Below, piece by piece: positions 1 through 64,000 of a stretch of 64,000 bases of DNA. The notes beneath the pieces are model-generated. The model did not search any database and was not told the origin of the DNA. It saw only the letters and a list, made by a program, of their open reading frames with translations. The stretch covers positions 29,314 to 93,313 of the forward strand of contig CBFHXB010000007.1 of assembly GCA_965659685.1 (NCBI GenBank). Direction: 5' to 3'. The stretch is from Candidatus Poseidoniaceae archaeon (GTDB lineage: Archaea > Thermoplasmatota > Poseidoniia > Poseidoniales > Poseidoniaceae). Made by a program: the position numbers and the translations under genes. Numbering within the stretch: position 1 is the stretch's first letter; every line of letters starts with the position of its first letter.

Positions 1-20
1 TGGACCCTGACCCTCGACGT

Positions 21-494
21 TTGGCACCGTGGAGGTGGCGTCTGATGCGCGTGCACGAGCGGCAACGTGACGATCGCGGGCAAATGTTGCTCGCCACCGG
101 CATGGTTCTCCTCCTGTCCCTGATGTCGATGGCCATCTTTTCGATCAAGGTGGCCGGCATGGCCATGCCGCACGAACCGGCCTCGGACGGTGCGTTGAGG
201 ACCACCGCACAGGTGAACGACGTGCTTCCTGGTCTGGTCACGGCCCGTGCCGAGATGTGGATGGAAGCCGGGGACATCGAAGCGGAGGAAGCGGTGCGTC
301 TGGCCATGGAGAGCACGGTCCGTGACATGCTCCATCACGGCGAAGTGCGCGGCGTGGAAGTCAAACTCATGGAAGCCACCGTGATGCAAAACGCTGACAC
401 GGAAGGATTGGTGGACGTGTCGGTGGACCTCGGCGTTTCGGACACCGACGTGCGGATTGAGATCCCGCTGACCTTTACGGTCGACTTGCGTTGA
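21..494 (+). CDS. Hypothetical membrane-anchored protein, possible archaeal type IV pilin-like (class III signal peptide-like N-terminus)
   Basis: ORF with N-terminal basic stretch followed by RGQ + ~20 hydrophobic residues (DDRGQMLLATGMVLLLSLMSMAIF), resembling archaeal prepilin KG/RG-cleavage signals. No catalytic motifs; alternative start at M9 (nt 45). Confidence 0.3.
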   Translation: MAPWRWRLMRVHERQRDDRGQMLLATGMVLLLSLMSMAIFSIKVAGMAMPHEPASDGALRTTAQVNDVLPGLVTARAEMWMEAGDIEAEEAVRLAMESTVRDMLHHGEVRGVEVKLMEATVMQNADTEGLVDVSVDLGVSDTDVRIEIPLTFTVDLR

Positions 495-1175
495 TCACGC
501 CTGAAGGGCGTTCCACGCCAGGTCCATGTGGTGCAGAATGCGCTTGACCTCGTCGTGCCGGTCAACGTCGATGACCGGCCAGCCGGCCACCTTGGCACGG
601 TCGACCAACCCGTCTTGGATCGCTCGGATGCGGTCCAAGGATGCAATGTATCGGTCCGCTCGTCGCCAAGAGACCTCCTCGCGCTCGCGCAACATCGCCT
701 TGTGCTGCGCTTCGTCGATGACGTTGAGCACAACACCGACGGCGACACCGCCGTCCCTGCGCCACGCCTGAAGCAGGCGGTCCATGGGCACGACGTGCAC
801 GCCTTCGAGCAGGAGATCGATGCCTTCGCGACGTGCGCGCTCGACCGTGGCTCGGATGCCGTCCTCCAACGCGTCGCAGGTTTCCAGCCAGTCGAGCACC
901 GCATCACCGGTGCCGCCTTGGCTGAACGACGAACGGTGCAAGGCCGGTCGGGAGCGTTCTGGGTCCGTGGTCCGAAGCACTTCGCGGATGGCGTCCGTGG
1001 AGACGCAGCGGGTGAAGTCCCGCTCAAGCAGAATGCGACGGGCGGTGCTGGACTTTCCCGTTCCCGATGTTCCGGCCACGATCAGCAAGCGCGGCGTGCG
1101 CGTCGAGGTGGCGAGGAGGGTTGCTTCGGCGAGGCCCACGCGCTCCACCATGCTACCCGTTCGTGCATGCGTCAC
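495..1175 (-). CDS. P-loop kinase, 2-phosphoglycerate kinase-like (COG2074-like)
   Basis: Walker A motif GTSGTGKSS near N-terminus; overall architecture like archaeal 2-phosphoglycerate kinase family ATP-binding proteins. Confidence 0.5.
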   Translation of the reverse strand: MTHARTGSMVERVGLAEATLLATSTRTPRLLIVAGTSGTGKSSTARRILLERDFTRCVSTDAIREVLRTTDPERSRPALHRSSFSQGGTGDAVLDWLETCDALEDGIRATVERARREGIDLLLEGVHVVPMDRLLQAWRRDGGVAVGVVLNVIDEAQHKAMLREREEVSWRRADRYIASLDRIRAIQDGLVDRAKVAGWPVIDVDRHDEVKRILHHMDLAWNALQA

Positions 1176-1248
1176 ATCATGCTTCCCGCGAGGATTGACC
1201 CTGCCCTCCCGCCGTTCGACTTTTCATGCGTCGGCCGGTGGGGGGTGC

Positions 1249-2694
1249 ATGGACGAGGAATCGATGTGGATTGGCGGCGCGTGGACAAGCGCTTCAGACG
1301 GTGCAACCGGTGAGGTGCTCGACCCATCGAGCGGCGAGGTCATTGCCAGCGTACCCAAAGCCACCTTGGCCGACGTGGACACGGCCGTGGCCGCAAGCCG
1401 TGCGGCCTTCGAAGACCGTTCCTGGGCCGCCATGGACCCTGCTCAGCGGGGGCGCATCCTCCAGAAGATGGCCGCCGTCACCTATGCACAAGCGAAGAAC
1501 CTCGCCAGCATCGAGAGCCGCAACAACGGGAAGACCTTCCGTGAGGCCCTCTCTGAAATCCGCTACGGTGCGTGGACCCTCGAGTACTTCGCGGGCGCCT
1601 CGGACAAGATCGAAGGCTCCACGATCCCCGTGCCCGGCAACCGCCTCAACTACAGCCTCCGGCAACCCCTGGGCGTCACCGCGCACCTCGTGCCCTGGAA
1701 CTTCCCGCTCCAACTTGCACTGCGTTCCATCGCTCCGGCCTTGGCCGCAGGATGCACCGTCATCGCCAAGCCGGCCTCGTGGACGCCGCTCTCGCTGATC
1801 GCATGGGCGAAGGCCATCGATGAGGCCGAGACTGGATTGCCCTCGGGTGTGTTGCAGGTCATCACCGGCTCCGGCGGCCTCATCGGCGATGCCTTGGCGG
1901 GCCACGCCGGCGTCGACGGCATCGTCCTGACCGGCGGCGTGCCCACAGGCAAGGCCGTGATGGCCAAGGCCAGCGAGCGCCTCACGCCCGTCACCCTCGA
2001 ACTCGGCGGCAAGGGCGCGCACCTCGTGTTCCCCGACGCAGACCTGCGGACCGCCGCCAAGGCGGTGTGCTTTGGCATCTTCATGAACGCCGGGCAAATG
2101 TGTTGGGCCGGTTCGCGGCTCATCGTCCACGAGGACGTTCATGACGACCTCGTCGAGGCCATCGTGGCCGAGATCGGCAAGTGGCCCGTCGGGCCCGGCC
2201 TCTCCGAAGGGGTGCGCATGGGTTCACTGGTCCACACGTCTCACCGGGACGAGGTGCTCGAGAAGCTCAACGCGGGTCTCGCCATGGGCGGCCAAGTCGT
2301 GCTTGGTGGCGCCGCGATGACCGAGGATCACCCGGACGGGGCTTTCATGCAACCCACCGTGGTCACCGGCGTGGACGAGAACAACCTTCTCTTCACCGAG
2401 GAATTGTTCGGACCCGTGTTGGCCGTGACCAGTTTCTCCGAGGAATCCGAAGCCCTCCGGCTTGCAAACGCGACCGAGTTCGGCCTCCTGAACGGCGTGT
2501 GGACTCAGCATCTTGGCCGTGCCCACCGGCTTGCGCGCGACCTGCAGTGCGGCATGGTGAGCATCAACGAGTACCCCATCACCTTCCCACAAACGGCCTT
2601 CACCGGATGGAAGATGTCGGGCATCGGCGTTGAACAGAGCCTTGACGCTCTGCGGTTTTACACCCGCGTCAAGAACGTCAACGTGAAGATTTGA
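1249..2694 (+). CDS. NAD(P)+-dependent aldehyde dehydrogenase
   Basis: 481-aa product with ALDH hallmarks (…ELGGKG…, FxNxGQxCxAGSR catalytic Cys region, PWNFP). The ORF-track 636-aa version has a spurious N-terminal extension overlapping the opposite-strand kinase; ATG at 1249 chosen (MDEESMWIGG). Confidence 0.85.
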   Translation: MDEESMWIGGAWTSASDGATGEVLDPSSGEVIASVPKATLADVDTAVAASRAAFEDRSWAAMDPAQRGRILQKMAAVTYAQAKNLASIESRNNGKTFREALSEIRYGAWTLEYFAGASDKIEGSTIPVPGNRLNYSLRQPLGVTAHLVPWNFPLQLALRSIAPALAAGCTVIAKPASWTPLSLIAWAKAIDEAETGLPSGVLQVITGSGGLIGDALAGHAGVDGIVLTGGVPTGKAVMAKASERLTPVTLELGGKGAHLVFPDADLRTAAKAVCFGIFMNAGQMCWAGSRLIVHEDVHDDLVEAIVAEIGKWPVGPGLSEGVRMGSLVHTSHRDEVLEKLNAGLAMGGQVVLGGAAMTEDHPDGAFMQPTVVTGVDENNLLFTEELFGPVLAVTSFSEESEALRLANATEFGLLNGVWTQHLGRAHRLARDLQCGMVSINEYPITFPQTAFTGWKMSGIGVEQSLDALRFYTRVKNVNVKI

Positions 2695-2695
2695 G

Positions 2696-3487
2696 GTGAC
2701 ACCGATGACGGTTGAACGCACGTCCCCCAAACCCGGCGTGGCCATGCTCCGTTTGACCGGAGCCACCGCGAGCGCATCGTTTTCTCGCGCTTCCCTGCCC
2801 GTCATCGCCAAGGCGATCGACGAGGTGCTCAACGATGCAGAGGTCCGTGCCCTGGTCATCACCGGCGAGGGGCGGTTTTTCTCGGCCGGTGCCGACATCG
2901 ATGCCTTCGCAGCATCCATCGAAGCCGGTGACGCACCGGCGCTCATCCGGGATTTGACCGGTCATCTGCACCCCTTGCTGCTGCGCATGCGCACGTCGTC
3001 CACCATCTGCGTGGCCGCCATCAACGGGGCGGCCGCAGGCGGTGGGCTCGGTCTTGCGCTGGCCTGCGACGCACGCGTGGCGTCCACGGATGCACGCCTT
3101 GCCGCGTCCTACGCTGGCATGGGCCTCTCACCCGATGGCGGGTCCACGTGGCTCTTGCCACGCCTGGTGGGCAACCAGGTCGCCCGACGCTTCTTCTTTG
3201 ACAACACGATTTGGGATGCACAGGAAGCATACGACCGTGGAGCGGTGGATTACCTCGTCCCTGCTGAGCACCTGATCGATACGGCGCTGGGCGTTGCGGT
3301 CGCGTGGAGCGGCTGGAGCGAGCACGTCCGGGAAGCGACGAAACACCTTCTGCACGTGGAGTCCGACAACGATTTGGCCACGCACCTCGATCATGAACGA
3401 ACGTTGATCGAAGCGGCCGGCACGACGGAGGCCTTCGAGGAGGGCGTGGCCGCTTTCCTCGCCCGTCGACGTCCGAAATCGAATTGA
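2696..3487 (+). CDS. Enoyl-CoA hydratase/isomerase (crotonase family)
   Basis: Crotonase fold motifs (ITGEGRFFSAGADI…, AAINGAAAGGGLGLALACD). Starts 2 nt after the ALDH stop, indicating an operon. Confidence 0.8.
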   Translation: MTPMTVERTSPKPGVAMLRLTGATASASFSRASLPVIAKAIDEVLNDAEVRALVITGEGRFFSAGADIDAFAASIEAGDAPALIRDLTGHLHPLLLRMRTSSTICVAAINGAAAGGGLGLALACDARVASTDARLAASYAGMGLSPDGGSTWLLPRLVGNQVARRFFFDNTIWDAQEAYDRGAVDYLVPAEHLIDTALGVAVAWSGWSEHVREATKHLLHVESDNDLATHLDHERTLIEAAGTTEAFEEGVAAFLARRRPKSN

Positions 3488-3583
3488 AGGCTCCCCTCCC
3501 GTGATACGCCTATGCATTGGATCTACAATGGGTTACACCGGTGTTACAGAGTGGATAAATACGCCCTTGCGGCATCGATTCAC

Positions 3584-4450
3584 ATGAACAGAAGGGTTGC
3601 TTTCCTTGTCGTCACACTGATGATGACGGTTTCTCTCTCCGGGTGTCTGGGGCGCGGCGGAGGAAACGGTGAGAACGACAACAACATGGGACCTCCTGAA
3701 GACGTCAATGCTGAAGCGTACAATGTCCTGTACATTGGTCACAGCTTCGGACGAGTTTTTGCTGAAACACTTCAGGATTATGCCCACACCGCAGGGTTCA
3801 CCGATCACGCACAGTACATCGAAATGAGTGGAGGTGCTTCAGGCGCCCCCGATAGACTATGGGAAGACAACGGCCATCGTGAGAACATCAAGGCTTACTT
3901 GGATACGGGCGAGATTGATGTGTTGATCATGATCTGCTGTTCGGTTGAATTCGTCGAAACAGGCGGACAGTCGGACGAAGCAATTTGGAACTTTACCGAT
4001 TATGCTTTGGACAAAAACCCAGATACCCGCATTGGACTTTCGATGCTTTGGAAAGATTTTCCCGGACAATATGAGAACGCAAGCGAGCATAAGGACGGAA
4101 CTGAATTCTTGTACGATTCTTGGGTTCGATTGGCTTCCAACTTGAGCGCTGATTATCCAGATGCAGATGTGTTCACCTTCCACCACGGCGCTGCAGCATA
4201 TGAATTACGAGACATGTTTGAAACAGACCAACTTGAGGATGACGTCAACCAACTTTCGGGTCCAAAGGCAACCTCGGTCTTCACCGATGAAAAGGGGCAC
4301 GCAGGCCAAATTTTGATCGACACAGGAACGCTCATCTGGCTTCATGCAGTTCACGGTGTGGAACCGTTGGATGTGGCAGAATTTCCCCAATGGAGCACCG
4401 ACATACGCGTCATCGCAGACTCTCTTCTCGATGAGGAAAATCATCAGTAG
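3584..4450 (+). CDS. Secreted lipoprotein of unknown function (GHSFG motif, possibly SGNH/DUF4886-like hydrolase)
   Basis: Start MNRRVAFLVVTLMMTVSLSGC gives a signal peptide plus lipobox (LSGC). The gene lies in a ~1 kb segment with markedly lower GC (~45-57% vs ~65% flanks). Confidence 0.55.
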   Translation: MNRRVAFLVVTLMMTVSLSGCLGRGGGNGENDNNMGPPEDVNAEAYNVLYIGHSFGRVFAETLQDYAHTAGFTDHAQYIEMSGGASGAPDRLWEDNGHRENIKAYLDTGEIDVLIMICCSVEFVETGGQSDEAIWNFTDYALDKNPDTRIGLSMLWKDFPGQYENASEHKDGTEFLYDSWVRLASNLSADYPDADVFTFHHGAAAYELRDMFETDQLEDDVNQLSGPKATSVFTDEKGHAGQILIDTGTLIWLHAVHGVEPLDVAEFPQWSTDIRVIADSLLDEENHQ

Positions 4451-4555
4451 CGGCATATCATGTCCATGAACTCGCAAAGGTTCTTGCGAACCCCTCAAGA
4501 CATGATGGAGAAGTACAATCTGCGTTCAGCCCCTCAAGTACACTGCAGACCGTGA

Positions 4556-5449
4556 TCATGTCAGGTCGGGAAGGTCTGCGGGTTCTGGCGAGCCGCTGGA
4601 CCAATCGTAAATGCCCAAGCCGGTCTTCTTGCCAAGCCTGCCTTCGTCCACGAGCGCCTCAAGCAGCGGATGTGGGGCGTAGGCGTCGTCGTTGAACGAG
4701 GCTTGTAGGTTCAGCAAAATGTCGCGGCGAACGTCGAGACCGACGAGGTCGGTCAGGGCCAAGGGACCCATCGGGTGGCGGTATCCGAGCGTCATGGCGG
4801 TGTCGATGTCTTTGGCGCTGGCCACGCCATCGGCGAGCATACGAATGGCTTCGTTGCCCAAGACCACCCCAAGGCGGCTGGTGGCAAAGCCGGGCACGTC
4901 GTTGACGAGGATGGCCGTCTTGCCCATGGCCGCCCCAGCGTCCAACGCCAAGGAGACGGTGGACTCGCTCGTGCCCTCGTGTTTCACCACTTCGAGCAGC
5001 GACATGATCGGGACGGGATTGAAGAAATGCATCCCAATGAGCCGTTCTGGGTGCTTCAGCACGGAGGCGATGGTACCAATTGAGAGGCTTGATGTGTTCG
5101 TCCCAAGCACCGCATCGGGCCGCACCAGGGCTTCGACCTGCGTGAAGATGGATTGCTTGAGGTCCATGATTTCAGGCACCGCTTCGATGATCAAATCAGC
5201 CGTCGCGACGGCCTGACCAAGGTCGCTCACCGCATGCAGGTGGACCGACCATGCCGCCTTCTGCTCCTCCGTGGTCTTGCCACGGGCGATGCCCTTGTCC
5301 CAAAAGGCGTTGATGCGGTCCATGCCTGCGACAAGGCCGTCGGGGTGGGCGTCGTGGAGGTGCGTGCGCCAACCGGCTTGGGCGCACACTTGTGCAATAC
5401 CGGCGCCCATGGTTCCGGCTCCGATCACGGCGACGGTCGAAATCTGCAT
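4556..5449 (-). CDS. 3-hydroxyacyl-CoA dehydrogenase (NAD-binding)
   Basis: N-terminal Rossmann motif VAVIGAGTMGAGIA and a 3HCDH-family C-terminal domain; start at MQISTVAVIGAG (reverse ATG at 5447-5449 verified). The ORF-track upstream extension is likely spurious. Confidence 0.85.
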   Translation of the reverse strand: MQISTVAVIGAGTMGAGIAQVCAQAGWRTHLHDAHPDGLVAGMDRINAFWDKGIARGKTTEEQKAAWSVHLHAVSDLGQAVATADLIIEAVPEIMDLKQSIFTQVEALVRPDAVLGTNTSSLSIGTIASVLKHPERLIGMHFFNPVPIMSLLEVVKHEGTSESTVSLALDAGAAMGKTAILVNDVPGFATSRLGVVLGNEAIRMLADGVASAKDIDTAMTLGYRHPMGPLALTDLVGLDVRRDILLNLQASFNDDAYAPHPLLEALVDEGRLGKKTGLGIYDWSSGSPEPADLPDLT

Positions 5450-5475
5450 GCCCCTATGGGTCAAGCGACGCCCCA

Positions 5476-6390
5476 TCAGGCCTTCGTTGAGCGTTGCGCC
5501 AGGCTTACCCCGCTCAAAATGAGCACCAAAGCGATCACGAGGCTCCATCCAAGTTGCTCGCCCAAGAGCAAGTAGCCGCTCAGAATTCCGAAGATGGGCA
5601 CGAGGTACACGTAGGTCGAGGTTCGACTTGGTCCGATGCGCTTGACGCCCTCGGCAAACCAAACGTAAGCCAGCACCGTCGAAAGCAGCGCAAGGAAGAC
5701 GATGGACAGCAGGCTTGACCACTCGATGGTCGGCCAGCCCCCGGTGTTCACTTCATAGGCGGACCATGGCGTCAGGAAAGCCAACCCAACGGCCGAGGAC
5801 CAGACGGTGATTTGGAGCGGGCTCATCGGGCCGTCTCTTTCAGCCTCTTCAACGTCCATGGCGCGCCTCATCAACAAGGTGGCCGTCGCCCACGCCAGTG
5901 CAGATGCCGCGATGAAGGCATTTCCGAGCCACCGCTCGGACGTGGGAAGGTCAACGTTGGGAGAGGCCAGGAACAGCACGCCAATGCCCAGCAGGCCAAG
6001 GGCCAGTCCACCACCAAGCTGCTTCGTCATCGGGTGCCCAAGGACGATCACGGCCAAGATGCTGGTGAACAGCGGATTGAGGGTGATCATCAACGAAGCA
6101 TCGCCGGCCGCCGTCCATCCCATGCCGTACATGAACAGGACCTGGTAGAGGAAGGTCGAGCAGGCGCCAATCCAAAACAAGCGGCGCCATTGGGGCATGC
6201 TCGGAACGAACCATCCCTCGGAGAAGCGCAACCAAAGGAGGAAGGCAGGCACGGCGATGAGGTACCGAAGCCACGCTCCGAGCACCGGCCAATCGTCCAT
6301 CTCCGTGGCGATCACGCGTCCGGCGGTCCACGCCACGCCCCAGAAGGCGGCGACGAGCCACAATCGAACGTGTAGACCTGCGTGGTTCAT
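5476..6390 (-). CDS. EamA/DMT-family transporter (10 TM)
   Basis: Two repeated 5-TM hydrophobic halves typical of the drug/metabolite transporter superfamily. Confidence 0.65.
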   Translation of the reverse strand: MNHAGLHVRLWLVAAFWGVAWTAGRVIATEMDDWPVLGAWLRYLIAVPAFLLWLRFSEGWFVPSMPQWRRLFWIGACSTFLYQVLFMYGMGWTAAGDASLMITLNPLFTSILAVIVLGHPMTKQLGGGLALGLLGIGVLFLASPNVDLPTSERWLGNAFIAASALAWATATLLMRRAMDVEEAERDGPMSPLQITVWSSAVGLAFLTPWSAYEVNTGGWPTIEWSSLLSIVFLALLSTVLAYVWFAEGVKRIGPSRTSTYVYLVPIFGILSGYLLLGEQLGWSLVIALVLILSGVSLAQRSTKA

Positions 6391-6947
6391 TCGAAGCGCT
6401 CCAAGCCAAGCTGGAGCACACGGGCTCGGGGGAGCCCAATCTCCGGCAGGCCGGCGGCGGGTGCGTGCTTCTTGAGCCCCTCGATGCGGGACACGTACAC
6501 GCCATAGGACGCGATGTCGTCAGGCTTGAACGGCGTCGGGAGGTCCATCGCTTCCAATGCGGCACAGGCTTCTGCGCTGTAGATCGGATACACCCGTGCA
6601 ACGAAGTGCGCCCACCGGGAGATGCGGACGGCATCCACGCCATCGAGCGTCATCAGGTGCTCGAACAGACCGACGTCCGGATACCGTGCGCTGCGGAGGG
6701 CCATCTTGACTTCCATCGCAACGTCATCCGGCCACACGAAGGGTTGTGCGTCGGCCCATGCGTCTGCGCGCTCAACGGTGCTCAGAATGTTGCTTTCTCG
6801 GGCACTGTAGAGGACTTCGCCGTACGCGTCGTCGTCTTCGATGTCCTCCACCAACAACGGGAGCTCGTCGTACAGGCGTTCGCAACGCTTGGCGTTGATG
6901 CCGTACAGCTCGACCGGAATCATCGTGATTCCTCCTTCGCCGAGCAT
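6387..6947 (-). CDS. Hypothetical protein, translationally coupled downstream of the diiron oxygenase gene
   Basis: ATG at 6945-6947 overlaps the upstream gene's TGA stop (TGATG). No recognisable motifs; possibly an oxygenase accessory subunit. Confidence 0.4.
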   Translation of the reverse strand: MLGEGGITMIPVELYGINAKRCERLYDELPLLVEDIEDDDAYGEVLYSARESNILSTVERADAWADAQPFVWPDDVAMEVKMALRSARYPDVGLFEHLMTLDGVDAVRISRWAHFVARVYPIYSAEACAALEAMDLPTPFKPDDIASYGVYVSRIEGLKKHAPAAGLPEIGLPRARVLQLGLERFE

Positions 6948-8107
6948 CAAGCGGAGGCGCCGATGCCGGTCGCCCGCTGACGTGCGGAGAGCGGCTTTTC
7001 GGAGATCCATTCCTGGTCGAAGATGGCCGGAAGGGCCGCTTCGTCTTCAGGGGTGGGGAGCACGGCACGGAGGTAAGCCTCCCATGCCGCGTCATCGCCT
7101 TCGAACAACGTACCTTCGACGGTGTAACGTCCCTTGGCGAAGGCGCCGATGTCGCGGTTGAAGTTCTCGTGAGGAACGTAGAGGTCGGCAGCGCCTTCGG
7201 GGAGGTAGCCACAAAGCGCCTTCACGGCGTCTGCAATCTCTTGGTGGTAGTGGCCACGTGCCTCTTCGTTGAGATGGTCACGGTCGAGGGCCACGCCTTC
7301 TTCCTGCTTCTTGCGCTCGTCCCAGCGGCCCTTGATGCCCCAAACGTAGGCCCATTCAGCGGACGAGGATTCGTCGACGCCGAACAAGTCGTGCGCCGTT
7401 GCGACCCACTTGTTGATGTAACGCTGAAGCATGTCGAGCGGCACGACTCCTGCAGTGATGATGCGTCGCAGGCCGTTGGATCCGGTGCCGAGGTGGAAGG
7501 ACTCTTCCTTCAGCATTGGACCCATCGAGGCGGCCAAGGGCTTGAAGCCGGACGTGGAGAGCATGCCGAGTTGGAACTTGCCGTCACGGTCCACGAACAT
7601 GGTGTAGCAAAAGAAGTCCAGCCAGTGCGGCATGGGGCGGTTGAAGGCCCCAAGGAGACGGTCGCCGTCCTGTGCGTTGCGCTCAAGGAGCTTCTGCGCC
7701 TCACGGCGTCCTTGCTGACCGAAGTAGGTCATCAGGAGGTAGGCCATCTGCCACCCGTGGCGCTGTTCTTCGGCCATGATTCGAGCCGCAGCGTAGCGGT
7801 CGTATTCCGTGGGGGCGCTTGCCAGGAGGTGGCGCTGCTGTTCCACGGACGCAAATTCGGTGTCGCCTTGAACGGTGATCATGGTGATCATGGCGTCGCG
7901 CATGTTCTGTTGAGGGACCTGCATGGCTCGCTCCCACTTGGGGCGTCCTGCCAAGTCACCGAATTCGATGACGTCGCCCGCACGGTCCCAATCGAAGAGC
8001 ACGTCGAGGTTGAAGTCGCCAAGCCATGCGCGCTCGAAGCCCACACGGTCTTGCCAATCTTCGAAGTTTGCGATCCAGTCGTCCCACGTTTCCGGCAGGT
8101 TGTCCAT
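6947..8107 (-). CDS. Ferritin-like diiron oxygenase, PaaA/BoxB-like (ring-1,2-phenylacetyl-CoA / benzoyl-CoA epoxidase family)
   Basis: Two E…ExxH diiron motifs (AEEQRHGW and KEESFHLGTG). The second closely matches the E. coli PaaA CKEESFHQRQG motif. Confidence 0.55.
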   Translation of the reverse strand: MDNLPETWDDWIANFEDWQDRVGFERAWLGDFNLDVLFDWDRAGDVIEFGDLAGRPKWERAMQVPQQNMRDAMITMITVQGDTEFASVEQQRHLLASAPTEYDRYAAARIMAEEQRHGWQMAYLLMTYFGQQGRREAQKLLERNAQDGDRLLGAFNRPMPHWLDFFCYTMFVDRDGKFQLGMLSTSGFKPLAASMGPMLKEESFHLGTGSNGLRRIITAGVVPLDMLQRYINKWVATAHDLFGVDESSSAEWAYVWGIKGRWDERKKQEEGVALDRDHLNEEARGHYHQEIADAVKALCGYLPEGAADLYVPHENFNRDIGAFAKGRYTVEGTLFEGDDAAWEAYLRAVLPTPEDEAALPAIFDQEWISEKPLSARQRATGIGASA

Positions 8108-8175
8108 GGTGTTTGGAGGGCGGGGTGACCTTTGGGGTCATGGCGAACATGTTCGTGTGGACATGTTCGCTTGAC

Positions 8176-8817
8176 TCACCGCACTTTGCGGATGTCCTCG
8201 GCGTAGGTGCGCATCACTGCAGATTCCATCCGGTGCATCTGGGCCGAGAGGGTCGACTTGGCGACACCGAGCAAGCGGGCCATTTCCGTGATGCTCGTGC
8301 GGCGGGGGACGTCGTAGTAGCCCTCCCTCAAGGCAAGTTCGAACACCTGGCGTTGGCGGGGCGTCAGCAATTCCGTGCTGCTGCTTCGGGTCGAGAGCAA
8401 GCGATGCGGAAGCCCGTCTTCTCGAAAGCGTTGGATGAGGTTCCGTGCCTTGGTTTGGGTGCATTCGATGGTCCATTCCACCCAACCGTCCCGCACCTCG
8501 AAGGGGGTGTTTGGAATCACCCCGACGTCGATCAGTGGGCGGAGAAAACCTCCGCCACCTGCGCTGATGTCCACCGATGGATGACGCTGGTCGAGTTCAC
8601 GAAGGGCCTCGATTTTCGGGTGGACGTCGATGGACGTGTAGAGGTCAGGCCCCCCAGAAATTCGAGCGGTGCCGCGCCCGCGGGCGAGGGGCATGTGCTT
8701 CTCGATGCGCAGCACTTCCGTGGGATTTGCACGCGTGACGTCGCCGGCCCAGTGGCCGTCTGGGAGGCGGACCTCGATGCGAAGGCGGTGCGTGCCCATG
8801 CTTGCCAAACCGAACAT
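8176..8817 (-). CDS. HTH_10 (bacterio-opsin activator-type) transcriptional regulator
   Basis: C-terminal LTPRQRQVFELALREGYYDVPRRTSITEMARLLGVAKSTLSAQMHRMESAV is the archaeal bat-type HTH DNA-binding domain. Confidence 0.7.
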   Translation of the reverse strand: MFGLASMGTHRLRIEVRLPDGHWAGDVTRANPTEVLRIEKHMPLARGRGTARISGGPDLYTSIDVHPKIEALRELDQRHPSVDISAGGGGFLRPLIDVGVIPNTPFEVRDGWVEWTIECTQTKARNLIQRFREDGLPHRLLSTRSSSTELLTPRQRQVFELALREGYYDVPRRTSITEMARLLGVAKSTLSAQMHRMESAVMRTYAEDIRKVR

Positions 8818-8849
8818 GTTCGGTTAAGGCTGCCGTTGCACCCAGAGCC

Positions 8850-10196
8850 TCATCCGAGCAGGTCGGGGTGCTCCTCGATGTATCGAATGGTGATGTCGCG
8901 TGCGATGAAGTCCTCTTCGTCCATGATGCGGCGGTGCAACGGGATGAGGTGCTCGACACCGGTGATGACCGTCTCGTCGAGGGCCGTTCGCATGCGACGG
9001 ACGGCGTCCTCGCGGTCGTGGCCCCAGGTCAACAATTTGGCCAACAAGGAATCGAAGCAGCCCGGCATCTCGTATCCCGGGTGGGCGTGGGTGTCGCATC
9101 GGATGCCAAACCCGGAGGGGAAATGGCAGTCCCAGAGCCTCCCAGGAGAGGGGATGAATTGCTTGGGGTCCTCCGCGTTGAGTCGGCATTGTATGGCGTG
9201 GCCGCGCCAAGTGATGTCCTCTTGGGCCAGCGGCAGGTCCTCTCCCTGAGCGACACGGATGCCGAGTTCAACGAGGTTGTAGCCGGTGATCAATTCCGTG
9301 ACGGTGTGTTCCACCTGGACGCGAGGGTTGACCTCGAGGAAGTAGAAGTCACCGTTGGCGTCACGAAGGAATTCGAAGGTGGCCAGGCCCTTGTAGCCGA
9401 CCGATTCGGCGCCGGCGCACACCAATGCGCCGATCTCAGCGCGTTTCTCGTCCGTCAGCCACGGTCCTTCCTCGACCAACTTTTGATGGCGGCGCTGGAT
9501 GGAGCAGAAGCGCTCACCAAAGTGAATGGCGTTCGTTCCATCGGCCAAGACTTGGAATTCAACGTGCTGTGCACCTTGGATGTACTTCTCAACGAAGACG
9601 CGGTTGTCGCCAAAGGCCGACTTCGCCCGGCTTTGACAGAGACGGAGCGCGCCTTCGAATTCGTCGGCGGCGTTGACGATCTGCATGCCGATGCCTCCGC
9701 CGCCTGCGGCCGCTTTGATGATCACAGGATAGCCGATGTCCTCGGCGAGCTCGGCGGCCACGCTGGCTTCGCTGATGGGCTCGCTGCTTCCTTTGGCGGT
9801 GGGCAAACCCGCGGCTTCCATGGCCGCCCTTGCCTCAATTTTGTCGCCAAGGAGCGTGATGACTTCGGCGGCCGGTCCGATGAAGGTGATGCCCTCTTCC
9901 TCCAAACGGTGGACAAAGGCCGCGTTTTCCGCGAGGAAACCGTAGCCCGGGTGGACCGCGTCGCATTCGAGGTCTTTGGCGGCCTGAACGACGGCCTCGA
10001 TGTCGAGGTAACTGTCGAGGGGGTTGCTTCGCACGATTTCCATCGCAATGTCGGCGAGGCGGACGGGGAGGGACAACCGGTCTTCCCGGCCGTGGATGAT
10101 GGCGGCTTCGATGCCGAGGTCACGAAGGGTTCGGAGGATGCGCAGCGCAATCTCGCCGCGGTTTGCAATCAGCACCCGCTTGAAGGCCATGGCCAT
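8850..10196 (-). CDS. Biotin carboxylase (ATP-grasp; acetyl/propionyl-CoA carboxylase BC subunit), stand-alone
   Basis: KRVLIANRGEIA N-terminus, ATP-grasp motifs and C-terminal BC domain. No fused BCCP. Start among M43/M47/M49 of the ORF; 10190-10196 are likely. Confidence 0.85.
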   Translation of the reverse strand: MAMAFKRVLIANRGEIALRILRTLRDLGIEAAIIHGREDRLSLPVRLADIAMEIVRSNPLDSYLDIEAVVQAAKDLECDAVHPGYGFLAENAAFVHRLEEEGITFIGPAAEVITLLGDKIEARAAMEAAGLPTAKGSSEPISEASVAAELAEDIGYPVIIKAAAGGGGIGMQIVNAADEFEGALRLCQSRAKSAFGDNRVFVEKYIQGAQHVEFQVLADGTNAIHFGERFCSIQRRHQKLVEEGPWLTDEKRAEIGALVCAGAESVGYKGLATFEFLRDANGDFYFLEVNPRVQVEHTVTELITGYNLVELGIRVAQGEDLPLAQEDITWRGHAIQCRLNAEDPKQFIPSPGRLWDCHFPSGFGIRCDTHAHPGYEMPGCFDSLLAKLLTWGHDREDAVRRMRTALDETVITGVEHLIPLHRRIMDEEDFIARDITIRYIEEHPDLLG

Positions 10197-10289
10197 TGGG
10201 AGGAACATACCGTCTATGATGCCCTCGGTCCCCTCAGCGGTGAAACATCGGACCGAAAGAGCGATACGGCGCGACGCAGATGGTGGCTC

Positions 10290-10763
10290 ATGAGCGGGGA
10301 CGGGCTGGAGCAAGGGCGTGCGAGGGCCGACCAACTCGCTGGACGAGATTTGAACAACGACGGTGTGGTGACCAACCTGATCCTTTGCGGAGACAGCAGG
10401 TTCTACGATTACGGGTGGCTGGAGGGCGAACTCGAAACCTGGATTGAGGAGTACAAATGTTGGCCTGATGTCATCCTTTGCGGTGGAGCATCAGGCATCG
10501 ACGCCTTGGCGGAACGCTGGGCCGCCAACAACAACATCCACTTCGCGGCCTTTGAGGAAGCATGGAGCGCTCCACGGCCCGGTGTGGAGGATTCTGGTCG
10601 TGCCGAGGCGGCGCCTGAGTTGGTGGACACCTTGCTCCAATACGCGACGCACGTGTTGGCCTGTCCAGGTCCGAAGTCCGTCTGGACCCACCGCATGGTG
10701 GACGCGGCCAAGGCCAAGGGCATCCATGTGATGGTCCGGCCTGTGCCGGGGGACGCTCAGTAA
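10290..10763 (+). CDS. DUF2493 / SLOG-family (YspA-like) protein
   Basis: Only the 3' 158 codons of the long 8802..10763 ORF (antisense to biotin carboxylase) are plausible. The GGASGIDALAERWA…HFAAF pattern matches DUF2493/SLOG; ATG at 10290 verified. Confidence 0.5.
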   Translation: MSGDGLEQGRARADQLAGRDLNNDGVVTNLILCGDSRFYDYGWLEGELETWIEEYKCWPDVILCGGASGIDALAERWAANNNIHFAAFEEAWSAPRPGVEDSGRAEAAPELVDTLLQYATHVLACPGPKSVWTHRMVDAAKAKGIHVMVRPVPGDAQ

Positions 10764-11983
10764 ACGTCCCGAAGGTAGCGCTTCTCTTCCTTCATCATCG
10801 TCTTCTCGATGAAGTGGGTGGCGTCGGCTTCCGACATGCCGCCGTGTTCCATGGCGATCTCGATGAGGGCTCGGTGGACGTCTTTCGCCATGCGTGACTT
10901 GTCGCCACAGATGTAGAAGTACGCGCCTTGGTCAAACCATTCCCAGACTTCGGCGCCGTGTTCCTTGAGCCGATGTTGGACGTAGATCTTCTCCTCTTGG
11001 TCGCGGGACCATGCCGTCGTGAACTTGTAGAGGTCGCCGCTGTCCATCCAGTCCTCAATTTGCTCCTTGTAGTAGTACTCGGTGTGCTGAGACTGGTCGC
11101 CAAAGAAGAGCCAATTCCGGCCCTTGGATTTGTCGTGAACACGCTGTTCCATGAACGCACGGAAGGGTGCAATGCCCGTTCCGGGTCCGACCATGATGAT
11201 GTCCACGTCTCCGTCGTCGGGGAGCACGAAACTCTTGGTTGGAGACATGAAGACGTTGATCGGCGCTCCGCTGGTGTCGATCTCGTCGGCCATGTACAAG
11301 GTGCAGAGGCCACCGCGCTTGCGGCCGTGGTATTCGAAGCGAACGATGCCCACGGTCAATTCGACCAAACCCGGGTGGGCGTCGGGGGAAGAGGAGATGC
11401 TGTAGAGGCGAGGCTTGACCTTGCCCGCGAGCGCCAAGAACTCCTCAGGGGTATATTTGAGGTCGAATTCACGCATGATGTCCACGTAGTCGCGGGTCCA
11501 CAGGTAGTCTGCCACCGAATCGGAGGAGGCGTTGATGATCTCCACTCGCGTCCGCGGGTCTTCTCGAGGTTTGCTGGCTGCGAGTTCGCCGGGTTCGGCG
11601 CCGCTGCGCTCGCGTTGCACGAAGGACAGGCTGACGCGAAGCCCACTGGGCTTGACGCGTTCCATCAAGTCGGCGACGAAGTTGGAGCTGGCCATGTGGA
11701 TTTCGTAGTCCCTCTTCAGGGCGTCACGAAGGGTGCGTTCTCCGGCGTGGGTGGTGACGGGATGTTCGGGGTCCCATCCTTGGAGGGCGATCATCTCGTC
11801 AACGATGTATGGAGGGTTTTCCGCAATCACGCCAAGGGCGTCACCGACCTTGTAGGTCATGCCAGAATCGCCGAGATCGAAGGCGATGTGACGGGTTTCC
11901 TTGCGGGACCCTTCGCCGTTCAGGATGTAGTTGTCCACAATTTTGGACGGATAGGGGTTCTTCAGCGACCAGTTTTCGCTCAT
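10757..11983 (-). CDS. FAD/NADPH-binding oxidoreductase, CysJ/cytochrome-P450-reductase-like FNR module (no flavodoxin domain)
   Basis: FAD-binding RLYSISSSP, NADPH-binding GPGTGIAPFR and C-terminal YVQH…YLRDVY motifs. Start at MSENWSL (reverse ATG 11981-11983 verified). Confidence 0.7.
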   Translation of the reverse strand: MSENWSLKNPYPSKIVDNYILNGEGSRKETRHIAFDLGDSGMTYKVGDALGVIAENPPYIVDEMIALQGWDPEHPVTTHAGERTLRDALKRDYEIHMASSNFVADLMERVKPSGLRVSLSFVQRERSGAEPGELAASKPREDPRTRVEIINASSDSVADYLWTRDYVDIMREFDLKYTPEEFLALAGKVKPRLYSISSSPDAHPGLVELTVGIVRFEYHGRKRGGLCTLYMADEIDTSGAPINVFMSPTKSFVLPDDGDVDIIMVGPGTGIAPFRAFMEQRVHDKSKGRNWLFFGDQSQHTEYYYKEQIEDWMDSGDLYKFTTAWSRDQEEKIYVQHRLKEHGAEVWEWFDQGAYFYICGDKSRMAKDVHRALIEIAMEHGGMSEADATHFIEKTMMKEEKRYLRDVY

Positions 11984-12099
11984 CTGCCTCACCGACGCAA
12001 GCGTCGGGTGGGCCTCGGAAAGGGTCCTTATCATCCTTGTCAAACGCCGGTCACGCCCTCGCCGATGGGTCCATGTGGGCCTCACGTTGTGGAGCGGCC

Positions 12100-12888
12100 A
12101 TGGCTCCCCGCGTGGACCTTCTCGGGACGGGGAACGCTTTCCTTCCACGCGGGCGGCTTCACTCGATGGCCCTGCTCGACGGTCAGCATCTCATCGATGC
12201 CTCGCCGACGGCCCTGGTGGCCCTTCGGCGTGCTGGCCGTTCACCGGCCGATTTACGCACCGTCCTGATCACCCATCTGCACGGAGATCACGTGTTCGGA
12301 TTGCCCTTTTTGCTGCTCGAGCGGAAGTACATCTCGGACCGGGAGGGCGCCAAGCCTCTCCGGCTCGTCTGTGCACCTGGAGCCATCGAGCGCGTACGCC
12401 ACCTCTGTGACCTGGCCTATCCCGGAAGCCTCGAGGGCGTGCTCGACGAGGTGGAGGTCGTTGAATCCACAAGCGGGACGCTCGAAGGCGGCTGGTCATG
12501 GTCACGATTCGAGGTTCATCACGACGATGCTGTGGATCCACACGGCTACCGCTTTACCCACGAGAACGGAGCCTCATGGCTCCACAGCGGAGACAGTGGA
12601 CCGTGCCCGACCCTCGAGGAAGCCGTTGAGCGGGTCGAATTGGCCGTGGTCGAGATGGGCGTCCCCGATTGGGTGGACACCGACCATCATCACACGCCAA
12701 AGGACATCGTCGCTTTGGGCAACCGGCACCCCTCGGTTCAATTTGTCATCACCCACACCTTTGCGGACGACGAGGGGCCGGGGCCAGACATCGTCAAGGC
12801 GCCGTTGCCGGAGATGCCAGAAAATGTGCATCTGGCCAAAGACGGAGAGGCGTGGACTTGGGGCGGACATGCTTGGCTCGCAATGTGA
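12100..12888 (+). CDS. MBL-fold metallo-hydrolase (RNase Z / beta-lactamase superfamily)
   Basis: ITHLHGDH metal-binding motif plus downstream His/Asp ligands. Confidence 0.65.
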   Translation: MAPRVDLLGTGNAFLPRGRLHSMALLDGQHLIDASPTALVALRRAGRSPADLRTVLITHLHGDHVFGLPFLLLERKYISDREGAKPLRLVCAPGAIERVRHLCDLAYPGSLEGVLDEVEVVESTSGTLEGGWSWSRFEVHHDDAVDPHGYRFTHENGASWLHSGDSGPCPTLEEAVERVELAVVEMGVPDWVDTDHHHTPKDIVALGNRHPSVQFVITHTFADDEGPGPDIVKAPLPEMPENVHLAKDGEAWTWGGHAWLAM

Positions 12889-13079
12889 AAGATTCTGCTC
12901 AGAACCTCGGCGAACGGCCGACCTCAATTGGGGGCATATAAACCCCAAAATGGTCAGGTGAAAACAGTTTCATTTTCACCTCGGTGGGCAGGCTTATCAG
13001 GGGGACTCGGACTCAGGCGAGTCATGCTGTGCGTGTTCCCCGCCAATCCTCGGGAACATGTTCTGGAGGGGTGCTTCCA
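12889..13079. promoter_or_regulatory. orc1/cdc6 upstream region with TATAAA flanked by GGGG/CCCC and an 8-bp perfect inverted repeat (GGTGAAAA-N8-TTTTCACC); candidate promoter/ORB-like element
   Basis: Directly read: gggg-catataaa-cccc at 12931-12946; ggtgaaaa (12957-12964) / ttttcacc (12973-12980). Locally AT-richer than the genome. Confidence 0.3.
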
Positions 13080-14321
13080 ATGACCGGGAACATCTTCGAC
13101 AAGGCCCTCGGCCGGGCCACCTTGTTCCGCAACAAGGAACACCTTCGTCACAGCCACCAGCCGACGCACCTTCCTCACCGAGACCGTGAGATTGAGCAAC
13201 TCACGTTCAACCTGGTCGAAGCCCTGAACGGGCAGATTCCTTCGAACATGATCCTCTACGGCGTGACCGGTGCTGGGAAGACCGCAGTCACCTCCTTTGT
13301 GTGCAACCAATTGGTGGAAAAAGGTCGCCAAATCGACCGCGATGTGTTCGCCATCACCGTCAACTGCCGGCAAATCGACACCCAATACCGTGTCTTGACA
13401 CATCTCGGGAACTCCATGCTTGAGGCCCACGAAGTGGACGAGATTCCGTTCACAGGATGGCCCACCGACCGTGTGCTCGGTGAGCTTGTTCGACGGATGG
13501 AAAAGCGAGCTGGTGTGTACATCATCGTGCTCGATGAAATCGATCACCTCGTCCGCAAGGCCGGCGATGACCTCCTGTACAACCTCACAAACCTGAACAG
13601 TTCGCTCAAAGCAGCCCGCTGCTGCGTCATTGGAATCTCCAACGACCTCAAGTTCACGGATTTCCTTGACCCCCGTGTTCGTTCGCGGCTTGGTCAGCAA
13701 GACGTGGTGTTCAATCCCTACGACGCAGACCAACTGCGCGACATCCTCGTGCAGCGCTCCTCAAGTGCGCTGCATCCCGATGCGTTGGAAGACGGTGTGA
13801 TCGGCCTGTGCGCTGCGCTGGCTGCGCAAGAGCACGGTGACGCCCGTTGTGCCTTGGACCTGCTCCGCGTCTCCGCAGAAAAGGCCGAGCATGAGGGCAT
13901 TCCGACGGTGGCCATTCGCCACGTCCGCACCGCACAATCCCAAATCGAAGCCGACCAAATCACGCCGGTGGTCGGCTCGTTGCCGACCCAACAGAAGCTG
14001 GTCCTGTCCGCTGTCCTGCTGACCGAGCGGACCGGAGCTCGTGGCGTCCAAACCGGCGAGGTGTACGACGTGTACGACCAAGCCTGCCACCACGTGGGGA
14101 AGGCTCCACTGACCGCTCGCCGGGTGTCGATGTTGATCTCCAACCTTGACATGCTGGGGCTCATCACCGCACGGACCGTCAGCCGTGGCCGCTACGGGCG
14201 CACCAAGGAGATTCACTCCAGTTTGCCACCCAACGTGGATGCAGCAGCCATCATTCAGGACTCAGAACCTGACCTCGAACCGATCTTCTCCTCAAAATAC
14301 AGGCACCAGAGCAGGCTATGA
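13080..14321 (+). CDS. orc1: Orc1/Cdc6 replication initiator (AAA+ plus winged helix)
   Basis: Walker A LYGVTGAGKT, Walker B IIVLDEID, sensor motifs and a C-terminal wH domain; typical ~413 aa archaeal Orc1/Cdc6. Confidence 0.9.
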   Translation: MTGNIFDKALGRATLFRNKEHLRHSHQPTHLPHRDREIEQLTFNLVEALNGQIPSNMILYGVTGAGKTAVTSFVCNQLVEKGRQIDRDVFAITVNCRQIDTQYRVLTHLGNSMLEAHEVDEIPFTGWPTDRVLGELVRRMEKRAGVYIIVLDEIDHLVRKAGDDLLYNLTNLNSSLKAARCCVIGISNDLKFTDFLDPRVRSRLGQQDVVFNPYDADQLRDILVQRSSSALHPDALEDGVIGLCAALAAQEHGDARCALDLLRVSAEKAEHEGIPTVAIRHVRTAQSQIEADQITPVVGSLPTQQKLVLSAVLLTERTGARGVQTGEVYDVYDQACHHVGKAPLTARRVSMLISNLDMLGLITARTVSRGRYGRTKEIHSSLPPNVDAAAIIQDSEPDLEPIFSSKYRHQSRL

Positions 14322-14375
14322 GTCCTGGGCTTGTGCTGCGACGTCGTTATAACAAGATGGCAGGTGGCGAGCGAC

Positions 14376-14924
14376 ATGACCGAGACGTCCAACGAAGGCC
14401 GGGGCCTCGTCCAGATGGTCGTTGACCCCTCGTCCGTCACCGCCCGCTGGTTCGTCGGCCTCGGCGTGTGGGGCTTGGTGCTCGCCCTGCTCAACCTGAT
14501 GGGCATGGCTCATCCCGGCTACCGAATCTCGTGGGCCGGTGTCCTGAGCATGGGTCGCCTCAACGAAGCCTTCGAAGCGCATGCGACCGCTCCTGCTTTC
14601 GTGGCCAGCGACCTTGTGTTCATTGCACTCTGCGGTGGCATGGTCGCCCTCGGCTTCCGCACCATTGCCAGCGAGGAAGGCAGCGTTGCCGGCTTCTTCC
14701 GCAGCCTTGTCGACAACTCCACCTGGCGTGCCCTCGGTTCCGCTGAAGGCGGCTTGGCCCACACCGTTGGGGCATGGTGCCTCCTCGTCGGCCTCCTCTT
14801 CTATGTCATCCGCGGCGCCATGCACACCAACTGGTTCGACCCCGGCGTCTACGCCGTCAGCGCCGTTTTGGTCGCCTTCGGGTTTGCGCTTCGTGCCCTC
14901 GCTTTGAGCGAAGACGAAGCCTGA
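14376..14924 (+). CDS. Hypothetical integral membrane protein (4-5 TM)
   Basis: Hydrophobic segments; no recognisable motifs. Confidence 0.4.
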   Translation: MTETSNEGRGLVQMVVDPSSVTARWFVGLGVWGLVLALLNLMGMAHPGYRISWAGVLSMGRLNEAFEAHATAPAFVASDLVFIALCGGMVALGFRTIASEEGSVAGFFRSLVDNSTWRALGSAEGGLAHTVGAWCLLVGLLFYVIRGAMHTNWFDPGVYAVSAVLVAFGFALRALALSEDEA

Positions 14925-14933
14925 TCAGGGCCT

Positions 14934-16070
14934 TCAGTGGCCGTTCCGGCCCGTGATCGCATCCCATGCGCCAAGCCAAAGTCCGGTCCAGAGGGCCCAT
15001 GACCACGCAAGGATGAGCATCCTGAGTGAGAAGGATGCAGAAGACAGCATCCAAGCGATGCGGTTTCGCTGGCGCACGTCGCTCATCACCTGTCGGTTGA
15101 CGGCACCAAGGGCGCTGATCCACATGATGAATTCCGCGAGGGTTAGCAGGCTTGCACCCACCAGCAAGGCGGTGGAGGACGTTGTTCCAAGCTCATTGGG
15201 AAGGGTCATGCCCCCTTGGCCGGAGATGATCTCGGGAAGGAGGGCTGCACCAAGGCCGATCATGAGGGCCAGCCATGCCCCCAACCGAAGGGGCAACATC
15301 GCAAGCACCAGCGTCGAGGTCCCGAGGAAATCGAACGCCATGCCTTTCCTTGCACGTCGTGGCCATCGGCGCACGATGCGCACGTGGGCCCGTGCGTCAC
15401 GTCGCCGCTTGGCGACAAAGCGCTTCCGCCCCTCTTCCGGAACGTGACGGACCATGGCATCTGGGGCGTAGACGATGGAGCCACCCGATGCCAGAAGGCG
15501 CAGGCTGACCTCCATGTCCTCCGCGTGGTACCACGCAGGATCAAATCCACCTGAATCTCGAAGCGCTTTGGCGTGGAACATGGAGCAAGGGCCGTTGGCA
15601 AGGGTGGTTCGGCGAGGTCGACTCCGGTACTTCCGTTCAATCTCGATGGAACGGAGCCTTGAGACAAGGTCGTCTCCTTCTTCGAAGACAGTGCGGCCGG
15701 TGATGGCAATTACCTTTTCGTTTTCAAGACCGGTTCGAGCGGCCATCAAGGCCTCAATCCAGTCTGGCATGGGTCGAACGTCAATGTCCGTGATGGCGAC
15801 CCAGTCGCCGTTTGCTGCTTCAGTCGCGGCATCCCTGGCCGCGGACAAGCCTTCAGCAGGGCGTTGGATGACGCGGACGGGCACCTCGCTTTCTGGGTCA
15901 TGGAAGGCTTGCAAGCGCTCCCCTGAGCCGTCGCTTGAGCCGTCGTCCACGGCGATGATTTCCAAAGGACGCCACGTCTGCTCCAACAGGGATTGCATGC
16001 ACCCGTCGACCCAATGCGCCCCATCGCGGACGCAAACCGTGACCGTGACGAGCGGTCTTTCTTCGCTCAT
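14934..16070 (-). CDS. Family 2 glycosyltransferase with C-terminal TM domain
   Basis: N-terminal GT-A fold (VTVCVRD…AVDDGSSDGS…, DxD-like ITDIDV) followed by 4 TM helices. Confidence 0.7.
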   Translation of the reverse strand: MSEERPLVTVTVCVRDGAHWVDGCMQSLLEQTWRPLEIIAVDDGSSDGSGERLQAFHDPESEVPVRVIQRPAEGLSAARDAATEAANGDWVAITDIDVRPMPDWIEALMAARTGLENEKVIAITGRTVFEEGDDLVSRLRSIEIERKYRSRPRRTTLANGPCSMFHAKALRDSGGFDPAWYHAEDMEVSLRLLASGGSIVYAPDAMVRHVPEEGRKRFVAKRRRDARAHVRIVRRWPRRARKGMAFDFLGTSTLVLAMLPLRLGAWLALMIGLGAALLPEIISGQGGMTLPNELGTTSSTALLVGASLLTLAEFIMWISALGAVNRQVMSDVRQRNRIAWMLSSASFSLRMLILAWSWALWTGLWLGAWDAITGRNGH

Positions 16071-17089
16071 CGTTGCACCTCAAAGGCATCCAAAATGGTC
16101 CTGCAACGCTCTTTCATCGCCAACGTGGTGCGTTGCACCATCAGGCCTTGACGGGGCATGCCGAAGATCACCATGGTGCCCAGAGGGGCAAGCAGGTGAA
16201 TGTACAACGGCGCCATGTCTTCCTCGCCGTCGACCACCATGACACATGGGGCGTCAGATTTCAGGGCCTGCTCAAGCGCAGTGAGAAGGTTCGGCGTCAG
16301 CACTCCTGCGGGAGAAGACGCGTCCACGCGGAAGGGGAACGCATCGACGTTCACCTCCTCCCCAACGTCAAGCGCAACGCGTTTGGTTTGACCGTCGATC
16401 AGCGCAAGATTAGGGAGGACGTCCATCTCAAGCATGACCCGTGCGGTCACGTCTCCCACGGCGATCAACGGACCGTCCTGCGACGTGAGGTCGTCCAACA
16501 TCGCCGCCATCGCCACTTCGGGAGCCTCTTCAGGACCAGGATAAAGCGTGCCGGAGGGCGTCTTCAGGTGGGCTTCAGCGGCAGGGCTCATGGCCATGAC
16601 GTGCTCGCGCCATGCCGAGCGAATCCACGCTTCTCCGTTGGTGTCCATGCTTCCGTTTCGGATGGCGGTCGAGGACAGGATGGTCCCTTCAGCGTTGAGG
16701 CGGTGGGCCACTTCGATGAGGGCCAAGGGTTCGAGTCCGTGTTCGATGCGCTTTCGGTTGATGGCCTCTCCACCGGTTCGCGTTTCTGGGCTGACGACCA
16801 AGGCATCCGCCGTCGGGTGGGAGGGGGCTGGGCCAAATGCGTCGCTGAGGAGGTGCAGGCTCCAACCGGCATCACGAACGTTTCGCAAGGCGGCTTCGAC
16901 CGCCGCCATCCTGTCTTCCATCGGCTGAATCCGGTGGTCTTTGGCGAGGGCCATGGCGTCGGTGGTGACGTGCACCTCAAGATGAGACGCGGCTTGAAGC
17001 CCTGCTTCCAGCAAATCTCGGTGGCCGTCATGAAGTCGGTCGAAGGTTCCCCCAAGGAGGCACCGGACATGCCCTCCTCTGGAGGTCAT
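16067..17089 (-). CDS. Fusion of archaeal phosphopantetheine adenylyltransferase (PPAT, COG1019-type) and DUF359 GTP-dependent dephospho-CoA kinase
   Basis: N-terminal half has the nucleotidyltransferase motif GGTFDRLHDGH and ISSTAIRNG. C-terminal half has the DUF359-like AVGDVT…LIDGQTKR…VVDGEEDMAPL. The 4-nt ATGA overlap with the downstream GT2 gene was read directly. Confidence 0.6.
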   Translation of the reverse strand: MTSRGGHVRCLLGGTFDRLHDGHRDLLEAGLQAASHLEVHVTTDAMALAKDHRIQPMEDRMAAVEAALRNVRDAGWSLHLLSDAFGPAPSHPTADALVVSPETRTGGEAINRKRIEHGLEPLALIEVAHRLNAEGTILSSTAIRNGSMDTNGEAWIRSAWREHVMAMSPAAEAHLKTPSGTLYPGPEEAPEVAMAAMLDDLTSQDGPLIAVGDVTARVMLEMDVLPNLALIDGQTKRVALDVGEEVNVDAFPFRVDASSPAGVLTPNLLTALEQALKSDAPCVMVVDGEEDMAPLYIHLLAPLGTMVIFGMPRQGLMVQRTTLAMKERCRTILDAFEVQR

Positions 17090-17430
17090 GGAGCAAGCGT
17101 CCCTGCTGAGCCCTTCATGGCATCGGCGATGGACGGTGAGAAAGAGGGGGTCTGTCCCCCCGCACGAACGGCCCGCTTCATCGCCTCACAGCTCTGGGGC
17201 CTGACCCATGTGCAGGGGTGGTCTGTGCGACCGGTTGGTTGGCTCGAGGTCATCCATACGTCACCCGAGGACCCATAGTCCGATCACAGATCCGCTGTTG
17301 CTCCACTGATCATCCCCGAGGGTCACAGCGGTCTTCGAAGCGGGCCACTGCCTTGGTATCGAACGTCATCGCCTGTTTGCACAGTGGCTCGGCCCGATGT
17401 TGCAGGTGTGGCAGGTGCCGGTTCGACGGT

Positions 17431-19824
17431 TCACCTATCAAGACGTCGCTGACTCAACAACCGTTGCAGAGGGCCTGTTTCTTGACCTAAACCGACGAAC
17501 GTCGGCCATGTGTGGGGTGGTTTCAGAAGCCAACAGGCCTCTGGATGGGTTCGCCCGACGGGCGTCGGGCGCCCTTCCTGTTCGGCGATGGCGGCCTCAA
17601 CCACGTCGAACAACGCAGCAGTGTGTGGATTTTCCTCGATGAGATGGACGTCGGAAAGGTCCCTGTTCTGAAAGGTCAACTTTGGTTCGGGCGGAGCAAT
17701 TCCCGGCGGCCCTCCTCCGTCCATCTCAGTGGCGACCATGGGCCACATCAGTTCACATTCTGCCAACCATCGACGTCCTCGGGCCGAAGCGAGCAGGTTC
17801 GGGAGCCATTCAGGCAACCATGGCGCCCACCAGCGCCATGGAAGGTTCTCGCAACGGTGGATGATCGTGTCCACGTTTGGGGGCACTTCAGGAGCGCTGA
17901 CCCACGCGTGCCATGTGGCCAAAGCCTCGTTGTGTGCATCCGTTGTGAACGGCAGCGACTGGACCCTCGTCCACAGTTTTGGCAGCAGGAAGGCAAAATG
18001 AAGCGGGTCTCCCATCCATGCGGCGACGTCGAGGTCGTCGGCCTCTTCGTCGCCGCGAAGGATGAGCAAGCGAGCGCTGCTGGCCACCGAGCGCGGTGGT
18101 GAATCCGTGTCACGAACGCGAAGCTGCGGCTGGTGTTCGTAACGCCGAGCCAGTTCAAGCGCGTAGGTCTCCCGCTCGTGATGTGTCGCCCGCCATGCCT
18201 CGTCACGAAGCCAAGCGTCAGCGGCCATCGTTGAGGCATGCAGACCAACCCATTCGTCGGGAATGCGTGGACCAATCCTTCGCCACCGTCGTCCTCGTTC
18301 TTCGGGGGAGGAAGCGATCCAAGCCGCCAGCGGGTGTTCGTGTTCCAGATCATCGGCAAGGTCGTCGTTGCCCTCGGGCCACGCGGCCAAGGCCCTTCGC
18401 AGTTCCCGCTCTGCCCGTGGGGCCTTCCGCTCCCCTTCTCGGGCCACATCATTCGACGTTGTGCCGGTCGTCAATTCCGCTGCCGAGCGAGGGAGGGCGA
18501 GGTTCCAGAGGGTGGCCTTGACGGGTTGTTGCCGGTCTTGTGCGAGGCGAAGCCGTGTTACTTCGTTGAGGTGAACCCATCGTTCGTCGTCGCTTTCCGT
18601 CAACCACGTCCCTTGCTTGTGTTCGCGCAAGCGTGCATCGCCGGCGACCAACAACTGACATCGCCCGTCGCCGATCACCCGCCTGAGGAGTTTGGCATGC
18701 TTTGCTCCGAGGGTCCATTCGCCTTGGACGGCGTCTGAAGCGTGTTCAAGGGCCCATTCCCAGATGGCTCGGGCGCCTTCGGCATTGGTTCGCGCCAGTT
18801 CGTGGAAGGACGTGTCATGCTTGACCCAAGTCGTCGGACCAAACGCAGCCAAGGCCGCATGCGCCACTTCGCTTGGGCGCCCTCGGCGGTTCCCCCGTAG
18901 CCGGTCGAGCACGCGCTGCGTGCGGCGGTTCAATTCGCCCTCGGTCAGGCGTGGGTGGCGGTGGCGCATCCACGTGCGGAGCAGTGATTCGGGTCGTTCG
19001 GCGATCGGGTTTGGACGCGAGGACCTGAGCACCGTCAGTCCTCGTTGCTCCAAGAGGAGGACCTCACGTCTCCACGCCTCACCGACCTGCCCAAGGATCG
19101 GGGTTGACGGCCGGCATGGGACTTCTGTGCCTCGGATGTTGCCGAGGTTGATGGTGCTTCGATCCAAGGCAGCAGGCGGTGTTTCGTTGGGCGCTTCTGC
19201 TTCGAACCAGGTGCCAGGTGGCATCGTCCAGCGGTCCTGCCCGCTCATCACACGAGCTCGCACCAAGGCCAATTTGCGACCGCCTTGGGTCCACGACCGG
19301 ATGTCGCCCAAGGACGCTTCAGCGGGTGGAGGGTCACAGGGTTCGAGGGTGTCCAAATCAAACCATTGAGGAGGGCTCCTCACCGCACACCAGGCTCCCC
19401 CCCGGTTGTTTCCACTGGAGGAAAGAAGGGGTGCACCTTCCACCCCTAACCTCCTCGGTGGGAGCCAGAGGAGGTCGGAAGGTACGGTTTCCCCGTAAGC
19501 AAGCACCACCAATGGCCCATCCCTGGTCAGCAGAACGTTCGTGCCCTCCGTTCTCGGTTCCTTGGTCGCTTCCCTGAGGCGTTGGAGTGCGTCCTCTTGG
19601 AGGCGAAGAAGGCCTTGAGGGCTCAAGTGATGGGGTGCGCCACGCACCCCTTCGCGCTCATCCCGAGTCACCAAACCTTGCAAACGGAGGGTGCGCAGGG
19701 TGGACGACGTGTGCGAGGTGGCCAAACTCAGCCGTTCTGCGAGAGCGGACACCGTGGCGGGCCCGTCGAGCAGTTCGTCGAGGATCCGGCGTTGGTAGCC
19801 GCTGCGGATTCTCGACGTGGCCAT
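17431..19824 (-). CDS. Large (797 aa) Arg/Trp-rich protein with N-terminal winged-helix HTH (ArsR/MarR-like); function unknown
   Basis: N-terminus YQRRILDELLDGPATVSALAERLSLATSHTSSTLRTLRLQGLVTR is a wHTH; the rest has no recognisable catalytic motifs. Confidence 0.55.
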   Translation of the reverse strand: MATSRIRSGYQRRILDELLDGPATVSALAERLSLATSHTSSTLRTLRLQGLVTRDEREGVRGAPHHLSPQGLLRLQEDALQRLREATKEPRTEGTNVLLTRDGPLVVLAYGETVPSDLLWLPPRRLGVEGAPLLSSSGNNRGGAWCAVRSPPQWFDLDTLEPCDPPPAEASLGDIRSWTQGGRKLALVRARVMSGQDRWTMPPGTWFEAEAPNETPPAALDRSTINLGNIRGTEVPCRPSTPILGQVGEAWRREVLLLEQRGLTVLRSSRPNPIAERPESLLRTWMRHRHPRLTEGELNRRTQRVLDRLRGNRRGRPSEVAHAALAAFGPTTWVKHDTSFHELARTNAEGARAIWEWALEHASDAVQGEWTLGAKHAKLLRRVIGDGRCQLLVAGDARLREHKQGTWLTESDDERWVHLNEVTRLRLAQDRQQPVKATLWNLALPRSAAELTTGTTSNDVAREGERKAPRAERELRRALAAWPEGNDDLADDLEHEHPLAAWIASSPEERGRRWRRIGPRIPDEWVGLHASTMAADAWLRDEAWRATHHERETYALELARRYEHQPQLRVRDTDSPPRSVASSARLLILRGDEEADDLDVAAWMGDPLHFAFLLPKLWTRVQSLPFTTDAHNEALATWHAWVSAPEVPPNVDTIIHRCENLPWRWWAPWLPEWLPNLLASARGRRWLAECELMWPMVATEMDGGGPPGIAPPEPKLTFQNRDLSDVHLIEENPHTAALFDVVEAAIAEQEGRPTPVGRTHPEACWLLKPPHTWPTFVGLGQETGPLQRLLSQRRLDR

Positions 19825-20081
19825 GTGTCTCTCTCAACACGTCCGAATGTGATTGATTTTATGAAGGGCGCGTTTAGAATCGTCAATCGTTACAAATTGT
19901 TACACATTTCCATTGGAAAACGTGATTGATGCCCCAAGGGTGCCCCGTTTTCCTTGCATTTGACGCATTGAATGCGTAGTTCCGTGTAACAATGGAACCG
20001 TTTCAGTCGCTAATATGATATAGGCGTCCGCGTCCCTGTGAATCATGGCCTCGGATGACCGGGGCCGAGGAGACTGAGAGC
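19825..20081. promoter_or_regulatory. AT-rich divergent intergenic region with multiple palindromes/half-sites and TATA-like boxes for both flanking genes
   Basis: Palindrome ACGCATT-G-AATGCGT (19963-19977). GTTACA direct repeats (19889-19904) with inverted TGTAAC (19986-19991). TTGTTACAC (19897-19905) / GTGTAACAA (19984-19992). GAAAACG / CGTTTC pair. taatatgatata (20011-20022) precedes the + gene; ttttat (19857-19862) precedes the - gene. Confidence 0.5.
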
Positions 20082-20402
20082 ATGAAGACCGTCCGCATCC
20101 GAGAGAAGATCAAGAAATTCCTGGGCGACCGCCCCCGCAACACCGCAGAGATCCTCGAACACATCAACAGCACCATGCGCCACGGCACCACGAGCCAGCA
20201 GCTCGGGAACGTGCTCTCCAAGGACAAGGACATCGTCAAGGTCGGATACATCAAGCGCTCTGGAATCCTCTCCGGTGGCTACGACATTTGCGAATGGGCC
20301 ACCCGAACCTGGGTTGCTGACCACTGCCCTGAATGGACGGAAGGGCAACCGATCATCCTGAACGAAGAGGGTGATTTCACCCTCGGTCCACGCCCTGAGT
20401 GA
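20082..20402 (+). CDS. Small hypothetical protein (possible wHTH DNA-binding)
   Basis: Start MKTVRIREKIKKF (20082). NTAEILEHINS…GTTSQQLGNVLSKDKDIVKVGY resembles a small winged-helix domain. Confidence 0.4.
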   Translation: MKTVRIREKIKKFLGDRPRNTAEILEHINSTMRHGTTSQQLGNVLSKDKDIVKVGYIKRSGILSGGYDICEWATRTWVADHCPEWTEGQPIILNEEGDFTLGPRPE

Positions 20403-20660
20403 TGCCTCACCTGTGTCCTCATTGAACCACGGCCCCGGCCGTGACACCGAAGCCCTCCAATTCGGCGAACGTCAAATCACGTGACCAATTTGGTCAAGTG
20501 TGCCTCCTCTCTGTTCGCGTTGTGAACGGCAGTTGGGCTGTACGAGCGTTGGTGCTCCTCTCCCTTGCCTGTTTGGCGGTTGGCTCCTACGATCAACTGA
20601 CGCCGCTCCACGCAAAATGTGGTTGCTGACGTGCAGCCTTGCAAAGAAACAACGGCGAAA

Positions 20661-21590
20661 TCAGCCTTGGTAGACGGCCAATGCATCCTCGACCGAGGCG
20701 TCCTCACAGATGATGGCATGGCATGCAGCGGCCATTCGAACCGCTTCTTCGGTGCCCTTCTGGTGGATGTTTCGGCCCGTGGCGGCGCCGCGGCACCCCG
20801 AGACGTGAATCTGATCGTGCAAGCGTTGGAGGAACTCCTTGGGTGGCATGGTTCCACCACCGGAGCAAATGATGCCGGTACGGCCGGCGGCTTCAACGGC
20901 GATGCCGAGGCTCTCAGGTTGCGTCATGCCTTCGAAGGCACGGGGGTAGTTGACCTTGGCAAAGTCTGCACCGATGCAAGCCGCGACACCGGCTGCTCCG
21001 GCAATCAATTGAGGGTCTTTCTCGTCCTTGACGGCTTGACCGCGCGGGTACATCCAGACCACGGCGATCATGCCAAGTTCGTGCGCTTGGCGGATGAACG
21101 TCGCCGCTTCGGTCAGCATTTCGTGTTCATGTTCGCTGCCCAAATAGACCGTGTATCCGATGCCGACCACGTTGATGCCGTTGTGAACCAAGGACATCAC
21201 GTCGTCCATGTCCCACATGGCCATGCTCACAGGATCGCGCTGTGCGGTCTTGACGAGGTTCGTCTTCGAATTCAGCTTGACAAGGTAAGGCAGGTCGGGT
21301 GCATCACGTGCGTATTGCGAGATGAGCCCGAGTTGACCAGCGATCACGCCCAGGGTGCCGTCGGCGTAGGAGAGGTCTCCGATTTCGAACAGATGGGCCG
21401 GGTCGTTTGAGGAAAGGGGGATGTCCGCTCCACCGTCGTAGAAATCGTCGTTCAGGTGCTCGATTTTTTGATCGCAGGCGAAGAGGTTCATGAAACCGGT
21501 TCCTGCGGTGGCGTTGAGGTAGTTCTCGATGTACGTCTCGATGAGTTCGTCGGGCACGTCGGCCGGCACCATCACATCGTTGGGGTCCAT
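20661..21590 (-). CDS. Class I fructose-bisphosphate aldolase / DhnA-family (archaeal type) aldolase
   Basis: TIM-barrel aldolase with Schiff-base lysine region (ADFAKVNYP) and G-rich phosphate-binding ICSGGGT. Confidence 0.7.
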   Translation of the reverse strand: MDPNDVMVPADVPDELIETYIENYLNATAGTGFMNLFACDQKIEHLNDDFYDGGADIPLSSNDPAHLFEIGDLSYADGTLGVIAGQLGLISQYARDAPDLPYLVKLNSKTNLVKTAQRDPVSMAMWDMDDVMSLVHNGINVVGIGYTVYLGSEHEHEMLTEAATFIRQAHELGMIAVVWMYPRGQAVKDEKDPQLIAGAAGVAACIGADFAKVNYPRAFEGMTQPESLGIAVEAAGRTGIICSGGGTMPPKEFLQRLHDQIHVSGCRGAATGRNIHQKGTEEAVRMAAACHAIICEDASVEDALAVYQG

Positions 21591-21734
21591 GATGCTGGCT
21601 GGCCGTGACGGGACTTCAACGCTCCGTTGGCTTTGGTTCTGCACGATGACCCGTCGTCGGAATCAGTCCGCAACACGGCATGGCCGTAGGGTGCCGTTTC
21701 GCCCGACTTTGCGGGCGGGTGCCGGAAGGCAGGT

Positions 21735-22601
21735 TCACTGTCCGGTGAAGGAGGGGATTCGCTTCTCCACATATGCGGCGATGCCTTCCTTGGCGTCGTC
21801 GCTGAAGAAGAGGGCTGCCTGCAGTTCACGCTCGAGCGCAAGGTGGTACTCGAAGGGGATCTCGGGTCCGGTCTGGCAGGAGCGCTTGATGTTGCCCACG
21901 GCCTTGGCGGCCTTGTTGGGGAGGGTGAATTGGGCGCTGACCCAGTCGAGCATCATCTCTCGGAATTCGGTCGCGTTTCCTTCCCAAATTTGGTTGATCA
22001 GGGTGTGGTTCTTGGCGTCCTCGAAGGACATCAGTTCACCGGTCACCATCATCTCAAGGGCCTTGGCCTTGCCGATGAGGCGGGTCAGACGAGCGGTGCC
22101 ACCGGTCCCTGCGAGCACGCCGAGGTTGATCTCAGGCAGGCCGAGCTTTCCGCTGTTCTTTCGAGCGATCCGGATGTCTGCGGCCATGGCGATTTCGAGA
22201 CCGCCACCGACCGCGTGGCCGTTGATGGCCGCGATGACGATCTTTGGGGTCTGCTCGAGGCGAGACAGGGTCTCGTTGGCGTGAAGGCAGAAGTTGTACT
22301 TGAAGCCGGGCGAGACGCTGTTCAGCATCTTGATGGAAGCACCTGCGGAGAAGAATTTCTCACCGGAACCGGTGATGACGATGGCCGTCACCTTGTCGTC
22401 GAAACGGGCGCGGATGATGGCGTCGTCAAAATCACGGAACATGCCGTGGGTGTAGGTGTTCACCGCGGTCGCGTCGCCCTGCAAGGGCTCGCCACCGGAG
22501 TCGGAGGCGAGTTCGATGACGGCAATGCCGTTGTCGGTGGTCCCGTAGTTGACGAGGTTGTTGGGCATCGCTTCGAAGGTCAGGCCGTAGAGGTCGGACA
22601 T
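21735..22601 (-). CDS. Enoyl-CoA hydratase/isomerase
   Basis: Crotonase motifs ITGSGEKFFSAGASI and AAINGHAVGGGLEIAMAADIRIA. Confidence 0.8.
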   Translation of the reverse strand: MSDLYGLTFEAMPNNLVNYGTTDNGIAVIELASDSGGEPLQGDATAVNTYTHGMFRDFDDAIIRARFDDKVTAIVITGSGEKFFSAGASIKMLNSVSPGFKYNFCLHANETLSRLEQTPKIVIAAINGHAVGGGLEIAMAADIRIARKNSGKLGLPEINLGVLAGTGGTARLTRLIGKAKALEMMVTGELMSFEDAKNHTLINQIWEGNATEFREMMLDWVSAQFTLPNKAAKAVGNIKRSCQTGPEIPFEYHLALERELQAALFFSDDAKEGIAAYVEKRIPSFTGQ

Positions 22602-22644
22602 GACCCGCCCAATGGAAGAGCGGTAATGAAGCAATCGCAGCGGC

Positions 22645-23907
22645 TCAAACCAGCGTCGCCTCCGTCTCGTGGGCCTCTCCGTCCCTGCTTTCGAAGGAGG
22701 TCTGGCCCCCTCCTCGTCGTGCGGCTTCCCAACGGGCCTTTACGGCAAGTGCCTCCTCGCTTTGTTCCCACGTGTCGCGGGCTTTAGCAGCCCGGAAAGG
22801 CAGGCGCTTTGGGCGCGTGAGACCCTGCCCACGTTCCAGCATGAAAGGGGAGGTCAGTGCGAAAACAAGACGCTTGATCAAACTCGGACGGAACAAACGG
22901 CCGATCCAACGCAAGCCGTCGCCAGAGCGGTCCTGATCGCGCATCCATTGCTTGCACATGCGCTTGAAGGTCCGATCTCCAACCCGATTCATCAGCCAGC
23001 GGTTGGCGACGCTGGTTTGCACGTAAGGAAGGAGGTGGCGCCGCACTTCCTTCTCGTAGGAAGGGCCGCCCAGCATGTCTTGGGCAGCCAACACCCCGGA
23101 CCAGACCGCCATGCGCATGCCGAAGCCCCACATGAAATCCTGAAGGCCACCGGATTCACCGACGAAGTGTTGTCCGGTTTCCGGCACCGTGTAATGCCCG
23201 TTCAGGGTGAAATCGCCTTTCCCTCCAACCCGCTTGATGGGCTCCATGTCGATGTCTGGGTAGAGGCGTTGGTACGTGGCGATGCACTCGTTTAGGAAGC
23301 GTTCACTCTTCTTTTGCTTGCGCCACAGGCAAGTGCAGATGAGGCCGATGCCATCGATGATGATCAGGTAACTGTACGCCCCAGGTGCGAGCTTGTCGTT
23401 GAGTTGGAAGGCGATGTGGTCCGGGTGAGAGGTGCGGAAGATCTCGCCAAGTGCAAGGGCAGAGGTGTCCTTCGGACCGCAGGCCACGATGTCCGCGTCC
23501 TTCTCGTCGATGCGTGATTTGTAGTGCAAAGTTGCACCTGCTTCAATGGCCATCCGCTTGAAGGCTTGATCGATGGTATGGTCTGAGGTTCCACGCTCAA
23601 CGATGCGGTAGGCCACGCCGTCCGTCTTTGCCTGGGTCACCTCATCGTCTGGATGGATGAGGTCCACCACCGAGAACTCGGTCGCACGGAAGGCGGTTGA
23701 ATCGAAGCCCCACGATTCCAATTGTTCGAAGAAATCCTCGTCCATGCTCCAGTTTTCCAAGGCCTGAAAATCACCGTCAAAGCGGGCACCTGAATCCGCA
23801 CGAATGTCATGGACGTGAACTTCACGCCCGGCACGCGCCAGCAATGTGGCGGCGGCGAGCCCAGAAAGCCCGGCGCCCATCACGGTGACCGGGGGCGGAC
23901 CGTCCAT
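22645..23907 (-). CDS. FAD-dependent oxidoreductase (geranylgeranyl-reductase-like / FAD-binding monooxygenase fold)
   Basis: GxGxxG dinucleotide-binding motif VTVMGAGLSGLAAATLLARAG at N-terminus. Confidence 0.55.
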   Translation of the reverse strand: MDGPPPVTVMGAGLSGLAAATLLARAGREVHVHDIRADSGARFDGDFQALENWSMDEDFFEQLESWGFDSTAFRATEFSVVDLIHPDDEVTQAKTDGVAYRIVERGTSDHTIDQAFKRMAIEAGATLHYKSRIDEKDADIVACGPKDTSALALGEIFRTSHPDHIAFQLNDKLAPGAYSYLIIIDGIGLICTCLWRKQKKSERFLNECIATYQRLYPDIDMEPIKRVGGKGDFTLNGHYTVPETGQHFVGESGGLQDFMWGFGMRMAVWSGVLAAQDMLGGPSYEKEVRRHLLPYVQTSVANRWLMNRVGDRTFKRMCKQWMRDQDRSGDGLRWIGRLFRPSLIKRLVFALTSPFMLERGQGLTRPKRLPFRAAKARDTWEQSEEALAVKARWEAARRGGGQTSFESRDGEAHETEATLV

Positions 23908-23959
23908 GGTTGGACAACGGCGCGGAGGGTTTGAAGGATGCGCTGTGTGAGCATCGCTC

Positions 23960-24400
23960 ATGCCCACGGCCCCCTCCTCCTTCGAGGTGATTGTGGACAC
24001 GCCCGCTACGCGGCTGAACCCTGACGCGCTCCTGCAACGCCTCCCCGTGGACGGGGTGGGGGCCGTGGTCCGTTTCGTGGGGCTTACGCGAGGGAAAGAG
24101 GGCGATTCAAACGTGCTTCGGCTCGAATTTGATGCCTGGCAGGAAGAACTTCCGAAGGTTCTGCACGCGTTGGCTTCCCAAGCCGCAGAGACCTACGGCC
24201 TTCGGGCGGTGGTCATCGCGCACCGGACTGGGAGCGTGGAACCGGAGGAGCCGATCGTGGCCATCCACGTGGGTTCCGCCCACCGTGCAGCGGCGTTCGA
24301 TGCCTGCCGCTGGCTCATCGATGAACTCAAGCAGCAGGCCCCCCTGTGGAAGAAGGAGGTGACGGATCATGGAGCCACATGGAAAGCAGGACTCGGTTGA
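23960..24400 (+). CDS. moaE: Molybdopterin synthase catalytic subunit MoaE
   Basis: Conserved …RFVG…, …HRTG…, SAHRAAAFDAC…APLWKKE pattern. Confidence 0.75.
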   Translation: MPTAPSSFEVIVDTPATRLNPDALLQRLPVDGVGAVVRFVGLTRGKEGDSNVLRLEFDAWQEELPKVLHALASQAAETYGLRAVVIAHRTGSVEPEEPIVAIHVGSAHRAAAFDACRWLIDELKQQAPLWKKEVTDHGATWKAGLG

Positions 24401-24842
24401 GATTGAGGGCATCGTGGACATTGGACGGAAGCCCGCAGTGGCACGTCGTGCGGTGGCCGAAGGTTGGGTCACGCTTCGTCCGGAAACCCTGCTGGCCATC
24501 GTCCAGGGTCACGTGGCCAAGGGCGACGTTCGAGAGGCTTCGACGATCGCAGCCATTCAGGCCGTGAAAGAGACGCCACGGTTGATTCCACATTGCCATC
24601 CCGTCCCGATTGAATCGTGCAAAGTTCGTTGGCACGTGCAAAAAGATCGGCTGGGCTGTGAAGTCGAAGTCGGAGCGCACTATCGAACCGGCATCGAGAT
24701 GGAGGCCTTGGCGGGCGTGAGCGCCGGTTTGCTGTGTGCGTTCGACATGGTGAAATCGCTGGAAAAAGACGAACATGGTCAGTACCCCGTTGCACGAATC
24801 GACGGCCTTCGTGTCCTTGAGAAGCACAAGGGCACGGCGTGA
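24369..24842 (+). CDS. moaC: Cyclic pyranopterin monophosphate synthase MoaC
   Basis: MoaC fold motifs (…IPHCHPVPIE…, GIEMEALAGVSAGLL). Overlaps moaE by 32 nt. Confidence 0.8.
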   Translation: MEPHGKQDSVEIEGIVDIGRKPAVARRAVAEGWVTLRPETLLAIVQGHVAKGDVREASTIAAIQAVKETPRLIPHCHPVPIESCKVRWHVQKDRLGCEVEVGAHYRTGIEMEALAGVSAGLLCAFDMVKSLEKDEHGQYPVARIDGLRVLEKHKGTA

Positions 24843-24888
24843 AATCCCCTCCGGTGTGTTCATCACCCGCCCTTCTTTGTCGGGGTCC

Positions 24889-25839
24889 ATGCGCGTCGGC
24901 GACGTCTGGCCCCACCTCCTCGAAGCCGTGGACATGGCCGCCTTGGCCAGCGCTGAATGGCGAGGCCTTGGCGACAAGGACGCCGCAGACGGGGCTGCCG
25001 TTGAAGCGATGCGCCGCTCTTTTGATCACGCTCCCTTCGACGGCCGTGTGGCCATCGGCGAGGGTGAACGTGACGACGCGCCCATGCTCTACATCGGAGA
25101 ACCCATTGGGGCCGAAGTCGGCAAGGCAGGAGCGCTCCAACTTGACATCGCCGTCGATCCGCTTGAGTGCACCAACAACTGTGCCGATAACCTGCCGAAT
25201 TCCATCGCCGTGCTCGCTGCTGCGCCTCGAGGGGCGCTCTTGCACGCCCCCGATTGTTACATGGACAAAATCGCGGCAGGACCCGCGCTTGCGGGTCATG
25301 TTGACCTTGATGGAGGCGTGGCGTGGAACCTTGAACAAGCCGCCCATGCCCTCGACCGAGAGGTCGCCGAGGTTCGCGTGGTTGCCCTCGACCGAGAGCG
25401 GCATGCCGACCTCGTCCGCGACGTGCGGGCAGCCGGTGCGCAACTCGAATTGATGTCCGACGGTGACGTCAGTGCCGCCATTTGGGCGGCACGCGACGAT
25501 GGCCCCTTCGACCTGCTCATGGGCATTGGGGCAGCCCCTGAAGGCGTCATCACGGCCGCCGCCATCCGCGGCCTTGGCGGTGTGTTCCAAGGCCGACTTG
25601 TGCTCCGGAACGACGAGGAGGCGGCCCGGGCCGCGACGATGGTCGGTGACGACCTGGACCGTCGCTGGGAGGCCGAGGACCTTTGCAGGTCCAAGGATGC
25701 GGTGTTCATCGCGGCAGGAGTCTGCGACGGCTACCTTCCCGGTGTGGTGATGGACGAACACCGAACCGTGACCAGCAGCGAAATCATCGACGTCGCTTCC
25801 GGTACCCGTCGGTCCATCGTGACCGAGCGTCGCCGGTGA
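24889..25839 (+). CDS. glpX: Fructose-1,6-bisphosphatase class II (GlpX)
   Basis: GlpX-like N-terminus (LEAVDMAALASAEWRGLGDKDAADGAAVEAM) and metal-binding regions; ATG at 24889 verified. Confidence 0.75.
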   Translation: MRVGDVWPHLLEAVDMAALASAEWRGLGDKDAADGAAVEAMRRSFDHAPFDGRVAIGEGERDDAPMLYIGEPIGAEVGKAGALQLDIAVDPLECTNNCADNLPNSIAVLAAAPRGALLHAPDCYMDKIAAGPALAGHVDLDGGVAWNLEQAAHALDREVAEVRVVALDRERHADLVRDVRAAGAQLELMSDGDVSAAIWAARDDGPFDLLMGIGAAPEGVITAAAIRGLGGVFQGRLVLRNDEEAARAATMVGDDLDRRWEAEDLCRSKDAVFIAAGVCDGYLPGVVMDEHRTVTSSEIIDVASGTRRSIVTERRR

Positions 25840-25874
25840 CAAGGGTTCTTCATTCCGAAGTCGTGCCGAGGCAC

Positions 25875-26783
25875 ATGGACGTCGTTGTGGTCGGCAGCCT
25901 TGCTTACGATTCGATTCAAACACCTGCAGCCAAGGGTGAACGCCTGCTTGGTGGCTCTGCGACTTATGCAGGCCTCGCTTCCTCGGCATGCGACGCCTCA
26001 TGTGGCGTTGTGGGCGTCGTCGGTAACGACTTCCGTCCGGAAGATCGCGACCTCTTGGCCGAGAGCGGACTCGACCTTGCTGGGCTTGTCACGGCCGAGG
26101 GCAACACCTTCCATTGGGAGGGCGAGTACAGCGGTGCGATGGGTGAGGCGTCAACCCTGAACACCGAACTCAATGTCTTCGAAGCCTTCGACCCTGAGGT
26201 GCCCGAGGCATGGGTTTCGCCGAAGGTCCTCTTCTGCGCCAACCTTCACCCTGCGCTGCAAGCCAAAGTGCTGGACCAGTGTTCACCCACGCGCTTGCGC
26301 ATGCTCGATTCGATGAACCTCTGGATCGACATCGCCCGTCCTTTGCTGGACGACGTGCTTCAGCGCGTTGACGTCGTGGTCTTGAACGACGGAGAAGTGC
26401 GCATGCTCGCCGACGACGCGAACCTCGTTCGGGCGGCGCAGTGGCTTCACGGTCAACTGCAGCCTGGGGCCATCCTGATCGTCAAGCGAGGCGAGCACGG
26501 CGTGCTTGCCTTGCATCCGAGCGGGCTGCTCCATGTGCCCTCTGTGCCCTCACCGGGGCTTGTCGACCCGACGGGTTGCGGGGACAGCTTCGCAGGCACA
26601 TTGGCCGCTCACCTTTCGAAAGGTGAGGGCCCTGTGGGTCGAGAGGAACTGCGCACGGGCTTGGAACACGCGGCCGTGGTTGCGAGTTACACCCTGCAAG
26701 GTCTCGGCGTCACGGGTCTGGTGGCCATGGACCGCCAAGATCGCGAAGCACGCTTGCAGGTCCTTCGTGGCTTGACCCGCTGA
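25875..26783 (+). CDS. PfkB-family sugar/nucleoside kinase (ribokinase fold)
   Basis: N-terminal GG motif, C-terminal DPTGCGDSFAGTLAA anion-hole/catalytic Asp motif. Confidence 0.75.
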   Translation: MDVVVVGSLAYDSIQTPAAKGERLLGGSATYAGLASSACDASCGVVGVVGNDFRPEDRDLLAESGLDLAGLVTAEGNTFHWEGEYSGAMGEASTLNTELNVFEAFDPEVPEAWVSPKVLFCANLHPALQAKVLDQCSPTRLRMLDSMNLWIDIARPLLDDVLQRVDVVVLNDGEVRMLADDANLVRAAQWLHGQLQPGAILIVKRGEHGVLALHPSGLLHVPSVPSPGLVDPTGCGDSFAGTLAAHLSKGEGPVGREELRTGLEHAAVVASYTLQGLGVTGLVAMDRQDREARLQVLRGLTR

Positions 26784-28481
26784 TCACCGGTCAAGGCGGT
26801 CAAGGTCCATGTACGCGCGTGCTTGGGCTGGCTCTGAATTGACTTCGACCATGTCCCTGAAGGACGAGGCAATTTGACCTTGGCGTTCCCCCCTCAGGGT
26901 TTCTTCGGGGTCCGGCAACGGGTCGATTGAGATCTGGCCCAGCAATTGGCGGAGCTCATCGTCTGGCCGCTCTCCACCGGAGGAACCGGCGTGGGTGCGC
27001 GTGTGTTCGTCAACAATGGCTTGTGAGGTTGAGTCGGAGCGGAGGCGCGTCCGTTGCCACGTGCTTAGTGGGACTGCATCTTCCGATGCGACGGCTTCTC
27101 CGTCCTCGTCACCGTACATGGCAGCGTAGTCCTGCTCTTGCGGGGAGGGAGGAGGGGAGCGAAGTGCTGCATCAAAGAGGCCGCCGAGGCTGTTTCGACG
27201 GGTTCGGGATGTGGCTCGCCCGTGGCGTGGGATGAGGTGCCGTGGGCCTGTGGTTCCGTTCTTTGGTCGCAGGTTGACGGGTTGCCCTGAAGGAGCAACC
27301 TGCTGGTGGTCCTCGGCACGTCGTGCCGTACCGACGATGCCTTGGACATGGACGGGAAGCGGCGACGGTTCAGGTTGAGCCGTTGGCGCAGGAGATGCTG
27401 GCTCGTCGAAGCCCATCACGGGGAAGGTTGGTGCAGGTTCGGGTTCTTGCACCGGCCGGGAGTGCCCATTCGGGCCAACAAAACTCGGCAAATACGGCTC
27501 GGCGCCCTGGTCGAAAGCCGGGAGCGGAGCCTCCACACGAGGAGCAGGCAGAGCACGCTGTTCTTGATGGACGGGCTGCCAACCGTTTCCGCTCACGCCG
27601 AACGGTGAAGCAGCCTCTTCTCGCGCCTGTTGTGCAGCCTCTCGATCGACCGGTGTGCGTGGATGCAATGCGTTGTGCGAGGGCTCGGGAAGCCCCTCAC
27701 GCTGCTCCACCATCATGCGCTGCGCTCTGGCATGCAAACCGTCCTGCGCGGGCGGGACCGGCATCTGCACCTGAACAGGCGCGAGGTATGCGTCGGATTG
27801 CATGGGAGCGCGCCGGTCTTCGATGGTGATGTTCACCGAGGCGGGGCTACGAGGACCGTCGAGGCTGGGGAGGGGTTCGTCGTTGAAGAAATCCGACATG
27901 ATGGTCTCGTCCACGGACGTGCGAGGAACCACCTCGCCTTCGAGCAAGCCTGCGATTGGCCGAGGGACGTGAAGCGCTTCCGGGGTTGAACGTGGCCGGA
28001 GGAACTCGTCGATGCCTTCCCTTGCGTCCGGAAGCGACATGCCTGCCATCAGGCGCCCCATCAGGTATGCGAGCATCATCAGCTTCCCGTCAGCGCCGGT
28101 GATGACGTGGCACTCTCCGTTGTGCAGGTCCACGGTCAGGGTGGGTCGGCGCGTGAGGGCCCATGCTCCCACAAGGATGCATCCGAGGGTCATGACGACG
28201 TTTCGCACCGCGGGCAACTCGATGGCCCACCCGGCCATTCCGATGAGGATCAAACCGAACAGGTGGCTGTACGGCGGCATCAGGTGGGTCTGGTGATGGT
28301 TGAATGAACTGATCGAGGAGAGGGGCAAGGTGGTGGTCTTGCCCTCCTTCGCTCGGATGAGCAATGCGGAAGGGTCGACCTCAACGGCCACCCTTCCTCG
28401 CATCCCAGCCAGACGCAGCCCGTCAAGGACCTCGCGGTCCAACTGCATCGGGCCGGCAGATGCCGGCACGATTTCTCCCAT
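26784..28481 (-). CDS. Membrane protein with N-terminal domain, 2 TM helices and long Pro/Gln-rich disordered C-terminal tail
   Basis: TM segments (LFGLILIGMAGWAI / VVMTLGCILVGAWAL) followed by ~400 aa low-complexity P/A/Q-rich sequence. Start taken at MGEIVPASAG. Confidence 0.45.
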   Translation of the reverse strand: MGEIVPASAGPMQLDREVLDGLRLAGMRGRVAVEVDPSALLIRAKEGKTTTLPLSSISSFNHHQTHLMPPYSHLFGLILIGMAGWAIELPAVRNVVMTLGCILVGAWALTRRPTLTVDLHNGECHVITGADGKLMMLAYLMGRLMAGMSLPDAREGIDEFLRPRSTPEALHVPRPIAGLLEGEVVPRTSVDETIMSDFFNDEPLPSLDGPRSPASVNITIEDRRAPMQSDAYLAPVQVQMPVPPAQDGLHARAQRMMVEQREGLPEPSHNALHPRTPVDREAAQQAREEAASPFGVSGNGWQPVHQEQRALPAPRVEAPLPAFDQGAEPYLPSFVGPNGHSRPVQEPEPAPTFPVMGFDEPASPAPTAQPEPSPLPVHVQGIVGTARRAEDHQQVAPSGQPVNLRPKNGTTGPRHLIPRHGRATSRTRRNSLGGLFDAALRSPPPSPQEQDYAAMYGDEDGEAVASEDAVPLSTWQRTRLRSDSTSQAIVDEHTRTHAGSSGGERPDDELRQLLGQISIDPLPDPEETLRGERQGQIASSFRDMVEVNSEPAQARAYMDLDRLDR

Positions 28482-28570
28482 CTGCTCGCACTTGGTGGAA
28501 TGGGATATCAATGCTCCCTCAACGCAGCAGCCCCACGGCGAGGTTGGACGACAGGTCTCCGTTCGCCGAA

Positions 28571-29593
28571 TCAGGCCTCGAACTCGATTCGTCCTGATCC
28601 GATGATGCGTGGTTTCGAGTCCAGTTGGGCGATGATGGCTTGAGGCGGAGATTGGGCTCGGATCAGCGCCGGGTTGGACCATTCCACGGAAAGGGCATTT
28701 CCGTCGGCCGCCGTGACCCGTCCAACAACAAATTGCAGGTCAACGGAAAGGTGGATCACGTCGCCTTCTTGCAAGGTGCGTCGTTGGAACGGCGAGGGCG
28801 TCAAATGCACCGTGGAGCGGACGTGGGGTTGCATGGCCGGTGGCCGGTGGGTGCCCGTCCTGGGGTCGTCCACGGGTGGATGAACGATGAGGGTCCCGCC
28901 CGAAAGGTGGGCCTCCTGAGCGTTTCGAAGGGCCAAGCCGACGCGGTCTCCGGCGGTGGCGGCGGGGACGTCGTCGTCCATGACTTGCAGGGACTTGGCC
29001 GTGCCACCACCTTCAGCGGGCAGCAGAAGCAACTCGTCGTGCTGGTTCACGGTGCCAGCCTGCACATAGCCGATGGCGACCAGGCCGATGCCTCTGACGT
29101 TGAAATGCTGGTCGACAGGGATGATGAGCGGTTGCATTGATGCTTCGGCGAGTTCCTCGGCCAAATCGTCCATCAGCGCGTACAAGCGTTCGCGCAGGTG
29201 CGGTCCGTCCTCCGGTTCGAAAGTCCAAGCGCCCAAGCCTGCCTGTTGGAAGAGGGCCTTGACTTGGTCTTCGTCGATCCAGCCGCCGTCCTTCGGACGG
29301 ATGACGGCAAGGCCTCGCTCAAGTCCTGCGCTGGCGAAGGCGACAAGGGCTTCCCCAAGGGTGGCATCGACGGCCTCCACCTCGATCAAGCCGACCCGTG
29401 CCGCAGACAGGGCGTTCAGGAGCGGACGGAGGCGTTCGGGATACTTCGCCGGTCGGATGATGGAGAGGATGCGGGCTCCTGATTCCCCCGTTTCCTTGTG
29501 GACATAGGTGTGCACGTCACGCTGGTCGCTGGGTTTGGCGATCAACCGTGCGAGGTCATCGGTGGCCACAGCGGCGATGTTCAGGACCGGCAT
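28571..29593 (-). CDS. EF-Tu/EF1A-like protein with degenerate GTPase domain
   Basis: Clear EF-Tu domain-2 beta-barrel (PLIIPVDQHFNVRGIGLVAIGYVQAGTV) and domain-3-like C-terminus, but no G1 P-loop (GxxxxGKS/T) at the N-terminus. Confidence 0.5.
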   Translation of the reverse strand: MPVLNIAAVATDDLARLIAKPSDQRDVHTYVHKETGESGARILSIIRPAKYPERLRPLLNALSAARVGLIEVEAVDATLGEALVAFASAGLERGLAVIRPKDGGWIDEDQVKALFQQAGLGAWTFEPEDGPHLRERLYALMDDLAEELAEASMQPLIIPVDQHFNVRGIGLVAIGYVQAGTVNQHDELLLLPAEGGGTAKSLQVMDDDVPAATAGDRVGLALRNAQEAHLSGGTLIVHPPVDDPRTGTHRPPAMQPHVRSTVHLTPSPFQRRTLQEGDVIHLSVDLQFVVGRVTAADGNALSVEWSNPALIRAQSPPQAIIAQLDSKPRIIGSGRIEFEA

Positions 29594-29617
29594 GAGGGGG
29601 CCTCGTGGTGTTCCACA

Positions 29618-30127
29618 TCAAGCCTTGGACGCTGCACGATTGCGAAGCATGTTCGCTCGGAGTTCCTCAGCGTGAGCCCATTCACGTTCGGCTTCTTCCC
29701 CTTCTGCAACGAGTTGGGGGATGGGAATGGGTCGCATCATGGAGTCGATGGCGACGAAGAAGAAGTACCCTTCACAAATGGGCCTCCGCGCCCAATCCGA
29801 CTTGCTCATCGACTGTGCGGTCACCTTCACGCACGCCGTGTGGGTGGATGTGAACACGACTTGCCCGGTCACCTCCAAGAGGTCCCCTTGGCGAGCAGGA
29901 GCGATGAAGGTCAGGGTGTCGATGGAGATGGTCACGAATTCGCGGTGTGCGAATTTCGCACACGCGATGCCGCCTGCCTTGTCCATGAGGGACAGAAGGC
30001 GGCCACCGAACAGCGTGTCGTAGGCGTTGGTGTCCTGAGGAAAGACCTCCTCGATGAGGGTCACGGGTTCGATGGAGAACGGTTGCACGATGGCCGCTCG
30101 CGAGCGTCGGTCATGAAGCCTCGCCAT
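29618..30127 (-). CDS. Hotdog-fold acyl-CoA thioesterase
   Basis: YciA/4HBT-like hotdog core (…NAYDTLFGGRLLSLMD…); start at MARLHD (reverse ATG 30125-30127). Confidence 0.6.
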   Translation of the reverse strand: MARLHDRRSRAAIVQPFSIEPVTLIEEVFPQDTNAYDTLFGGRLLSLMDKAGGIACAKFAHREFVTISIDTLTFIAPARQGDLLEVTGQVVFTSTHTACVKVTAQSMSKSDWARRPICEGYFFFVAIDSMMRPIPIPQLVAEGEEAEREWAHAEELRANMLRNRAASKA

Positions 30128-30167
30128 CGGGGAAGCCTCATCACAGGGCTTCGCCGCCCTCACCACG

Positions 30168-30830
30168 ATGGGGGCGTGCGTCGGCTTGATGTCGGGTGGC
30201 ATCGATTCTCCCGTCGCTGCAGCGCGGGCCATGCGAGTTGGCTGGACCTTGCATCCCATTCACTTCAGCATGGAACCCATCACGGGCCCTGAAGCGCAAG
30301 AGCGTACCGTCGCGGGATTGCGTCACTTGAGCGCGCTGGACGGACCTTTCGGAGCAACCCTCTCTGACCACCTTGAACGGTCCCTCGTGGTGGTTCCCGT
30401 TGCGGACGTGATGGCAAAGTTCACTGAACCATGGTGCCACTCAGAATATTTCATTCACATGAAGCGGCTGTTCAACACGGTCGCCACCCTTCATGCGCGC
30501 GACGTTGGAGCGACCCACCTCCTCACCGGTGAGAATTTGGGGCAGGTCTCAAGTCAGACGTTGGGTAACCTCGGCGCTGTCGAAGAATCCACGCACCTCG
30601 ATGTCTTGAGGCCCTTGCTTGGCTTCGACAAATCGGCGATCACCGACATGGCACGGGCCCTTGGCACCTACGAGCTCAGCATCGGGCCCGAGGTCTGTGA
30701 CGCCCTCGGTCCAAACCACACCACCACGGTTGGGAACCGTGAGTGGCTTGAGCGGAGCGAGGCCCGAGTGGGCGGCTTGGCAGCACTTGCGGCCCATGCA
30801 TGGGCCTCGCGAACCAGCGTGCCCCTCTAA
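30168..30830 (+). CDS. PP-loop ATPase, ThiI-like (tRNA 4-thiouridine synthase C-terminal domain) without THUMP domain
   Basis: PP-loop SGGIDSPVAA near N-terminus and ThiI-like downstream motifs. Confidence 0.55.
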   Translation: MGACVGLMSGGIDSPVAAARAMRVGWTLHPIHFSMEPITGPEAQERTVAGLRHLSALDGPFGATLSDHLERSLVVVPVADVMAKFTEPWCHSEYFIHMKRLFNTVATLHARDVGATHLLTGENLGQVSSQTLGNLGAVEESTHLDVLRPLLGFDKSAITDMARALGTYELSIGPEVCDALGPNHTTTVGNREWLERSEARVGGLAALAAHAWASRTSVPL

Positions 30831-30899
30831 GGGCCGAAGGAACACCGCCACGGGGATTCTTTTAGGGAGGCTTGGCATCGCGAAAGCATTGGTGTCGAG

Positions 30900-33800
30900 A
30901 TGAACGCGAATGCCCCCCGCCGCTTGCCAGCTTTCCTGATGATGGCGATGCTCCTCCTTGTCCCACTTGCCTCGTCCATCAACGTGACCACCTTCAGCGG
31001 TGGTGATGCGGAAGCCGTGGTCGACGTTCGCGATTCAGCGACTTGGATGAACGGCGATTCTTCCATGTCCCTTCCGGCGGGGGAGACCGTCACCTCCGCT
31101 TCCATGACCGTTGGCACGGCCATGGCGGAGCACGACGCCTTTGTGAGGATTGACACGGACACCCTCCCCAAAACGTGGAGCCCGGATGCAAACGGTCAGT
31201 TGACCGCCTTCTCCGCAAAATCGTCCTTCCAGTTTGAGGAAGGCTCCTCAGCGACTCCGGTCCGTTTGACGTCCAACGGTTTCCTCAGCGATTTTGAGGG
31301 CACAACCAAGAATTTCACCGACGGCACCCAGCCGATGTTGAGCCCAATGGCCTGGGGTCACAGCACCATCCCTCCCTCCATTGGGGTCCTTCCGAACGGC
31401 TGCAAATCTGGTGAGATGTGCTGGGGCACCAACCCCTCCGACGACGATTACCGCGACGACAACAACGGCAACGATTTCGAGAGCATGCTGCTCTCGCCGC
31501 CCATCTTCATCGACCCCGCGTTGGGAGGCACCACGTTCACCTTCTCCTCCTTCCACGCTCTGAACTACCTTGAAGCCGGCACCGGTGGTGTGCAGAAGTA
31601 CTACCGCGATTGTGCCTACATCGAGATTCGCGAGCGCAACGACGAGTTCTTCCCACCCGACGACGGTGGTCCTAACGCCTTCAGTTACATCGGCGTTGAT
31701 CAAGCCAACTCTTCCAACATCGGCTTCGGCAACGGGCTCTACACCAAGGGCACCAGTCAGGGACAAATCCAGAACGGTTGCCAAGGTGTTGCAAGCACGG
31801 ATTCTGCACTCGGTGGAACCTCGGTGAGCGCCAACAACCCGAGCGGTTGGGCCGAGGTCGCTGTCGACCTCTCTAATTACGTGGGTCAGTGGGTGCAACT
31901 CCGCTTTGTGATGGAGCACAACACCATCGGCGGCAACGGAAACCCGCCCGCCAACTACACCATGCCGGGCTGGTACATCGACAACGTGCGTTTGGGCCAA
32001 CTCCTTCCAGCGAACGGCTGGATGAAGGTTCGAGGGTTCCTTCCCTCCGTGAACGGTGGCGATCCACAACCGAACGGGTATGGATTGCTCAACATCGAGG
32101 CGGAAACCACGGACACCGGTACCCTCACCGTCGACGTCTACAACACCCAGACCGGCGCCCTTGTGAACGACCTTGATGGGAATCCGATGTCGGGGTTGAC
32201 CGGGGACATCATCGAATTGTGGAACATTGACGCCAACGTCCACAAATCCCTGGATTTCATGTTCAATTACGACTCAGGGCCAGACCGGTTGTCCACGGCC
32301 GTGCTCCACGGTTTCAACATCGGAACCAGAATTGGAACAGGTTTCAACCAAACCGACCTTTCCAACCCAGAGATCTACGACGGGGCATGGAACGCGATGG
32401 GAGGCCCGTACATCTACACTCCAACTCTGGTCGACACGGGATACAGTCCTGCCATCGAGCGGCTCAATTTCGATTATCCCATCACGGCGGTCAAGCCGAC
32501 CGCAAACCGCAACTGCGCAGAGGAGCCAAACATCGATTTGTCCACCCCCGAAGTCGAAACGACAGAGGCCTTGGTGGTGGACCAATGGAACGAACTCAGC
32601 CAACCGATGTTCGGATTTGAGGCCATGGTCTCCTTTGATTTCGATCCGGCGAACAATTTCTTTGATTGCCGGGTCTCTGAATTCTGGTTCGACCTCCGCT
32701 TTGGTCATCACGCCGAGAACGTGCGTGTGGACATCGCCAACGACGGTGACATCGATTGGGGTTTCGACCAACCCGCCTTTGGAGCGCTCGGACGCCAGAC
32801 GGTGTTCTACAACGCCAAGGTCGGTGACGTGCACACCTCGGTGGACAGCCAAACGATGACCCTCAACCTCGCCGCTCAGGCGGTGGGCGGTGGCTTTGTG
32901 CTGCCCTACGGTGCGACCGTTACTGCCGCTGACATCGTGTTTGACCAGAACACCATCTATTCGACCACCAACGTCGGTGAGGGCTTCGACCTCTCTCTTG
33001 CGGTCGGTGGCTTGACCGAGGATTTGGGAGCGATGCCAAACGCAAGTCGCCTCATGCTGGAAATCGGCAACACGCCGCTCGGCCTTGCCGATGCCATCAA
33101 CAACCTGCTTTCCAACCCGCAAGTGCCCTATGCGTTCGAAGACGACTACGGCAACCAATGGGTGTCCTTCCGGTTCGAACTTGAGAGCCTGAACGCCTCG
33201 ACGGGCAGTTCGCTCGTGGTTCGTGACCTCGACATCGTGTACGATTGGGAGCGCACGTTCGATGAAACCGATGGTTTAGACCGCGAGTTGAACCAAGGCG
33301 TTGCGCTGGCCGGTGGTGCCGGAAGCGTTGACGTTCCCTTTGTGGTCTACACTTCGAACGGTGGCGCCGTGCGCTTCGCTGACCTGAACGTGAACACTGC
33401 AGGCGGCTACGACAGCACCATGACCTTCACGAATGCACCCGTCGGCCTCTACCCCTCTGGGGAGATCTACGAGGTGACCAGCACCCACGCCGTGGGTGGC
33501 TCGACTGGCACCACGCTTGCCGAGGCCGTGCTCCTGTTCGAATCCGCCAGCGGATCTGTGGAAGTGGCGTGGTCGGAGGTCACAGGCTTCGAGAAGCGTG
33601 CTGACCCCGGCAACTACCTCACGCTGGAAACCTCCACCGTGGTGGACACCACCAGCCCGGTGGGGAAGGACATCACGTGGCGCTTCCGCGTCAACCCTGC
33701 ATGGGAAGACGCAGAGACCCTCCGCGTCTACGCCTTCAGCGTCGGTGCAAATGGCGTCGACGGTCTCCCCGCAGCGGTGCTGTTTGACCCGAGTTTGGGC

Positions 33801-36737
33801 AATGCGATTGAGAACGATGCGGGCATCCAGAGCCTCCATATCCTCAATGCCAACGACGAGATCCAAGACCTTGATGACGCGATTTCCACCCGTTACATGA
33901 CCATCGACATGAGCGTTCGTCTCCAAGACCTTGACGTCGCTCCTGACCCCTCGACCTACAACCTGGTCCTCGAGCAGCAGACCGTGGACAACGTGGGCGG
34001 CAACATCACCCTCGGATGGACGGAAATCGACAACATCAGCGGCCCGATCGGCGGCGACGTCGAATGGCCGGTTGACCTTGGCATCGGCGCTGCCGGTGAC
34101 GAGATCCTCCGCGTCCGTATGGTCGGCTACGAAGGTGGAGACACCCTCTGCCCGCCGACCGACCTTCGTCCGGACGAGGATTGTGCGGTGCCGTTCAACC
34201 TCTCCATCGACACGTACGAACCCAACCTCCTGTCCATGTCGGTCTTCCTCGGCGGCGCCGACCTGCCAGAAAATTGGCGTCGCGTCTACGACGACACGTG
34301 GGTGATTCCTTCGGCGACCCAACAAATGCGCATCATCGCACAGGACCTGCCTTCGCCCCCTGAAACCATGACCATGCACCTTTGGGTGGAGTATGAGCAC
34401 GACACCGACGGAGACGGCGAAGCCGATCCTCAGGAGTACACCATGGTGACGCTGAACAGCGATGGGGGCGCACCAAACGCCTCCTACATGGCTCAATACA
34501 ACGACGAAGCCAACCTTGGCCGTGACCCAGTGGGCAAGGTCAGCGTTTGGATCGAAGGCTTCGACTTGGCCGGGAACTCCATCGACGGTGGTTCGGCCGG
34601 ATTCGAAAACGACTACGTGACCTACGTCTCGATGAGTTCTTCCACCCCGGTGATCAACAACGTCTACATCGAAGACGCGGCAGGTCTGCGCTTCCTCCGT
34701 TCGACGGATCCAGGCTTCGAGGGCCTGCAGAACAAGACCGTGTACGCAGGCAACACCTACCACGTCATCGTCGAGATGCAAGACGGCAACGGATGGCGCG
34801 ACCTCGACAGCATCCGCGTGAACCTTGACGGCGCTTCGTCCGAAGACATGGTGGTGTCCTACTACCCACGCAACGGTACGGCATGGACCACCTCGCCCTA
34901 CCTGACGATCGTCGACGACGATGAACTCGCACCCGTGCTTCGACGCATGGACGGTGGCGCCCTCATCGACCCGTTCGAGAACACCTTCTACCTCGACTTG
35001 CCCGTCCGATTGGCGTGGGGCATTCCCGGCCACGTCGGTGCGAGCACCCCAAAGGTCAGCGTTCAGGACTTCGACAACGTGATTCAGAACTACCTCGGTC
35101 TCTCTGGACATCTTCAGGATTGGATGTACGCCGACGGTGTGCGTCTTGATTTCCGCGCTGACCTCAACGCAGGCATCATGGAAATCCCCTACCTCTCCGA
35201 CCAGACCGCACCGGTGACCGGCGATGTGCAGGTGGGCTTCATCGGGCCTGGCGATACCGTTCGATTCGAAGGCCGCTACGCCTACGTGGCGGGACTGGCG
35301 AACGGCGTCTCCATTCAGCCTGAGATTCCGTTGACCATGGAGATCACCCGCCAAGACGCGGCCAAGGTGAGCGAACCCGGCAAGGATTACATCCCCTTCG
35401 CAGGTGAAGTTTGGACGGAGACCTTCACAGGTGGAATGTTCGACTTCAACATCACCGCACCACCGGTCACGAACGAGTTCGTCTACACCTTCCGCCTCAT
35501 CGACATGCCCACCGGAGCAACCGACGCCACGGACGCCTACTGTGGGGATTTCGATGGATACGGTTGCGCAGAGTTCACCCTGAAGGTGGACTTCAATGCA
35601 CCCAAGGTCGCCACCAACAGCTGGGAATTGACCAAGGGCGGCACGGAAGACGCCCTTGGCGAGGAGTTGCCTTCCTCCGTGCTCCACTGCGTTGATGCTG
35701 TGGTGACCATTGAGGAGCCTGAGAAACTCTTGCAGAATGAAGTTGAGATCCGCTGGCAGTTCTTTTCCGACCCGAGCACCGGGCTGACGTGGCCGGTCTA
35801 CGGTCAGGCCTTTGGAGCCGGACCCTTGTCCACCGACGTGAACTTGGTGAAGGGTGTCGGCGAATACTACGCCTCCGTGGATTGCATCGATCTGTGGCCC
35901 GACCCCGTCGAGCCTTCCGCCTCACAGATGGCCGGCGTCCGCGTCATCTTCTGGGTCTACGGCACCGATTCCGCAGGGTCCTCCATCCTTGGTGGCGGAC
36001 CGACGTCCGAAGGGAACGTGGTCCCGATCAACGGTGGCGACGACGAATCGACGTCGCAGTACAACCTGATCAACGAAGAAGCAGTGTTCACTGTCGGAAC
36101 CGTGCGGTTCAGTCCTGCCCAGCCTGAGGTCGGTCAGCAGATGAACCTCGAAGTGTACCTCCAAAACACCGGCAGCTTGGCCGGTACGGTCGACCTTCGC
36201 GTGATGGGCGTCTACGACGGCATTGCGTCCCGTGAGACCGTGCAGACGTCGCAAGAACTTGCCATCGGCGCCACGGCATGGGAATCGATCACCCTCGAGG
36301 CCTACTTGACGCCCACCACCGGCCTCTACTACCTCATTTACGACGACGTCTCCGGCGACCTGCTCTACAACGGCAGCGAAACGGCGGGTGGACTCCTCAA
36401 CGTCAAGGTCCAGAGCGACGACGGTCAAGGCGGTGCCATGGCCCTCTTGCTTGTTGGCTTGGTCGGCGTGGTCGCGGTGCTCGCGACCCTCGTGATGGTG
36501 CTGCTCCGCCGTGGAGGCGGTTCTGACCTGGCTGACGACGAGGACGACTACGACGACTACGAGGATGAAAAGGAAGTCGTGAACATTCCGTCCAGCGCAC
36601 CCGCTGCGGACGTCAGCCCGCAGATGGCGGAGGCGATGAAGACCTTCCCACAATGGAACCAAGAGCAGATTCAGGGCTACTTTGACCAAGGGTGGGACAT
36701 TGAATCCCTCCTGGAATGGGTCAACAGTCAGGAGTGA
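30900..36737 (+). CDS. Giant (1945 aa) secreted cell-surface protein with N-terminal signal peptide, many NxS/T sequons, C-terminal TM anchor and acidic cytoplasmic tail
   Basis: Signal MNANAPRRLPAFLMMAMLLLVPLASS. C-terminal LLLVGLVGVVAVLATLVMVLLRRGGG then DDEDDYDDYEDE tail. Beta-rich repetitive middle typical of S-layer/adhesin-like proteins. Confidence 0.75.
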   Translation: MNANAPRRLPAFLMMAMLLLVPLASSINVTTFSGGDAEAVVDVRDSATWMNGDSSMSLPAGETVTSASMTVGTAMAEHDAFVRIDTDTLPKTWSPDANGQLTAFSAKSSFQFEEGSSATPVRLTSNGFLSDFEGTTKNFTDGTQPMLSPMAWGHSTIPPSIGVLPNGCKSGEMCWGTNPSDDDYRDDNNGNDFESMLLSPPIFIDPALGGTTFTFSSFHALNYLEAGTGGVQKYYRDCAYIEIRERNDEFFPPDDGGPNAFSYIGVDQANSSNIGFGNGLYTKGTSQGQIQNGCQGVASTDSALGGTSVSANNPSGWAEVAVDLSNYVGQWVQLRFVMEHNTIGGNGNPPANYTMPGWYIDNVRLGQLLPANGWMKVRGFLPSVNGGDPQPNGYGLLNIEAETTDTGTLTVDVYNTQTGALVNDLDGNPMSGLTGDIIELWNIDANVHKSLDFMFNYDSGPDRLSTAVLHGFNIGTRIGTGFNQTDLSNPEIYDGAWNAMGGPYIYTPTLVDTGYSPAIERLNFDYPITAVKPTANRNCAEEPNIDLSTPEVETTEALVVDQWNELSQPMFGFEAMVSFDFDPANNFFDCRVSEFWFDLRFGHHAENVRVDIANDGDIDWGFDQPAFGALGRQTVFYNAKVGDVHTSVDSQTMTLNLAAQAVGGGFVLPYGATVTAADIVFDQNTIYSTTNVGEGFDLSLAVGGLTEDLGAMPNASRLMLEIGNTPLGLADAINNLLSNPQVPYAFEDDYGNQWVSFRFELESLNASTGSSLVVRDLDIVYDWERTFDETDGLDRELNQGVALAGGAGSVDVPFVVYTSNGGAVRFADLNVNTAGGYDSTMTFTNAPVGLYPSGEIYEVTSTHAVGGSTGTTLAEAVLLFESASGSVEVAWSEVTGFEKRADPGNYLTLETSTVVDTTSPVGKDITWRFRVNPAWEDAETLRVYAFSVGANGVDGLPAAVLFDPSLGNAIENDAGIQSLHILNANDEIQDLDDAISTRYMTIDMSVRLQDLDVAPDPSTYNLVLEQQTVDNVGGNITLGWTEIDNISGPIGGDVEWPVDLGIGAAGDEILRVRMVGYEGGDTLCPPTDLRPDEDCAVPFNLSIDTYEPNLLSMSVFLGGADLPENWRRVYDDTWVIPSATQQMRIIAQDLPSPPETMTMHLWVEYEHDTDGDGEADPQEYTMVTLNSDGGAPNASYMAQYNDEANLGRDPVGKVSVWIEGFDLAGNSIDGGSAGFENDYVTYVSMSSSTPVINNVYIEDAAGLRFLRSTDPGFEGLQNKTVYAGNTYHVIVEMQDGNGWRDLDSIRVNLDGASSEDMVVSYYPRNGTAWTTSPYLTIVDDDELAPVLRRMDGGALIDPFENTFYLDLPVRLAWGIPGHVGASTPKVSVQDFDNVIQNYLGLSGHLQDWMYADGVRLDFRADLNAGIMEIPYLSDQTAPVTGDVQVGFIGPGDTVRFEGRYAYVAGLANGVSIQPEIPLTMEITRQDAAKVSEPGKDYIPFAGEVWTETFTGGMFDFNITAPPVTNEFVYTFRLIDMPTGATDATDAYCGDFDGYGCAEFTLKVDFNAPKVATNSWELTKGGTEDALGEELPSSVLHCVDAVVTIEEPEKLLQNEVEIRWQFFSDPSTGLTWPVYGQAFGAGPLSTDVNLVKGVGEYYASVDCIDLWPDPVEPSASQMAGVRVIFWVYGTDSAGSSILGGGPTSEGNVVPINGGDDESTSQYNLINEEAVFTVGTVRFSPAQPEVGQQMNLEVYLQNTGSLAGTVDLRVMGVYDGIASRETVQTSQELAIGATAWESITLEAYLTPTTGLYYLIYDDVSGDLLYNGSETAGGLLNVKVQSDDGQGGAMALLLVGLVGVVAVLATLVMVLLRRGGGSDLADDEDDYDDYEDEKEVVNIPSSAPAADVSPQMAEAMKTFPQWNQEQIQGYFDQGWDIESLLEWVNSQE

Positions 36738-36745
36738 TCCTGACC

Positions 36746-37534
36746 ATGTCCCGTGGTTGGTCCACGGCAACGTGGGACGATCCGGACGGCGGGACGATCC
36801 TGCTGCACGGGACCTTCCCGACCGTGGTGTTGCCGCGAAGCCTCTGGCCAAATCCGAAGGGTTGGGACGGTCTGGCCCTCCTCGACGACGAAGGTGCGCC
36901 TGAGGCGTGGGCTCAAGAGGAGGAAGACGAGCGTGAATCGCCCGGCGTGAACCTCGAAGCGGCACGATTCGGCATCGGTCATGAATCGCATCTGCTCGAT
37001 GCCCTGACCAGCATCGAAGGGCCGTTGACAGGACGCTTTCCCGACCCTGAGCCGCTTCGCTTGTTCCGTGAAGCACAACGTGCCGTTCGCCCGGTGTTCT
37101 TCCTGGAACCGAGCCTTGACGACGACGCGTGGTCCGACCATCTTTCGCTTGAAGCGAAGGAACGCACGGATTGGCGCAGGTTGATCCGAAGGATACGCAG
37201 CCGGCGCGCATGGCAAAAGGCGCTTGCATCATCGGCAGAAGGCGTCACGTCAGGACCCGAAGACGGCATGGCCGAGGTGAAGATCGCGACCAGGGCTTGG
37301 TGGAAGATGTGGGATGCGGATTTAACGGAACCCACCCGCACCTCACGCGATGAACGCTTTGCCGCCCGTGCACGTGGTGCGTTGGCCTCGGTGCGAGAAG
37401 GCGGGGGCACGACGCTGTTGCTCGTCCTCGTTGAGCCGCGTCTCGATGCGGTCCTCGATGCACTGCACCGTTCCATCGCCCCCGAGGTCATCGTTTCATA
37501 TGACGACCTCCTCGCGTCATACGAGGAGGCCTGA
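36746..37534 (+). CDS. Hypothetical acidic protein
   Basis: ORF beginning MSRGWSTATW, overlapping the 3' end of the giant gene. First of three tightly packed genes (stop/start spacings of 1-2 nt). Confidence 0.4.
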   Translation: MSRGWSTATWDDPDGGTILLHGTFPTVVLPRSLWPNPKGWDGLALLDDEGAPEAWAQEEEDERESPGVNLEAARFGIGHESHLLDALTSIEGPLTGRFPDPEPLRLFREAQRAVRPVFFLEPSLDDDAWSDHLSLEAKERTDWRRLIRRIRSRRAWQKALASSAEGVTSGPEDGMAEVKIATRAWWKMWDADLTEPTRTSRDERFAARARGALASVREGGGTTLLLVLVEPRLDAVLDALHRSIAPEVIVSYDDLLASYEEA

Positions 37535-37535
37535 G

Positions 37536-38075
37536 ATGAGCGAAGGAATCGACGTTCGGGTGGAAAACCGCCTCATTCGCTTCATCCCCGCGAAGCCCGT
37601 CGACCAAGGCCGTGTGGAGGCCGACCTTGGTGGTGTACGCGCGGGCGAACTTGTCGTGGTGGCCTTGACCCGGCCATCCGCGACGGTCATCGTTGACCGC
37701 GAAGGGCGTCTCATCGTTCACGGCACCCACCGTGTGGAAGCCGCGCAAGCCGCAGCGAAGGAAATCCTCCTGCGTCTCGGCGTCGACGACGCTTCCCTTT
37801 CGATGGAGTTTGGCCCGATCATCGCGTCGTTCCAGTACCGAAGAGCCGTCCACATCGACCGTCTTGCGGGCGATCTTGGAGCCGGTCAAGGTGAAGTCGA
37901 CCAGCGGCTCGGATGCGTTTGCATCCGCGACGAGCGTCATGGGCTGACCATCCATCTCTGGGGCAACGGCAAAGCCGTCGCCACCGAGGCCCGCCATCCC
38001 AACATGGTCGCGATGGCAGCGGTGCATTGGCGAACGCAAATCGAAAGCCGCCAAGCCTTCGTGAGCGAGGCCTGA
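37536..38075 (+). CDS. Divergent TBP-like fold protein (two TBP-type repeats)
   Basis: Two tandem segments match the TBP repeat pattern of a hydrophobic run followed by G(K/R)(L/I)(V/I)x(T/H)G(A/T)(K/H)(S/R)xxEAxxAAxxILLRLG (…TVIVDREGRLIVHGTHRVEAAQAAAKEILLRLG and …LTIHLWGNGKAVATEARHPNMVAMAAV). Confidence 0.35.
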   Translation: MSEGIDVRVENRLIRFIPAKPVDQGRVEADLGGVRAGELVVVALTRPSATVIVDREGRLIVHGTHRVEAAQAAAKEILLRLGVDDASLSMEFGPIIASFQYRRAVHIDRLAGDLGAGQGEVDQRLGCVCIRDERHGLTIHLWGNGKAVATEARHPNMVAMAAVHWRTQIESRQAFVSEA

Positions 38076-38077
38076 CG

Positions 38078-38956
38078 ATGTCCACCTACCAAGGTCCCAT
38101 CACGGACGACCACTTCCATCTGCGTCGTGACGGTCGGTGCCTGGCCGCAGCGGAAGATTTTGCTCGCGCGGGGGGCACTGACTTGGTGCTCGTTCATTGC
38201 CCCGATTTCGCCGCCCCTCCCACGGACGAGGCCGGTCACAAAGCGGCGTATGCAGACACGGTGGCGATGGCCGAAGAAGTTCGGGCCTCCGTTGGTCTTG
38301 GCGTCCGCGTGGTCCTCGGTCCTCATCCAGCGGCCTTCGCGCATCAATTCGAAGCGTGGACCGTCGAAGGCGAGACCGGTCGAAGTCGAGCCATCGAGTC
38401 CTACACGTCGAGCATCGACGCTGCCGTTTCGTTCATCGAAGAGGGCCAAGCCCATGCGGTGGGCGAGGTTGGACGGCCGCATTGGCCGGTGAGCGAGGAC
38501 ATTTGGGACCTCTCCAACGAACTCTTGGCGTGGACGATGCGTCGCGCTGGCCGGGAAGGCTTCGCGTTGCAATTGCACGTTGAAGGAGAGCAAGCTTCGA
38601 CCTACCCTGAACTCGCGGCCATGGCAGACCGAGAAGGGTGCCCGCGGGACCGTATCGTTCGTCATTACGCTCCGCCCGACGTGAGTGCTGCCTCCACGCA
38701 CGGTCTGATTCCGAGCGTGCTGTGCGGCAAGGGGTCCTTGCCGGTGCTGCTGGACACCATGGCCGATGCACGTCAAGGCTTCATGCTCGAGACCGATCAC
38801 ATGGACGACCCTGGGCGCCCTGGCGCGGTGTTGGGTCCCAAAACGGTTCCAAAGCGAACCCGACAACTCAGCGAGGCCGGGGTGGACGACGAGGTCCTTT
38901 ATCGGGCTCACGTGGATTTGCCCGAGCGCTTGTACGGACCCTCCATCAGGGCATGA
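38078..38956 (+). CDS. TatD-related metal-dependent hydrolase (TIM-barrel)
   Basis: N-terminal DDHFHL metal-binding motif and later His/Glu/Asp ligands typical of the TatD/amidohydrolase fold. Confidence 0.55.
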   Translation: MSTYQGPITDDHFHLRRDGRCLAAAEDFARAGGTDLVLVHCPDFAAPPTDEAGHKAAYADTVAMAEEVRASVGLGVRVVLGPHPAAFAHQFEAWTVEGETGRSRAIESYTSSIDAAVSFIEEGQAHAVGEVGRPHWPVSEDIWDLSNELLAWTMRRAGREGFALQLHVEGEQASTYPELAAMADREGCPRDRIVRHYAPPDVSAASTHGLIPSVLCGKGSLPVLLDTMADARQGFMLETDHMDDPGRPGAVLGPKTVPKRTRQLSEAGVDDEVLYRAHVDLPERLYGPSIRA

Positions 38957-39011
38957 TGCTGGGCCCTTCGGGGCGTCATCTTCATGTTTGACCCGCTTCA
39001 CCACCGACACG

Positions 39012-40106
39012 ATGACCCGCTCGTCACGCGCCGTTTTGGCCGTTGGACTGCTTCTGCTGTCCCTTCTGCTTGCGGCGGCACCGGGCGCCCAAGCCCAACT
39101 CGGCATCGGGGTGCAAATCGATTGCGACGAGGACCCCGAGCTCAACGTTCGTCCTTCTGAGAACGACGACGTCAAGATCACCTGCACGGTGAAGAACACT
39201 GGACAATTGGAGTCCACCGTCTCCGTGGACTACGAATGGCAGGAGGAGGATCCTCGCGTTGACATGTCGCTTTCCGAGGATGAATTCACCCTCGCGGCCG
39301 GTGCGGAAGAGGACTTTGAGGCCACCTTCTCTGGCTCCCCGAGGATCGAAGCAGACCTTTCGCTTGATTTCGACATCACCGCATCCATCTCCTCCGTGAT
39401 GGTGCTGCCCGTGGACCAACTCAACCAATCCGCGGTGTATTCTGGCGAATTGACCGTGGCCACCTTTGGCATGGTGGACCTGACCCTGACCGATCGATCG
39501 ACGCGCAACCTCGAGGTCAGCGAAGAGGTCAGCATCGGCTTCACCATGGGCAACGACGGCAATGCCGAGGACAAGATCGAAGTGAACATCGCAAACCTTG
39601 CTGAATTGGAATCCGCAGGATTCAGTTTCCCTGAAGGCAGTTTCGTGGCCGAGACGGTCATGGTCGAGGGCACATCTGCGGAACGGACGCTCGTGTTGCG
39701 CACCCCTTCCGATGTCACCGATGAAGTGCGCGTTCAGGTCGTGTTCGAGGCCACCAGCACCAACGACGCAACGGCTGAGCCGATGCAGTCCTCGGTCACC
39801 GTCGTGGTCAAGGCAGCCGCTTCGAATGCCGCGTTGGGTGGTGGGCTGGAAGAACTCAGCCAAGACCAAATCCAACTCTATGCCGCCATCGGAGGCGGTG
39901 TGGTGGTCTTCTTCCTGATGATCCTCGTCATCGGGCGTCTCGTGCGCCGATCCGGTGGACCTGAACTCGAGGACGTGACCGACATCGACGAGCCGACGAT
40001 GCCCGGCGCCATGCCCGCAGCGGCCCCCGTTGCCATGGCTGCTCCGGCCGACGAATTTGATGGCATGTTCGACGAACTCGACGAGTTCGATTTTGACGAC
40101 CTCTGA
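39012..40106 (+). CDS. Secreted acidic surface protein with signal peptide and C-terminal TM anchor plus acidic tail
   Basis: Signal MTRSSRAVLAVGLLLLSLLLAAAPGAQA. C-terminal VVVFFLMILVIGRLVRRSGG then DEFDGMFDELDEFDFDDL. Same topology as the giant protein. Confidence 0.6.
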   Translation: MTRSSRAVLAVGLLLLSLLLAAAPGAQAQLGIGVQIDCDEDPELNVRPSENDDVKITCTVKNTGQLESTVSVDYEWQEEDPRVDMSLSEDEFTLAAGAEEDFEATFSGSPRIEADLSLDFDITASISSVMVLPVDQLNQSAVYSGELTVATFGMVDLTLTDRSTRNLEVSEEVSIGFTMGNDGNAEDKIEVNIANLAELESAGFSFPEGSFVAETVMVEGTSAERTLVLRTPSDVTDEVRVQVVFEATSTNDATAEPMQSSVTVVVKAAASNAALGGGLEELSQDQIQLYAAIGGGVVVFFLMILVIGRLVRRSGGPELEDVTDIDEPTMPGAMPAAAPVAMAAPADEFDGMFDELDEFDFDDL

Positions 40107-40207
40107 CGGAAACTTCTGTTCGGGTCACAGCCCCACATTTTCGACCTCTGTTGAGGGGGAATGGTCAAAGGCCGGTGTGCCTGGCTACACCGATGGAGGG
40201 TGTGCGT

Positions 40208-40999
40208 ATGCTGGACCTCAAAGGAAAGACGGCCTTCGTGTTTGGAGTGGCGAGCGAAGATTCCATCGCTTGGGCCATCTGCCAACAACTCGCTGCGGCA
40301 GGCTGCACGCTCTACCTTGGCTACCAGAAGCGGTTCATGAGCCGGATTTTCAAGCTCAAGGACCAGTTGCCCTCCATTGGAGGATTCTACCCCCTGGACG
40401 TGGCAGAAGACGCGACCACCAAGGAATTCTTTGATGCGTTTTCCGCGGAACATCCCGGCAAGAAAGCGGACATCCTTGTCCACGCCATTGGCTTTGCACC
40501 TCGCACCTGTTTCGATCGCCCCATCCTCTTCGTCGAAGACGCCGACATCAACACCGCGATGACCATTTCTGCCAACAGCCTCCAGCGCTGCTTGAAGCAC
40601 GCCCTGCCCTACCTCTCCGAGGGCTCCTCGACCATCACGCTGACCTATGCGGCCTCCACCCGGCACGTCCCCTCTTACGGCATCATGAGCATGGCCAAGG
40701 CCGCGCTGGAGTGCTGGACGCGGGAACTCGCCTGCCACCTTGGCCCCGAGGGTCATCGCGTAAACGCCATCTCCTCGGGCCCCATCCGGACCATCGCGGC
40801 GTCGGGCATCCCCGGTTTTGACAACATCCTGGATCACGTGGCGTCAAATGCGCCACTGCGGCGCAACGTCACGCAATCCGACGTGGCGGGAACGACCCTT
40901 TGGTTGGCCAGCCCGCTGTCCGCTGGAGTGACGGGGCAGGTCATCCACGTGGATGCCGGCTATTCGATCACCATGGTTCCAGGAACCATCATGGAGTGA
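40208..40999 (+). CDS. fabI: Enoyl-[acyl-carrier-protein] reductase (NADH), FabI-type SDR
   Basis: FabI hallmarks: GVASEDSIAWAI N-terminus, Y…K active-site region (SYGIMSMAKAALE), SGPIRT motif. The stop lies 9 nt before the megasynthase ATG. Confidence 0.8.
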   Translation: MLDLKGKTAFVFGVASEDSIAWAICQQLAAAGCTLYLGYQKRFMSRIFKLKDQLPSIGGFYPLDVAEDATTKEFFDAFSAEHPGKKADILVHAIGFAPRTCFDRPILFVEDADINTAMTISANSLQRCLKHALPYLSEGSSTITLTYAASTRHVPSYGIMSMAKAALECWTRELACHLGPEGHRVNAISSGPIRTIAASGIPGFDNILDHVASNAPLRRNVTQSDVAGTTLWLASPLSAGVTGQVIHVDAGYSITMVPGTIME

Positions 41000-41008
41000 G
41001 GTGGGAAC

Positions 41009-44000
41009 ATGACGATCACCACAGCAGACGGCAAAGAAGTCGGAGGAACCGACCAAGGTCCCTTCGAACCGATCGCAATCATCGGATGCTCGGCGTTGAT
41101 GCCCGATGCTGAAGACACGGCATCGTTCTGGCAGAACATCATCGATGCCCACGTGAGCATCCGCGACCTCCCTGAGGGCCGATGGCCCGGTCCAGTGGAG
41201 CAGTTTTGGGCCGAGGGCGCACCGGGACAAGTCGTAGAGAACAGGACCTACGCCAAGATTGGCGCCTTTGTCGAAGGCTTCGAATTCAACTGGCGCCGCT
41301 GGCGGCAACCTCCCGGGACGCTCCCACAAATCGATCCGTGTCAACTCTGGGCGGTCGAAGTTGCGGCTTCGGCGTTGGAGCACGCAGGCTACGGGGACGA
41401 CGGTCGGCCATTGGACCGCAGCCGCGTGGGTGTGGTCTTTGCGAACGCGCTCGGCGGTGAAAATCGAAACGAATCCAATCAACGGGTGTGGGCCGAGCGC
41501 AACCGCGCCTTGGCCATTGAGGCCGGTTTGCCTGAAGCGTCCAGCGATGCGTTTGTTGCGGCCATGGTGGAGGGTGCTCCCAAAATCACAGAAGACACGA
41601 TGCCGGGAGAACTGGCCAACGTCGTGTCTGGCCGGGTGGCCAATCTGCTTGATTTGCAGGGTCCAAACCACGCGATGGACGCGGCATGTGCCTCTTCCCT
41701 TGCGGCCTTGCTCGATGCATGTCGGCTGCTTCACGCACGCCAAGTGGACGCCATGATTTGCGGTGCATCCGACCGCACCATGGACCCGGCGACCTACGCC
41801 AAGTTCAGCGCCATTGGTGCGCTGTCGCCCAGCCATTCCACGCCGTTCGACGCCCGTGCAAACGGCTTCGTGATGGGCGAAGGTGCTGGCGCGATGGTCC
41901 TGAAACGCCTCAGCGACGCGGTGCGGGACGAGGACGAAATATTCGCCGTCATCCGCGGGATTGGCGGCTCATCGGACGGCCGTGGAAAAGGCATCACCGC
42001 TCCTTCGCAGCGTGGTCAGATTCAGGCCATCGCACGCGCCTACAATCAGGCGGGATATGCGGCTTCGTCCGTCGAGTTGGTCGAAGCTCACGGGACCTCG
42101 ACGAAGGTCGGTGACGCCACAGAATTATCCACGTTGGGCACCTTGTGGACGGGACTTGGCGCCGGGGACCACGTTGCCGTGGGTTCCATCAAGAGCCAAA
42201 TCGGCCACCTGAAGGCGGCCGCAGGCATGGCGGGCTTGCTCAAGGTCACCATGGCCTTGCACCATGCCACCATCCCTCCGAGTGCAGGATTTGAAACGCC
42301 CAATCCTACGGTGGATTGGTCGACGAATCCCTTCTTCGTTCCAACCGAACCAATGGCGTGGCCCAAGCCAGACGGCCACCCACGCCGTGCCGGTGTGAGT
42401 GCCTTCGGCTTCGGGGGAACCAACTTCCACGTTGCCCTCGAAGCCTTCGATCCTGAACTCCACACCAGCATGGGCGCCACCTGGGCGTCGCGTTGGGACG
42501 CATTCACCGGCACGCCCTCCGCTCCCTCGGCAGCCTCCATCCTCGATGCATCGGCGACCCCTTCCCTCGATCATGCCGCCCTGAAGGCGATCGAAGGCGG
42601 TCTCCTGCTGCTGTCGGGCGACAGCGTCGAAGCCGTGTCGGGCCGACTTGCAGGTTTGTCCGTCTCTGGGCCAACCTTCGACGACGATGCTCGCGGCCAC
42701 CGTCTTTCCGCCGTGTTTGCGGATTGGTCGGCCTCCTTTGACCCCAAGGCTTCGGTTCGACTCGCTGTCGTGGCCACGTCGTGGGCCGAATTTGACAAGC
42801 GGAAGGGGTTGGCTGCCTCGTCGCTCGCTGACCCATCGCGTTGGGGCTTCTTGGCCGCTCAAGGCATCATGATCACAGACCAGCCGCCCATGCCGGCTCA
42901 AGCCAAAGTGGCCCACATGTACCCCGGCCAAGGCAGCCAATACGTCGGCATGACGCAAGACCTGTGGCAACGCTTCTCTGCGGTGCAGGACGTGTGGCGA
43001 CTCGCAGACGAGACCATGGTGGAAGTCCTCGACGGCGAAACGCTGTCCTCCTTCGTGTTGCGCAGCAACCTCAGCAAAGAGGAGATGAAAGACGCTGAGG
43101 AGAAACTGAAGCGCACCGAGTACACTCAGCCGGCGATGTTGACGGCCGATTTGGCCATCGAACGTGCGCTCAACGACCACGGCCTCAAGCCGGACATGGT
43201 TGCTGGACATTCCCTCGGTGAATATGCGGCCCTGATGTCGGCGGGCATCATGGACATGGACAGCGCCCTCCGTGCTGCTGCTGCACGTGGCACTGAGATG
43301 GGCTCCGTCGAGATCGACGATCAAGGCCTGATGGCCTCGGTCAGTGCCCCACTTGCGGACGTGGAGCGCATTCTGGAGGGGACCGACGGGTACGTCATTG
43401 CGGCCAACAAGAACTCGCCCAAGATGACGGTCATCGCCGGAGAAACGGCACCCGTCAAGGCCGCAATGGCCGCTTTTGAAGCCGAAAGCATGCCTTGCAC
43501 CGTCCTGCAAACCTCCCACGCCTTCCACTCCAAGATCGTCGCTCCGGCCAACGCGCCGCTGCGCGCCTTCCTCGAGGGATTGGACCTGCAATGGCCCTCG
43601 ATTCCGATCACGGCCAACGTTGACGGGACCTTCTACGCGATGGAGGGCGAGGACGCAAAGACGGCCGTCTTGGAGAAGCTCGCCGGGCAAATGGCCTCCG
43701 CTGTGGAGTGGACCGCCCAGATCGAAACGATGGCCGCCGCAGGTGCGGGAGCCTTCGTCGAAGTCGGGCCGAAGCGGGCGTTGACCGTGTTCGCGTCGCA
43801 GATCCTCGAAGACCGACCGCATCTTGCCGTGATGACCAACCACCCGAAGCAAGGTGGCATCGCCAGTTTCCTCTCCGCACTTGGGATGCTCGCGCTCGCA
43901 GGGCGCGTCCCCTCGCTCCCAAACGGTTCCAGCGACGTGTTGACCGAGGCCTTCCGCGCGGGTCCGACCGAAGCCTGGGCGTCGGCTTCGGCTCAACCGG

Positions 44001-47000
44001 TCCGCTCTTCCGAGGCGCACGAAGACCTTCGTACCCGAGCCCGCCCGTTGCCTTCCAACGGTGGGACCCCAGCCGTTGCGCAGGCCGTGACGACAACGGC
44101 GACGAAACCCGTCGATCCTGCCGAAGCCCTCGCCGCGTACGTCGGCGACCGTCTCGCGGCGTTGTGCGGCTACCCAGCCCGGTTCTGTCGTGGTGCCGTG
44201 GACCTTCGTCTCGGCCTTGGCATGACCGATGCAAGCGTGGCCAGCGTGGTCCAGCGCCTGCGCAGTGAGGCTTCCCTCGATCCAGACGTCGACATCGCTG
44301 GCGCCCAAACTCCAGCAGAGCTCGTTCGCGCCGTCCGAGCCCCACCCGCCGGTTGGATTCCGGCTGCTCCGGCCACGCGCCGCCCAATCACCACCACGGC
44401 CGTCACGAACGCCGTTCACGACCCGATGGCCGACCGGCGTGCCAATCCCTACGTGATCACCGGCGTTTCCTTGGGCTTGCCCGGAGGCGAACGCGTCTTC
44501 GACGAAGACGTGTTTGAGCGTCTCGTCCGCGGTGAAACTTGCATCGAAGAGGTGTCGGATGCGTACAAGCAGGCGCTGCTCGATCGAAACATCGTCCGGT
44601 TGGTCAAGGGTCGAGACGGCTCTGTGGACATGTCTCCGGCGGAAACCTTCGGCGACATCCCACAATTGGCTGGCGTTGCCCACGCGTTTGACCTCGCCGA
44701 AGAATTCGGCGTGGACCCCAAGGCCGTCCTCGCATGGGACATCACGACTCAACTCGCCGTGGCTTCTGGCCTTCTCGCCCTACGGGACGCCGCCATTCCA
44801 CTGACTCCCGAAGAGCAAGTGGGCAAAGGCGGACTCCGTCTCATTCGTGGATGGCAAGTCCCTCAACATCAGCGTGAGCGAACCGGCGTGGTCTTCGCGT
44901 CCTGCTTCCCCGGCACCACCGCTTCCTTTGCGCATGCACGGAACAACGGTGCAGACGCTGACGACGTGTTCGATCGACGCTTCCTGTTCCAAGTTCTGAA
45001 CATGGGCCATGCGCAATTCGCACAGCACACCGGCATCCGCGGACCAAATTCAACCATCAACGTCGCTTGCGCGTCCGCCACGGCTGCGTTTAGCATCGCT
45101 GAAGATTGGCTGGCCAACGACCGTGCAGACCGCGTGGTCATCATTTCCTCGGACAACGTGACCAGCCCAGAATTGTGGTCGTGGATCGGCGCAGGCTTCG
45201 CGGCCTCAGGAGCCGCGTCGTCCAGCAACGTGGTCGAAGAAGCCGCGCTGCCCTTCGACCGCCGCCGCAACGGCTTGATCCTCGGCATGGGGGCCGCCGC
45301 CTTCGTGGTGGAGCGGAACGCCGAAGCCGCAGAACGGGGCGTTCAGCCCTACGCAGAATTGCTCGGGACACGCATGGCCAATTCTGCTTTCCACGGCACC
45401 AGGCTTGACGTGGACCACGTGGCCCAAACCGTGGATGGATTCGTTGGTCAGATGGAGCGGACTTGGGGTCTTGACCGACACAGCATGGCGCCGAACACGG
45501 TGTTCTTCTCCCACGAGACCTACACGCCCGCCCGGGGCGGCTCCGCTCAATCCGAGGTCAAGGCCCTCCGGACCACCTTCGGTGAAAGCACGGACAAGAT
45601 CCTCATTGCGAACACGAAGGGCTTCACCGGCCACCCGATGGGCGTCGGCATCGAGGATGCCAGCATGATCCACGGCCTCCACCATCGCCGCTTCCCGCCC
45701 ATCGCCAACCACAAGGAAGTGGACCCCGAGTTGGGCAACCTCAACCTCAGCAAGGGCGGCAACATCGACGGCATCGAATACGGCATCCGTTTCGGGGCCG
45801 GTTTCGGTTCACAAATCGCCCTCTCCTTGGTCCGTCGGTGGCCTGTCGAAGGGGAACGCGTGAACGGCAAAGCCGTCCTGGCATGGAACCGCCGCTTGGC
45901 GGGGACCAACGACGTGCTGCTTCGTGTCCTTGACAACAAGTTGGTCGCTTACGTCGATGGAGAGAGCAACCTCCACGGTGGCGTTCAAGGTGACGAGTGG
46001 GGTCCAAGTGCGCCCTTCGAGGGGCTTGTTGACGAGCCTGAGGTCGCGCCTGCGCCCGCTCCTGCACCCACACCAACACCTGCGGCTCCTGCACCGGCGC
46101 CCAAGGCGGCTCCAATGGCCGTGGCCAGCGATGACGAGGTCACGGCGGCGATGATCGAGGTCGTCGTTGAGCACACCGGTTATCCGGCAGAATTCATCGA
46201 GATGGATCAAGACCTCGAGGGTGAACTCGGCATTGACACCGTCAAGCAAGCCGAGATTATGGCAGCCCTTCGCGATCGGTTTTCGCTCCCTGTTGACGAA
46301 GACTTCGTGCTTTCCGACCATCCAACGCTCAACCATATGCTCGCGTACCTGACGCGCATGCAAGGTGGCGAGGCGCCTGCCGTGGCAGCACCACGTGACG
46401 TGCCAGCACCCGCTCCGGCACCTGCTCCTGCCCCCGCGAAGACCGAGCCAGCACCCGCTCCGGCACCTGCTCCTGCCCCAGCGGCGGACGCCGGTGACCT
46501 TGTGGACACGGTGGTGGCCGTTGTGGTCGAACACACCGGCTACCCCGCGGACTTCATCGAATTGGACCAAGACCTCGAAGGCGAACTTGGCATTGACACC
46601 GTCAAGCAAGCCGAGATCATGGCGGACATTCGTGCTCGCTTCTCCCTGCCGATCGACGAGGATTTCCTCCTCTCCGACCACCCGACGTTGAACCACATGG
46701 TGGCCTACATTCAGCGCATGACCGGGGGAGATGCACCCGCACCTCCAGCGGCCGCCACAACGCCTGAACCTGCTGCCGCTCCGGCGTCTGCGCCGGCTCA
46801 AGAGCCGGAGGCTGCACCCCCCGCTCCTGCTCCGTCAGGCGACGACGGCTCCATCGCCGCTCGTCTCGTGGAGGTCGTGGTCAAGCACACGGGTTACCCA
46901 GAGGATTTCATTGAACTCGACCAAGACCTCGAAGGTGAACTTGGTATTGACACCGTCAAACAGGCGGAAATCATGGCGGACGTTCGCGCCATTTTCGATC

Positions 47001-49798
47001 TCCCCGTGGACGAAGACTTCCTTCTGTCCGACCACCCAACCCTCAACCACTTCGTCGGCTACGTGGCGAAATTTTCCTCTGGAGGAACGGCAGCGAGCTC
47101 GTCTTCCAAGGAGGATTCAGCGTCGGTCCAAACCCCGGCCCCGGCCTCCACGGTGCAAAAGGTGGCCGAAGGGTGCCGACGTTGGCAGGTGGAGATTGAG
47201 CCGTGCCCTGGCGAGGATGCTCCGCTCAGCCTCTCCGGGCGTGTCCTCGTCACCGAGGACGACTGGGGAATTTCCGTTGCGGTGGCCGAGGAATTGACCT
47301 CCAAAGGCTTCGACGTGGTTCACATCGGATTGGAGCCTGGTGCCAAATCGCACCGGATCCAAGAGGAGGGCGATCGCCTCGTTCACCGGGTTGATCCGGC
47401 ATCTTCCGAACAGATGGATGCCTTCGTCGAAGAACTCGGTGAAGGGCCCATTGCAGGCATGATTCATCTGGCGCCCTTGCGCTTGGCCAGCATGGCATGG
47501 GCGGAAGAATCCGGCCCAAGCCAACAGGTCGTGCTCTCAGGACAAGCATGGTTTGGCTTGCTGAAGGCCCTTGACCAGCGTCTGGGTGCTTTGGATGCCG
47601 GAATCGTTGCTTCGGTCAGCGCCATGGACGGCCGTCACGGAAACCGGGGTGACCGGTTCAACGCCTTGCAAGCCGCGGCCGCTGGCGTGACCAAATCCTA
47701 CGCGCATGAGCGCCCTTCCCTGCGCTGCCGTGCATACGACCTTCACCCTGATCTGCTGATGGACGCCTCGTCCACGGCGGCCCGTCTGGTGGACGACCTG
47801 ATGAACCTCGGTGGCGAGGTGGAAATCGGCCTCGATCGAGCGGGCGAGCGGTGGACCCTTGTCTGCTTTGCAGAGGACCTCGTCGAGGACCACAAGCCCT
47901 TGCTTGAGACCGACGTTTGGCTCGTGTCCGGTGGCGGTTCTGGCGTCACTGCAGCGGCCATCATCGGCGTCGCTGAAGCCTCAAAGGGCGCAGGAGCCTC
48001 CTTCCACCTGCTTGGTCGGACCCCGCTGATGGACCTCACCGAAGGCTGGCTTGAGCACGACGATGCGACCTTGGAAGCCGAGAAGATGGCCCTCCGAGAG
48101 CGCATGATCGAAGCTTCTGCTTCGGGGAAGGTCACGATGGTGGAATGGAACCGCGCGTGGGACCGAATGATGCGCTCCCGGGATGTGCAGCAGACCCTTG
48201 CCACCATCCAAGCGACGGGTAACCTCGCGCAATACCACGCTGTGGACGTCATGAACGCGAAATCCCTGACCAAACTTGGGGCAAACCTTGGTCACGCCAT
48301 CACCGGCGTGGTCCACGGAGCAGGACTTGAGGAAAGCAAACTGGTCGGCGACAAAACCCACGAGGCCTTCGATCGCGTGGTTCGCGTGAAGGTCGACGGA
48401 TGGGCGGCCTTGATGGGCGCTGTGGAAGCATCGGGTGTGCGTCACCCCGCCTTTGCGGCCTGCTTCACTTCGGTGGCTGGACGGTTCGGAAACGGCGGCC
48501 AAACGGATTACGCCGCGGCCAACTCTGTGCTCGACGCTGAGATGGCCCGGTTGACCGCAAGCGGTGCTTGCCGTGCCGTCGCCATCGGATGGACCGGATG
48601 GCGCGACGTCGGCATGGCGACGCGTGGTTCGATCGAAGCGGTGTTCGAAGCCGCGGGCATCGAAACCCTTCCCGTGGACGTCGGTGTGGAGTTGTTCGTG
48701 GGTGAAGCCCTAGCGGGCGGCAAGCGCCGTGTGCTCGGTTGCGGCAGCCTTGGCGCCATGGACACCTTCGACGCCTTCCGAGAAGCGCCTCTGAAATTGC
48801 CTCCAAGCATGGCAGGACTCATCGCCGACCCCCAGCGTTTCCCCTTCATCGACAAGGTGGTGGCCTTTGACCACGACGAGCGCATTGAAACGCAAACGAC
48901 GCTGTCAACGGAGTTGCACCCCTTCTTGGTCGACCACGCCATCGACGGTGTGCCGTATCATCCCGGTGTGATGGCGCTAGAGATGTTTGCACAGAACGCT
49001 CTGCTGCTCAAGCCTGAGACGGCTTTGGCGGGCTTCAAAGACGTCACCTTCGGCTTGCCGGTCAAGATCATGCGTGGGTCGATGACGGTTCGCGTTGAAG
49101 CGTCGGTGGAGTCCTCAAGCGACGGCTTGCACGAGGTGCAGTGCCGCTTGGTCTCAGACCTGATGTCGTCGACCGGCGAGGTGTTCGGGGAACGTGAGCA
49201 CCACCGTGCAGTGGTCCGTTTGGTGGACCAAGCCGAGGACTTGAGCGCCTTCTTTGAGGGTGAACTCGCATCGATGCCGGACACCGGTTTGGCTCCGGCT
49301 CCAGGCGATTTGCTTCACCACCCTTCGTTCATTTACCTCCGCTACTTCCACGGACCGCGCTTCCAAAGCCACGGTGGTGTGCTTCGTGGCGTTCAGCAGG
49401 GTGAATTCTTGGGTGTGGACGGGCTTGCCTTGATGCGGCATCAATTGCCCGCGAGCGACCAATTCGCCATCGAGTCTGAAGGCGAAACCGTGCTCCTGGA
49501 AGCCCTACCAATGCTGATCGAGGCCGGATTCCAGAACGCCGGTTTGGTCGCGATGGAATCCGAAGGGCTGAGCAGCCTGCCGGTCGGCATCGAATGGTCG
49601 ACCGTCCTGCGGGTGCCCGACGAAGGCGAATCCCTACGCATGCGCTCCCTGTGCACCGCCAAGGAAGACGGTGGAATCACCGTTCACGACGTGGTCATTT
49701 TCGGTGAAGAGGATGACCCAGTGCTGGCGCTGCGAGGATTGCGCCTCAAGGGCATGGCTCCCGTCCCCGAAGATCTGGCGGTCACCATCCAACGGTGA
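41009..49798 (+). CDS. Type I polyketide/PUFA-synthase-like megasynthase (2929 aa): KS - AT(malonyl) - ACP-like - KS - 3x tandem ACP - KR - DH
   Basis: Directly read motifs. KS1: GPNHAMDAACASSL (Cys227), EAHGTSTKVGD, GHLKAAAG. AT: GHSLGE (Ser735), HAFH. KS2: GPNSTINVACASA, KGFTGHPMGVG. Three ~75-aa repeats: EHTGYPxxFIExDQDLEGELGIDTVKQAEIM separated by Pro/Ala-rich linkers. KR: VSGGGSGVT Rossmann and YAAAN. PKS-type DH: LVDHAIDGVPYHPG. RBS GGAGTGAGGTGGG lies upstream of ATG 41009. Confidence 0.9.
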   Translation: MTITTADGKEVGGTDQGPFEPIAIIGCSALMPDAEDTASFWQNIIDAHVSIRDLPEGRWPGPVEQFWAEGAPGQVVENRTYAKIGAFVEGFEFNWRRWRQPPGTLPQIDPCQLWAVEVAASALEHAGYGDDGRPLDRSRVGVVFANALGGENRNESNQRVWAERNRALAIEAGLPEASSDAFVAAMVEGAPKITEDTMPGELANVVSGRVANLLDLQGPNHAMDAACASSLAALLDACRLLHARQVDAMICGASDRTMDPATYAKFSAIGALSPSHSTPFDARANGFVMGEGAGAMVLKRLSDAVRDEDEIFAVIRGIGGSSDGRGKGITAPSQRGQIQAIARAYNQAGYAASSVELVEAHGTSTKVGDATELSTLGTLWTGLGAGDHVAVGSIKSQIGHLKAAAGMAGLLKVTMALHHATIPPSAGFETPNPTVDWSTNPFFVPTEPMAWPKPDGHPRRAGVSAFGFGGTNFHVALEAFDPELHTSMGATWASRWDAFTGTPSAPSAASILDASATPSLDHAALKAIEGGLLLLSGDSVEAVSGRLAGLSVSGPTFDDDARGHRLSAVFADWSASFDPKASVRLAVVATSWAEFDKRKGLAASSLADPSRWGFLAAQGIMITDQPPMPAQAKVAHMYPGQGSQYVGMTQDLWQRFSAVQDVWRLADETMVEVLDGETLSSFVLRSNLSKEEMKDAEEKLKRTEYTQPAMLTADLAIERALNDHGLKPDMVAGHSLGEYAALMSAGIMDMDSALRAAAARGTEMGSVEIDDQGLMASVSAPLADVERILEGTDGYVIAANKNSPKMTVIAGETAPVKAAMAAFEAESMPCTVLQTSHAFHSKIVAPANAPLRAFLEGLDLQWPSIPITANVDGTFYAMEGEDAKTAVLEKLAGQMASAVEWTAQIETMAAAGAGAFVEVGPKRALTVFASQILEDRPHLAVMTNHPKQGGIASFLSALGMLALAGRVPSLPNGSSDVLTEAFRAGPTEAWASASAQPVRSSEAHEDLRTRARPLPSNGGTPAVAQAVTTTATKPVDPAEALAAYVGDRLAALCGYPARFCRGAVDLRLGLGMTDASVASVVQRLRSEASLDPDVDIAGAQTPAELVRAVRAPPAGWIPAAPATRRPITTTAVTNAVHDPMADRRANPYVITGVSLGLPGGERVFDEDVFERLVRGETCIEEVSDAYKQALLDRNIVRLVKGRDGSVDMSPAETFGDIPQLAGVAHAFDLAEEFGVDPKAVLAWDITTQLAVASGLLALRDAAIPLTPEEQVGKGGLRLIRGWQVPQHQRERTGVVFASCFPGTTASFAHARNNGADADDVFDRRFLFQVLNMGHAQFAQHTGIRGPNSTINVACASATAAFSIAEDWLANDRADRVVIISSDNVTSPELWSWIGAGFAASGAASSSNVVEEAALPFDRRRNGLILGMGAAAFVVERNAEAAERGVQPYAELLGTRMANSAFHGTRLDVDHVAQTVDGFVGQMERTWGLDRHSMAPNTVFFSHETYTPARGGSAQSEVKALRTTFGESTDKILIANTKGFTGHPMGVGIEDASMIHGLHHRRFPPIANHKEVDPELGNLNLSKGGNIDGIEYGIRFGAGFGSQIALSLVRRWPVEGERVNGKAVLAWNRRLAGTNDVLLRVLDNKLVAYVDGESNLHGGVQGDEWGPSAPFEGLVDEPEVAPAPAPAPTPTPAAPAPAPKAAPMAVASDDEVTAAMIEVVVEHTGYPAEFIEMDQDLEGELGIDTVKQAEIMAALRDRFSLPVDEDFVLSDHPTLNHMLAYLTRMQGGEAPAVAAPRDVPAPAPAPAPAPAKTEPAPAPAPAPAPAADAGDLVDTVVAVVVEHTGYPADFIELDQDLEGELGIDTVKQAEIMADIRARFSLPIDEDFLLSDHPTLNHMVAYIQRMTGGDAPAPPAAATTPEPAAAPASAPAQEPEAAPPAPAPSGDDGSIAARLVEVVVKHTGYPEDFIELDQDLEGELGIDTVKQAEIMADVRAIFDLPVDEDFLLSDHPTLNHFVGYVAKFSSGGTAASSSSKEDSASVQTPAPASTVQKVAEGCRRWQVEIEPCPGEDAPLSLSGRVLVTEDDWGISVAVAEELTSKGFDVVHIGLEPGAKSHRIQEEGDRLVHRVDPASSEQMDAFVEELGEGPIAGMIHLAPLRLASMAWAEESGPSQQVVLSGQAWFGLLKALDQRLGALDAGIVASVSAMDGRHGNRGDRFNALQAAAAGVTKSYAHERPSLRCRAYDLHPDLLMDASSTAARLVDDLMNLGGEVEIGLDRAGERWTLVCFAEDLVEDHKPLLETDVWLVSGGGSGVTAAAIIGVAEASKGAGASFHLLGRTPLMDLTEGWLEHDDATLEAEKMALRERMIEASASGKVTMVEWNRAWDRMMRSRDVQQTLATIQATGNLAQYHAVDVMNAKSLTKLGANLGHAITGVVHGAGLEESKLVGDKTHEAFDRVVRVKVDGWAALMGAVEASGVRHPAFAACFTSVAGRFGNGGQTDYAAANSVLDAEMARLTASGACRAVAIGWTGWRDVGMATRGSIEAVFEAAGIETLPVDVGVELFVGEALAGGKRRVLGCGSLGAMDTFDAFREAPLKLPPSMAGLIADPQRFPFIDKVVAFDHDERIETQTTLSTELHPFLVDHAIDGVPYHPGVMALEMFAQNALLLKPETALAGFKDVTFGLPVKIMRGSMTVRVEASVESSSDGLHEVQCRLVSDLMSSTGEVFGEREHHRAVVRLVDQAEDLSAFFEGELASMPDTGLAPAPGDLLHHPSFIYLRYFHGPRFQSHGGVLRGVQQGEFLGVDGLALMRHQLPASDQFAIESEGETVLLEALPMLIEAGFQNAGLVAMESEGLSSLPVGIEWSTVLRVPDEGESLRMRSLCTAKEDGGITVHDVVIFGEEDDPVLALRGLRLKGMAPVPEDLAVTIQR
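41066..42442 (+). other. Ketosynthase domain 1 (KS1) of megasynthase; active-site Cys codon TGT at 41687-41689
   Basis: Motifs listed above; ends with AFGFGGTNFHVALE. Confidence 0.85.
42914..43813 (+). other. Acyltransferase domain (malonyl-CoA specific); Ser codon TCC at 43211-43213
   Basis: GQGSQ…GHSLGE…HAFH; approximate borders. Confidence 0.8.
44111..44338 (+). other. ACP-like helical domain between AT and KS2 (LGLGMTDASVASVVQRL)
   Basis: Resembles the PKS ACP LGxDSLxAVEL core with a DAS motif; assignment tentative. Confidence 0.35.
44450..45838 (+). other. Ketosynthase domain 2 (KS2), retains Cys and both His motifs
   Basis: YVITGVSLGLPGG start, INVACASATAAF, FFSHETYTP, KGFTGHPMGVG, GAGFGSQIALSL end. 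Confidence 0.75.
46130..47068 (+). repeat. Three tandem ~340-bp direct repeats encoding ACP domains (46130-46354, 46502-46717, 46847-47068), each with Thr (ACC) at the canonical Ser position of the LGID(S) motif
   Basis: Nucleotide repeats ~85-90% identical. Thr codons read at 46238-46240, 46598-46600 and 46952-46954. Confidence 0.85.
47906..48613 (+). other. Ketoreductase domain (SDR); catalytic Tyr codon TAC at 48509-48511
   Basis: VSGGGSGVTAAAIIG…YAAAN. Confidence 0.75.
48821..49795 (+). other. PKS-type dehydratase (double hotdog) domain
   Basis: HxxxGxxxxP motif LVDHAIDGVPYHPG in the first hotdog half. Confidence 0.65.
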
Positions 49799-50580
49799 TG
49801 CCGATGGAACGTGTCGTGCCGGAGTGGTCCGGCCTCGGGGTGCCGGTTCACCTCGTCCACCTTGCTCCGCTTCCGGCAACCCTTCCCGGACAGGACGATG
49901 GGTTGCCAGCCTTGGTGGATCCCGAGGAGTGGTCCACGTTCAAGACCGATAAACGACGTGTGGAGCATCTGGGGGGGCGTCTTCTTTTGGCGGCCTCGAT
50001 GGACGCTTGGTGGCGCATGCACCGCTTCCTTGGACGCGTGGATGAACTGGACGTGGTCCGGGATGCACATCGCGCTCCATACTTGCGTTGGCGCTCAGGC
50101 GTGTGGAGGCAGGCGCCGCTTCCTGGTCTCTCCATCGGTCACAGTGAAGGGCGTGCTGTGGTCGGTTTGGTGGCACCCGGTTGGAGCATCGGCGTCGACG
50201 CTGAACCCGCCGACCGCCGCATCGCCGAGGGCGCATGGGACATGTTTGCCTCTGCGGAGGAACGGGCCTCCTTTGACGGGAACCCGAAGGCTGCATTGCG
50301 GGCTTGGGTGACCAAGGAGGCCGTTCAGAAGGCCTTGGGCTTGGGCATGCACCTGAATCCTCGGCACATCGTTCCGGACGGCAACCGTTTCGTTCACGAC
50401 GGGGCCACGGTGGACCTCAGTTGGTTGGAGTCAGACGGGATGCTTGTTTGCGTGGCCTTGGCTCCGGGTCGTGCACCGCCGTCAACGCCAGAGGACGCCG
50501 TCCTGGAAGCGACGAAGGCGGCGATGGACGAGGACCCAGCGTGGGGCGTGGGGTGCAAAACCACACGGAACTTGTGTTGA
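49798..50580 (+). CDS. 4'-phosphopantetheinyl transferase (Sfp/EntD type)
   Basis: GVDAE…WVTKEAVQKALG motifs. ATG 49798-49800 overlaps the megasynthase TGA (TGATG), indicating translational coupling. Confidence 0.75.
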   Translation: MPMERVVPEWSGLGVPVHLVHLAPLPATLPGQDDGLPALVDPEEWSTFKTDKRRVEHLGGRLLLAASMDAWWRMHRFLGRVDELDVVRDAHRAPYLRWRSGVWRQAPLPGLSIGHSEGRAVVGLVAPGWSIGVDAEPADRRIAEGAWDMFASAEERASFDGNPKAALRAWVTKEAVQKALGLGMHLNPRHIVPDGNRFVHDGATVDLSWLESDGMLVCVALAPGRAPPSTPEDAVLEATKAAMDEDPAWGVGCKTTRNLC

Positions 50581-52002
50581 TCAACCGACGTTCCGGATTT
50601 CCGGCGTTTGGTCGGCAAAGAGGAACTCCAGCATGGCCGCCCACATGACGAACTCGATGCTTTCCTCCAGCTTGTCTTGGCCACCAACCACGTCCATCAT
50701 GTTCTCGAGCGTGTCGGAGGGGGAGTGGTAAGCGTCGTAGTCGTCGTCGTATGCACCGAGGTGGAAGATGGTCTGAGCGCCCAAGTCACGGAAGGTGACG
50801 TGGTCGCTTCGTCCGAAGGTGTCCTCATGAACGTCCATGACCAAATCCGAGTGGTTGTCCCAATGTTGGTCGCAACCTGCGCCGTAACTGCCGTCAATCC
50901 TCAGGTCCATGGGCGCTTTCAGGACGTTGCGGTGCACGTGGTCCAGGATGCTGGTGATGGCCACGTCCTGCTCGTCGGGATCGATGTCAGGGCCGGACCA
51001 TGCATGGTAGGGGTAGGGCTCGCCGGTGGGCTTGATGGCGGGCCATGAAATGCCCATCATGTCCATGTTGATGTAGAAGCGGAGTTCCTTGTCTTGAGGT
51101 AGGCAGTAGCCACAATCGTTGGTGGCAAATGCATTCGAACCGCGCAACCCTTCCTCCTCGGACGACCAGAGCGCGAGGAAGGTGTCGCATTCCACCTCAA
51201 GCTCTGCGAGGACCTTGGCATAGAGCATCATCGTCACCGTGCCAGCAGTGTTGTCGTAGGCACCTTCGTGGGTGCCACCGCCAGGAGGTCCACCGGGGGG
51301 CGCGATGTCCATGTGGCCGCCCATGCCTTGGACGCAGGAGTCGTCACGGCCATCCTTCCACGCAATGACGTTCAACGATTCTGGCTGGCTTGGATTGAGA
51401 TGGTCGGTCACCCGAAGCATGTAGGTGCGGTAGCCGAGGCTCTCGAAGTGGCCTTGGAAGTAGGCGGCTCCACGCTCGTAGGCTGGATTTCCGGCGCCCA
51501 TCCAGCGGTCGTTGTAACCGCCGCATTCCGCAGACGGACGTCCGTCAACGACGGGGTCGCAGGTGATGTAGTCCATCTTCTCGAACCACTCTTGGCCGTT
51601 GACGATCGGCGTGCCGTTCGCCACGGGCAACTCAAAGGTCGTCTTCCTGCCGTTTTGGTCGTAAATCGTCAGGACCACTTCCTCCGTGTAGGGTGTGGTC
51701 AGGAGGCGGAAGGCCAGGCGATCGCCGTCCACGGGCACTGAACTGTCCAAATCCATCGAACCGTTCACGAACAAAAACACGTCATGGGCCGGTGCGGAGA
51801 GCCGCAATCCTTCGCCGATGAGCAGCAGGTCGTGCCATTCGCCAAGGAGGACGGTGACGTCGGTGGCCGGCAAGCCGTCGATGGTCAAGGTGGCATCGGC
51901 GTCGATGACTTCCTCCTCCGGCGTACCGCCAATGCAGCCAGACAGGGGCCCAAGGAGCATGAGCGCGATGAGCAAGAGTGCGGAAGACATCTTCGCTGCC
52001 AT
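50581..52002 (-). CDS. Secreted M28-family Zn aminopeptidase lipoprotein
   Basis: Signal plus lipobox (LLGPLSGC). M28 metal ligands (H…D…EE…D…H pattern; …WSSEEEGLRGS…). Confidence 0.7.
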   Translation of the reverse strand: MAAKMSSALLLIALMLLGPLSGCIGGTPEEEVIDADATLTIDGLPATDVTVLLGEWHDLLLIGEGLRLSAPAHDVFLFVNGSMDLDSSVPVDGDRLAFRLLTTPYTEEVVLTIYDQNGRKTTFELPVANGTPIVNGQEWFEKMDYITCDPVVDGRPSAECGGYNDRWMGAGNPAYERGAAYFQGHFESLGYRTYMLRVTDHLNPSQPESLNVIAWKDGRDDSCVQGMGGHMDIAPPGGPPGGGTHEGAYDNTAGTVTMMLYAKVLAELEVECDTFLALWSSEEEGLRGSNAFATNDCGYCLPQDKELRFYINMDMMGISWPAIKPTGEPYPYHAWSGPDIDPDEQDVAITSILDHVHRNVLKAPMDLRIDGSYGAGCDQHWDNHSDLVMDVHEDTFGRSDHVTFRDLGAQTIFHLGAYDDDYDAYHSPSDTLENMMDVVGGQDKLEESIEFVMWAAMLEFLFADQTPEIRNVG

Positions 52003-52107
52003 GGGAACGCTTGGTGGTCCGTGGCCCGGTTCCTAAGGACTTCGCCATGTCGCTTGCTCAGCCGATGACCTCAAGACGGGCGGTCAACACGGAGGGCCAC
52101 AACGCCA

Positions 52108-52179
52108 GCGGATATGGTGAAGTGGTTATCATCTGAGGTTTCCAACCTTATGTCGTGGGTTCGACTCCCGCTATCCGCA
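52108..52179 (+). tRNA. tRNA-Gly (anticodon TCC)
   Basis: Manually folded cloverleaf. Acceptor stem GCGGATA/TATCCGC, anticodon stem TGAGG/CCTTA with loop TTTCCAA (TCC), T-arm GGGTTCGACTCCC, discriminator A. No encoded CCA. Confidence 0.85.
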
Positions 52180-52193
52180 CTCAGCCTTGCAGT

Positions 52194-52211
52194 CTCGTGA
52201 TTACACACGAG
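52194..52211. terminator. Hairpin CTCGTG-ATTACA-CACGAG between tRNA-Gly 3' end and the convergent protease gene stop
   Basis: Perfect 6-bp inverted repeat read directly. No strong oligo-T tract, so terminator function is uncertain. Confidence 0.2.
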
Positions 52212-52216
52212 GTATT

Positions 52217-55200
52217 CTACTGCGGTGGCCGTTGGTTTAGGCCAGGAATGCCTTGTGGTGGCGGTGGAGTTGACGACACTGGAGGGGCCGTTCTCCGGCG
52301 CTCCAACAAGGCCATGGCGAGGGCTTCACGCTCTTCCTGCCAGCGGGTCCGGATGCGCCGTCCTCGCACGAGCATCCCGAGGAGCAAGACGATGAGCAAG
52401 ACTTGTCCGAGGGCCACTTGACCACGTTCGTCGTCGACCCACCATGACACATCGGTCCACGCGGTTTGGGTGGGTGCATCGACCTCCAACAACCGGCTGT
52501 CGATGACCTCGACCTTCAGCGTCACGTCGTCCATGGCAGCGTTGCTGCCGGGTTCGAGCACCGTGATCACCAGATCGATCGGCACGGTGCGGGCCACTTC
52601 CGTTTGGAACCAGAGGGTTGCGTTCTCCGCTTCTGGCGTGATGACCACGGTTTGGGAGCGCGCTCCTCCGAAGAGATCGGCTCCGCCGTCCCACGTGACG
52701 CGTGCGGTCACTGGAACTTGCATCTCATGGGTGACCGTGCATGTGAAGGCAAACTTCGGCCCAACGGCGAGGTCGACCACGGGGTCCACCAGTTCACAGG
52801 CCAGGCTGGCTTCGGCGATGTTCCGAGTGGCATCTTGCGGCCAGTGGTCGGGCGATTCGGCGCCGAGGGCGTTGTTATCACCGTATCCGTCGCCGTCGCT
52901 GTCCACGTGCTGTGTCGGAAGGTCTGGGAAGGCGTCTTCGGTGTCGGCCCATCCGTCCTCGTCGCGGTCCACGCACCCAAGGACGCCCGCTTGACTGGAC
53001 GCACCGGCCTCGTTCGGGCAGTCGTCAGACACGGCGGTTCCTGTTTGGTCCGCAAAGCCGTCCCCGTCTTGGTCCGACCAAACCGAACCGTCAGAAGGCC
53101 ACGGGTCGTTTTCGTCGCTCTGACCGTCGCCGTCGCTGTCAGGGCATCCGTAGCGGTCGAGGGTCGAGGTCCCGGACGTGCCAGGGCAGGCATCGGGTTG
53201 TTCCCCGGACGCCAGGTCGCCGTAGCCGTCGTCGTCCGAATCGCCAATCTGCGTGGGATCGTTCGGGAATTCATCACCCTCATCCGACGCTCCGTCTCCG
53301 TCGCTGTCCGGGCAACCGAAGCGGTCGTAGGTGGACGCGCCGGCCACCGTTGGGCAGGCATCGGGCTGCTCGCCGCTGGCGTTGTCGCCGTATCCGTCGC
53401 CGTCTTGGTCCGCGAATTGAGTGGGATCGTTCGGGAAGGGGTCGGCGCCGGCGTCAAGCCGGACTTCGCCGATGCCGTTCTCGCCGGCTTGGGCGTCGGC
53501 GACACCGTCGCCGTCAGCATCAGGGCAACCGGTCACCGGGCTGGTTGAGGTTCCGGCCAAGGCGGGGCAACCGTCGCTTGGGTCGTCGATTCCGTCGCCG
53601 TCGGTGTCCGCGGTTCGGCTTGGATCATTCGGGAAGGCGTCCCCTAGATCTGAGACGCCATCGCCGTCAGCGTCGGGGCATCCGTAGCGGTCAACGGTCG
53701 AGGTTCCGGATGCTCCGGGGCAGGCATCAGGTTGGGGACCTGTGGCGTTGTCGCCGTACCCGTCACCGTCTTGATCCGACCACTGCGAAGGCAGGTTTGG
53801 GAGCACGTCAATGGCGTCGTCCCACCCGTCACCGTCCGTATCTGGGCAACCATAACGGTTGGCTGCGGTGGAGTTTCCTGGCACGCTCGGGCAAGCGTCG
53901 GGCATGGTGCCGCCGGAGTTGTCGAAGTAACCGTCGCCGTCCGAATCGGCCCATTGGGTCCCGTCGTTGGGTGCTTGGTCTTCAGCGTTCGACCATCCGT
54001 CACCGTCCGTGTCTGGGCAACCAAGCGTCCCGTTCTGCCATGACGCGCCCGCTTCCGTGGGGCAGGCGTCCGGAAGGGTTCCGGTGGCGTTGTCGCCGTA
54101 CCCGTCTCCGTCCTGATCGACCCACTGGGTCCCGTCCATGACGAATGCATCGGCCCCGTCCGCGACGGTCCACACGCCGTCGGGATCCGACCAACCGTCG
54201 CTGTCCCTGTCTGGACATCCCTGCCGGTCCATGGAGGAGGTTCCTGCCGCGTTCGGGCAGGCGTCGTCGATGGTGTCGTCGTATCCGTCGCCATCGGTGT
54301 CCGCCCATCGCGATGCATCGCTTGGGAAGGCGTCAGCTCCGTCGAGCAAGGTCCAGCCTGCATCCTCATCGGAGTATCCGTCGCCGTCGGTGTCTGGGCA
54401 ACCCGAGCGGTCAACGGTTGACGTTCCCGTGACGCCTGGGCATGCGTCTCCTGAGGTGCCTGACGGGTTATCGCCGAATCCATCGTTGTCTGCGTCCACC
54501 CATTGGGTGGCATCGGACGGCCATTGGTCGGCTCCTTGGGCCACCGTCCAGCCGCTGTCCGCATCCGAGTAGCCGTCTCCGTCGGTGTCGGGGCATCCAA
54601 GCCTGTCGTTGGACGATGTTCCTGCCGTGCTGGGACAGCCGTCAGGATTGACGCCGGCGGAGTTGTCGCCGTACCCGTCCAGATCGCTGTCGGCCCATTG
54701 GGTCGATTCGTAGGGGAAGGAATCGTCAACATCAGCCCAGCCGTCTCCGTCGCTGTCGGGACATCCCAAACGGTTGGCTTCGGTTGAGGTCCCGGGCACG
54801 GTTGGACAAGCGTCGGGTTGTGTTCCGGTGGCGTTGTCGCCGTATCCGTCTCCGTCCTGATCGGCCCATTGTGTTCCGTCGTTTGGGAAAGCATCAGCGC
54901 CTTCAGCGGTTCCAAATCCGGCGTCTGGATCAGAATAGGTGTCGCCGTCTGTGTCCGGGCAACCGAGCCGGTCCGCCGACGAGTCACCGAACTGGCTTGG
55001 GCAACCGTCTGGGTCGGTTGCTGGGGCAGGATTGTCTCCGAAACCGTCACCGTCGCTGTCGGACCACTGGGTGGCGTCCCCGAGGAAAGCGTCCGCTCCG
55101 TCACCGACGACCCACGCGCTGCCGTTCGAGGCATCTGAGCCCGTTGGGTCCGGATCCGATGCGCCGTCGCCGTCCTCGTCGGCACACCCGTTCCGGTCCC

Positions 55201-57799
55201 GCCAGGAAGCGCCTTGAATTGCGTCACATGCATCGCCGCCTTGTTCGACGGTGTAGCCTCCACCAGGGTCTGACCAACCGTCGCCGTCGCTGTCGATGCA
55301 ACCGAACCGGTCTTGGGAAGAATTTCCTGCCACCAAGGTGCAACTGTCGGGTTGGAATCCGACGGCGTTATCGCCGTAGCCGTCGTAGTCGGTGTCGGCC
55401 CACTGCGTGGGGTCGGCCGGGAAGGCGTCCGCACCTTCGGCGATCGACCAGTTCACGTCTTGGTTGGAATACCCGTCGTTGTCCGTGTCCGGGCAACCCA
55501 AGCGGTCGACGGTGGACCCGCCGTAGGTGTTCGGGCAATCGTCGTCGTCGTCTTCGACGCCGTCCAAGTCCGCGTCAACGGTCAGGTTGGTCAGCGCCCA
55601 ATCTTCGCTCAAGGTCATGGCGAACATCTGGGGCCCACCTTGGGGCACGCTCGTGCCGATCACGTGGACTTCCCACGTGCCTTGGGCGGGGGAGGTGAAC
55701 GACAATCCCCGGAGGTTGTCGACGTTGTTTGACAAATTCGTCCAGGTCCCGCTTGGGTCTTTTACGGCCAAGTCCAGGTCGTTCACCAGGTGCGTGGAAG
55801 CGGCAGGCGTCGAGGCAGGATCGGTCCACGCCAGCATGACTCGGAAATCGTCGGCGCCGCTCGGGACGTTGAAACTCCATCCGCGTTCATCGTTCGTGCT
55901 CACGCTTTCGTTGTCGACGAAGGACGCGTTCACGGCCGTCCACATGTCCACACGACCCCAACCTTCGTGGTCGTTTGGCGCCGTTTCCCCGGCTCCGTTG
56001 GTTGAGGAACTGTACTGTCCTTCCATGTCGGTGGAGGATGCGGCAAGGATGGCTTTCACCAAGGCGGAGGAGGGTTCGCTGTGGCCGAGGTTGTCGTCGA
56101 GGTGCTGAATGAGCAAAGCCGTGGCACCGGCCGTGAGGGGTGTGGCCATGCTTGTACCACCCATGTAGGTGTACGAGGTGTTGTACGCACCCCAACCCAC
56201 GGCGGTGGTGTCACGGGATTTTGTGCTGAGGATCCACGCGCCAGGTGCAGACACGTCCGGTTTCAGGCGTGAGTCGTCGGTGGGGCCTCGGCTGGAAAAG
56301 GCCGCCATGCCTTCGATGTTGTCCGCCTGGCGGTCGCTGTTGATCGGGTTGGTTGGGTAGTCCGTAGGCCACCAACCACCCCACGTGGCGGTGACCGAGG
56401 AACGGTCGTTCTCCGTTGCACCGACCGTGATGACGTTCTTTGATGTGCCCGGCGAGGACATGCTGTCCAAATCAACTTCGCCGTCGCTGTTGCCGTCCGT
56501 GCCCTCGTTTCCGGCAGCGAACAAAATGGCCATGTCCCAAAGGATGTGAGCACTGGCGTCGGCTTGCGCGGACGACGTGGTGTACTGACCGTTGTTCGCT
56601 GAGCCCCAAGAGTTGGTGTGGACGCGAGAACCGTTGTCGTAAGCGGGCTCAAACAAATCGTAGAGGTTGTTCGGAATGCCGAGAAGGTAGCCGTCCGTGG
56701 TGCCGGAGATGGTCGCTTCCGTCTCAATGGCTTGGAAGTAGAGTCGAGCTTCAGGTGCTGCGCCACGGATGGCGCCGTTGCTGTGGGTGCCGTCGCCAAG
56801 CACCGAGCCCGCAACGTGCGTTCCGTGACCTGACCACTCGTCTGCCGCACCGTCGTTGCAGGTCGAGAGGCTGTAGTACGAGCACGTGCCGGAGGGGACG
56901 CCAAAGGACACCACATCGACGATGTGGTCGGCAAAATCAGGGTGCATGTTGGAATTGTTGACGCCGTTGTCCAAACCAGTGTCTGCGACGGTCACGATCA
57001 CACCTGTGCCGTCAAGTCCGGTCCAACCCGTCGAGGTTGCTCCCATGTTGGTGGTGGAGGAGACGCCGGTGACGTTCATAATGTGGCGTGCTTCATCGTT
57101 GAAATTGACAAACCAGGGCCGTGGCTCAACCCACTCAAGCGTGGGTTCATGGAGCAACGTCGCCAAGCCTTCTGCGGTGAGCAAGAAGTCAACGAAGCGT
57201 CCACTGTGGCTCATCACCTCAACGCCGCGGGGCATGGTTTCGGGCAGGTCTTCGCCGGCAAGCATGGCGCTGGCCAGCACAGGGCCGTCGTTCTTGGCAA
57301 GGTCCTGAAGCAAGCCCTCTCGCACGCGATCGGACGGTGCGAAGCGTTGCATGCCAACGACGCCCAAGGCTTCGAGGTCTTCCGGTAGCATGCCGTTCAC
57401 TTCACAATGGAACGCAGCAGGGGGCAAGAACGAGCCGCAATGGACTCCTGCCTCGTGAAGTTCTCCTTCCCACGACGTCGGCACAGGCCACGTCGTTCCG
57501 AGCACATACCACCCCTGGAGCGGGCCGGTTTCGTCGGTCCATGCGGACCAGTCCGCAGGAGCCACGAGGGCGGAGGTACGGTGCGCAAGTTCAACGCGAC
57601 CCGCTTCGGTCGGAAGGAACCAGCCCTCGGCAAGGTCACCGCTCGGCCCGGCGTTGAACACGTCGAGCAAGGTGCGGTCAAGGTCGGTCTCGAGCACGCG
57701 CTCGGGGCCAATCTGAGGAACGGCCACGGCGAGCGGGGCCATGACTTGGATGACCATCAGCGCGCTGAAGAGAAGAGCGTGTCGAGCGCGACCGGACAT
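52217..57799 (-). CDS. Giant secreted subtilisin-like serine protease (S8) with ~15 thrombospondin-type-3-like Ca-binding repeats and C-terminal TM anchor
   Basis: Signal peptide after MSGRARHALLFSALMVIQVMA. S8 triad motifs VTVADTGLD / HGTHVAGSV / GGTSMATPLTAG. Long array of GCPDTDGDGYSD…DxDxDGYGDN repeats. C-terminal LLIVLLLGMLVRGRRIR TM. Confidence 0.85.
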   Translation of the reverse strand: MSGRARHALLFSALMVIQVMAPLAVAVPQIGPERVLETDLDRTLLDVFNAGPSGDLAEGWFLPTEAGRVELAHRTSALVAPADWSAWTDETGPLQGWYVLGTTWPVPTSWEGELHEAGVHCGSFLPPAAFHCEVNGMLPEDLEALGVVGMQRFAPSDRVREGLLQDLAKNDGPVLASAMLAGEDLPETMPRGVEVMSHSGRFVDFLLTAEGLATLLHEPTLEWVEPRPWFVNFNDEARHIMNVTGVSSTTNMGATSTGWTGLDGTGVIVTVADTGLDNGVNNSNMHPDFADHIVDVVSFGVPSGTCSYYSLSTCNDGAADEWSGHGTHVAGSVLGDGTHSNGAIRGAAPEARLYFQAIETEATISGTTDGYLLGIPNNLYDLFEPAYDNGSRVHTNSWGSANNGQYTTSSAQADASAHILWDMAILFAAGNEGTDGNSDGEVDLDSMSSPGTSKNVITVGATENDRSSVTATWGGWWPTDYPTNPINSDRQADNIEGMAAFSSRGPTDDSRLKPDVSAPGAWILSTKSRDTTAVGWGAYNTSYTYMGGTSMATPLTAGATALLIQHLDDNLGHSEPSSALVKAILAASSTDMEGQYSSSTNGAGETAPNDHEGWGRVDMWTAVNASFVDNESVSTNDERGWSFNVPSGADDFRVMLAWTDPASTPAASTHLVNDLDLAVKDPSGTWTNLSNNVDNLRGLSFTSPAQGTWEVHVIGTSVPQGGPQMFAMTLSEDWALTNLTVDADLDGVEDDDDDCPNTYGGSTVDRLGCPDTDNDGYSNQDVNWSIAEGADAFPADPTQWADTDYDGYGDNAVGFQPDSCTLVAGNSSQDRFGCIDSDGDGWSDPGGGYTVEQGGDACDAIQGASWRDRNGCADEDGDGASDPDPTGSDASNGSAWVVGDGADAFLGDATQWSDSDGDGFGDNPAPATDPDGCPSQFGDSSADRLGCPDTDGDTYSDPDAGFGTAEGADAFPNDGTQWADQDGDGYGDNATGTQPDACPTVPGTSTEANRLGCPDSDGDGWADVDDSFPYESTQWADSDLDGYGDNSAGVNPDGCPSTAGTSSNDRLGCPDTDGDGYSDADSGWTVAQGADQWPSDATQWVDADNDGFGDNPSGTSGDACPGVTGTSTVDRSGCPDTDGDGYSDEDAGWTLLDGADAFPSDASRWADTDGDGYDDTIDDACPNAAGTSSMDRQGCPDRDSDGWSDPDGVWTVADGADAFVMDGTQWVDQDGDGYGDNATGTLPDACPTEAGASWQNGTLGCPDTDGDGWSNAEDQAPNDGTQWADSDGDGYFDNSGGTMPDACPSVPGNSTAANRYGCPDTDGDGWDDAIDVLPNLPSQWSDQDGDGYGDNATGPQPDACPGASGTSTVDRYGCPDADGDGVSDLGDAFPNDPSRTADTDGDGIDDPSDGCPALAGTSTSPVTGCPDADGDGVADAQAGENGIGEVRLDAGADPFPNDPTQFADQDGDGYGDNASGEQPDACPTVAGASTYDRFGCPDSDGDGASDEGDEFPNDPTQIGDSDDDGYGDLASGEQPDACPGTSGTSTLDRYGCPDSDGDGQSDENDPWPSDGSVWSDQDGDGFADQTGTAVSDDCPNEAGASSQAGVLGCVDRDEDGWADTEDAFPDLPTQHVDSDGDGYGDNNALGAESPDHWPQDATRNIAEASLACELVDPVVDLAVGPKFAFTCTVTHEMQVPVTARVTWDGGADLFGGARSQTVVITPEAENATLWFQTEVARTVPIDLVITVLEPGSNAAMDDVTLKVEVIDSRLLEVDAPTQTAWTDVSWWVDDERGQVALGQVLLIVLLLGMLVRGRRIRTRWQEEREALAMALLERRRTAPPVSSTPPPPQGIPGLNQRPPQ
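52700..55520 (-). repeat. Intragenic tandem repeat array (~62-aa units, ~15 copies) encoding DxDxDG calcium-binding TSP3-like repeats
   Basis: Recurrent GCPDTDGDGYSDxDxGWTVAxGADAFPxDxTQWxDxDGDGYGDNxxGxxPDACP in translation; highly repetitive DNA. Confidence 0.8.
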
Positions 57800-57915
57800 G
57801 GCGTTTGGTTGTGCTGAACCCTCATCAAGCATTGGTTGAATCTGAAGGGTTGAACACGAGCGTTGAAAGGCCATTCCCAGAACGGAAGCCCATGCGTGGC
57901 CGGGGCGGTGGGGAC

Positions 57916-59754
57916 ATGATGTCGCCTGAGGACATCAACGACAAGGTCGCCGTGATGGGTCGCCAATTGTGGCGGGTGGTCCCCTATGCGACCGCGTACC
58001 CTCGTCGCTTGACGACAGGTCTTCTGGCCAATGCATGTGCCCGTGCGGCCGACCTTCTCCCGTTCATCGCCATCGGTTGGGCGGTCGATCACTTCACCTC
58101 GGGAGGTGGCATCGCGGGATTTGGACCGATTGCAGACTTCATCGGTACTCTCCCACAGCCCGCCGTGGGTTATGGAGTCATCATTTTCGTGTCCTTCGTG
58201 ATGCTTGCGGTCTTCCAAGGCATCTCCGAATATTCGTGGCAAACCTTGGGCTACAAAATTCAGCACGACCTTCGCATGGACGCCACCAAGTCGCTCATCG
58301 CGATGGAGGCGTCCTACTACGACCTGCGCCAAACCGGCCAAATCATGTCGGTTCTGTCTTCTGACGTGAATCAACTCGAGGACGTCGTGGCGGATTCGTC
58401 CACCTCGATCATCCGCATTTTGGTGACCTTCGGTTTCGCCTTCATCATTCTCCTCTCTATGTCGTGGAAACTGGCTGCCGTCATTTTCGGACCGCTCATG
58501 TTCATCATCCCATTGGTGTATTGGTTTTCGACACGCGTCCAGCGCAGGTACCGCAAACAACGTGAATCCACGGGAGGCATCACCTCGGTGCTTGAGAACC
58601 TGATTTCTGGCATCGCGGTCGTGCAAGCCTACAACGCCCAATCGTGGGAGGCAGACCGCGTTCAGCGTGAGTCCGGCGAATACCGCGATCAGGCCATTGG
58701 TGCGAGCCAAGAACGCAACCGCTTCCTGCCCGGCATCTACGCCATCGCCGGGGTTGCCTTCGGTTTGTTGACCGTGGCCGGAGGCCGCTTGGCCCAATCA
58801 GGAGAAATCACGACCGGTGAGTTGGTCACCTTCTTGCTCATTTCGACGCGCATGACCATGCCCCTGTTCATTTTCGGCATCCTGGTGAACCAACTCCAGC
58901 GCGGCGAAGCCGCAGCTCGGCGCGTCTTCGCAGCGGTGGACCTCGAGCCGACCATCGTCGATGAACCGGGCGCCGAACCCTTGGCCGGGGGCATCCAATC
59001 CGTCGAATTCCGCAACGTGACTTTTGCCTATCCCGGCACATCGCAACCTGTGCTTTCTCGCATCTCGTTCAAGGTCGAGGCAGGTGCTTTCCTCGGCGTG
59101 ATGGGCCACACCGGTGCCGGGAAGACCACGATTCTGAAACTCTTGATGCGCTACTACACGCCGGACGAAGGAGAGGTGCTGATCAACGGTCAACCCGTGT
59201 CTTCCTTCACGTTGGATTCGGTTCGTGACGCCATTGGATTCGTGTCGCAGGAGCCCTTCCTGTTCCACGGAACGGTGGAGGACAACGTCCGCTACAACAT
59301 CGACACCGACGTCGGGGGTGTCGAAGCGGCGCTGAAGACCGCAGGGGCCTGGGACTTCGTGCAGGACCTTGAGCACGGTCTGGACACCATGGTCGGTGAC
59401 CGTGGCAGCAAACTCTCGGGTGGGCAGCGTGCCCGCGTCAGCCTCGCTCGTGCGGTGCTGAAGGAGCCGAGTTTGCTGATTTTGGACGAAGCCAGCAGCG
59501 CCTTGGACGCAGAAACCGAACGACGCATTCAGGAGAACCTTCTGGCCACAAATGCGCAACGCGCGACCATCGCCGTGGCTCACCGCTTGTCCACCATCCG
59601 CAACGCCGACGAAATCCTCGCGATGGTCGACGGAGCCATCGTTGAGCGCGGTCAGCACGACGAATTGCTCGACGTCAACGGCGTCTACGCGAGCCAATGG
59701 ACCATTCAGACCGGTGACATGGGTGAAGCCCTCACCGCTGATTCCGGAGCATGA
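57916..59754 (+). CDS. ABC exporter, fused permease-ATPase (MsbA/type I exporter-like)
   Basis: 6-TM N-terminal domain. Walker A GHTGAGKTT, signature LSGGQRARVSLARA, Walker B ILDEASSALD. Confidence 0.8.
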   Translation: MMSPEDINDKVAVMGRQLWRVVPYATAYPRRLTTGLLANACARAADLLPFIAIGWAVDHFTSGGGIAGFGPIADFIGTLPQPAVGYGVIIFVSFVMLAVFQGISEYSWQTLGYKIQHDLRMDATKSLIAMEASYYDLRQTGQIMSVLSSDVNQLEDVVADSSTSIIRILVTFGFAFIILLSMSWKLAAVIFGPLMFIIPLVYWFSTRVQRRYRKQRESTGGITSVLENLISGIAVVQAYNAQSWEADRVQRESGEYRDQAIGASQERNRFLPGIYAIAGVAFGLLTVAGGRLAQSGEITTGELVTFLLISTRMTMPLFIFGILVNQLQRGEAAARRVFAAVDLEPTIVDEPGAEPLAGGIQSVEFRNVTFAYPGTSQPVLSRISFKVEAGAFLGVMGHTGAGKTTILKLLMRYYTPDEGEVLINGQPVSSFTLDSVRDAIGFVSQEPFLFHGTVEDNVRYNIDTDVGGVEAALKTAGAWDFVQDLEHGLDTMVGDRGSKLSGGQRARVSLARAVLKEPSLLILDEASSALDAETERRIQENLLATNAQRATIAVAHRLSTIRNADEILAMVDGAIVERGQHDELLDVNGVYASQWTIQTGDMGEALTADSGA

Positions 59755-59980
59755 TCCGGTCGCCGAACAAGGTCAGCGCGCTCAACAGCGCAAAGATGGG
59801 CACCCCGATGACGATGGCCCACACGGACACGCTCATGCCTTGCCAGTTCGTGTCCTCCATGGCCTCTGAGACGACGATCATCGCGACCAAGTCCAGCACC
59901 GCCAAAGCGCCAATGGCCGTTCTTAGCGCGCTCCAAATCTCCTCTTCGTCGCTCAAGCGAGGCTTCTCGTCCTCTGCCAT
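59732..59980 (-). CDS. Small hypothetical membrane protein (2 TM)
   Basis: 82-aa ORF with two hydrophobic helices; overlaps the ABC gene 3' end by 23 nt; weak support. Confidence 0.25.
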   Translation of the reverse strand: MAEDEKPRLSDEEEIWSALRTAIGALAVLDLVAMIVVSEAMEDTNWQGMSVSVWAIVIGVPIFALLSALTLFGDRIMLRNQR

Positions 59981-60019
59981 CGAACGTTGAACCGTGCGAA
60001 GCAGACCAACAGGGTTGCG

Positions 60020-61168
60020 TCAGATGGTCCGCGTACGGTCGTCGATTTGGCGACCGACGCCTGCGGCTCCACCGGTGCGACGAATCTCTCGCCACGCTTT
60101 GTTGACGCCTTGGCCGTAGGCCCAGTGGGCCAGGAACACAAAGAGCGGGGCCAAGGCCACGGTACCGACCGAGCGGTGCGGGCTTGTTCCTGTCGCTGCC
60201 CCAAGCCACGCGATGGCGACGTACACCGCGGCAAGTCCCAAAGTGCCGTGGAAGGCGATGCGGGAAAGGTCCCACGGGCCGGACAACGTGAACCAAAGGT
60301 CCGAGGCAGCACCTCCCGTGGACGCTCCTACGACCAAGGCCAAGGTGGCCGCGATCACCAGCCAAGGGAACAGCCCGACCGCGGTGTGGGACCATGCTGC
60401 GATCTCTGGCCAGCGCTTGTTCGCCACCATTCGTGTGTATCCGTAGTTTCGCATCTGCTTCATGTACGGTTTGAAGGGGCGTCGACGTCGGTGGGGCATG
60501 ACGTTGGACGGGTCGATGAACAACTTGTGGCCAGCACGCTGAATTTTTGCGTCAAGCACGACGTCTTCAGCACCGATGCATCCAGATTCGAAGAAACCCA
60601 CTTCGCGGAGGTTGGCCATCCGGTGGGCGCAGTTCACGCCGGGGTTGTGGGTGATCGGCACCAACTCGCCTTTCGGGCGTGCCCCATACCGGGTCCCCGC
60701 GGTCATGAAACGGGTGCAAAAGGCCACGTCGGCACACTTGGCCCCGAAGGGATCGTGATCAGGTGCGAAATTTGGGCCTCCGACGCCACCGACTTCCGGG
60801 TCGGCAAACCAGCGCACGAGGTTCTCGACCCAATCCATTGGAGGAACGGTGTCGTCGTCGGTGAACAGCACGAGGTCATGGTCCATGGTTTCGAGTGCCT
60901 TGGTGCAGGCATCGGCACGGTTGGTCGAGTCGTCGTCAAACCAGGTGACGCCGTGCTTTTCGCAGACTTCTCGGGTGTGGTCCTTCGATTTTGAATCGGA
61001 GACGATGACCTCGTAGGCAGGATAGGTTTGGCGCATCAGCCGGGCAAGCACGCCGTCAAGTTCGTCGGCGTTGTTGATGGTTGGCACCAACACTGCGACG
61101 CTGTAGGGCTGACCGTCCGGCCCAAGCACGGGTTCGGCGGTGCCGATGCGCGCCTCGTTCTCGTCCAC
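60020..61168 (-). CDS. Family 2 glycosyltransferase with C-terminal multi-TM domain
   Basis: GT-A fold (VLVPTINNADE…, DDD motif FTDDDTV) followed by TM helices. Confidence 0.7.
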   Translation of the reverse strand: MDENEARIGTAEPVLGPDGQPYSVAVLVPTINNADELDGVLARLMRQTYPAYEVIVSDSKSKDHTREVCEKHGVTWFDDDSTNRADACTKALETMDHDLVLFTDDDTVPPMDWVENLVRWFADPEVGGVGGPNFAPDHDPFGAKCADVAFCTRFMTAGTRYGARPKGELVPITHNPGVNCAHRMANLREVGFFESGCIGAEDVVLDAKIQRAGHKLFIDPSNVMPHRRRRPFKPYMKQMRNYGYTRMVANKRWPEIAAWSHTAVGLFPWLVIAATLALVVGASTGGAASDLWFTLSGPWDLSRIAFHGTLGLAAVYVAIAWLGAATGTSPHRSVGTVALAPLFVFLAHWAYGQGVNKAWREIRRTGGAAGVGRQIDDRTRTI

Positions 61169-61281
61169 GTTCTGCCGTGGTGGTTCCCCTCTTAGAATTG
61201 CGGCTCACTTCGCAGGACTCCGCCCCTGCGTCCGGTGATGTTCATAAGCCGTCGAAGGAGCAAGGCAAATCAGGTCATAGC

Positions 61282-62022
61282 ATGCTCAACGTTACCGCTC
61301 GACAAGAGCTCCTCTCCCGCATCGCCGACACCATCAGCATCGTGGTCGAAGAGGCTCGTTTCGACTTCAGCGAAAACGGACTGAACGTCCGCGTCGTTGA
61401 CCCCTCGCACGTCGCGATGGTCAAACTTGACGTCGACGCCGTCGCGTTCGAAACGTGGGAAGTCGAGGAAGCGATGGTCGGACTTGAGATGAAGAAGCTG
61501 AAGGAACTCATCAGCCTCGGTGGTGCCGATGACATCATTTCGATGACCTACGACGGCAAGGGAGACGTGCTGATGAACCTCGGCAAAATCGATCGCAGTT
61601 CCCGCCCCCTCGACAACAACACGCTCAATCCCCCCAACCTTCCCAACCTTGACCTACCGTGCAGCGTCACGATCCGCGGCTCGGAACTTGCTCAGGCCTT
61701 CCGTGCGGCCCGCCAGGTCGGCGACCTTGTGACCCTGTCCATCGATCAGGAGAAGTTCACCATCCACGTTTCAGGTCCCAACGATTCCGTGACCGTCGTG
61801 TATGGCCACGATGAACTCCAAGGCATCACCTGTGAAAGCCCCGCCAAGTCCCAGTACAGTTTGACCTACCTCGTGCCCCTCGGCAAGGTGTTCAGCAGCA
61901 TCGAGAGCGTGACCATCGCGTTCGGTGAAAACTTCCCGTTGGCGATGGACTTCACCTTCAGCGACGGCAGCGGCTCAGTGAAGTATTTCCTCGCTCCTCG
62001 CGTCGAACAAGAAGGGTACTGA
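61282..62022 (+). CDS. pcna: DNA polymerase sliding clamp PCNA
   Basis: 246-aa protein with the typical PCNA two-domain pattern (…LSIDQEKFTIHVSGPNDSVTVVY…VKYFLAPRVE). Confidence 0.85.
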   Translation: MLNVTARQELLSRIADTISIVVEEARFDFSENGLNVRVVDPSHVAMVKLDVDAVAFETWEVEEAMVGLEMKKLKELISLGGADDIISMTYDGKGDVLMNLGKIDRSSRPLDNNTLNPPNLPNLDLPCSVTIRGSELAQAFRAARQVGDLVTLSIDQEKFTIHVSGPNDSVTVVYGHDELQGITCESPAKSQYSLTYLVPLGKVFSSIESVTIAFGENFPLAMDFTFSDGSGSVKYFLAPRVEQEGY

Positions 62023-62083
62023 ACCACGATACCTTCATGTTCGACCCGGGTGAAAGTTCCTTTGTGGAACGGAGCGTCACCTC

Positions 62084-62971
62084 ATGAGCGACGCAACCTC
62101 CCTCCTCGAAGTGGGCTATTGGGTGACCCGCCCGCTCGCGCTCCTGATCGGGGTGTTGCTCATCACGATGCCATACTTCACACGCGTGCGCGTGCATGCT
62201 CGCATGTCTGACGAGGCGTTCGCCAACGTTCACCGTGGTGCCCTGTGGGCACAAACCCTTGGCCTCGGGGTGCTCGTCCTCCTCTTCGGGTTTTTTCTCG
62301 CGGTGCTCTGGGACCTCATCCTGTACTACGGCGACGAACCTTCGTTGCTGACGCTGGCCATCGTTTTGGGGTTTATTGAGTTCCATCTTTTGGCACGTTG
62401 GCTCCAGTCCTTCGCGCTCGGTTCACGTTGGCGGCGTCTCCGCCGTGGTCAACAATGGCGACCTGCTCCGGTGACGCAATACATCCTCGCGTACCCTGCG
62501 GTGTTCACCCAAGGTGCCACTCAACCCCAACCCACGGTGCCGCTGGCTCAGGGCCGTGGTCTCAACCCAGGGTTGGATCCCTCCCTTCCCGTTGCGGCAG
62601 GCTCAACCCCCGCCTCCTTCCAACAGGTGCTCGACGCCGTGCATCGCCAAGTGGCCGAAGCCAACGCTCGAGCAACGGCCCTCGAGGAGGAATTGTCTGA
62701 AACCCGGCGGCACGTCACGCGCCTCGAGCATGATTTGGTCGAGCGGCGCGCCGAAATCGTCCTGCTTGAAGCCGCTCAGACACGCTTTGAGAGCGACATG
62801 GAACAGGAGGCTTCCCGGTCCGACGGAAAGGCCCTCTCCATGCAAGATTCTGTCATTGCCGGGGATGCCTTTGTGGGTTCCACGGTCATCGATCGGCACA
62901 TTGTCAACGATCCGGAAGCCATCGCCAGAGCCGTGCTTGAGGCCTACCGGTCTGGGCGGGGCGATGCGTGA
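62084..62971 (+). CDS. Hypothetical membrane protein with C-terminal coiled coil
   Basis: 3-4 N-terminal TM helices and a heptad-like ARATALEEELSETRRHVTRLEHDLVERRAEIVLLEAAQ segment. Confidence 0.45.
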   Translation: MSDATSLLEVGYWVTRPLALLIGVLLITMPYFTRVRVHARMSDEAFANVHRGALWAQTLGLGVLVLLFGFFLAVLWDLILYYGDEPSLLTLAIVLGFIEFHLLARWLQSFALGSRWRRLRRGQQWRPAPVTQYILAYPAVFTQGATQPQPTVPLAQGRGLNPGLDPSLPVAAGSTPASFQQVLDAVHRQVAEANARATALEEELSETRRHVTRLEHDLVERRAEIVLLEAAQTRFESDMEQEASRSDGKALSMQDSVIAGDAFVGSTVIDRHIVNDPEAIARAVLEAYRSGRGDA

Positions 62972-63325
62972 TCAGTACTCGCGCCAGCCGTGATCGCATT
63001 CCTTGCAGGTGAGCATGCGCGTTTCCGGCTCATCGGAGGAACGGGTTTGTTCAAGGTAGGAATACACGTCATCGCAATCGCACTTCGGGCAGAGGTAACT
63101 GCCGCGGGTCAACACGCCACGCGCCTTGTCCGAGTCTTTGATGACCTCATATTCACGGTCAATCGCCGCCGTTTTCGACTTGGCTTTTGAGAGGTCAACA
63201 GACTTCCCGTCTGCGCCTTTCACGACGAGCTTTGCGGGTCCGGTGTATCCGCACTTGTAGTTGGTGCAAGCGATGTCGCCGGACGGGGATGGGAAAGACA
63301 AGGTCCCACACTTCGGACAGAACAT
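62972..63325 (-). CDS. tfs: Transcription factor S (TFS) / RNA polymerase subunit M-like
   Basis: N-terminal Zn ribbon MFCPKCG…CTNYKCG and C-terminal TFIIS-type ribbon CPKCDCDDVYSYLEQTRSSDEPETRMLTCKECDHGWRE with the acidic loop. Confidence 0.8.
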   Translation of the reverse strand: MFCPKCGTLSFPSPSGDIACTNYKCGYTGPAKLVVKGADGKSVDLSKAKSKTAAIDREYEVIKDSDKARGVLTRGSYLCPKCDCDDVYSYLEQTRSSDEPETRMLTCKECDHGWREY

Positions 63326-63984
63326 GACGGAGGCCTGTCGTCCCGCCACTTAGAACATTCGCAGGGACGCTCGCTCAAGCGAAGGGTCTTGGCCCATGCC
63401 CCACTCGTCACGACGTGCACCTCTTCCACGATTGGTATGTCGCCGTCCTCGTCAACGGTGACGAGCAGGAGGTGGACCGTCTGCGCTGGACCGGCGAGGG
63501 CGGCGTGAAAGGGGCCGTGGAGCGGCTCGACCGTGTCGCCCAAGGGCGCCTGACGGCCGAGGCCGCGCAACTTTTGGAACGTTTTCCTGAAGCCGTCGTC
63601 GAACCGGTGGGCGAAGGAAATCTTCCAGAATTGTCCGAAGAGGACCTCGCCTTCCTCGACCAGGCGGCCATTCGAATGGCGGAACGTGGTGTCGCTGACG
63701 CCGCGGGCGACCTTGATCGTCGACTCGAGCATCTGCATCGGGCCATGGAAGAGGTGCGTCAAGCCAGCAACGTTCGTTTGTCCCGACTCGTCGAGTGGCT
63801 CGGGCTTTTCCTTCCTGACCTCGACCTTGACCGTGACCGTCAGGGCATCGCTCGAGCGCTTGGGGAAGCGGATGACTTGGGCGGCCTCGCCCGTCACCTT
63901 GGGTTGCAGCCACCGGCGCACATGCCCGCCCGTTCGGAATGGCGAAGCCTCCGCGATCACGGGGCAGCCGCCGTGGACGTTCAA
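63220..63984 (-). CDS. Hypothetical protein
   Basis: Only one of three overlapping minus-strand ORFs has protein-like composition and high GC3. Its 3' 106 nt overlap the TFS gene in another frame. Confidence 0.25.
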   Translation of the reverse strand: MNVHGGCPVIAEASPFRTGGHVRRWLQPKVTGEAAQVIRFPKRSSDALTVTVKVEVRKEKPEPLDESGQTNVAGLTHLFHGPMQMLESTIKVARGVSDTTFRHSNGRLVEEGEVLFGQFWKISFAHRFDDGFRKTFQKLRGLGRQAPLGDTVEPLHGPFHAALAGPAQTVHLLLVTVDEDGDIPIVEEVHVVTSGAWAKTLRLSERPCECSKWRDDRPPSCSVRSVGPCLSHPRPATSLAPTTSADTPDPQSSS

Positions 63985-64000
63985 GGTCGGTTGGACCGGC

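Follow-up and report, generated by a model that had tools for sequence, protein, structure and literature searches.

Among cultivated archaea, Thermococcus included, the last two steps of CoA biosynthesis are assigned to two polypeptides encoded at unlinked loci, a pantetheine-phosphate adenylyltransferase (PPAT) and a dephospho-CoA kinase (DPCK) of the DUF359/arCOG04076 family. The statement of the preliminary description that these are separate genes in characterised archaea holds for the cultivated, characterised species. Fusions of PPAT with arCOG04076 have been published for uncultured group II/III Euryarchaeota, and the DPCK function of DUF359 was first predicted, and subsequently proved, starting from these fusions (PMC6650551; PMC6393860); the fusion AIF21550.1 is cited by Shimosaka et al. 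(2019, mBio 10:e01146-19; PMC6650551). Mutagenesis of the Thermococcus kinase TK1697 identified D48, D67 and D125 as Asp residues that matter: growth of the complemented strain was strongly impaired by D48A, and mutant phenotypes are also on record for D67A and D125A (PMC6650551).

The gene analysed here lies in a 64-kb stretch of DNA from a Candidatus Poseidoniaceae archaeon, which was analysed as a whole and is called the window below. Its product shows no substantive difference from the published group II/III fusions and is another ortholog of them. These fusions likewise carry PPAT at the N-terminus and DUF359 at the C-terminus, belong to Marine Group II/Poseidoniales and have the same predicted function. 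The fusion is therefore an already known architecture in a known lineage, published in 2019 as the clue to the archaeal DPCK, and the novelty implied by the preliminary description did not withstand comparison with the literature (PMC6650551, PMC6393860). In contrast to the two polypeptides of the cultivated archaea, the two enzymes are here covalently linked, with a connector of some 15 residues between them. The N-terminal half aligns to and superposes on the A. fulgidus protein 3do8, which represents the archaeal PPATs together with TK2128 and P. abyssi PPAT, and the C-terminal half does the same with TK1697 (8jvc).

Two further fused proteins have to be compared. Eukaryotic COASY also combines the PPAT and DPCK reactions with PPAT first, and its PPAT is of the archaeal/eukaryotic-type class. 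However, the kinase of COASY is a P-loop enzyme of the CoaE type, whereas the DUF359/arCOG04076 kinase has an unrelated fold, a thiamine-pyrophosphokinase-like derived Rossmann fold. The Pfam and NCBIfam matches of the fusion protein include no kinase family of the CoaE or P-loop type. Because the kinase folds are unrelated, COASY and the archaeal fusion are analogous and of independent origin; the window protein would act as a CoA synthase without belonging to the COASY family. The second case, the bifunctional pantetheine-phosphate adenylyltransferase/NTP phosphatase of some archaea (NF002250/PRK01170), also joins an archaeal PPAT to a second domain. Only the N-terminal 145 residues match this model, with 77 bits and far below its cut-off of 489, and its C-terminal partner is an NTP phosphatase instead of DUF359.

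Domain composition of the fusion protein

The gene is one uninterrupted open reading frame of 340 codons on the minus strand of the window (16067..17089), starting with the ATG at 17089 and ending with the TGA at 16069-16067; all features given below are located on this strand. No internal stop was found. The choice of the ATG is backed by 56 homologues of equal length with a common N-terminus and the complete coding sequence by over 100 homologues that are likewise fused and full-length, at about 339 aa; the GC3 of 0.71 is in line with the adjoining genes. As the preliminary description had proposed, this is a real single gene of a Marine Group II archaeon in which the last two enzymes of CoA synthesis are joined; profiles, motifs, Asp residues, predicted fold and the conserved fused architecture all agree with it.

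The N-terminal half belongs to the archaeal/eukaryotic-type PPATs (residues 10-154; 16628..17062). The NCBIfam PPAT subfamily model NF001985 matches residues 10-154 over profile positions 7-152 of 157 with 131.4 bits, above the curated cut-off of 104, and the Pfam family CTP_transf_like (PF01467) matches residues 11-144 with 37.1 bits (cut-off 21). The motif GGTFDRLHDGH, from which the domain had been recognised, corresponds to residues 13-23 and includes the HxGH nucleotide-binding motif H20-D-G-H23 (17021..17032), of which H20, G22 and H23 are invariant in the 56 aligned homologues. The SSTxxR motif S139-S-T-A-I-R144 (16658..16675), with S139, S140 and R144 invariant in the same set, aligns to ISSTRIK of 3do8. 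The sequence match to residues 3-145 of 3do8 (E=6e-13) keeps both HxGH and ISSTxxR, and using Foldseek the modelled PPAT half was matched to the same structure with E=4e-9, a TM score of 0.82-0.86 relative to the target and an rmsd of 1.7-2.0 A, as fits a nucleotidyltransferase Rossmann fold.

The C-terminal half belongs to the GTP-dependent DPCK family DUF359/arCOG04076 (residues 170-340; 16070..16582). Pfam DUF359 (PF04019) covers residues 216-337 with 88.5 bits against a gathering cut-off of 25, extending over profile positions 2-126 of 126. The DUF359 motifs named in the preliminary description are present, VGDVT at residues 211-215, DGQTKR at 232-237 and (V)DGEED at 287-291. Residues 174-340 align with residues 14-174 of TK1697 (PDB 8jvc; E=3e-17) at about 30-35% identity. 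In this alignment Asp213 (VGDV; 16451..16453) corresponds to TK1697 Asp48, Asp232 (IDGQTKR; 16394..16396) to Asp67 and Asp291 (GEED; 16217..16219) to Asp125, and all three are invariant in the 56 homologues. Foldseek matched the modelled DPCK half to 8jvc/8jvg with E about 1e-14 and TM scores of 0.83-0.85 relative to the target. The E-values of the Pfam and NCBIfam matches to both halves range from 1e-9 to 1e-38, far beyond chance.

Two Thermococcales-specific equivalog models scored below their cut-offs, NF041124 with 62.8 bits (cut-off 290) and the DPCK model NF041125 with 74.6 bits (cut-off 300); the latter was built on Thermococcales orthologs only, so that the miss excludes a 'Thermococcales equivalog' and not membership of the family. 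Such scores are expected for a distant lineage. They mean, however, that the precise function is an extrapolation over about 30% identity.

The PPAT match ends at about residue 154 and the region alignable to TK1697 begins at about residue 170-174. The connector between them (residues 155-169; 16583..16627) contains the invariant residues W155 and M167. In the AlphaFold model of the 340-aa protein (pLDDT 92.9, pTM 0.88), which fits onto the solved DPCK (8jvc) as well as the archaeal PPAT-type structure 3do8, the connector has a pLDDT of 86-95.

Considering domains, residues and fold, the protein, which comes from an archaeon of Marine Group IIa (Poseidoniaceae), is very probably a 'CoA synthase' with two activities. 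The N-terminal PPAT (about residues 10-154) would convert 4'-phosphopantetheine and ATP to dephospho-CoA, and the C-terminal kinase (about 170-340) would phosphorylate the 3'-OH of dephospho-CoA to yield CoA. By analogy to Thermococcus TK1697 the phosphate donor is probably GTP. The short conserved connector would hold both domains in a fixed arrangement, and dephospho-CoA might be channelled from one to the other.

Gene neighbourhood and the assignment to CoA biosynthesis

The fusion gene and a downstream family-2 glycosyltransferase (GT2) gene (14934..16070) share the tetranucleotide ATGA (16067..16070), in which the stop of the former overlaps the start of the latter, and this 4-nt overlap implies co-transcription. 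The tight junction also occurs in L006 and L014-L016. The overlap is part of a conserved block consisting of an HTH protein, the fusion, GT2 and Orc1/Cdc6, which is kept down to 48% identity. The upstream intergenic region, an Rfam scan and a tRNA scan showed nothing relevant to the fusion gene.

The conserved linkage to GT2 would also suit a different pathway, in which the nucleotidyltransferase adenylylates or cytidylylates another phospho-substrate and DUF359 phosphorylates the product, feeding the co-transcribed glycosyltransferase for a cell-envelope glycan. The superfamily includes glycerol-3-phosphate cytidylyltransferases, to which weak matches were found (TIGR01518, E=1.5e-4; 1coz, E=0.008), and the equivalog scores below cut-off leave room for another substrate. 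Nevertheless, we consider this pathway very improbable. The PPAT model exceeds its cut-off, whereas all nucleotidyltransferase models of NCBIfam other than the PPAT subfamily reach 34 bits or less. Furthermore, arCOG04076 is a pan-archaeal core family for which DPCK is the only demonstrated role (PMC6650551, PMC6393860), and every archaeon needs such an enzyme. In Patescibacteria the fusion occurs without a GT2 neighbour, and one of these bacterial proteins carries an NMNAT-like domain, in keeping with cofactor biosynthesis.

The preliminary description had also regarded the fusion as relevant to a polyketide synthase (PKS) system, and this functional link was rejected. The megasynthase cluster of the window (40151-50580) is located about 24 kb from the fusion and includes an enoyl reductase and a PPTase of its own. 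The syntenic block around the fusion contains neither CoA nor PKS genes and is conserved independently of the megasynthase, and the fusion is also found in Patescibacteria. A literature search on MGII and polyketide synthase retrieved no archaeal PfaA-like gene.

Conservation of the fusion in Poseidoniales

A survey of relatives, as had been suggested for the fusion, yielded more than 100 fused homologues with lengths of 337-403 aa and identities from 95% to 44%, named Poseidoniaceae, Poseidonia or Poseidoniales. Every full-length Poseidoniales homologue among the matches listed is fused. Homologues with 77-84% identity carry the names Candidatus Poseidoniaceae or Poseidoniales archaeon, and their contigs share the synteny; Thalassarchaeaceae supply more fused clusters at 35-40% identity. 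Three short proteins with about 39% identity to the C-terminal half (P0154, P0207 and P0236) were considered as stand-alone DPCKs of close relatives and discarded. They are probably fragments, because the P0207 cluster includes a fused member of 342 aa, whereas P0154 and P0236 are singletons from contigs of 1-4 kb. A search by tblastn for stand-alone copies revealed no second copy of either domain; the window was the whole scope of this search.

In the alignment of the 56 fused homologues (43-95% identity) every catalytic or binding motif known for either half is invariant, a pattern that argues for purifying selection acting on catalysis in the two domains alike. This makes it very unlikely that one half is degenerate and retained for regulation or scaffolding while its step is done by the product of a separate gene, such as a P-loop CoaE-like kinase. 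Most archaea indeed have P-loop DPCK homologues as well (arCOG01045), but the arCOG01045 proteins of T. kodakarensis were without DPCK activity (PMC6650551).

An artefact of assembly or annotation, in which a frameshifting sequencing error or the loss of a stop codon had merged adjacent PPAT and DUF359 genes in the contig, was ruled out. The uninterrupted architecture of about 339 aa recurs in over 100 independent clusters, which stem from many different samples and assemblers, and in six GTDB species genomes; W155, M167, K176 and P178 in and after the connector are invariant across the fused homologues, and the connector is modelled at high confidence.

Fusions in Patescibacteria and implications

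The PPAT-DUF359 fusion is also abundant in Patescibacteria (Ca. Gottesmanbacteria, Ca. Chisholmbacteria and others). These proteins of 317-356 aa have the same domain order and keep HxGH, SSTxxR, VGD, the aspartate of IDxxxxR and DGEED. They differ from the window protein by their bacterial hosts and by an identity of only about 28-30%, and some possess an extra N-terminal NMNAT-like domain (L007). In the literature searched we found neither the bacterial occurrence of the fusion nor a biochemical study of a fused enzyme.

The DPCK half of the window protein scored 63-77 bits with stand-alone archaeal DPCKs and 43-65 bits with the fused ones of Patescibacteria. The bacterial kinase halves are thus no closer to the Poseidoniales domain than the stand-alone enzymes are. 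These per-domain bit scores lend no support to a specific sister relationship of the Poseidoniales and Patescibacteria fusions, and a single origin of both groups of fusions is unsupported by this comparison, which included few stand-alone sequences.

Taken together, the fusion is a housekeeping gene of cofactor biosynthesis and matters little for the window. It is a tentative view, and as a whole a rather doubtful one, that Poseidoniales have no PPAT or DPCK other than the fused and rigidly packed enzyme, that this enzyme is a CoA synthase with true channelling and a donor specificity possibly altered compared to TK1697, and that the architecture, which dominates in Patescibacteria, is found there through exchange or convergence. 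For the annotation of these archaea the gene has a practical consequence. The PGAP/JGI labels of these proteins read only 'pantetheine-phosphate adenylyltransferase', 'cytidyltransferase-like' or 'DUF359 domain-containing', and because public annotation is incomplete in this way, the last step of CoA synthesis can erroneously be scored as missing when the metabolism of Poseidoniales is reconstructed. The abundance of the fusion in Patescibacteria is a more interesting lead than the window gene itself: if true, it would mean either that a terminal CoA pathway of archaeal type has passed between archaea and CPR bacteria or that the fusion is convergent.

Reading frame, domains and predicted activities

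The gene had been described as a single fusion of phosphopantetheine adenylyltransferase (PPAT) and a DUF359 dephospho-CoA kinase (DPCK), and its reading frame confirmed that it is a single gene. Positions 16067-17089 (minus strand) contain one ORF of 340 codons, from the ATG at 17089 to the TGA at 16069-16067, and no internal stop was found across these codons. All motifs cited in the preliminary description were located in the protein: GGTFDRLHDGH at residues 13-23, VGDVT at 211-215, DGQTKR at 232-237 and DGEED at 287-291. Since the GC content of the gene (0.618) equals that of the window and its GC3 (0.71) is the same as that of the adjoining genes, the gene is native to the contig.

In the proposed Pfam check both halves exceeded the gathering score: residues 11-144 matched CTP_transf_like with 37.1 bits (versus 21), and residues 216-337 matched DUF359 with 88.5 bits (versus 25). 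The NCBIfam model NF001985 for the PPAT subfamily matched residues 10-154 with 131.4 bits (cut-off 104), and the models for NMNAT, glycerol-3-P cytidylyltransferase, RibF and HldE reached at most 34 bits. The Thermococcales equivalog models for DPCK (74.6 bits) and PPAT (62.8 bits) identified the correct halves far under their lineage-specific cut-offs, as expected because the protein originates from a distant order. Comparison with PDB sequences matched residues 174-340 to TK1697, the GTP-dependent DPCK from Thermococcus kodakarensis (8jvc, E=3e-17), and residues 10-152 to the Archaeoglobus PPAT-type protein 3do8 (E=6e-13). For the AlphaFold2 model, computed from an alignment of 56 homologues, mean pLDDT was 92.9 and no segment had low confidence; the pTM of 0.88 suggests a defined arrangement of the two modeled domains. 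Using Foldseek against the PDB, the TK1697 structures 8jvc/8jvg were the top matches (E ~1e-14, TM 0.83-0.85 relative to the target), followed by archaeal 3do8 (TM 0.82-0.86, rmsd 1.7-2.0 Å) and then by bacterial CoaD structures.

Taken together, domain identities, motifs, fold and conservation support the reading as PPAT plus DUF359 DPCK. The protein is very probably a bifunctional enzyme, which would convert 4'-phosphopantetheine to dephospho-CoA and dephospho-CoA to CoA, with GTP as the putative kinase donor and possibly with substrate channelling. Eukaryotic CoA synthase likewise combines PPAT and DPCK, but its kinase is a P-loop CoaE domain; the fusion protein with its DUF359 kinase therefore stands outside that family. 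The architecture proved not to be novel: the PPAT-arCOG04076 fusion was the reason why TK1697 was tested and then shown to be the archaeal DPCK (Shimosaka et al. 2019, PMC6650551), and the gene is a correct rediscovery of an arrangement published for the same lineage.

A role outside CoA synthesis could be tied to the probably co-transcribed family-2 glycosyltransferase (GT2; 14934-16070, minus strand), the ATG of which overlaps the TGA of the fusion gene as ATGA. This alternative is weak, as the PPAT-specific model scored above its cut-off and the fusion adjoins transketolase and transaldolase, without GT2, at one Patescibacteria locus. That one half of the bifunctional enzyme is catalytically dead is argued against by the alignment of 56 fused homologues (43-95% identity). 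The exchanges D48A and D67A in TK1697 strongly impaired growth of the complemented knock-out, and D125A had a milder effect (PMC6650551). Alignment by phmmer and by MAFFT matched the three mutated TK1697 positions with D213, D232 and D291, which are invariant in the 56 homologues together with the flanking G212, V214, T235-K236-R237 and G288-E289-E290 and with H20, G22, H23, S139, S140 and R144 of the PPAT half. Judged from these invariant residues, each half is apparently catalytically competent and subject to purifying selection.

Occurrence and gene neighborhood in Poseidoniales

A large protein database yielded 484 matches to the fusion protein. Among the best 120, 118 are proteins of 337-403 aa; the two shorter ones (260 and 217 aa), which cover part of the query, are probably products of cut genes. 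Both Pfam domains are precomputed in 115 of these 120, identity ranges from 95% to 44%, and the source names, where given, are Candidatus Poseidoniaceae, Poseidonia or Poseidoniales. The suggested survey of related genomes detected the fusion in six Poseidoniales GTDB species genomes (77-84% identity), and clustering at 50% revealed more fused clusters in Thalassarchaeaceae (MGIIb) and unclassified marine Euryarchaeota (35-40% identity). These affiliations place the source of the window among the MGIIa (Poseidoniaceae) archaea. An assembly artefact is rejected, because the uninterrupted fusion recurs among the database homologues, the six species genomes and the 56 aligned proteins; the fusion is the rule in this lineage.

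Upstream of the fusion gene, after a gap of 341 nt, lies the gene of a 797-aa protein (17431-19824, minus strand) whose sole Pfam match is a weak one to an N-terminal winged helix (MarR/ArsR-type wHTH). GT2 is followed by a 197-aa ORF (14331-14924, plus strand) without Pfam hits, hydrophobic-looking by eye, and by an Orc1/Cdc6 gene (12984-14321, plus strand), which suggests a nearby replication origin. The block 12984-19824 is also present in contig L006 (77% identity) and, as 821-aa protein, fusion, GT2, 187-aa ORF and Cdc6, in the three contigs L014-L016 encoding the homologue P0059 (48% identity). It is thus conserved across Poseidoniaceae down to 48% fusion-protein identity, and no further CoA-pathway gene was found within it.

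The preliminary description had connected the fusion with a PKS system. Such a system exists at 40151-50580 (plus strand), a compact Marine Group II cluster consisting of a FabI-like enoyl-ACP reductase (40151-40999), a 2929-aa KS-AT-ACPx3-KR-DH megasynthase of PfaA-like (PUFA-synthase-like) architecture (41009-49798) and, overlapping it by 4 nt, an Sfp/ACPS-type phosphopantetheinyl transferase (49795-50580). A literature search for MGII and polyketide synthase found no description of this cluster. A special relevance of the fusion to the PKS is, however, unsupported, because the cluster is 24 kb away and outside the conserved block, CoA is required by any cell, and the fusion occurs regardless of the cluster.

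Elsewhere in the window, two giant ORFs probably encode large secreted or surface proteins. The one of 1945 aa (30900-36737, plus strand) matched no Pfam family at E<=1e-3, and the other, of 1885 aa (52217-57874, minus strand), matched a subtilase S8 domain alone, at residues 289-640. The tRNA-Gly(TCC) at 52108-52180 (plus strand) is the only RNA gene detected by Rfam and ARAGORN in the 64 kb.

Public annotation names of orthologs cover one half only ('pantetheine-phosphate adenylyltransferase', 'cytidyltransferase-like protein', 'DUF359 domain-containing protein'); some JGI labels already read 'phosphopantetheine adenylyltransferase/uncharacterized protein (UPF0218 family)'. NCBIfam contains no PPAT/DPCK fusion model, and automated Poseidoniales pathway reconstructions may therefore report the DPCK step as missing.

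Fused homologues in Patescibacteria

The PPAT-DUF359 fusion is also abundant in Patescibacteria/CPR bacteria. PSI-BLAST in the 2019 study had recovered archaeal members of arCOG04076 only (PMC6650551), and our literature search found no paper linking Patescibacteria with PPAT/DPCK enzymes. A 335-aa homologue is encoded on a 1.22-Mb contig of a Ca. Gottesmanbacteria MAG (L008:4977-5984, plus strand), the fusion is also present at the Patescibacteria/CPR locus L017 (6001-6972, plus strand), and Ca. Chisholmbacteria has a fused cluster on a 1.16-Mb contig. With the L008 protein as seed, 871 matches were obtained at E<=1e-10; 119 of the best 120 are two-domain proteins of 314-365 aa, the remaining one is a 271-aa product with DUF359 as sole domain on record, and the few organism names among them are Patescibacteria or Gottesmanbacteria. 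Among the 150 best representatives at 50% identity, 105 have a better score with the bacterial fusions than with the protein of the window, and per-domain bit scores gave no evidence for a specific kinship of bacterial and Poseidoniales fusions.

A 520-aa protein of a Patescibacteria MAG (L007:4464-6026, plus strand) has three domains: an archaeal-type NMNAT-like domain at residues 6-158 (NF002243, 116 bits, just below the cut-off of 127), PPAT at 176-332 and DUF359 DPCK at 347-519. These bacterial fusions outside the window are the most interesting lead of the analysis, and the three-domain protein would unite terminal steps of NAD and CoA biosynthesis in one polypeptide.

What the first reader, a model, noticed from the sequence alone, without database searches (positions are those of the whole stretch)
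40208..50580. Bacterial-type polyketide/fatty-acyl assembly line (fabI - 2929-aa type I PKS/PUFA-synthase-like megasynthase - Sfp-type PPTase) embedded in an archaeal chromosome
The surrounding genes are unambiguously archaeal (Orc1/Cdc6, PCNA, TFS, HTH_10 regulator, archaeal PPAT/DUF359). Archaea build lipids from isoprenoids and generally lack ACP-based FAS/PKS machinery. Here a FabI enoyl-ACP reductase, a giant multidomain KS-AT-ACP-KS-ACP3-KR-DH synthase and a phosphopantetheinyl transferase form one tightly coupled operon (9-nt gap, then TGATG overlap). This is a complete, self-contained system for carrier-protein-dependent chain elongation with full reductive processing. GC content and GC3 match the host, so it is not a fresh contaminant-like insertion. 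A likely product is a fatty-acyl, polyene or PUFA-like chain. Neighbouring secreted hydrolases and an MsbA-like ABC exporter (57916-59754) might relate to product export or lipid handling.
Basis: partly seen in the sequence, partly recalled or inferred. Interest (0 to 1): 0.95.

Follow-up and report, generated by a model that had tools for sequence, protein, structure and literature searches.

The report
Fatty-acid synthase operon in marine archaeon
A three-gene operon in an uncultured Marine Group II ocean archaeon encodes a complete bacterial-style, carrier-protein-based fatty-acid/polyketide factory that is inherited and conserved in this lineage, and it gives a directly testable candidate for how these archaea could make non-archaeal lipids.

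Summary
fabI (40208-40999), a 2929-aa megasynthase (41009-49798) and an Sfp-type PPTase (49798-50580) form one tightly coupled operon inside a genuine archaeal chromosome. It is not a chimera: independent contigs of up to 1.97 Mb are colinear across both junctions, composition is uniform, and dN/dS is 0.02-0.10.

The host is a Marine Group II archaeon (Poseidoniales; every relative I could classify is MGIIa). The operon is present in at least 45 species-level genomes.

The synthase belongs to the bacterial "Type R" pfa-like secondary-lipid family (Shulse & Allen 2011), whose product is unknown. It is widespread in Acidobacteriota, Acidimicrobiia and Myxococcota, and also occurs in Heimdall/Asgard archaea.

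Most likely it is an iterative type-I FAS-like enzyme that makes reduced fatty-acyl chains, with FabI acting as a trans enoyl reductase. Relatives carry a fused NMO reductase or an adjacent acyl-CoA-dehydrogenase plus acetyl-CoA carboxylase instead.

- The first "ACP" is degenerate.
- The so-called CLF is a catalytically intact FabF-like KS.
- The ABC exporter and peptidases are not conserved partners.

Unexpected finding: all carrier domains carry Thr, not Ser, at the phosphopantetheine site, and this holds across the family.

The parts
40208..40999 (+). fabI: FabI-type (SDR) enoyl-ACP reductase, 263 aa. Proposed trans-acting ER of the synthase.
   Evidence: Pfam adh_short_C2 7.7e-70. Best NCBIfam hits are all FabI equivalogs, though below their cut-offs. 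PDB FabI 1ulu 4.7e-58 with the Tyr-x6-Lys catalytic motif aligned. It lies immediately upstream of the synthase in every Poseidoniales locus with enough flank, at 75-98% identity. dN/dS about 0.016.
41009..49798 (+). 2929-aa megasynthase: KS1-AT-psiACP-KS2-ACP-ACP-ACP-KR-DH ('Type R' PfaA-like).
   Evidence: Domain hits. More than 120 full-length orthologue clusters at 65-93% identity. All catalytic residues are invariant in 122 sequences. dN/dS about 0.05.
41066..42448 (+). KS1 (residues 20-480), PKS/PfaA-type ketosynthase. Cys227, His361, His400.
   Evidence: ketoacyl-synt plus Ketoacyl-synt_C. TIGR02813 PfaA is the best NCBIfam hit. The triad is invariant.
42899..43888 (+). AT (residues 631-960), malonyl-type acyltransferase. 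GHSLG with Ser735, Arg760, HAFH at 837-840.
   Evidence: Acyl_transf_1 3.5e-34. FabD TIGR00128 1.6e-57. Motifs read and invariant.
44096..44353 (+). psiACP (residues 1030-1115): degenerate ACP-like domain without an attachment residue (Asp1074).
   Evidence: No Pfam hit. hhalign against the true ACPs gives 87% probability, E 3.9e-6, with the attachment Thr aligned to Asp. The site is variable (D/E/P/A) among 122 orthologues. Some relatives carry genuine ACPs at this position.
44441..45844 (+). KS2 (residues 1145-1612): FabF-like ketosynthase with intact Cys1354, His1502, His1542 (and Lys1537). This is the domain called 'CLF' in the Type R description.
   Evidence: ketoacyl-synt 1.2e-17. PDB FabF 2e-24 with active-site residues aligned. 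The residues are invariant across a 14-sequence family alignment. Cys1354 and His1502 were also counted as invariant in 122 MGII sequences.
46124..47086 (+). Three tandem carrier domains (ACP1 46124-46378, ACP2 46484-46732, ACP3 46838-47086) separated by Ala/Pro linkers. The attachment position is Thr1744, Thr1864 and Thr1982 (codons at 46238, 46598 and 46952).
   Evidence: PP-binding three times. In all five alignments to solved ACPs the Thr aligns with the modified Ser. The AF2 model has pLDDT 83 and helix II starts exactly at the Thr. Foldseek TM is about 0.8 to ACPs. The motif LGIDTVK occurs in 374 of 374 MGII copies.
47186..48688 (+). KR (residues 2060-2560): N-terminal structural half plus catalytic half. 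Contains GGGSGV at 2308-2313 and Tyr2501 in YAAAN.
   Evidence: Pfam KR 1.3e-23 and adh_short. Tyr2501 and Asn2505 are invariant.
48806..49795 (+). DH (residues 2600-2929): PKS-type double-hotdog dehydratase. His2643 in HxxxGxxxxP, YFHGPRF, Glu2838-xxx-Gln2842.
   Evidence: PKS_DH_N 6.4e-9 and PS-DH 1.2e-3. His, Pro, Glu and Gln are invariant.
49798..50580 (+). Sfp-type 4'-phosphopantetheinyl transferase, 260 aa. Its start overlaps the synthase stop (TGATG).
   Evidence: Pfam ACPS. Homologues carry PF01648 plus PF17837, and there is an exact 260-aa match. AF2 pLDDT 90.6. Foldseek matches AASDHPPT, Sfp, PptT and PcpS at probability 1.0. The conserved motifs are GxDxE and WxxKEAxxK. It lies downstream of the synthase in all Poseidoniales loci with flank. 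dN/dS about 0.10.

Best explanation
The operon encodes a functional, iterative, type-I FAS-like synthase of the bacterial 'Type R' Pfa-like family. It was acquired once from bacteria by an ancestor of Marine Group II (at least MGIIa) archaea and has been inherited vertically since.

Proposed cycle:
1. The Sfp-type PPTase loads 4'-phosphopantetheine from CoA onto the three tandem carrier domains. The attachment residue here is Thr1744/1864/1982 instead of the usual Ser. The position is shown; the modification is inferred.
2. The malonyl-type AT charges the carriers from malonyl-CoA (inferred from motifs).
3. Two catalytically intact ketosynthases extend the chain by decarboxylative condensation. 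KS1 is PfaA-type and KS2 is FabF-like. How they divide the work, for example by chain length or priming versus elongation, is unknown.
4. KR reduces the beta-keto group and the PKS-type DH dehydrates.
5. The co-transcribed FabI reduces the enoyl-ACP in trans.
6. The cycle repeats to give a largely saturated fatty-acyl chain.

No thioesterase domain is present. Release is therefore inferred to occur by direct acyl transfer (plsC homologues are reported in most Poseidoniales) or by a separate hydrolase.

The product is most simply a fatty acid for ester-linked or mixed membrane lipids. Its identity is not established for any member of the family.
For: Real and resident:
- One colinear 28.9-kb alignment at 80% nucleotide identity to an independent 1.97-Mb contig spans both junctions.
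- Composition is uniform.
- The order fabI-synthase-PPTase is the same in all Poseidoniales loci with flank, from at least 45 species genomes, and in a deeper relative on a 3.0-Mb contig.

Functional:
- Every catalytic residue is invariant in 122 orthologues, while linkers diverge.
- dN/dS is 0.016, 0.047 and 0.10 for the three genes.

Family:
- The architecture and downstream PPTase match Type R of Shulse & Allen.
- KS2-core relatives occur in at least 580 species genomes, mainly Acidobacteriota, Acidimicrobiia and Myxococcota.
- In an NJ tree the Poseidoniales sequences form one clade nested among bacterial sequences.

FAS-like, fully reducing:
- The same core is always paired with an enoyl-reducing function, supplied in three non-homologous ways. 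These are a fused NMO/PfaD-type domain (Asgard and Bradymonadaceae proteins), an acyl-CoA-dehydrogenase-like gene immediately upstream with or without ETF (29 of 36 bacterial loci; those without it have little or no upstream sequence), and FabI in Poseidoniales.
- Bacterial clusters carry a multidomain acetyl-CoA carboxylase immediately downstream.
- AT motifs are malonyl-type. KR and DH motifs are intact.

Carrier and PPTase:
- ACP fold confirmed and Sfp fold confirmed.
- The attachment position is only ever Thr or Ser.
- Fused PPTase domains are present in about 31 of 72 long relatives.

Context from the literature:
- MGII lack G1P dehydrogenase, encode G3P dehydrogenase and plsC (PMC6461757 and its supplement).
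- No GDGT intact polar lipids were found in MGII-dominated water (PMC6962369).
Against: - No member of the Type R family has a known product.
- There is no thioesterase or release domain and no acyltransferase in the operon.
- No carboxyltransferase or BCCP is nearby. Only a lone biotin carboxylase lies about 30 kb away.
- Thr at the carrier site is untested. In my recollection E. coli ACP S36T is not modified by AcpS, so activity depends on an unproven property of the dedicated PPTase.
- FabI scores below every NCBIfam FabI equivalog cut-off.
- The DH has Glu where PKS dehydratases usually have Asp.
- The need for two active KS domains is unexplained.
- All classifiable carriers are MGIIa and no MGIIb locus was seen. 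This argues against an order-wide essential membrane role.
- The same genomes are rich in beta-oxidation genes.
- The tree is neighbour-joining without support values.
Confidence: 0.6

Rival explanations
1. The enzyme is functional but makes a specialised 'secondary lipid', not bulk membrane fatty acid. Examples would be a very-long-chain, hydroxylated or partly unsaturated acyl chain, a hydrocarbon or alkyl-phenol precursor, or a surface or storage lipid. The product would be made in small amounts for a niche function such as photoprotection, buoyancy or particle attachment.
For: - The family was defined as a secondary-lipid (pfa-like) synthase, and characterised sister types make PUFA, heterocyst glycolipids and alkylresorcinol precursors.
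- Tandem ACPs are typical of those systems.
- The host bacteria (Acidobacteriota, Myxococcota and others) presumably also have ordinary FAS II, so there the system is an add-on.
- The apparent restriction to MGIIa fits an accessory trait.
- There are two KS domains and no release domain.
Against: - Obligatory pairing with an enoyl reductase and, in bacteria, with a dedicated acetyl-CoA carboxylase looks like bulk de novo fatty-acid supply.
- No tailoring genes are conserved next to the archaeal operon: no type III PKS, desaturase, ole genes or glycosyltransferase.
- From established knowledge, archaea normally have no other ACP-dependent FAS, so any fatty acid they make de novo by ACP chemistry would have to come from this enzyme.
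Confidence: 0.28
2. It is a canonical polyunsaturated fatty-acid (EPA/DHA-type) synthase subunit, PfaA.
For: The best NCBIfam model is TIGR02813 omega_3_PfaA at 868 bits. The protein has a KS-AT-tandem-ACP-KR-DH layout and an Sfp-type PPTase. The host lives in a cold marine habitat.
Against: - The score is below the model's 1010-bit cut-off.
- No pfaB, pfaC (KS-CLF with two FabA-type DH) or pfaD was found among the ORFs of the 64-kb window that were scanned, or in syntenic loci.
- There is an extra FabF-like KS inside the protein.
- The ER is FabI, not PfaD.
- Without a FabA-like dehydratase/isomerase there is no known route to cis double bonds.
Confidence: 0.03
3. It is an assembly or binning artefact: bacterial DNA joined to an archaeal contig.
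For: The domains are typical of bacteria, and the nearest non-archaeal relatives are marine Acidimicrobiia.
Against: - The same junctions and gene order occur in dozens of independent assemblies. These include long-read contigs of 1.97, 1.53 and 3.0 Mb and a single-cell genome.
- A single colinear blastn alignment crosses both borders.
- There is no tetranucleotide, GC or GC3 break.
- No tRNA or repeat lies at the operon borders.
Confidence: 0.01
4. It is a decaying relic of an old transfer and is no longer active, for example because the carrier serines were lost.
For: Ser has been replaced by Thr at all three carrier sites, and one ACP-like domain is clearly degenerate.
Against: - An 8.8-kb reading frame is intact in more than 120 sequence clusters.
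- All catalytic residues are invariant.
- dN/dS is about 0.05.
- Thr is the family-wide state in bacteria too. It alternates only with Ser and never with a non-hydroxyl residue.
- Thr and Ser carriers coexist within single Heimdallarchaeal proteins.
Confidence: 0.01

Closest known systems
'Type R' pfa-like secondary-lipid synthase cluster (Shulse & Allen 2011, PMC3098273), found in Koribacter, Solibacter, Elusimicrobium and Roseiflexus
   Same: - A single PfaA homologue with KS-MAT-second KS-like domain-tandem ACPs-KR, followed by a PPTase gene.
- Association with acetyl-CoA carboxylase genes in Acidobacteria. I found this in Acidobacteriota and Acidimicrobiia loci as well.
- KS2-core relatives include Korobacteraceae and Bryobacteraceae.
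   Different: - The host is an archaeon. The paper lists no archaea.
- The second KS-like domain was called CLF, but it has an intact Cys-His-His triad.
- A C-terminal DH and an obligatory ER partner were not part of the original description.
- In MGII the ER is an adjacent FabI rather than an acyl-CoA-dehydrogenase-like or NMO-type reductase, no ACC is adjacent, and a degenerate ACP sits between AT and KS2.
- The product is unknown in all members.
PfaA subunit of bacterial PUFA synthases (TIGR02813) with PfaE PPTase
   Same: KS1, AT, tandem ACPs, KR and a PKS-type DH occur in the same order. PfaA is the best-scoring curated model. There is a dedicated Sfp-type PPTase.
   Different: - The score is below the family cut-off.
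- An extra FabF-like KS is inserted.
- There are no PfaB, PfaC or PfaD partners.
- The carriers have Thr, whereas PfaA ACPs have LGIDSIK (the latter from my own knowledge, not tested here).
Type II FAS components FabF and FabI
   Same: KS2 aligns best with FabF structures, at about 1e-24. The ER is a bona fide FabI-type SDR with Tyr-x6-Lys.
   Different: KS2 is embedded in a megasynthase. FabI would have to act on carrier domains of a type I protein. No discrete ACP, FabD, FabG, FabZ or FabH was seen among the ORFs scanned in the window.
Animal, fungal and CMN-bacterial type I fatty-acid synthases
   Same: Iterative synthesis with all elongation and reduction activities in one system. The predicted product is a saturated acyl chain.
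   Different: The domain order and ancestry differ: this enzyme belongs to the Pfa/PKS lineage. The ER acts in trans, there is no TE or MPT release domain, there are multiple tandem carriers and there are two KS domains.
Single-polypeptide relatives in Heimdall/Asgard archaea and Bradymonadaceae (for example MEA2070463.1, MBA2665313.1, UJG44031.1)
   Same: They share the KS1-AT-KS2-ACPn-KR-DH core and are homologous throughout.
   Different: They carry an N-terminal NMO-type ER and a C-terminal PPTase fused in cis. The Asgard sequences form a separate clade from MGII, indicating independent acquisition. Some Heimdall proteins have Ser or mixed Ser/Thr carriers.

Membership tests
Type R pfa-like secondary-lipid synthase (Shulse & Allen 2011) | One pfaA homologue with the architecture KS-MAT-(CLF/second KS)-ACP(3-6)-KR | tested here: met
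   KS1-AT-psiACP-KS2-ACPx3-KR-DH. Orthologues have 3 or 4 ACPs.
Type R pfa-like secondary-lipid synthase (Shulse & Allen 2011) | A PPTase gene downstream of the pfaA homologue | tested here: met
   The PPTase start overlaps the synthase stop. This arrangement is conserved in all Poseidoniales loci with flank.
Type R pfa-like secondary-lipid synthase (Shulse & Allen 2011) | Common ancestry with the acidobacterial and Chloroflexi members | tested here: inconclusive
   The KS2 core is 58-63% identical to Acidobacteriota (including Korobacteraceae and Bryobacteraceae), Ardenticatenaceae and others, and lies in one NJ radiation with them. The type strains themselves (Ellin345, Ellin6076, Roseiflexus) were not among the 80 loci returned, and the tree has no support values.
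PUFA synthase PfaA (TIGR02813) | Score at or above the curated family cut-off | tested here: not met
   868.4 bits against a cut-off of 1010.1.
PUFA synthase PfaA (TIGR02813) | Partner genes pfaB, pfaC (KS-CLF-2xFabA-DH) and pfaD (NMO ER) in the cluster | tested here: not met
   None was found among the ORFs of the 64-kb window that were scanned with Pfam, or in syntenic loci.
Chain-length factor (CLF) | KS-like fold lacking the active-site cysteine | tested here: not met
   Cys1354, His1502 and His1542 are present and invariant. The domain is therefore a KS, not a CLF.
FabI enoyl-ACP reductase | SDR fold of the FabI branch with the catalytic Tyr-x6-Lys | tested here: met
   adh_short_C2 7.7e-70. 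Thermus FabI 1ulu at 4.7e-58 with the motif aligned.
FabI enoyl-ACP reductase | NCBIfam equivalog cut-off | tested here: not met
   The best hit is 226.8 bits against a cut-off of 391. All top 12 hits are FabI models, but all fall below their cut-offs.
Sfp-type (group II) PPTase | A two-lobed pseudo-dimer of about 230-260 aa with a Mg-binding Asp/Glu and the W/FxxKE(S/A)xxK motif | tested here: met
   PF01648 plus PF17837 in homologues. D134, E136, W170, K173 and E174 are invariant. AF2 pLDDT is 90.6, and Foldseek matches Sfp, AASDHPPT and PptT at probability 1.0.
Acyl carrier protein domain | Four-helix bundle | tested here: met
   The AF2 model has four helices. TM is about 0.8 and rmsd 1.3-2.5 A to solved ACPs.
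Acyl carrier protein domain | Conserved Ser at the N-terminus of helix II as the phosphopantetheine site | tested here: not met
   Thr occupies that exact position in all three domains, in 374 of 374 MGII copies and in most of the family. Whether Thr is modified cannot be tested with these tools.
Integrated type I FAS (animal, fungal, CMN) | ER and a release domain (TE or MPT) in cis | tested here: not met
   The 2929-aa protein has no ER or TE domain.

The most novel reading that the evidence does not exclude
The carrier domains of this whole megasynthase family, in bacteria, MGII and Asgard archaea, are phosphopantetheinylated on threonine rather than serine by their dedicated or fused Sfp-type PPTases. 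This would be a natural O-(4'-phosphopantetheinyl)-threonine, which I could not find described.

In MGIIa archaea this Thr-carrier synthase would be the de novo fatty-acid synthase feeding G3P-based ester or mixed lipids. One of the ocean's most abundant archaeal groups would then build part of its membrane with bacterial chemistry. The independent presence of the same enzyme family in Heimdallarchaeia would make it a candidate player in the archaeal-to-bacterial membrane transition discussed for eukaryogenesis.
Probability: 0.3. Interest if true: 0.9.

Novelty: new variant of a known kind. Interest (0 to 1): 0.68.

Why it matters
Marine Group II archaea are among the most abundant archaea in the surface ocean. 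They are uncultured, and their membrane lipids are unknown.

Their genomes lack G1P dehydrogenase but encode G3P dehydrogenase and plsC. This led to the unproven 'mixed membrane' hypothesis, in which archaeal and bacterial lipid chemistry coexist in one membrane (PMC6461757, PMC7852524, PMC6962369).

This operon is a concrete, compact (10.4 kb, three genes), self-contained and strongly conserved candidate for the missing acyl-chain source. That turns the hypothesis into an experiment: express the three genes and read out the lipids and the carrier modification.

The comparative picture also gives the orphan 'Type R' family a coherent reading. The family spans hundreds of bacterial species, and the same core is always paired with one of three different enoyl reductases and, in bacteria, with a dedicated acetyl-CoA carboxylase. 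It therefore reads as a stand-alone fatty-acid factory.

The family is also present in closed Heimdallarchaeal genomes.

The family-wide Thr at the prosthetic-group site, if modified, would extend a textbook rule that carrier proteins use Ser. It could also offer an orthogonal carrier/PPTase pair for engineering.

Tried and rejected
- An exact-sequence look-up of the megasynthase found nothing. Relatives had to be used instead.
- A sequence search of the PPTase against PDB gave only noise. The fold had to be established by AF2 plus Foldseek.
- Ten literature searches found no open paper that describes the MGII megasynthase, characterises a Type R product, or reports a Thr-type carrier protein.
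- Villanueva 2017, Dibrova 2014, Martin-Cuadrado 2015 and the Beld 2014 PPTase review are not held. What Villanueva et al. actually listed as 'fatty-acid genes' could therefore not be checked.
- tblastn with the window FabI, the window PPTase and an NMO domain found none of these in the 36 bacterial loci. Their ER turned out to be acyl-CoA-dehydrogenase-like.
- I looked for PPTase residues that co-vary with Ser- versus Thr-type carriers. No discriminating column was found, with only two pure Ser-type proteins available.
- I tried to name the organism of the deep-branching relative L082. All eight neighbouring proteins are singletons without names.
- I tried to decide whether MGIIb carries the operon. 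All TOBG and UBA MAGs I could classify are MGIIa.
- Considered and rejected: PUFA synthase, chimera, pseudogene, and the ABC exporter or peptidases as functional partners.
Full report
**1. The observation**

- fabI begins at ATG 40208, preceded by GGAGG, and ends at TGA 40997-40999.
- Nine bases later (GGTGGGAAC) the 2929-codon ORF starts at 41009.
- Its TGA at 49796-49798 shares one base with the ATG of the next gene at 49798, giving TGATG.

Pfam results:
- FabI: adh_short_C2, 7.7e-70.
- Large protein: two ketoacyl-synt matches, Ketoacyl-synt_C, KAsynt_C_assoc, Acyl_transf_1, three PP-binding matches, KR, PKS_DH_N/PS-DH.
- Last gene: ACPS.

The surrounding genes are archaeal: Orc1/Cdc6, HTH_10, PPAT fused to DUF359, and PCNA. 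GC, codon-position GC and tetranucleotide composition show no break at 40.1 or 50.6 kb. Operon-flank r is 0.94-0.98, the same as flank-flank.

**2. Whose genome it is, and whether the join is real**

More than 120 protein clusters are full-length homologues at 65-93% identity. Those with names come from Candidatus Poseidoniaceae, Poseidoniales or Poseidonia MAGs, that is Marine Group II.

An 88%-identical orthologue sits on a 1.97-Mb contig with the same neighbours on both sides. The window aligns to that locus in one colinear 28.9-kb blastn segment (window 31020-59795, 80% identity) that crosses both borders.

A scan of one genome per species found the KS2 core in 45 Poseidoniales genomes. 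In every one with enough flank the order is fabI-synthase-PPTase. All MAGs I could look up in Tully's tables (IN1222, RS440, SAT205, SP303, SP339, SP3054, UBA550) are MGIIa. I saw no MGIIb locus, but the scan was truncated, so this is a lead and not a result.

A deeper, unnamed relative on a 3.0-Mb contig has the same synteny.

Nei-Gojobori dN/dS against a congener is 0.016 for fabI, 0.047 for the synthase and 0.10 for the PPTase. dS is saturated, so these are rough values. Chimera and pseudogene readings are excluded.

**3. Anatomy of the synthase**

Reading the sequence and counting over 122 orthologues gives the following.
- KS1: Cys227, His361, His400.
- AT: GHSLG (Ser735), Arg760 and the malonyl-type HAFH motif.
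- KR: GGGSGV and Tyr2501 in YAAAN.
- DH: His2643 in HxxxGxxxxP, YFHGPRF and Glu2838-xxx-Gln.

All of these residues are invariant. Catalytic domains are 69-78% identical to the orthologues and linkers only 47-60%.

The second KS (residues 1145-1612) aligns best with FabF structures, at about 1e-24. Its Cys1354, His1502, His1542 and Lys1537 are invariant in a 14-sequence alignment spanning the family, and Cys1354 and His1502 were also counted as invariant in the 122 MGII orthologues. It is therefore a real ketosynthase, not a chain-length factor.

The segment between AT and KS2 has no Pfam hit. It aligns with the true ACPs by hhalign (87%, E 3.9e-6), with Asp1074 opposite the attachment residue, and that position varies among orthologues. 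Some relatives have genuine ACPs there. It is a vestigial ACP.

**4. The accessory enzymes**

FabI matches Thermus FabI at 4.7e-58 with the Tyr-x6-Lys motif aligned. It stays below the NCBIfam equivalog cut-offs.

The PPTase has only MGII-type sequence homologues. They are 251-260 aa long and carry PF01648 plus PF17837, and one is an exact 260-aa match that supports the long gene model. Its AF2 model (pLDDT 90.6) matches human AASDHPPT, Sfp, PptT and PcpS at probability 1.0. It has an extra, highly conserved C-terminal tail.

**5. What family this is**

The best curated model is PfaA, but below its cut-off.

A search of 1.84 billion cluster representatives with the psiACP-KS2 segment found 530 clusters at E below 1e-30. 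Most are megasynthases of 2000-4000 aa. Named members come from Polyangiaceae, Bradymonadaceae, an 'Asgard group archaeon' and Heimdallarchaeota, including the closed genomes of Ca. Heimdallarchaeum endolithica and aukensis.

The species-genome scan found at least 580 genomes. After Poseidoniales, the closest are marine Acidimicrobiia/Ilumatobacteraceae (60-63% in the KS2 core), then Acidobacteriota, Myxococcales, Calditrichia, Rhodothermales, Gemmatimonadales and others.

This is the 'Type R' pfa-like cluster of Shulse & Allen 2011. They described it as one pfaA homologue, KS-MAT-CLF-ACP(3-6)-KR, plus a downstream PPTase, present in Koribacter, Solibacter, Elusimicrobium and Roseiflexus and sometimes associated with an acetyl-CoA carboxylase gene. 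The product is unknown and no archaea are listed. I found no later characterisation.

In a neighbour-joining tree of the KS2 core the Poseidoniales sequences form one clade, with the deep relative as sister, nested among bacterial sequences. The Asgard sequences form a separate clade. This fits one old transfer into Poseidoniia and an independent one into Asgard archaea. The tree has no support values.

**6. Why I read it as a fatty-acid-type, fully reducing synthase**

The conserved core KS1-AT-KS2-ACPn-KR-DH never comes alone.
- In about 22 of 72 long representatives an NMO/PfaD-type enoyl reductase is fused at the N-terminus, and in about 31 a PPTase is fused at the C-terminus. In an Asgard protein and a Bradymonadaceae protein both are fused.
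- In 29 of the 36 bacterial loci an acyl-CoA-dehydrogenase-like gene lies immediately upstream. The seven without it have little or no sequence upstream of the synthase. Electron-transfer flavoprotein genes often accompany it.
- In most bacterial loci with downstream flank a multidomain acetyl-CoA carboxylase (BC-BCCP-ACC_central-CT) follows.
- In Poseidoniales the position upstream of the synthase is occupied by FabI.

Three unrelated reductases in the same place argue that enoyl reduction is integral to the pathway. The dedicated carboxylase argues for de novo synthesis from malonyl-CoA.

The window operon is thus a 'split' version of what some relatives encode in one polypeptide. This also ties the three genes together functionally.

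Steps that are shown: domain identity, intact active sites, linkage, conservation. Steps that are inferred: substrate, number of cycles, trans action of FabI, release, and the fate of the product.

**7. The unexpected point**

All three carrier domains read ELGIDTVKQAE. In every alignment to solved ACPs the Thr lies on the phosphopantetheinylated Ser. In the AF2 model helix II begins exactly at that Thr, and the model superposes on ACPs with TM about 0.8.

Counts of the attachment residue:

| Set | Thr | Ser | Other |
|---|---|---|---|
| MGII copies | 374 | 0 | 0 |
| Family representatives | 334 | 15 | 0 |
| Bacterial loci | 102 | 0 | 0 |

The named proteins with Ser-type copies are Heimdallarchaeal, although three Ser-type proteins (P0123, P0255 and P0264) come from unnamed organisms. 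Some Heimdallarchaeal proteins carry Thr and Ser carriers side by side with a single fused PPTase.

The position therefore needs a hydroxyl, Thr is strongly preferred, and the family's PPTases probably accept both residues. I found no report of a Thr-type carrier. To my knowledge, unverified here, AcpS does not modify E. coli ACP S36T. Whether Thr is modified is the key untested step.

**8. Relation to what is known about MGII**

The following is already published:
[quoted passage not shown] - Horizontally transferred genes in group II/III Euryarchaeota are enriched in fatty-acid biosynthesis.
- A PKS with PUFA-like KS domains was noted in a Heimdallarchaeota MAG.

None of the texts I could read names this megasynthase operon, its completeness or its family.

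[quoted passage not shown] MGIIa, and some Asgard archaea, are exceptions by transfer.

**9.

The M28 peptidase, the 1885-aa S8 subtilase and the ABC exporter downstream are neighbours only in the closest relatives.

The conserved block lies upstream: a 1945-aa acidic protein, a 272-aa ORF, a TBP-like protein, TatD and a 446-aa ORF. It is conserved in 36-37 of the Poseidoniales loci. Nothing links either set to lipid handling.

**10. Verdict**

The finding is real and well read, but it is a conserved lineage trait of a known (orphan) synthase family, not a singular anomaly.

Its value lies in four things:
- It is a concrete, testable acyl-chain source for MGII.
- The comparative evidence points to a self-contained fatty-acid factory.
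- The same family is present in Heimdallarchaeia.
- The carriers use Thr.

I rate it a new variant of a known kind, with interest 0.68.

Noticed in passing
window 46238-46240, 46598-46600, 46952-46954 (Thr1744/1864/1982); also P0121-P0284 and loci L001-L082: All carrier domains have Thr (LGIDTVK) where ACPs have the phosphopantetheinyl Ser. Across the family the position is Thr in hundreds of copies and Ser in 15, never anything else. Heimdallarchaeal proteins mix Thr- and Ser-type carriers in one polypeptide.
   Followed up: yes
L045-L080 (for example L064 2749-20815, L047 4531-20697): Bacterial members of the family sit in a conserved cassette. An acyl-CoA-dehydrogenase-like gene (57-93% identical to the L064 copy across phyla) lies immediately upstream, often with ETF alpha/beta and an Fe-S/CCG oxidoreductase. 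A eukaryote-like multidomain acetyl-CoA carboxylase (BC-BCCP-ACC_central-CT) lies immediately downstream.
   Followed up: partly
P0127, P0134, P0136, P0246/P0333/P0335/P0338 (Asgard/Heimdallarchaeota): The same megasynthase family occurs in Heimdallarchaeia, including the closed Ca. Heimdallarchaeum endolithica and aukensis genomes. The ER and PPTase are often fused in cis. These sequences form a clade separate from MGII.
   Followed up: partly
window 30900-40106 (+): A five-gene block upstream of fabI is conserved in order in 36-37 Poseidoniales loci. It comprises a 1945-aa acidic protein with no Pfam hit, a 272-aa ORF, a weak TBP-like protein, TatD and a 446-aa acidic ORF with no Pfam hit. 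Its function is unknown, and no link to the synthase beyond synteny is known.
   Followed up: partly
window 50401-50580 (PPTase C-terminus, residues about 202-260): The PPTase has a C-terminal extension not typical of Sfp, with a near-invariant tail TPEDxLLEATRxAMxxDPDWGVGCKTTR. Trp249, Gly252, Cys253, Thr255 and Arg257 are invariant. Its role is unknown.
   Followed up: no
window 8850-10334 (-): A stand-alone biotin carboxylase (AccC-like) lies about 30 kb from the operon with no adjacent BCCP or carboxyltransferase. It could belong to an acetyl- or propionyl-CoA carboxylase that supplies malonyl-CoA.
   Followed up: no
window 29618-30259 (-): A 4HBT hotdog-fold thioesterase lies about 10 kb upstream of the operon. 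It is a speculative candidate for acyl release, and its synteny was not examined.
   Followed up: no
window 784-5722 and 21735-22634: Fatty-acid and aldehyde catabolism genes lie in the same window: aldehyde dehydrogenase (784-2694), two enoyl-CoA hydratases (2696-3487 and 21735-22634) and 3-hydroxyacyl-CoA dehydrogenase (4556-5722). The organism therefore has both CoA-based degradation and ACP-based synthesis genes.
   Followed up: no
window 16067-17089 (-): A fusion of a cytidylyltransferase-like (PPAT) domain with DUF359, the last steps of archaeal CoA biosynthesis. CoA is the phosphopantetheine donor for the PPTase.
   Followed up: no
window 50581-57874 (-) and 52108-52180 (+): An M28 peptidase and a 1885-aa S8 subtilase with extremely low Lys (0.4%) and high Asp+Glu (17.8%) are probably secreted proteases typical of MGII. 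A tRNA-Gly(TCC) lies between them.
   Followed up: no
L001 18679-19607: In the 1.97-Mb long-read contig the PPTase is split between two frames. The N-terminal 60 residues are conserved in another frame, which most likely reflects an indel error of the assembly. This is why its gene call is only 197 aa.
   Followed up: yes
window 20055-20402 (+): A small ORF with a strong DUF3860 match (5.5e-34). It was not examined further.
   Followed up: no

What the first reader, a model, noticed from the sequence alone, without database searches (positions are those of the whole stretch)
41009..49798. Unusual two-KS domain order: KS-AT(malonyl, HAFH)-ACP-like-KS-ACP3-KR-DH in one polypeptide with a trans FabI
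Canonical PfaA is KS-AT-ACPn-KR-DH with a single KS, and the KS/CLF pair sits on a separate protein. Here a second KS that retains the active-site Cys (INVACASA) and both His motifs follows an ACP-like helical domain. This suggests a bimodular or load-and-extend arrangement without a second AT (AT sharing). Enoyl reduction is supplied by a separately encoded FabI-type SDR rather than a PfaD-like FMN enoyl reductase. This looks like a minimal, differently wired PUFA/PKS hybrid.
Basis: partly seen in the sequence, partly recalled or inferred. Interest (0 to 1): 0.6.

Follow-up and report, generated by a model that had tools for sequence, protein, structure and literature searches.

The report
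Archaeal two-ketosynthase fatty-acid-type megasynthase operon
A marine Group II archaeon carries a bacterial-style three-gene operon (FabI reductase, a giant two-ketosynthase synthase, and its activating enzyme) that could build fatty-acid-like chains. The type was catalogued in bacteria in 2011 and never characterised. Its carrier domains have threonine where every textbook carrier protein has serine.

Summary
ORF 41009-49798 encodes a 2929-aa protein with the order KS1, malonyl-AT, ACP-like domain, KS2, three ACPs, KR, DH. A FabI gene lies 10 nt upstream, and a PPTase gene overlaps the stop codon.

KS2 is a complete FabF-like ketosynthase. Its Cys, two His and Lys are invariant in 76 of 76 homologues, so it is not a chain-length factor.

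The wiring is not new. It matches the uncharacterised "Type R" secondary-lipid synthase of Shulse & Allen (2011).

- **Host:** the window is archaeal (Poseidoniales, Marine Group II), and the operon is conserved across both families of the order.
- **Carrier residue:** the ACPs carry Thr, not Ser, at the phosphopantetheine site in almost all homologues, archaeal and bacterial.
- **Reductase swap:** in most bacterial relatives an acyl-CoA-dehydrogenase-like gene occupies FabI's position.

Best reading: an iterative, self-contained, ACP-dependent fatty-acyl synthase acquired once from bacteria. The product is unknown.

The parts
40208..40999 (+). fabI-like enoyl reductase gene. The mechanical ORF starts at TTG 40151. 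The likely start is ATG 40208, which follows a GGAGG.
   Evidence: Pfam adh_short_C2 at 7.7e-70. The best NCBIfam hits are all FabI, but score 227 bits against a cut-off of 391. Y-x6-K motif 'SYGIMSMAK'. It lies immediately upstream of the synthase in 47 archaeal loci.
41009..49798 (+). Megasynthase ORF, 2929 aa: KS1-AT-degenerate ACP-KS2-ACP x3-psiKR/KR-DH
41066..42454 (+). KS1, type I PKS/PfaA-like ketosynthase (Cys227, His362, His400)
   Evidence: Pfam. TIGR02813 PfaA positions 8-466. The nearest solved structures are type I PKS KS-AT didomains.
42905..43828 (+). Acyltransferase with malonyl-type motifs GQGSQ, GHSLGE, HAFH
   Evidence: Pfam Acyl_transf_1 and NCBIfam FabD at 1.6e-57. Motif positions.
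44102..44371 (+). Degenerate ACP-like domain (aa 1032-1121) with no attachment residue ('LGLGMTDAS')
   Evidence: Confident helical bundle in the model. hhalign against the family ACP profile: probability 95.7%, E = 9.8e-9. The site column is variable. No Pfam hit.
44429..45838 (+). KS2, a divergent FabF-like ketosynthase with Cys1354, His1502, Lys1537 and His1542 intact
   Evidence: Invariant in 76 of 76 homologues. Foldseek top hits are FabF, TM 0.87-0.88. NCBIfam fabF 134 bits. Only 22.6% identical to KS1.
45839..45958 (+). Small conserved alpha/beta element after KS2 (aa 1611-1650), function unknown
   Evidence: Model elements H601-612, E617-622, E625-630, mean pLDDT about 90. Conserved W..WL / LEV..R.LRV columns.
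46124..46378 (+). ACP1, with attachment site Thr1744 (LGIDTVK)
   Evidence: Pfam PP-binding. The Thr aligns with the phosphopantetheinyl Ser of solved ACPs.
46484..46738 (+). ACP2, with attachment site Thr1864
46838..47092 (+). ACP3, with attachment site Thr1982
47171..48778 (+). Ketoreductase: structural psi-KR half plus catalytic half (GGGSGVT, DYAAAN)
   Evidence: Pfam KR at 1.3e-23. Weak SDR hits in the psi-KR half. Motifs.
48806..49795 (+). PKS-type dehydratase (HxxxGxxxxP = HAIDGVPYHP)
   Evidence: Pfam PKS_DH_N at 1.2e-7. Motif.
49795..50580 (+). Phosphopantetheinyl transferase gene. Its start (GTG 49795 or ATG 49798) overlaps the synthase's TGA.
   Evidence: Pfam ACPS 37.9 bits against a cut-off of 25. 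Junction sequence. Found downstream in 37 archaeal loci and several bacterial ones.

Best explanation
fabI, the synthase gene and the PPTase gene form a tightly coupled operon. Together they encode a self-contained, iterative, ACP-dependent fatty-acyl ('secondary lipid') synthase of the Shulse & Allen 'Type R' kind.

**Proposed cycle (inferred from domain content):**
1. The single malonyl-type AT loads the three tandem ACPs.
2. Two catalytically competent ketosynthases condense on the same ACPs: KS1 (type I PKS/PfaA-like) and KS2 (FabF-like). They probably divide the work by chain length or by priming versus elongation, as the two KS of PUFA synthases do.
3. KR and the PKS-type DH process each beta-keto group.
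4. The separately encoded FabI reduces the enoyl intermediate in trans.
5. The dedicated PPTase activates the ACPs, whose acceptor residue is Thr.

The ACP-like domain between AT and KS2 is a relic carrier and is now structural.

**Origin.** The system entered the archaeal lineage once from bacteria and has been inherited vertically throughout Poseidoniales.

**Shown versus inferred.**
- *Shown:* domain identities, catalytic residues, conservation, synteny, phylogenetic pattern.
- *Inferred:* iterativity, division of labour between the KS, FabI partnership, Thr phosphopantetheinylation, and the product. The product is probably a saturated or little-unsaturated long acyl chain, possibly for G3P-based lipids.
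For: **Domain set.** Every activity of a fatty-acid elongation cycle is present in three adjacent genes.

**Operon structure.** The fabI stop and the synthase ATG are 10 nt apart. The synthase TGA overlaps the PPTase start.

**KS2.** The catalytic tetrad is invariant in 76 of 76 homologues, and the fold is a full FabF fold.

**Tandem ACPs.** Near-identical tandem ACPs with a single AT, KR and DH are the PfaA-like iterative layout. KS1 matches the PfaA model TIGR02813.

**Conservation of the trio.**
- The same trio is present in 55 species-level Poseidoniales genomes of both families.
- It recurs in a different archaeal genomic context, L081.
- It recurs in a high-GC bacterium with a single-KS version, L083.
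- So the three genes travel as a unit.

**Trans reductase.** Most bacterial Type R loci have an acyl-CoA-dehydrogenase-like gene (often with EtfAB) exactly where FabI sits. Many also have a single-chain acetyl-CoA carboxylase downstream. Both fit a trans enoyl-reduction step and a dedicated malonyl-CoA supply.

**Single acquisition.** Archaeal KS1 and KS2 are each monophyletic and mirror the MGIIa/MGIIb split.

**Carrier site.** It is always a hydroxyl residue:
- Thr in 207 locus-derived ACPs, using all four Thr codons.
- Ser in both ACPs of two archaeal lineages.
Against: - No product, expression or biochemical data were obtained here.
- No thioesterase or acyltransferase domain is present for chain release. 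The nearest candidate, a 4HBT thioesterase at 29618-30259, is about 11 kb away and unlinked.
- E. coli ACP S36T cannot be phosphopantetheinylated (PMC3340395). Thr as acceptor is therefore unproven and would need an adapted PPTase.
- Bacteria with Type R also have ordinary FAS II, so there the system makes something 'secondary'. The same could be true in the archaeon.
- The NJ trees have no support values.
- FabI scores below NCBIfam equivalog cut-offs.
Confidence: 0.6

Rival explanations
1. Bimodular, non-iterative PKS. KS1-AT-ACP* acts as a loading or first module. It hands a chain to KS2-ACP3-KR-DH, and the single AT is shared.
For: The domain order reads like two modules. A few bacterial homologues (L056, L059, L064; P0030, P0040) carry a genuine LGIDTV ACP between AT and KS2, so an ancestral two-carrier arrangement is plausible.
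Against: - In all archaeal copies the middle domain has no conserved Ser or Thr at the site: D/E/T/P/G.
- Most bacterial homologues have only a 50-130 aa linker there.
- Three near-identical tandem ACPs with one reductive set are typical of iterative PfaA-like enzymes.
- A two-condensation product would not need FabI, ACC or this degree of conservation.
Confidence: 0.1
2. KS2 is a chain-length-factor-like, non-condensing partner of KS1, as the 'CLF' label in the Type R description implies.
For: Shulse & Allen annotate this position as CLF. KS2 is very divergent: Pfam barely detects it, and it is 22.6% identical to KS1.
Against: - Cys, His, His and Lys are invariant in 76 of 76 homologues.
- Known CLFs lack the active-site Cys (my own knowledge of type II PKS and PfaC).
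- The best structural matches are active FabF enzymes.
- KS2 is separated from KS1 by AT and another domain, unlike adjacent KS-CLF pairs.
Confidence: 0.08
3. A specialised secondary-metabolite PKS, as genome-mining tools would call it. On this reading it makes a niche polyketide rather than a core lipid building block.
For: It would be called T1PKS or PUFA-like by BGC miners. PKS transcripts from Thermoplasmatota MAGs have been reported in BGC surveys (PMC9902471). Bacterial hosts also have FAS II.
Against: - It is conserved, with vertical phylogeny, across both families of an order with small genomes.
- There are no tailoring genes in the conserved block. The neighbours are TBP, a TatD-like hydrolase and peptidases.
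- A full reductive set plus FabI points to a saturated chain.
Confidence: 0.15
4. Bacterial contamination or a chimeric assembly. On this reading the synthase is not really archaeal.
For: All components are of bacterial type. One close protein hit is labelled Flavobacteriales (P0004).
Against: - The same contig carries Cdc6/Orc1, PCNA, TBP, an HTH_10 regulator and an archaeal-type dephospho-CoA kinase.
- GC and GC3 are uniform across the window.
- The same synteny appears in 55 independent MAGs, a single-cell genome (L032, AG-404-K16) and contigs up to 1.5 Mb.
Confidence: 0.01

Closest known systems
'Type R' secondary lipid synthase cluster (Shulse & Allen 2011, PLoS One, PMC3098273). Described in Koribacter, Solibacter, Elusimicrobium and Roseiflexus. 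Product unknown.
   Same: - One pfaA homologue with KS-MAT-second KS-fold-ACP(3-6)-KR, followed by a PPTase gene.
- The window's PPTase has the hShxH (LSIGH) motif that the paper reports for Types M-T.
- Bacterial relatives found here come from the same groups (Korobacteraceae, Bryobacteraceae, Roseiflexaceae).
- Those relatives show the ACC gene between synthase and PPTase that the paper noted in Koribacter.
   Different: - The host is an archaeon.
- FabI replaces the acyl-CoA-dehydrogenase-like gene that sits upstream in most bacterial loci.
- There is no adjacent ACC.
- A degenerate ACP lies between AT and KS2.
- The paper calls the second KS a CLF and does not list the C-terminal DH, the upstream reductase gene or the Thr carrier site.
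PfaA of bacterial PUFA synthases (pfaABCDE; NCBIfam TIGR02813)
   Same: KS-MAT ... tandem ACPs-KR-PKS-type DH on one polypeptide, with a dedicated PPTase. KS1 matches the PfaA model.
   Different: - Scores 868 bits against a cut-off of 1010.
- A second KS is inserted before the ACPs.
- No PfaB, PfaC (KS-CLF-FabA-type DH) or PfaD (FMN ER) genes.
- The ER is FabI.
- The ACP site is Thr, not the LGIDS Ser.
Type II FAS components FabF and FabI
   Same: KS2 has the FabF fold and catalytic residues. The upstream gene is a FabI-type SDR with Y-x6-K.
   Different: KS2 is embedded in a megasynthase, shares only about 22% identity with FabF, and has an extended N-terminal half. FabI scores below all equivalog cut-offs. 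No free ACP, FabH, FabD, FabG or FabZ lies nearby.
Single-KS relative FabI-[KS-AT-ACP-KR-DH]-PPTase (locus L083, a high-GC bacterium)
   Same: Homologous FabI (58% identity), KS1 (53%), AT, Thr-ACP (LGIDTVKQAEV), KR, DH and PPTase (39%), in the same gene order. Its KS1 is sister to the archaeal clade.
   Different: It lacks KS2 and the tandem ACPs, and has 2101 aa rather than 2929.

Membership tests
PfaA (PUFA synthase subunit A, TIGR02813) | Whole-protein score at or above the curated cut-off | tested here: not met
   868.4 bits against a cut-off of 1010.1
PfaA (PUFA synthase subunit A, TIGR02813) | A single KS, followed by MAT and then directly by tandem ACPs | tested here: not met
   A second complete KS (aa 1141-1610) and a degenerate ACP lie between AT and the ACPs
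PfaA (PUFA synthase subunit A, TIGR02813) | Partner genes pfaB, pfaC (KS-CLF-FabA-type DH) and pfaD (FMN enoyl reductase) in the cluster | tested here: not met
   Pfam scans of the window's main ORFs found none. The only neighbouring pathway genes are FabI and the PPTase.
PfaA (PUFA synthase subunit A, TIGR02813) | ACP attachment motif with Ser (LGIDS) | tested here: not met
   LGIDT in all three ACPs. The Thr aligns with the Ser of solved ACPs.
Type R secondary lipid synthase (Shulse & Allen 2011) | One pfaA homologue with KS-MAT-second KS-fold ('CLF')-ACP(3-6)-KR | tested here: met
   KS1-AT-(ACP*)-KS2-ACP x3-KR(-DH). Description.
Type R secondary lipid synthase (Shulse & Allen 2011) | PPTase gene directly downstream | tested here: met
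   49795-50580, Pfam ACPS, overlapping the synthase stop codon
Type R secondary lipid synthase (Shulse & Allen 2011) | PPTase carries the P1b' motif hShxH rather than (F/S)NxSH | tested here: met
   'LSIGH' in the window PPTase, visible in the alignment. Motif definition from the paper.
Type R secondary lipid synthase (Shulse & Allen 2011) | Sequence relatedness to the named members (Koribacter, Solibacter, Elusimicrobium, Roseiflexus) | tested here: inconclusive
   The named strains were not among the retrieved loci. MAGs of Korobacteraceae (L072), Bryobacteraceae (L079, L080) and Roseiflexaceae (P0033) share 47-50% identity in KS2 and the same domain order. The ACC gene between synthase and PPTase, as described for Koribacter, is seen in L058, L076 and L078.
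Chain length factor (KS-fold partner without catalytic Cys) | Loss of the active-site Cys | tested here: not met
   Cys1354, His1502, His1542 and Lys1537 are invariant in 76 of 76 homologues
Modular (multi-module) type I PKS | Each module has its own functional carrier domain | tested here: not met
   The middle ACP-like domain lacks a conserved Ser or Thr at the site, and most bacterial homologues have only a short linker there
Canonical acyl carrier protein (Pfam PP-binding) | Conserved Ser at the start of helix II as phosphopantetheine acceptor | tested here: not met
   Thr in 3 of 3 ACPs here, in 79 of 79 ACPs in protein hits, and in 207 of 209 in loci. Ser occurs only in L047 and L081.
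Canonical acyl carrier protein (Pfam PP-binding) | Actual 4'-phosphopantetheinylation | not testable with these tools
   Needs mass spectrometry of the ACPs co-expressed with the PPTase
FabI enoyl-ACP reductase | SDR fold of the FabI subfamily with the Tyr-x6-Lys catalytic pair | tested here: met
   adh_short_C2 at 7.7e-70; 'SYGIMSMAK'
FabI enoyl-ACP reductase | Score above an NCBIfam FabI equivalog cut-off | tested here: not met
   The best is PRK07370, 226.8 bits against a cut-off of 391

The most novel reading that the evidence does not exclude
Poseidoniales are abundant marine archaea. Published work says they lack the G1P-backbone enzyme but have G3P dehydrogenase and PlsC-like acyltransferases. 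On this reading they make their own fatty acyl chains with a vertically inherited, ACP-dependent type-I-like fatty acid synthase (FabI plus the KS-AT-KS-ACP3-KR-DH protein plus a PPTase). The carrier domains of this whole synthase family would be phosphopantetheinylated on threonine, a linkage not known for any carrier protein and excluded in E. coli ACP. If so, this operon would be the missing biosynthetic basis for 'mixed' membranes in an archaeon, and a new variant of a universal post-translational modification.
Probability: 0.25. Interest if true: 0.85.

Novelty: new variant of a known kind. Interest (0 to 1): 0.62.

Why it matters
**Archaeal fatty acid synthesis.** Archaea are generally said to lack ACP, ACP synthase and both FAS I and FAS II (bioRxiv 10.1101/2024.07.05.601840). 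What lipids Marine Group II archaea make is an open question that bears on ocean lipid proxies and on the 'lipid divide' (PMC6461757, PMC6962369).

Here a compact three-gene operon holds every activity of a fatty-acid elongation cycle. It is conserved across the order. That makes the question directly testable by heterologous expression.

**Carrier-protein chemistry.** The near-universal Thr at the carrier site of this large family (archaea and many bacterial phyla) contradicts the textbook Ser requirement. It deserves a biochemical test.

**The bacterial relatives.** The bacterial context suggests what the long-uncharacterised Type R system is. The acyl-CoA-dehydrogenase-like gene with EtfAB in FabI's position, plus a single-chain ACC, point to a stand-alone fatty-acyl synthase with an exchangeable trans enoyl reductase.

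Tried and rejected
- **Whole-protein homologue search.** I used the mid+KS2 segment instead.
- **A motif I first misread.** I took 'VG[IL]DALR' for an Ala-containing middle ACP in bacteria. It lies inside KS2's N-terminal part, and I withdrew the claim (note).
- **Ser-ACPs and loss of the PPTase.** I tested whether the one MGIIb lineage with Ser-ACPs (L047) had lost the dedicated PPTase. It has not: a 255-aa homologue is present at 26% identity. So there is no covariation.
  - MGII or Poseidoniales with PKS, FAS or fatty acid biosynthesis.
  - 'GIDTVK'.
  - Thr instead of Ser in carrier proteins.
  - Type R follow-ups.

  Nothing beyond the 2011 catalogue and generic BGC surveys turned up. Villanueva et al. 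2017 and the Beld et al. PPTase review are not held.
- **Pfam on conserved neighbours.** The neighbours u272 and u446 gave nothing lipid-related. I treat them, TBP and the TatD-like gene as ordinary synteny and not part of the system.
- **A FabI homologue with a different context.** P0234 sits next to a 2184-aa protein with no Pfam hit, in a different lipid-like cluster. No DNA was available, so I did not pursue it.
- **No reference-based KS phylogeny.** I did not build one with PfaA, PfaC, HglE and CLF because no reference sequences were available in the sandbox. Profile and structure matches were used instead.
Full report
**1. The observation**

The ORF 41009-49798 (+) is real and encodes 2929 aa. 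Pfam finds, in order:
- an N-terminal ketosynthase with its C-terminal extension (aa 20-482);
- an acyltransferase (637-935);
- a second weak ketoacyl-synt stretch;
- three PP-binding domains;
- a KR (2389-2533);
- a PKS-type dehydratase (2614-2706).

The gene immediately upstream is a FabI-type SDR. Its Tyr-x6-Lys pair is present, and its likely start is ATG 40208. The fabI stop and the synthase ATG are 10 nt apart. The three genes therefore look like one translationally coupled operon.

**2. The second ketosynthase**

KS2 (aa 1141-1610) shares only 22.6% identity with KS1, and its best family match is FabF.
- In 76 full-length homologues, the Cys, both His and the Lys that align with KS1's catalytic residues are invariant.
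- An AlphaFold model of aa 1020-1700, built on 80 homologues, has mean pLDDT 86.6.
- Its KS part superposes on E. coli and P. aeruginosa FabF with target-normalised TM 0.87-0.88.
- KS1-AT is instead closest to type I PKS KS-AT didomains and to the PfaA model.

So KS2 is a bona fide ketosynthase by every sequence and fold criterion available, and not a chain-length factor. The two KS are anciently diverged: one is type-I-like and the other type-II-like.

**3. The domain between AT and KS2**

- Pfam detects nothing in aa 1020-1140, even at E = 1.
- The model shows a confident helical bundle there (helices at model residues 18-34, 55-68 and 83-89; pLDDT 89-97).
- A profile of 16 archaeal copies matches the profile of the family's own ACPs (probability 95.7%, E = 9.8e-9, 74 columns).
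- In that alignment, the column corresponding to the attachment residue is D, E, T, P or G.
- A few bacterial homologues carry a genuine ACP with LGIDTV at this position (L056, L059, L064, P0030, P0040).
- Most bacterial homologues have only a 50-130-aa linker with a short conserved helix.

That removes the basis for a two-module, load-and-extend mechanism.

**4. Where the window comes from**

The best hits to the mid+KS2 segment are from Candidatus Poseidoniales / Marine Group II MAGs. The window itself carries archaeal genes:
- Cdc6/Orc1 (12984-14321);
- PCNA (61081-62022);
- a TBP-like gene (37350-38075);
- an HTH_10 regulator;
- a PPAT fused to the archaeal-type dephospho-CoA kinase domain DUF359 (16067-17089).

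GC and GC3 are uniform across the window. A scan of one genome per species matched at least 578 genomes. 55 of the best 80 loci are Poseidoniales of both families, and they include a single-cell genome and contigs up to 1.5 Mb. Contamination is therefore excluded.

**5. Conservation and evolution**

All archaeal loci keep the same domain order and the fabI-synthase-PPTase trio.
- NJ trees of KS2 and KS1 put the archaeal sequences in one clade that splits into MGIIa and MGIIb. This clade is separate from the bacterial sequences. The trees carry no support values.
- A further archaeal contig (L081) has different neighbours: ribosomal proteins S27e and L44e, and eIF2-alpha. It has the same trio.
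- A high-GC bacterial contig (L083) has FabI-[KS-AT-ACP-KR-DH]-PPTase with one KS. Its KS1 is sister to the archaeal clade.

The trio thus behaves as a unit. It was most likely acquired once by the ancestor of these archaea.

**6. What it corresponds to in the literature**

Shulse & Allen (2011, PMC3098273) defined 'Type R' secondary lipid synthases as one pfaA homologue with KS-MAT-CLF-ACP(3-6)-KR followed by a PPTase gene.
- They found it in Koribacter, Solibacter, Elusimicrobium and Roseiflexus.
- The product is unknown.
- In Koribacter, an ACC gene lies between the two genes.

The bacterial relatives retrieved here come from the same groups and have the same order. In several of them a single-chain acetyl-CoA carboxylase of about 1900 aa lies between synthase and PPTase. 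The window's PPTase also has the hShxH motif that the paper reports for Types M-T.

I could not compare directly with the named strains. The architecture is therefore catalogued, not new. The 'CLF' label is contradicted by the conserved catalytic residues. My ten literature searches found no functional follow-up and no description of the archaeal members. Published work says only that:
- MGII lacks the G1P-backbone enzyme;
- archaea in general lack ACP, ACP synthase, FAS I and FAS II.

**7. The enoyl reductase**

Most bacterial loci with upstream sequence have a highly conserved acyl-CoA-dehydrogenase-like gene of about 555 aa immediately upstream of the synthase (56-87% identity across phyla). 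It is often preceded by an Fe-S/CCG oxidoreductase, EtfB and EtfA. In the archaea, and in L083, FabI occupies exactly that position.

Both enzyme types act on the enoyl/acyl thioester couple. I infer a non-orthologous exchange of the trans-acting enoyl reductase. It remains an inference.

**8. The threonine carrier site**

All three ACPs read LGIDTVK. The Thr aligns with the phosphopantetheinylated Ser of PigH ACPs, the S. coelicolor FAS ACP and AcpM.
- The same Thr is present in 79 of 79 ACPs in the protein hits.
- It is present in 207 of 209 tandem ACPs in the fetched loci (134 archaeal, 73 bacterial). All four Thr codons are used.
- The exceptions have Ser in both ACPs. They are L047, nested inside MGIIb and so a reversion, and L081.
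- L047 keeps the PPTase.

The site is therefore always a hydroxyl residue, with Thr strongly preferred. That fits a functional acceptor. In E. coli, ACP S36T cannot be modified and is non-functional (PMC3340395). I found no report of Thr-ACPs, but my literature access is incomplete.

**9. Mechanism proposed**

1. The malonyl-type AT loads the tandem ACPs.
2. KS1 and KS2 both condense, with a division of labour by chain length or priming. This is by analogy with the two KS of PUFA synthases, from my own knowledge, and is not tested here.
3. KR, the PKS-type DH and trans FabI complete each cycle.
4. The dedicated PPTase activates the Thr-ACPs.

There is no FabA-type dehydratase/isomerase, so a saturated or simply modified chain is expected. 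Chain release is unexplained. The operon has no TE or acyltransferase, and the only thioesterase-like gene in the window (4HBT, 29618-30259) is about 11 kb away.

**10. Verdict**

The locus is an archaeal, FabI-linked variant of a known but uncharacterised family.

Its interest lies elsewhere:
- the host, because it would make an ACP-dependent fatty-acyl synthase a conserved feature of Marine Group II archaea;
- the Thr carrier site;
- what the bacterial context reveals about Type R systems.

Noticed in passing
Bacterial loci L057-L080 (e.g. L067:1301-6923 and L067:15556-21255): Most bacterial Type R loci have an acyl-CoA-dehydrogenase-like gene of about 555 aa immediately upstream of the synthase. 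It is 56-87% identical across phyla, which is more conserved than the synthase itself. It is often preceded by Fe-S(CCG)-EtfB-EtfA. A single-chain acetyl-CoA carboxylase of about 1900 aa (BC-BCCP-central-CT) lies downstream, before the PPTase. The 2011 description does not mention the dehydrogenase or ETF genes.
   Followed up: partly
L047:6546 and 6915; L081:10786-18900: Two archaeal lineages have Ser instead of Thr at the carrier site, in both of their ACPs (GVDSVK, GIDSIK). L047 is nested inside MGIIb. L081 is a more distant archaeal contig (GC 0.49) with different neighbours.
   Followed up: yes
L083:10001-17881: A high-GC (0.73) bacterial contig carries FabI-[KS-AT-ACP(Thr)-KR-DH, 2101 aa, one KS]-PPTase. 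This is a single-KS relative of the archaeal operon. L084 shows a similar set preceded by a fatty-acid desaturase gene.
   Followed up: partly
window 45839-45958 (aa 1611-1650): A small, confidently modelled helix plus beta-hairpin element follows KS2. It has conserved W..WL and LEV..R.LRV columns in archaea and bacteria. No family match; function unknown.
   Followed up: no
window 16067-17089 (-): Fusion of a cytidylyltransferase-like (PPAT-type) domain with DUF359, the archaeal GTP-dependent dephospho-CoA kinase family. That would combine the last two steps of CoA synthesis in one protein. CoA is the donor for the PPTase.
   Followed up: no
window 8850-10334 (-) and 29618-30259 (-): A biotin carboxylase, possibly part of an acyl-CoA carboxylase that supplies malonyl-CoA, and a 4HBT-family thioesterase, a possible chain-release enzyme. 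Both are in the window but are not adjacent to the operon.
   Followed up: no
window 30900-36737 (+) and 52217-57874 (-): Two giant ORFs. One is 1945 aa with no Pfam match. The other is 1885 aa with an S8 subtilase domain, next to an M28 peptidase (50581-52002). tblastn finds the M28 peptidase downstream of the operon in many Poseidoniales loci, and the S8 protein beyond it in a few (L001, L002, L042, L047).
   Followed up: no
window 784-3487, 21735-22634: An aldehyde dehydrogenase and two enoyl-CoA hydratases. These fit the fatty-acid degradation capacity reported for MGII. Synthesis and degradation genes thus coexist in the same 64 kb.
   Followed up: no
window 52108-52180 (+): tRNA-Gly (TCC), the only RNA gene detected in the window.
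   Followed up: yes
Contig of P0234 (JGI 3300067032; no DNA available): A FabI homologue (58% identity) sits directly upstream of a 2184-aa protein with no Pfam hit on record. The surrounding cluster has a B12-radical SAM enzyme, a methyltransferase, an AMP-ligase, a free ACP, a fatty-acid desaturase and a hydrolase.
   Followed up: no
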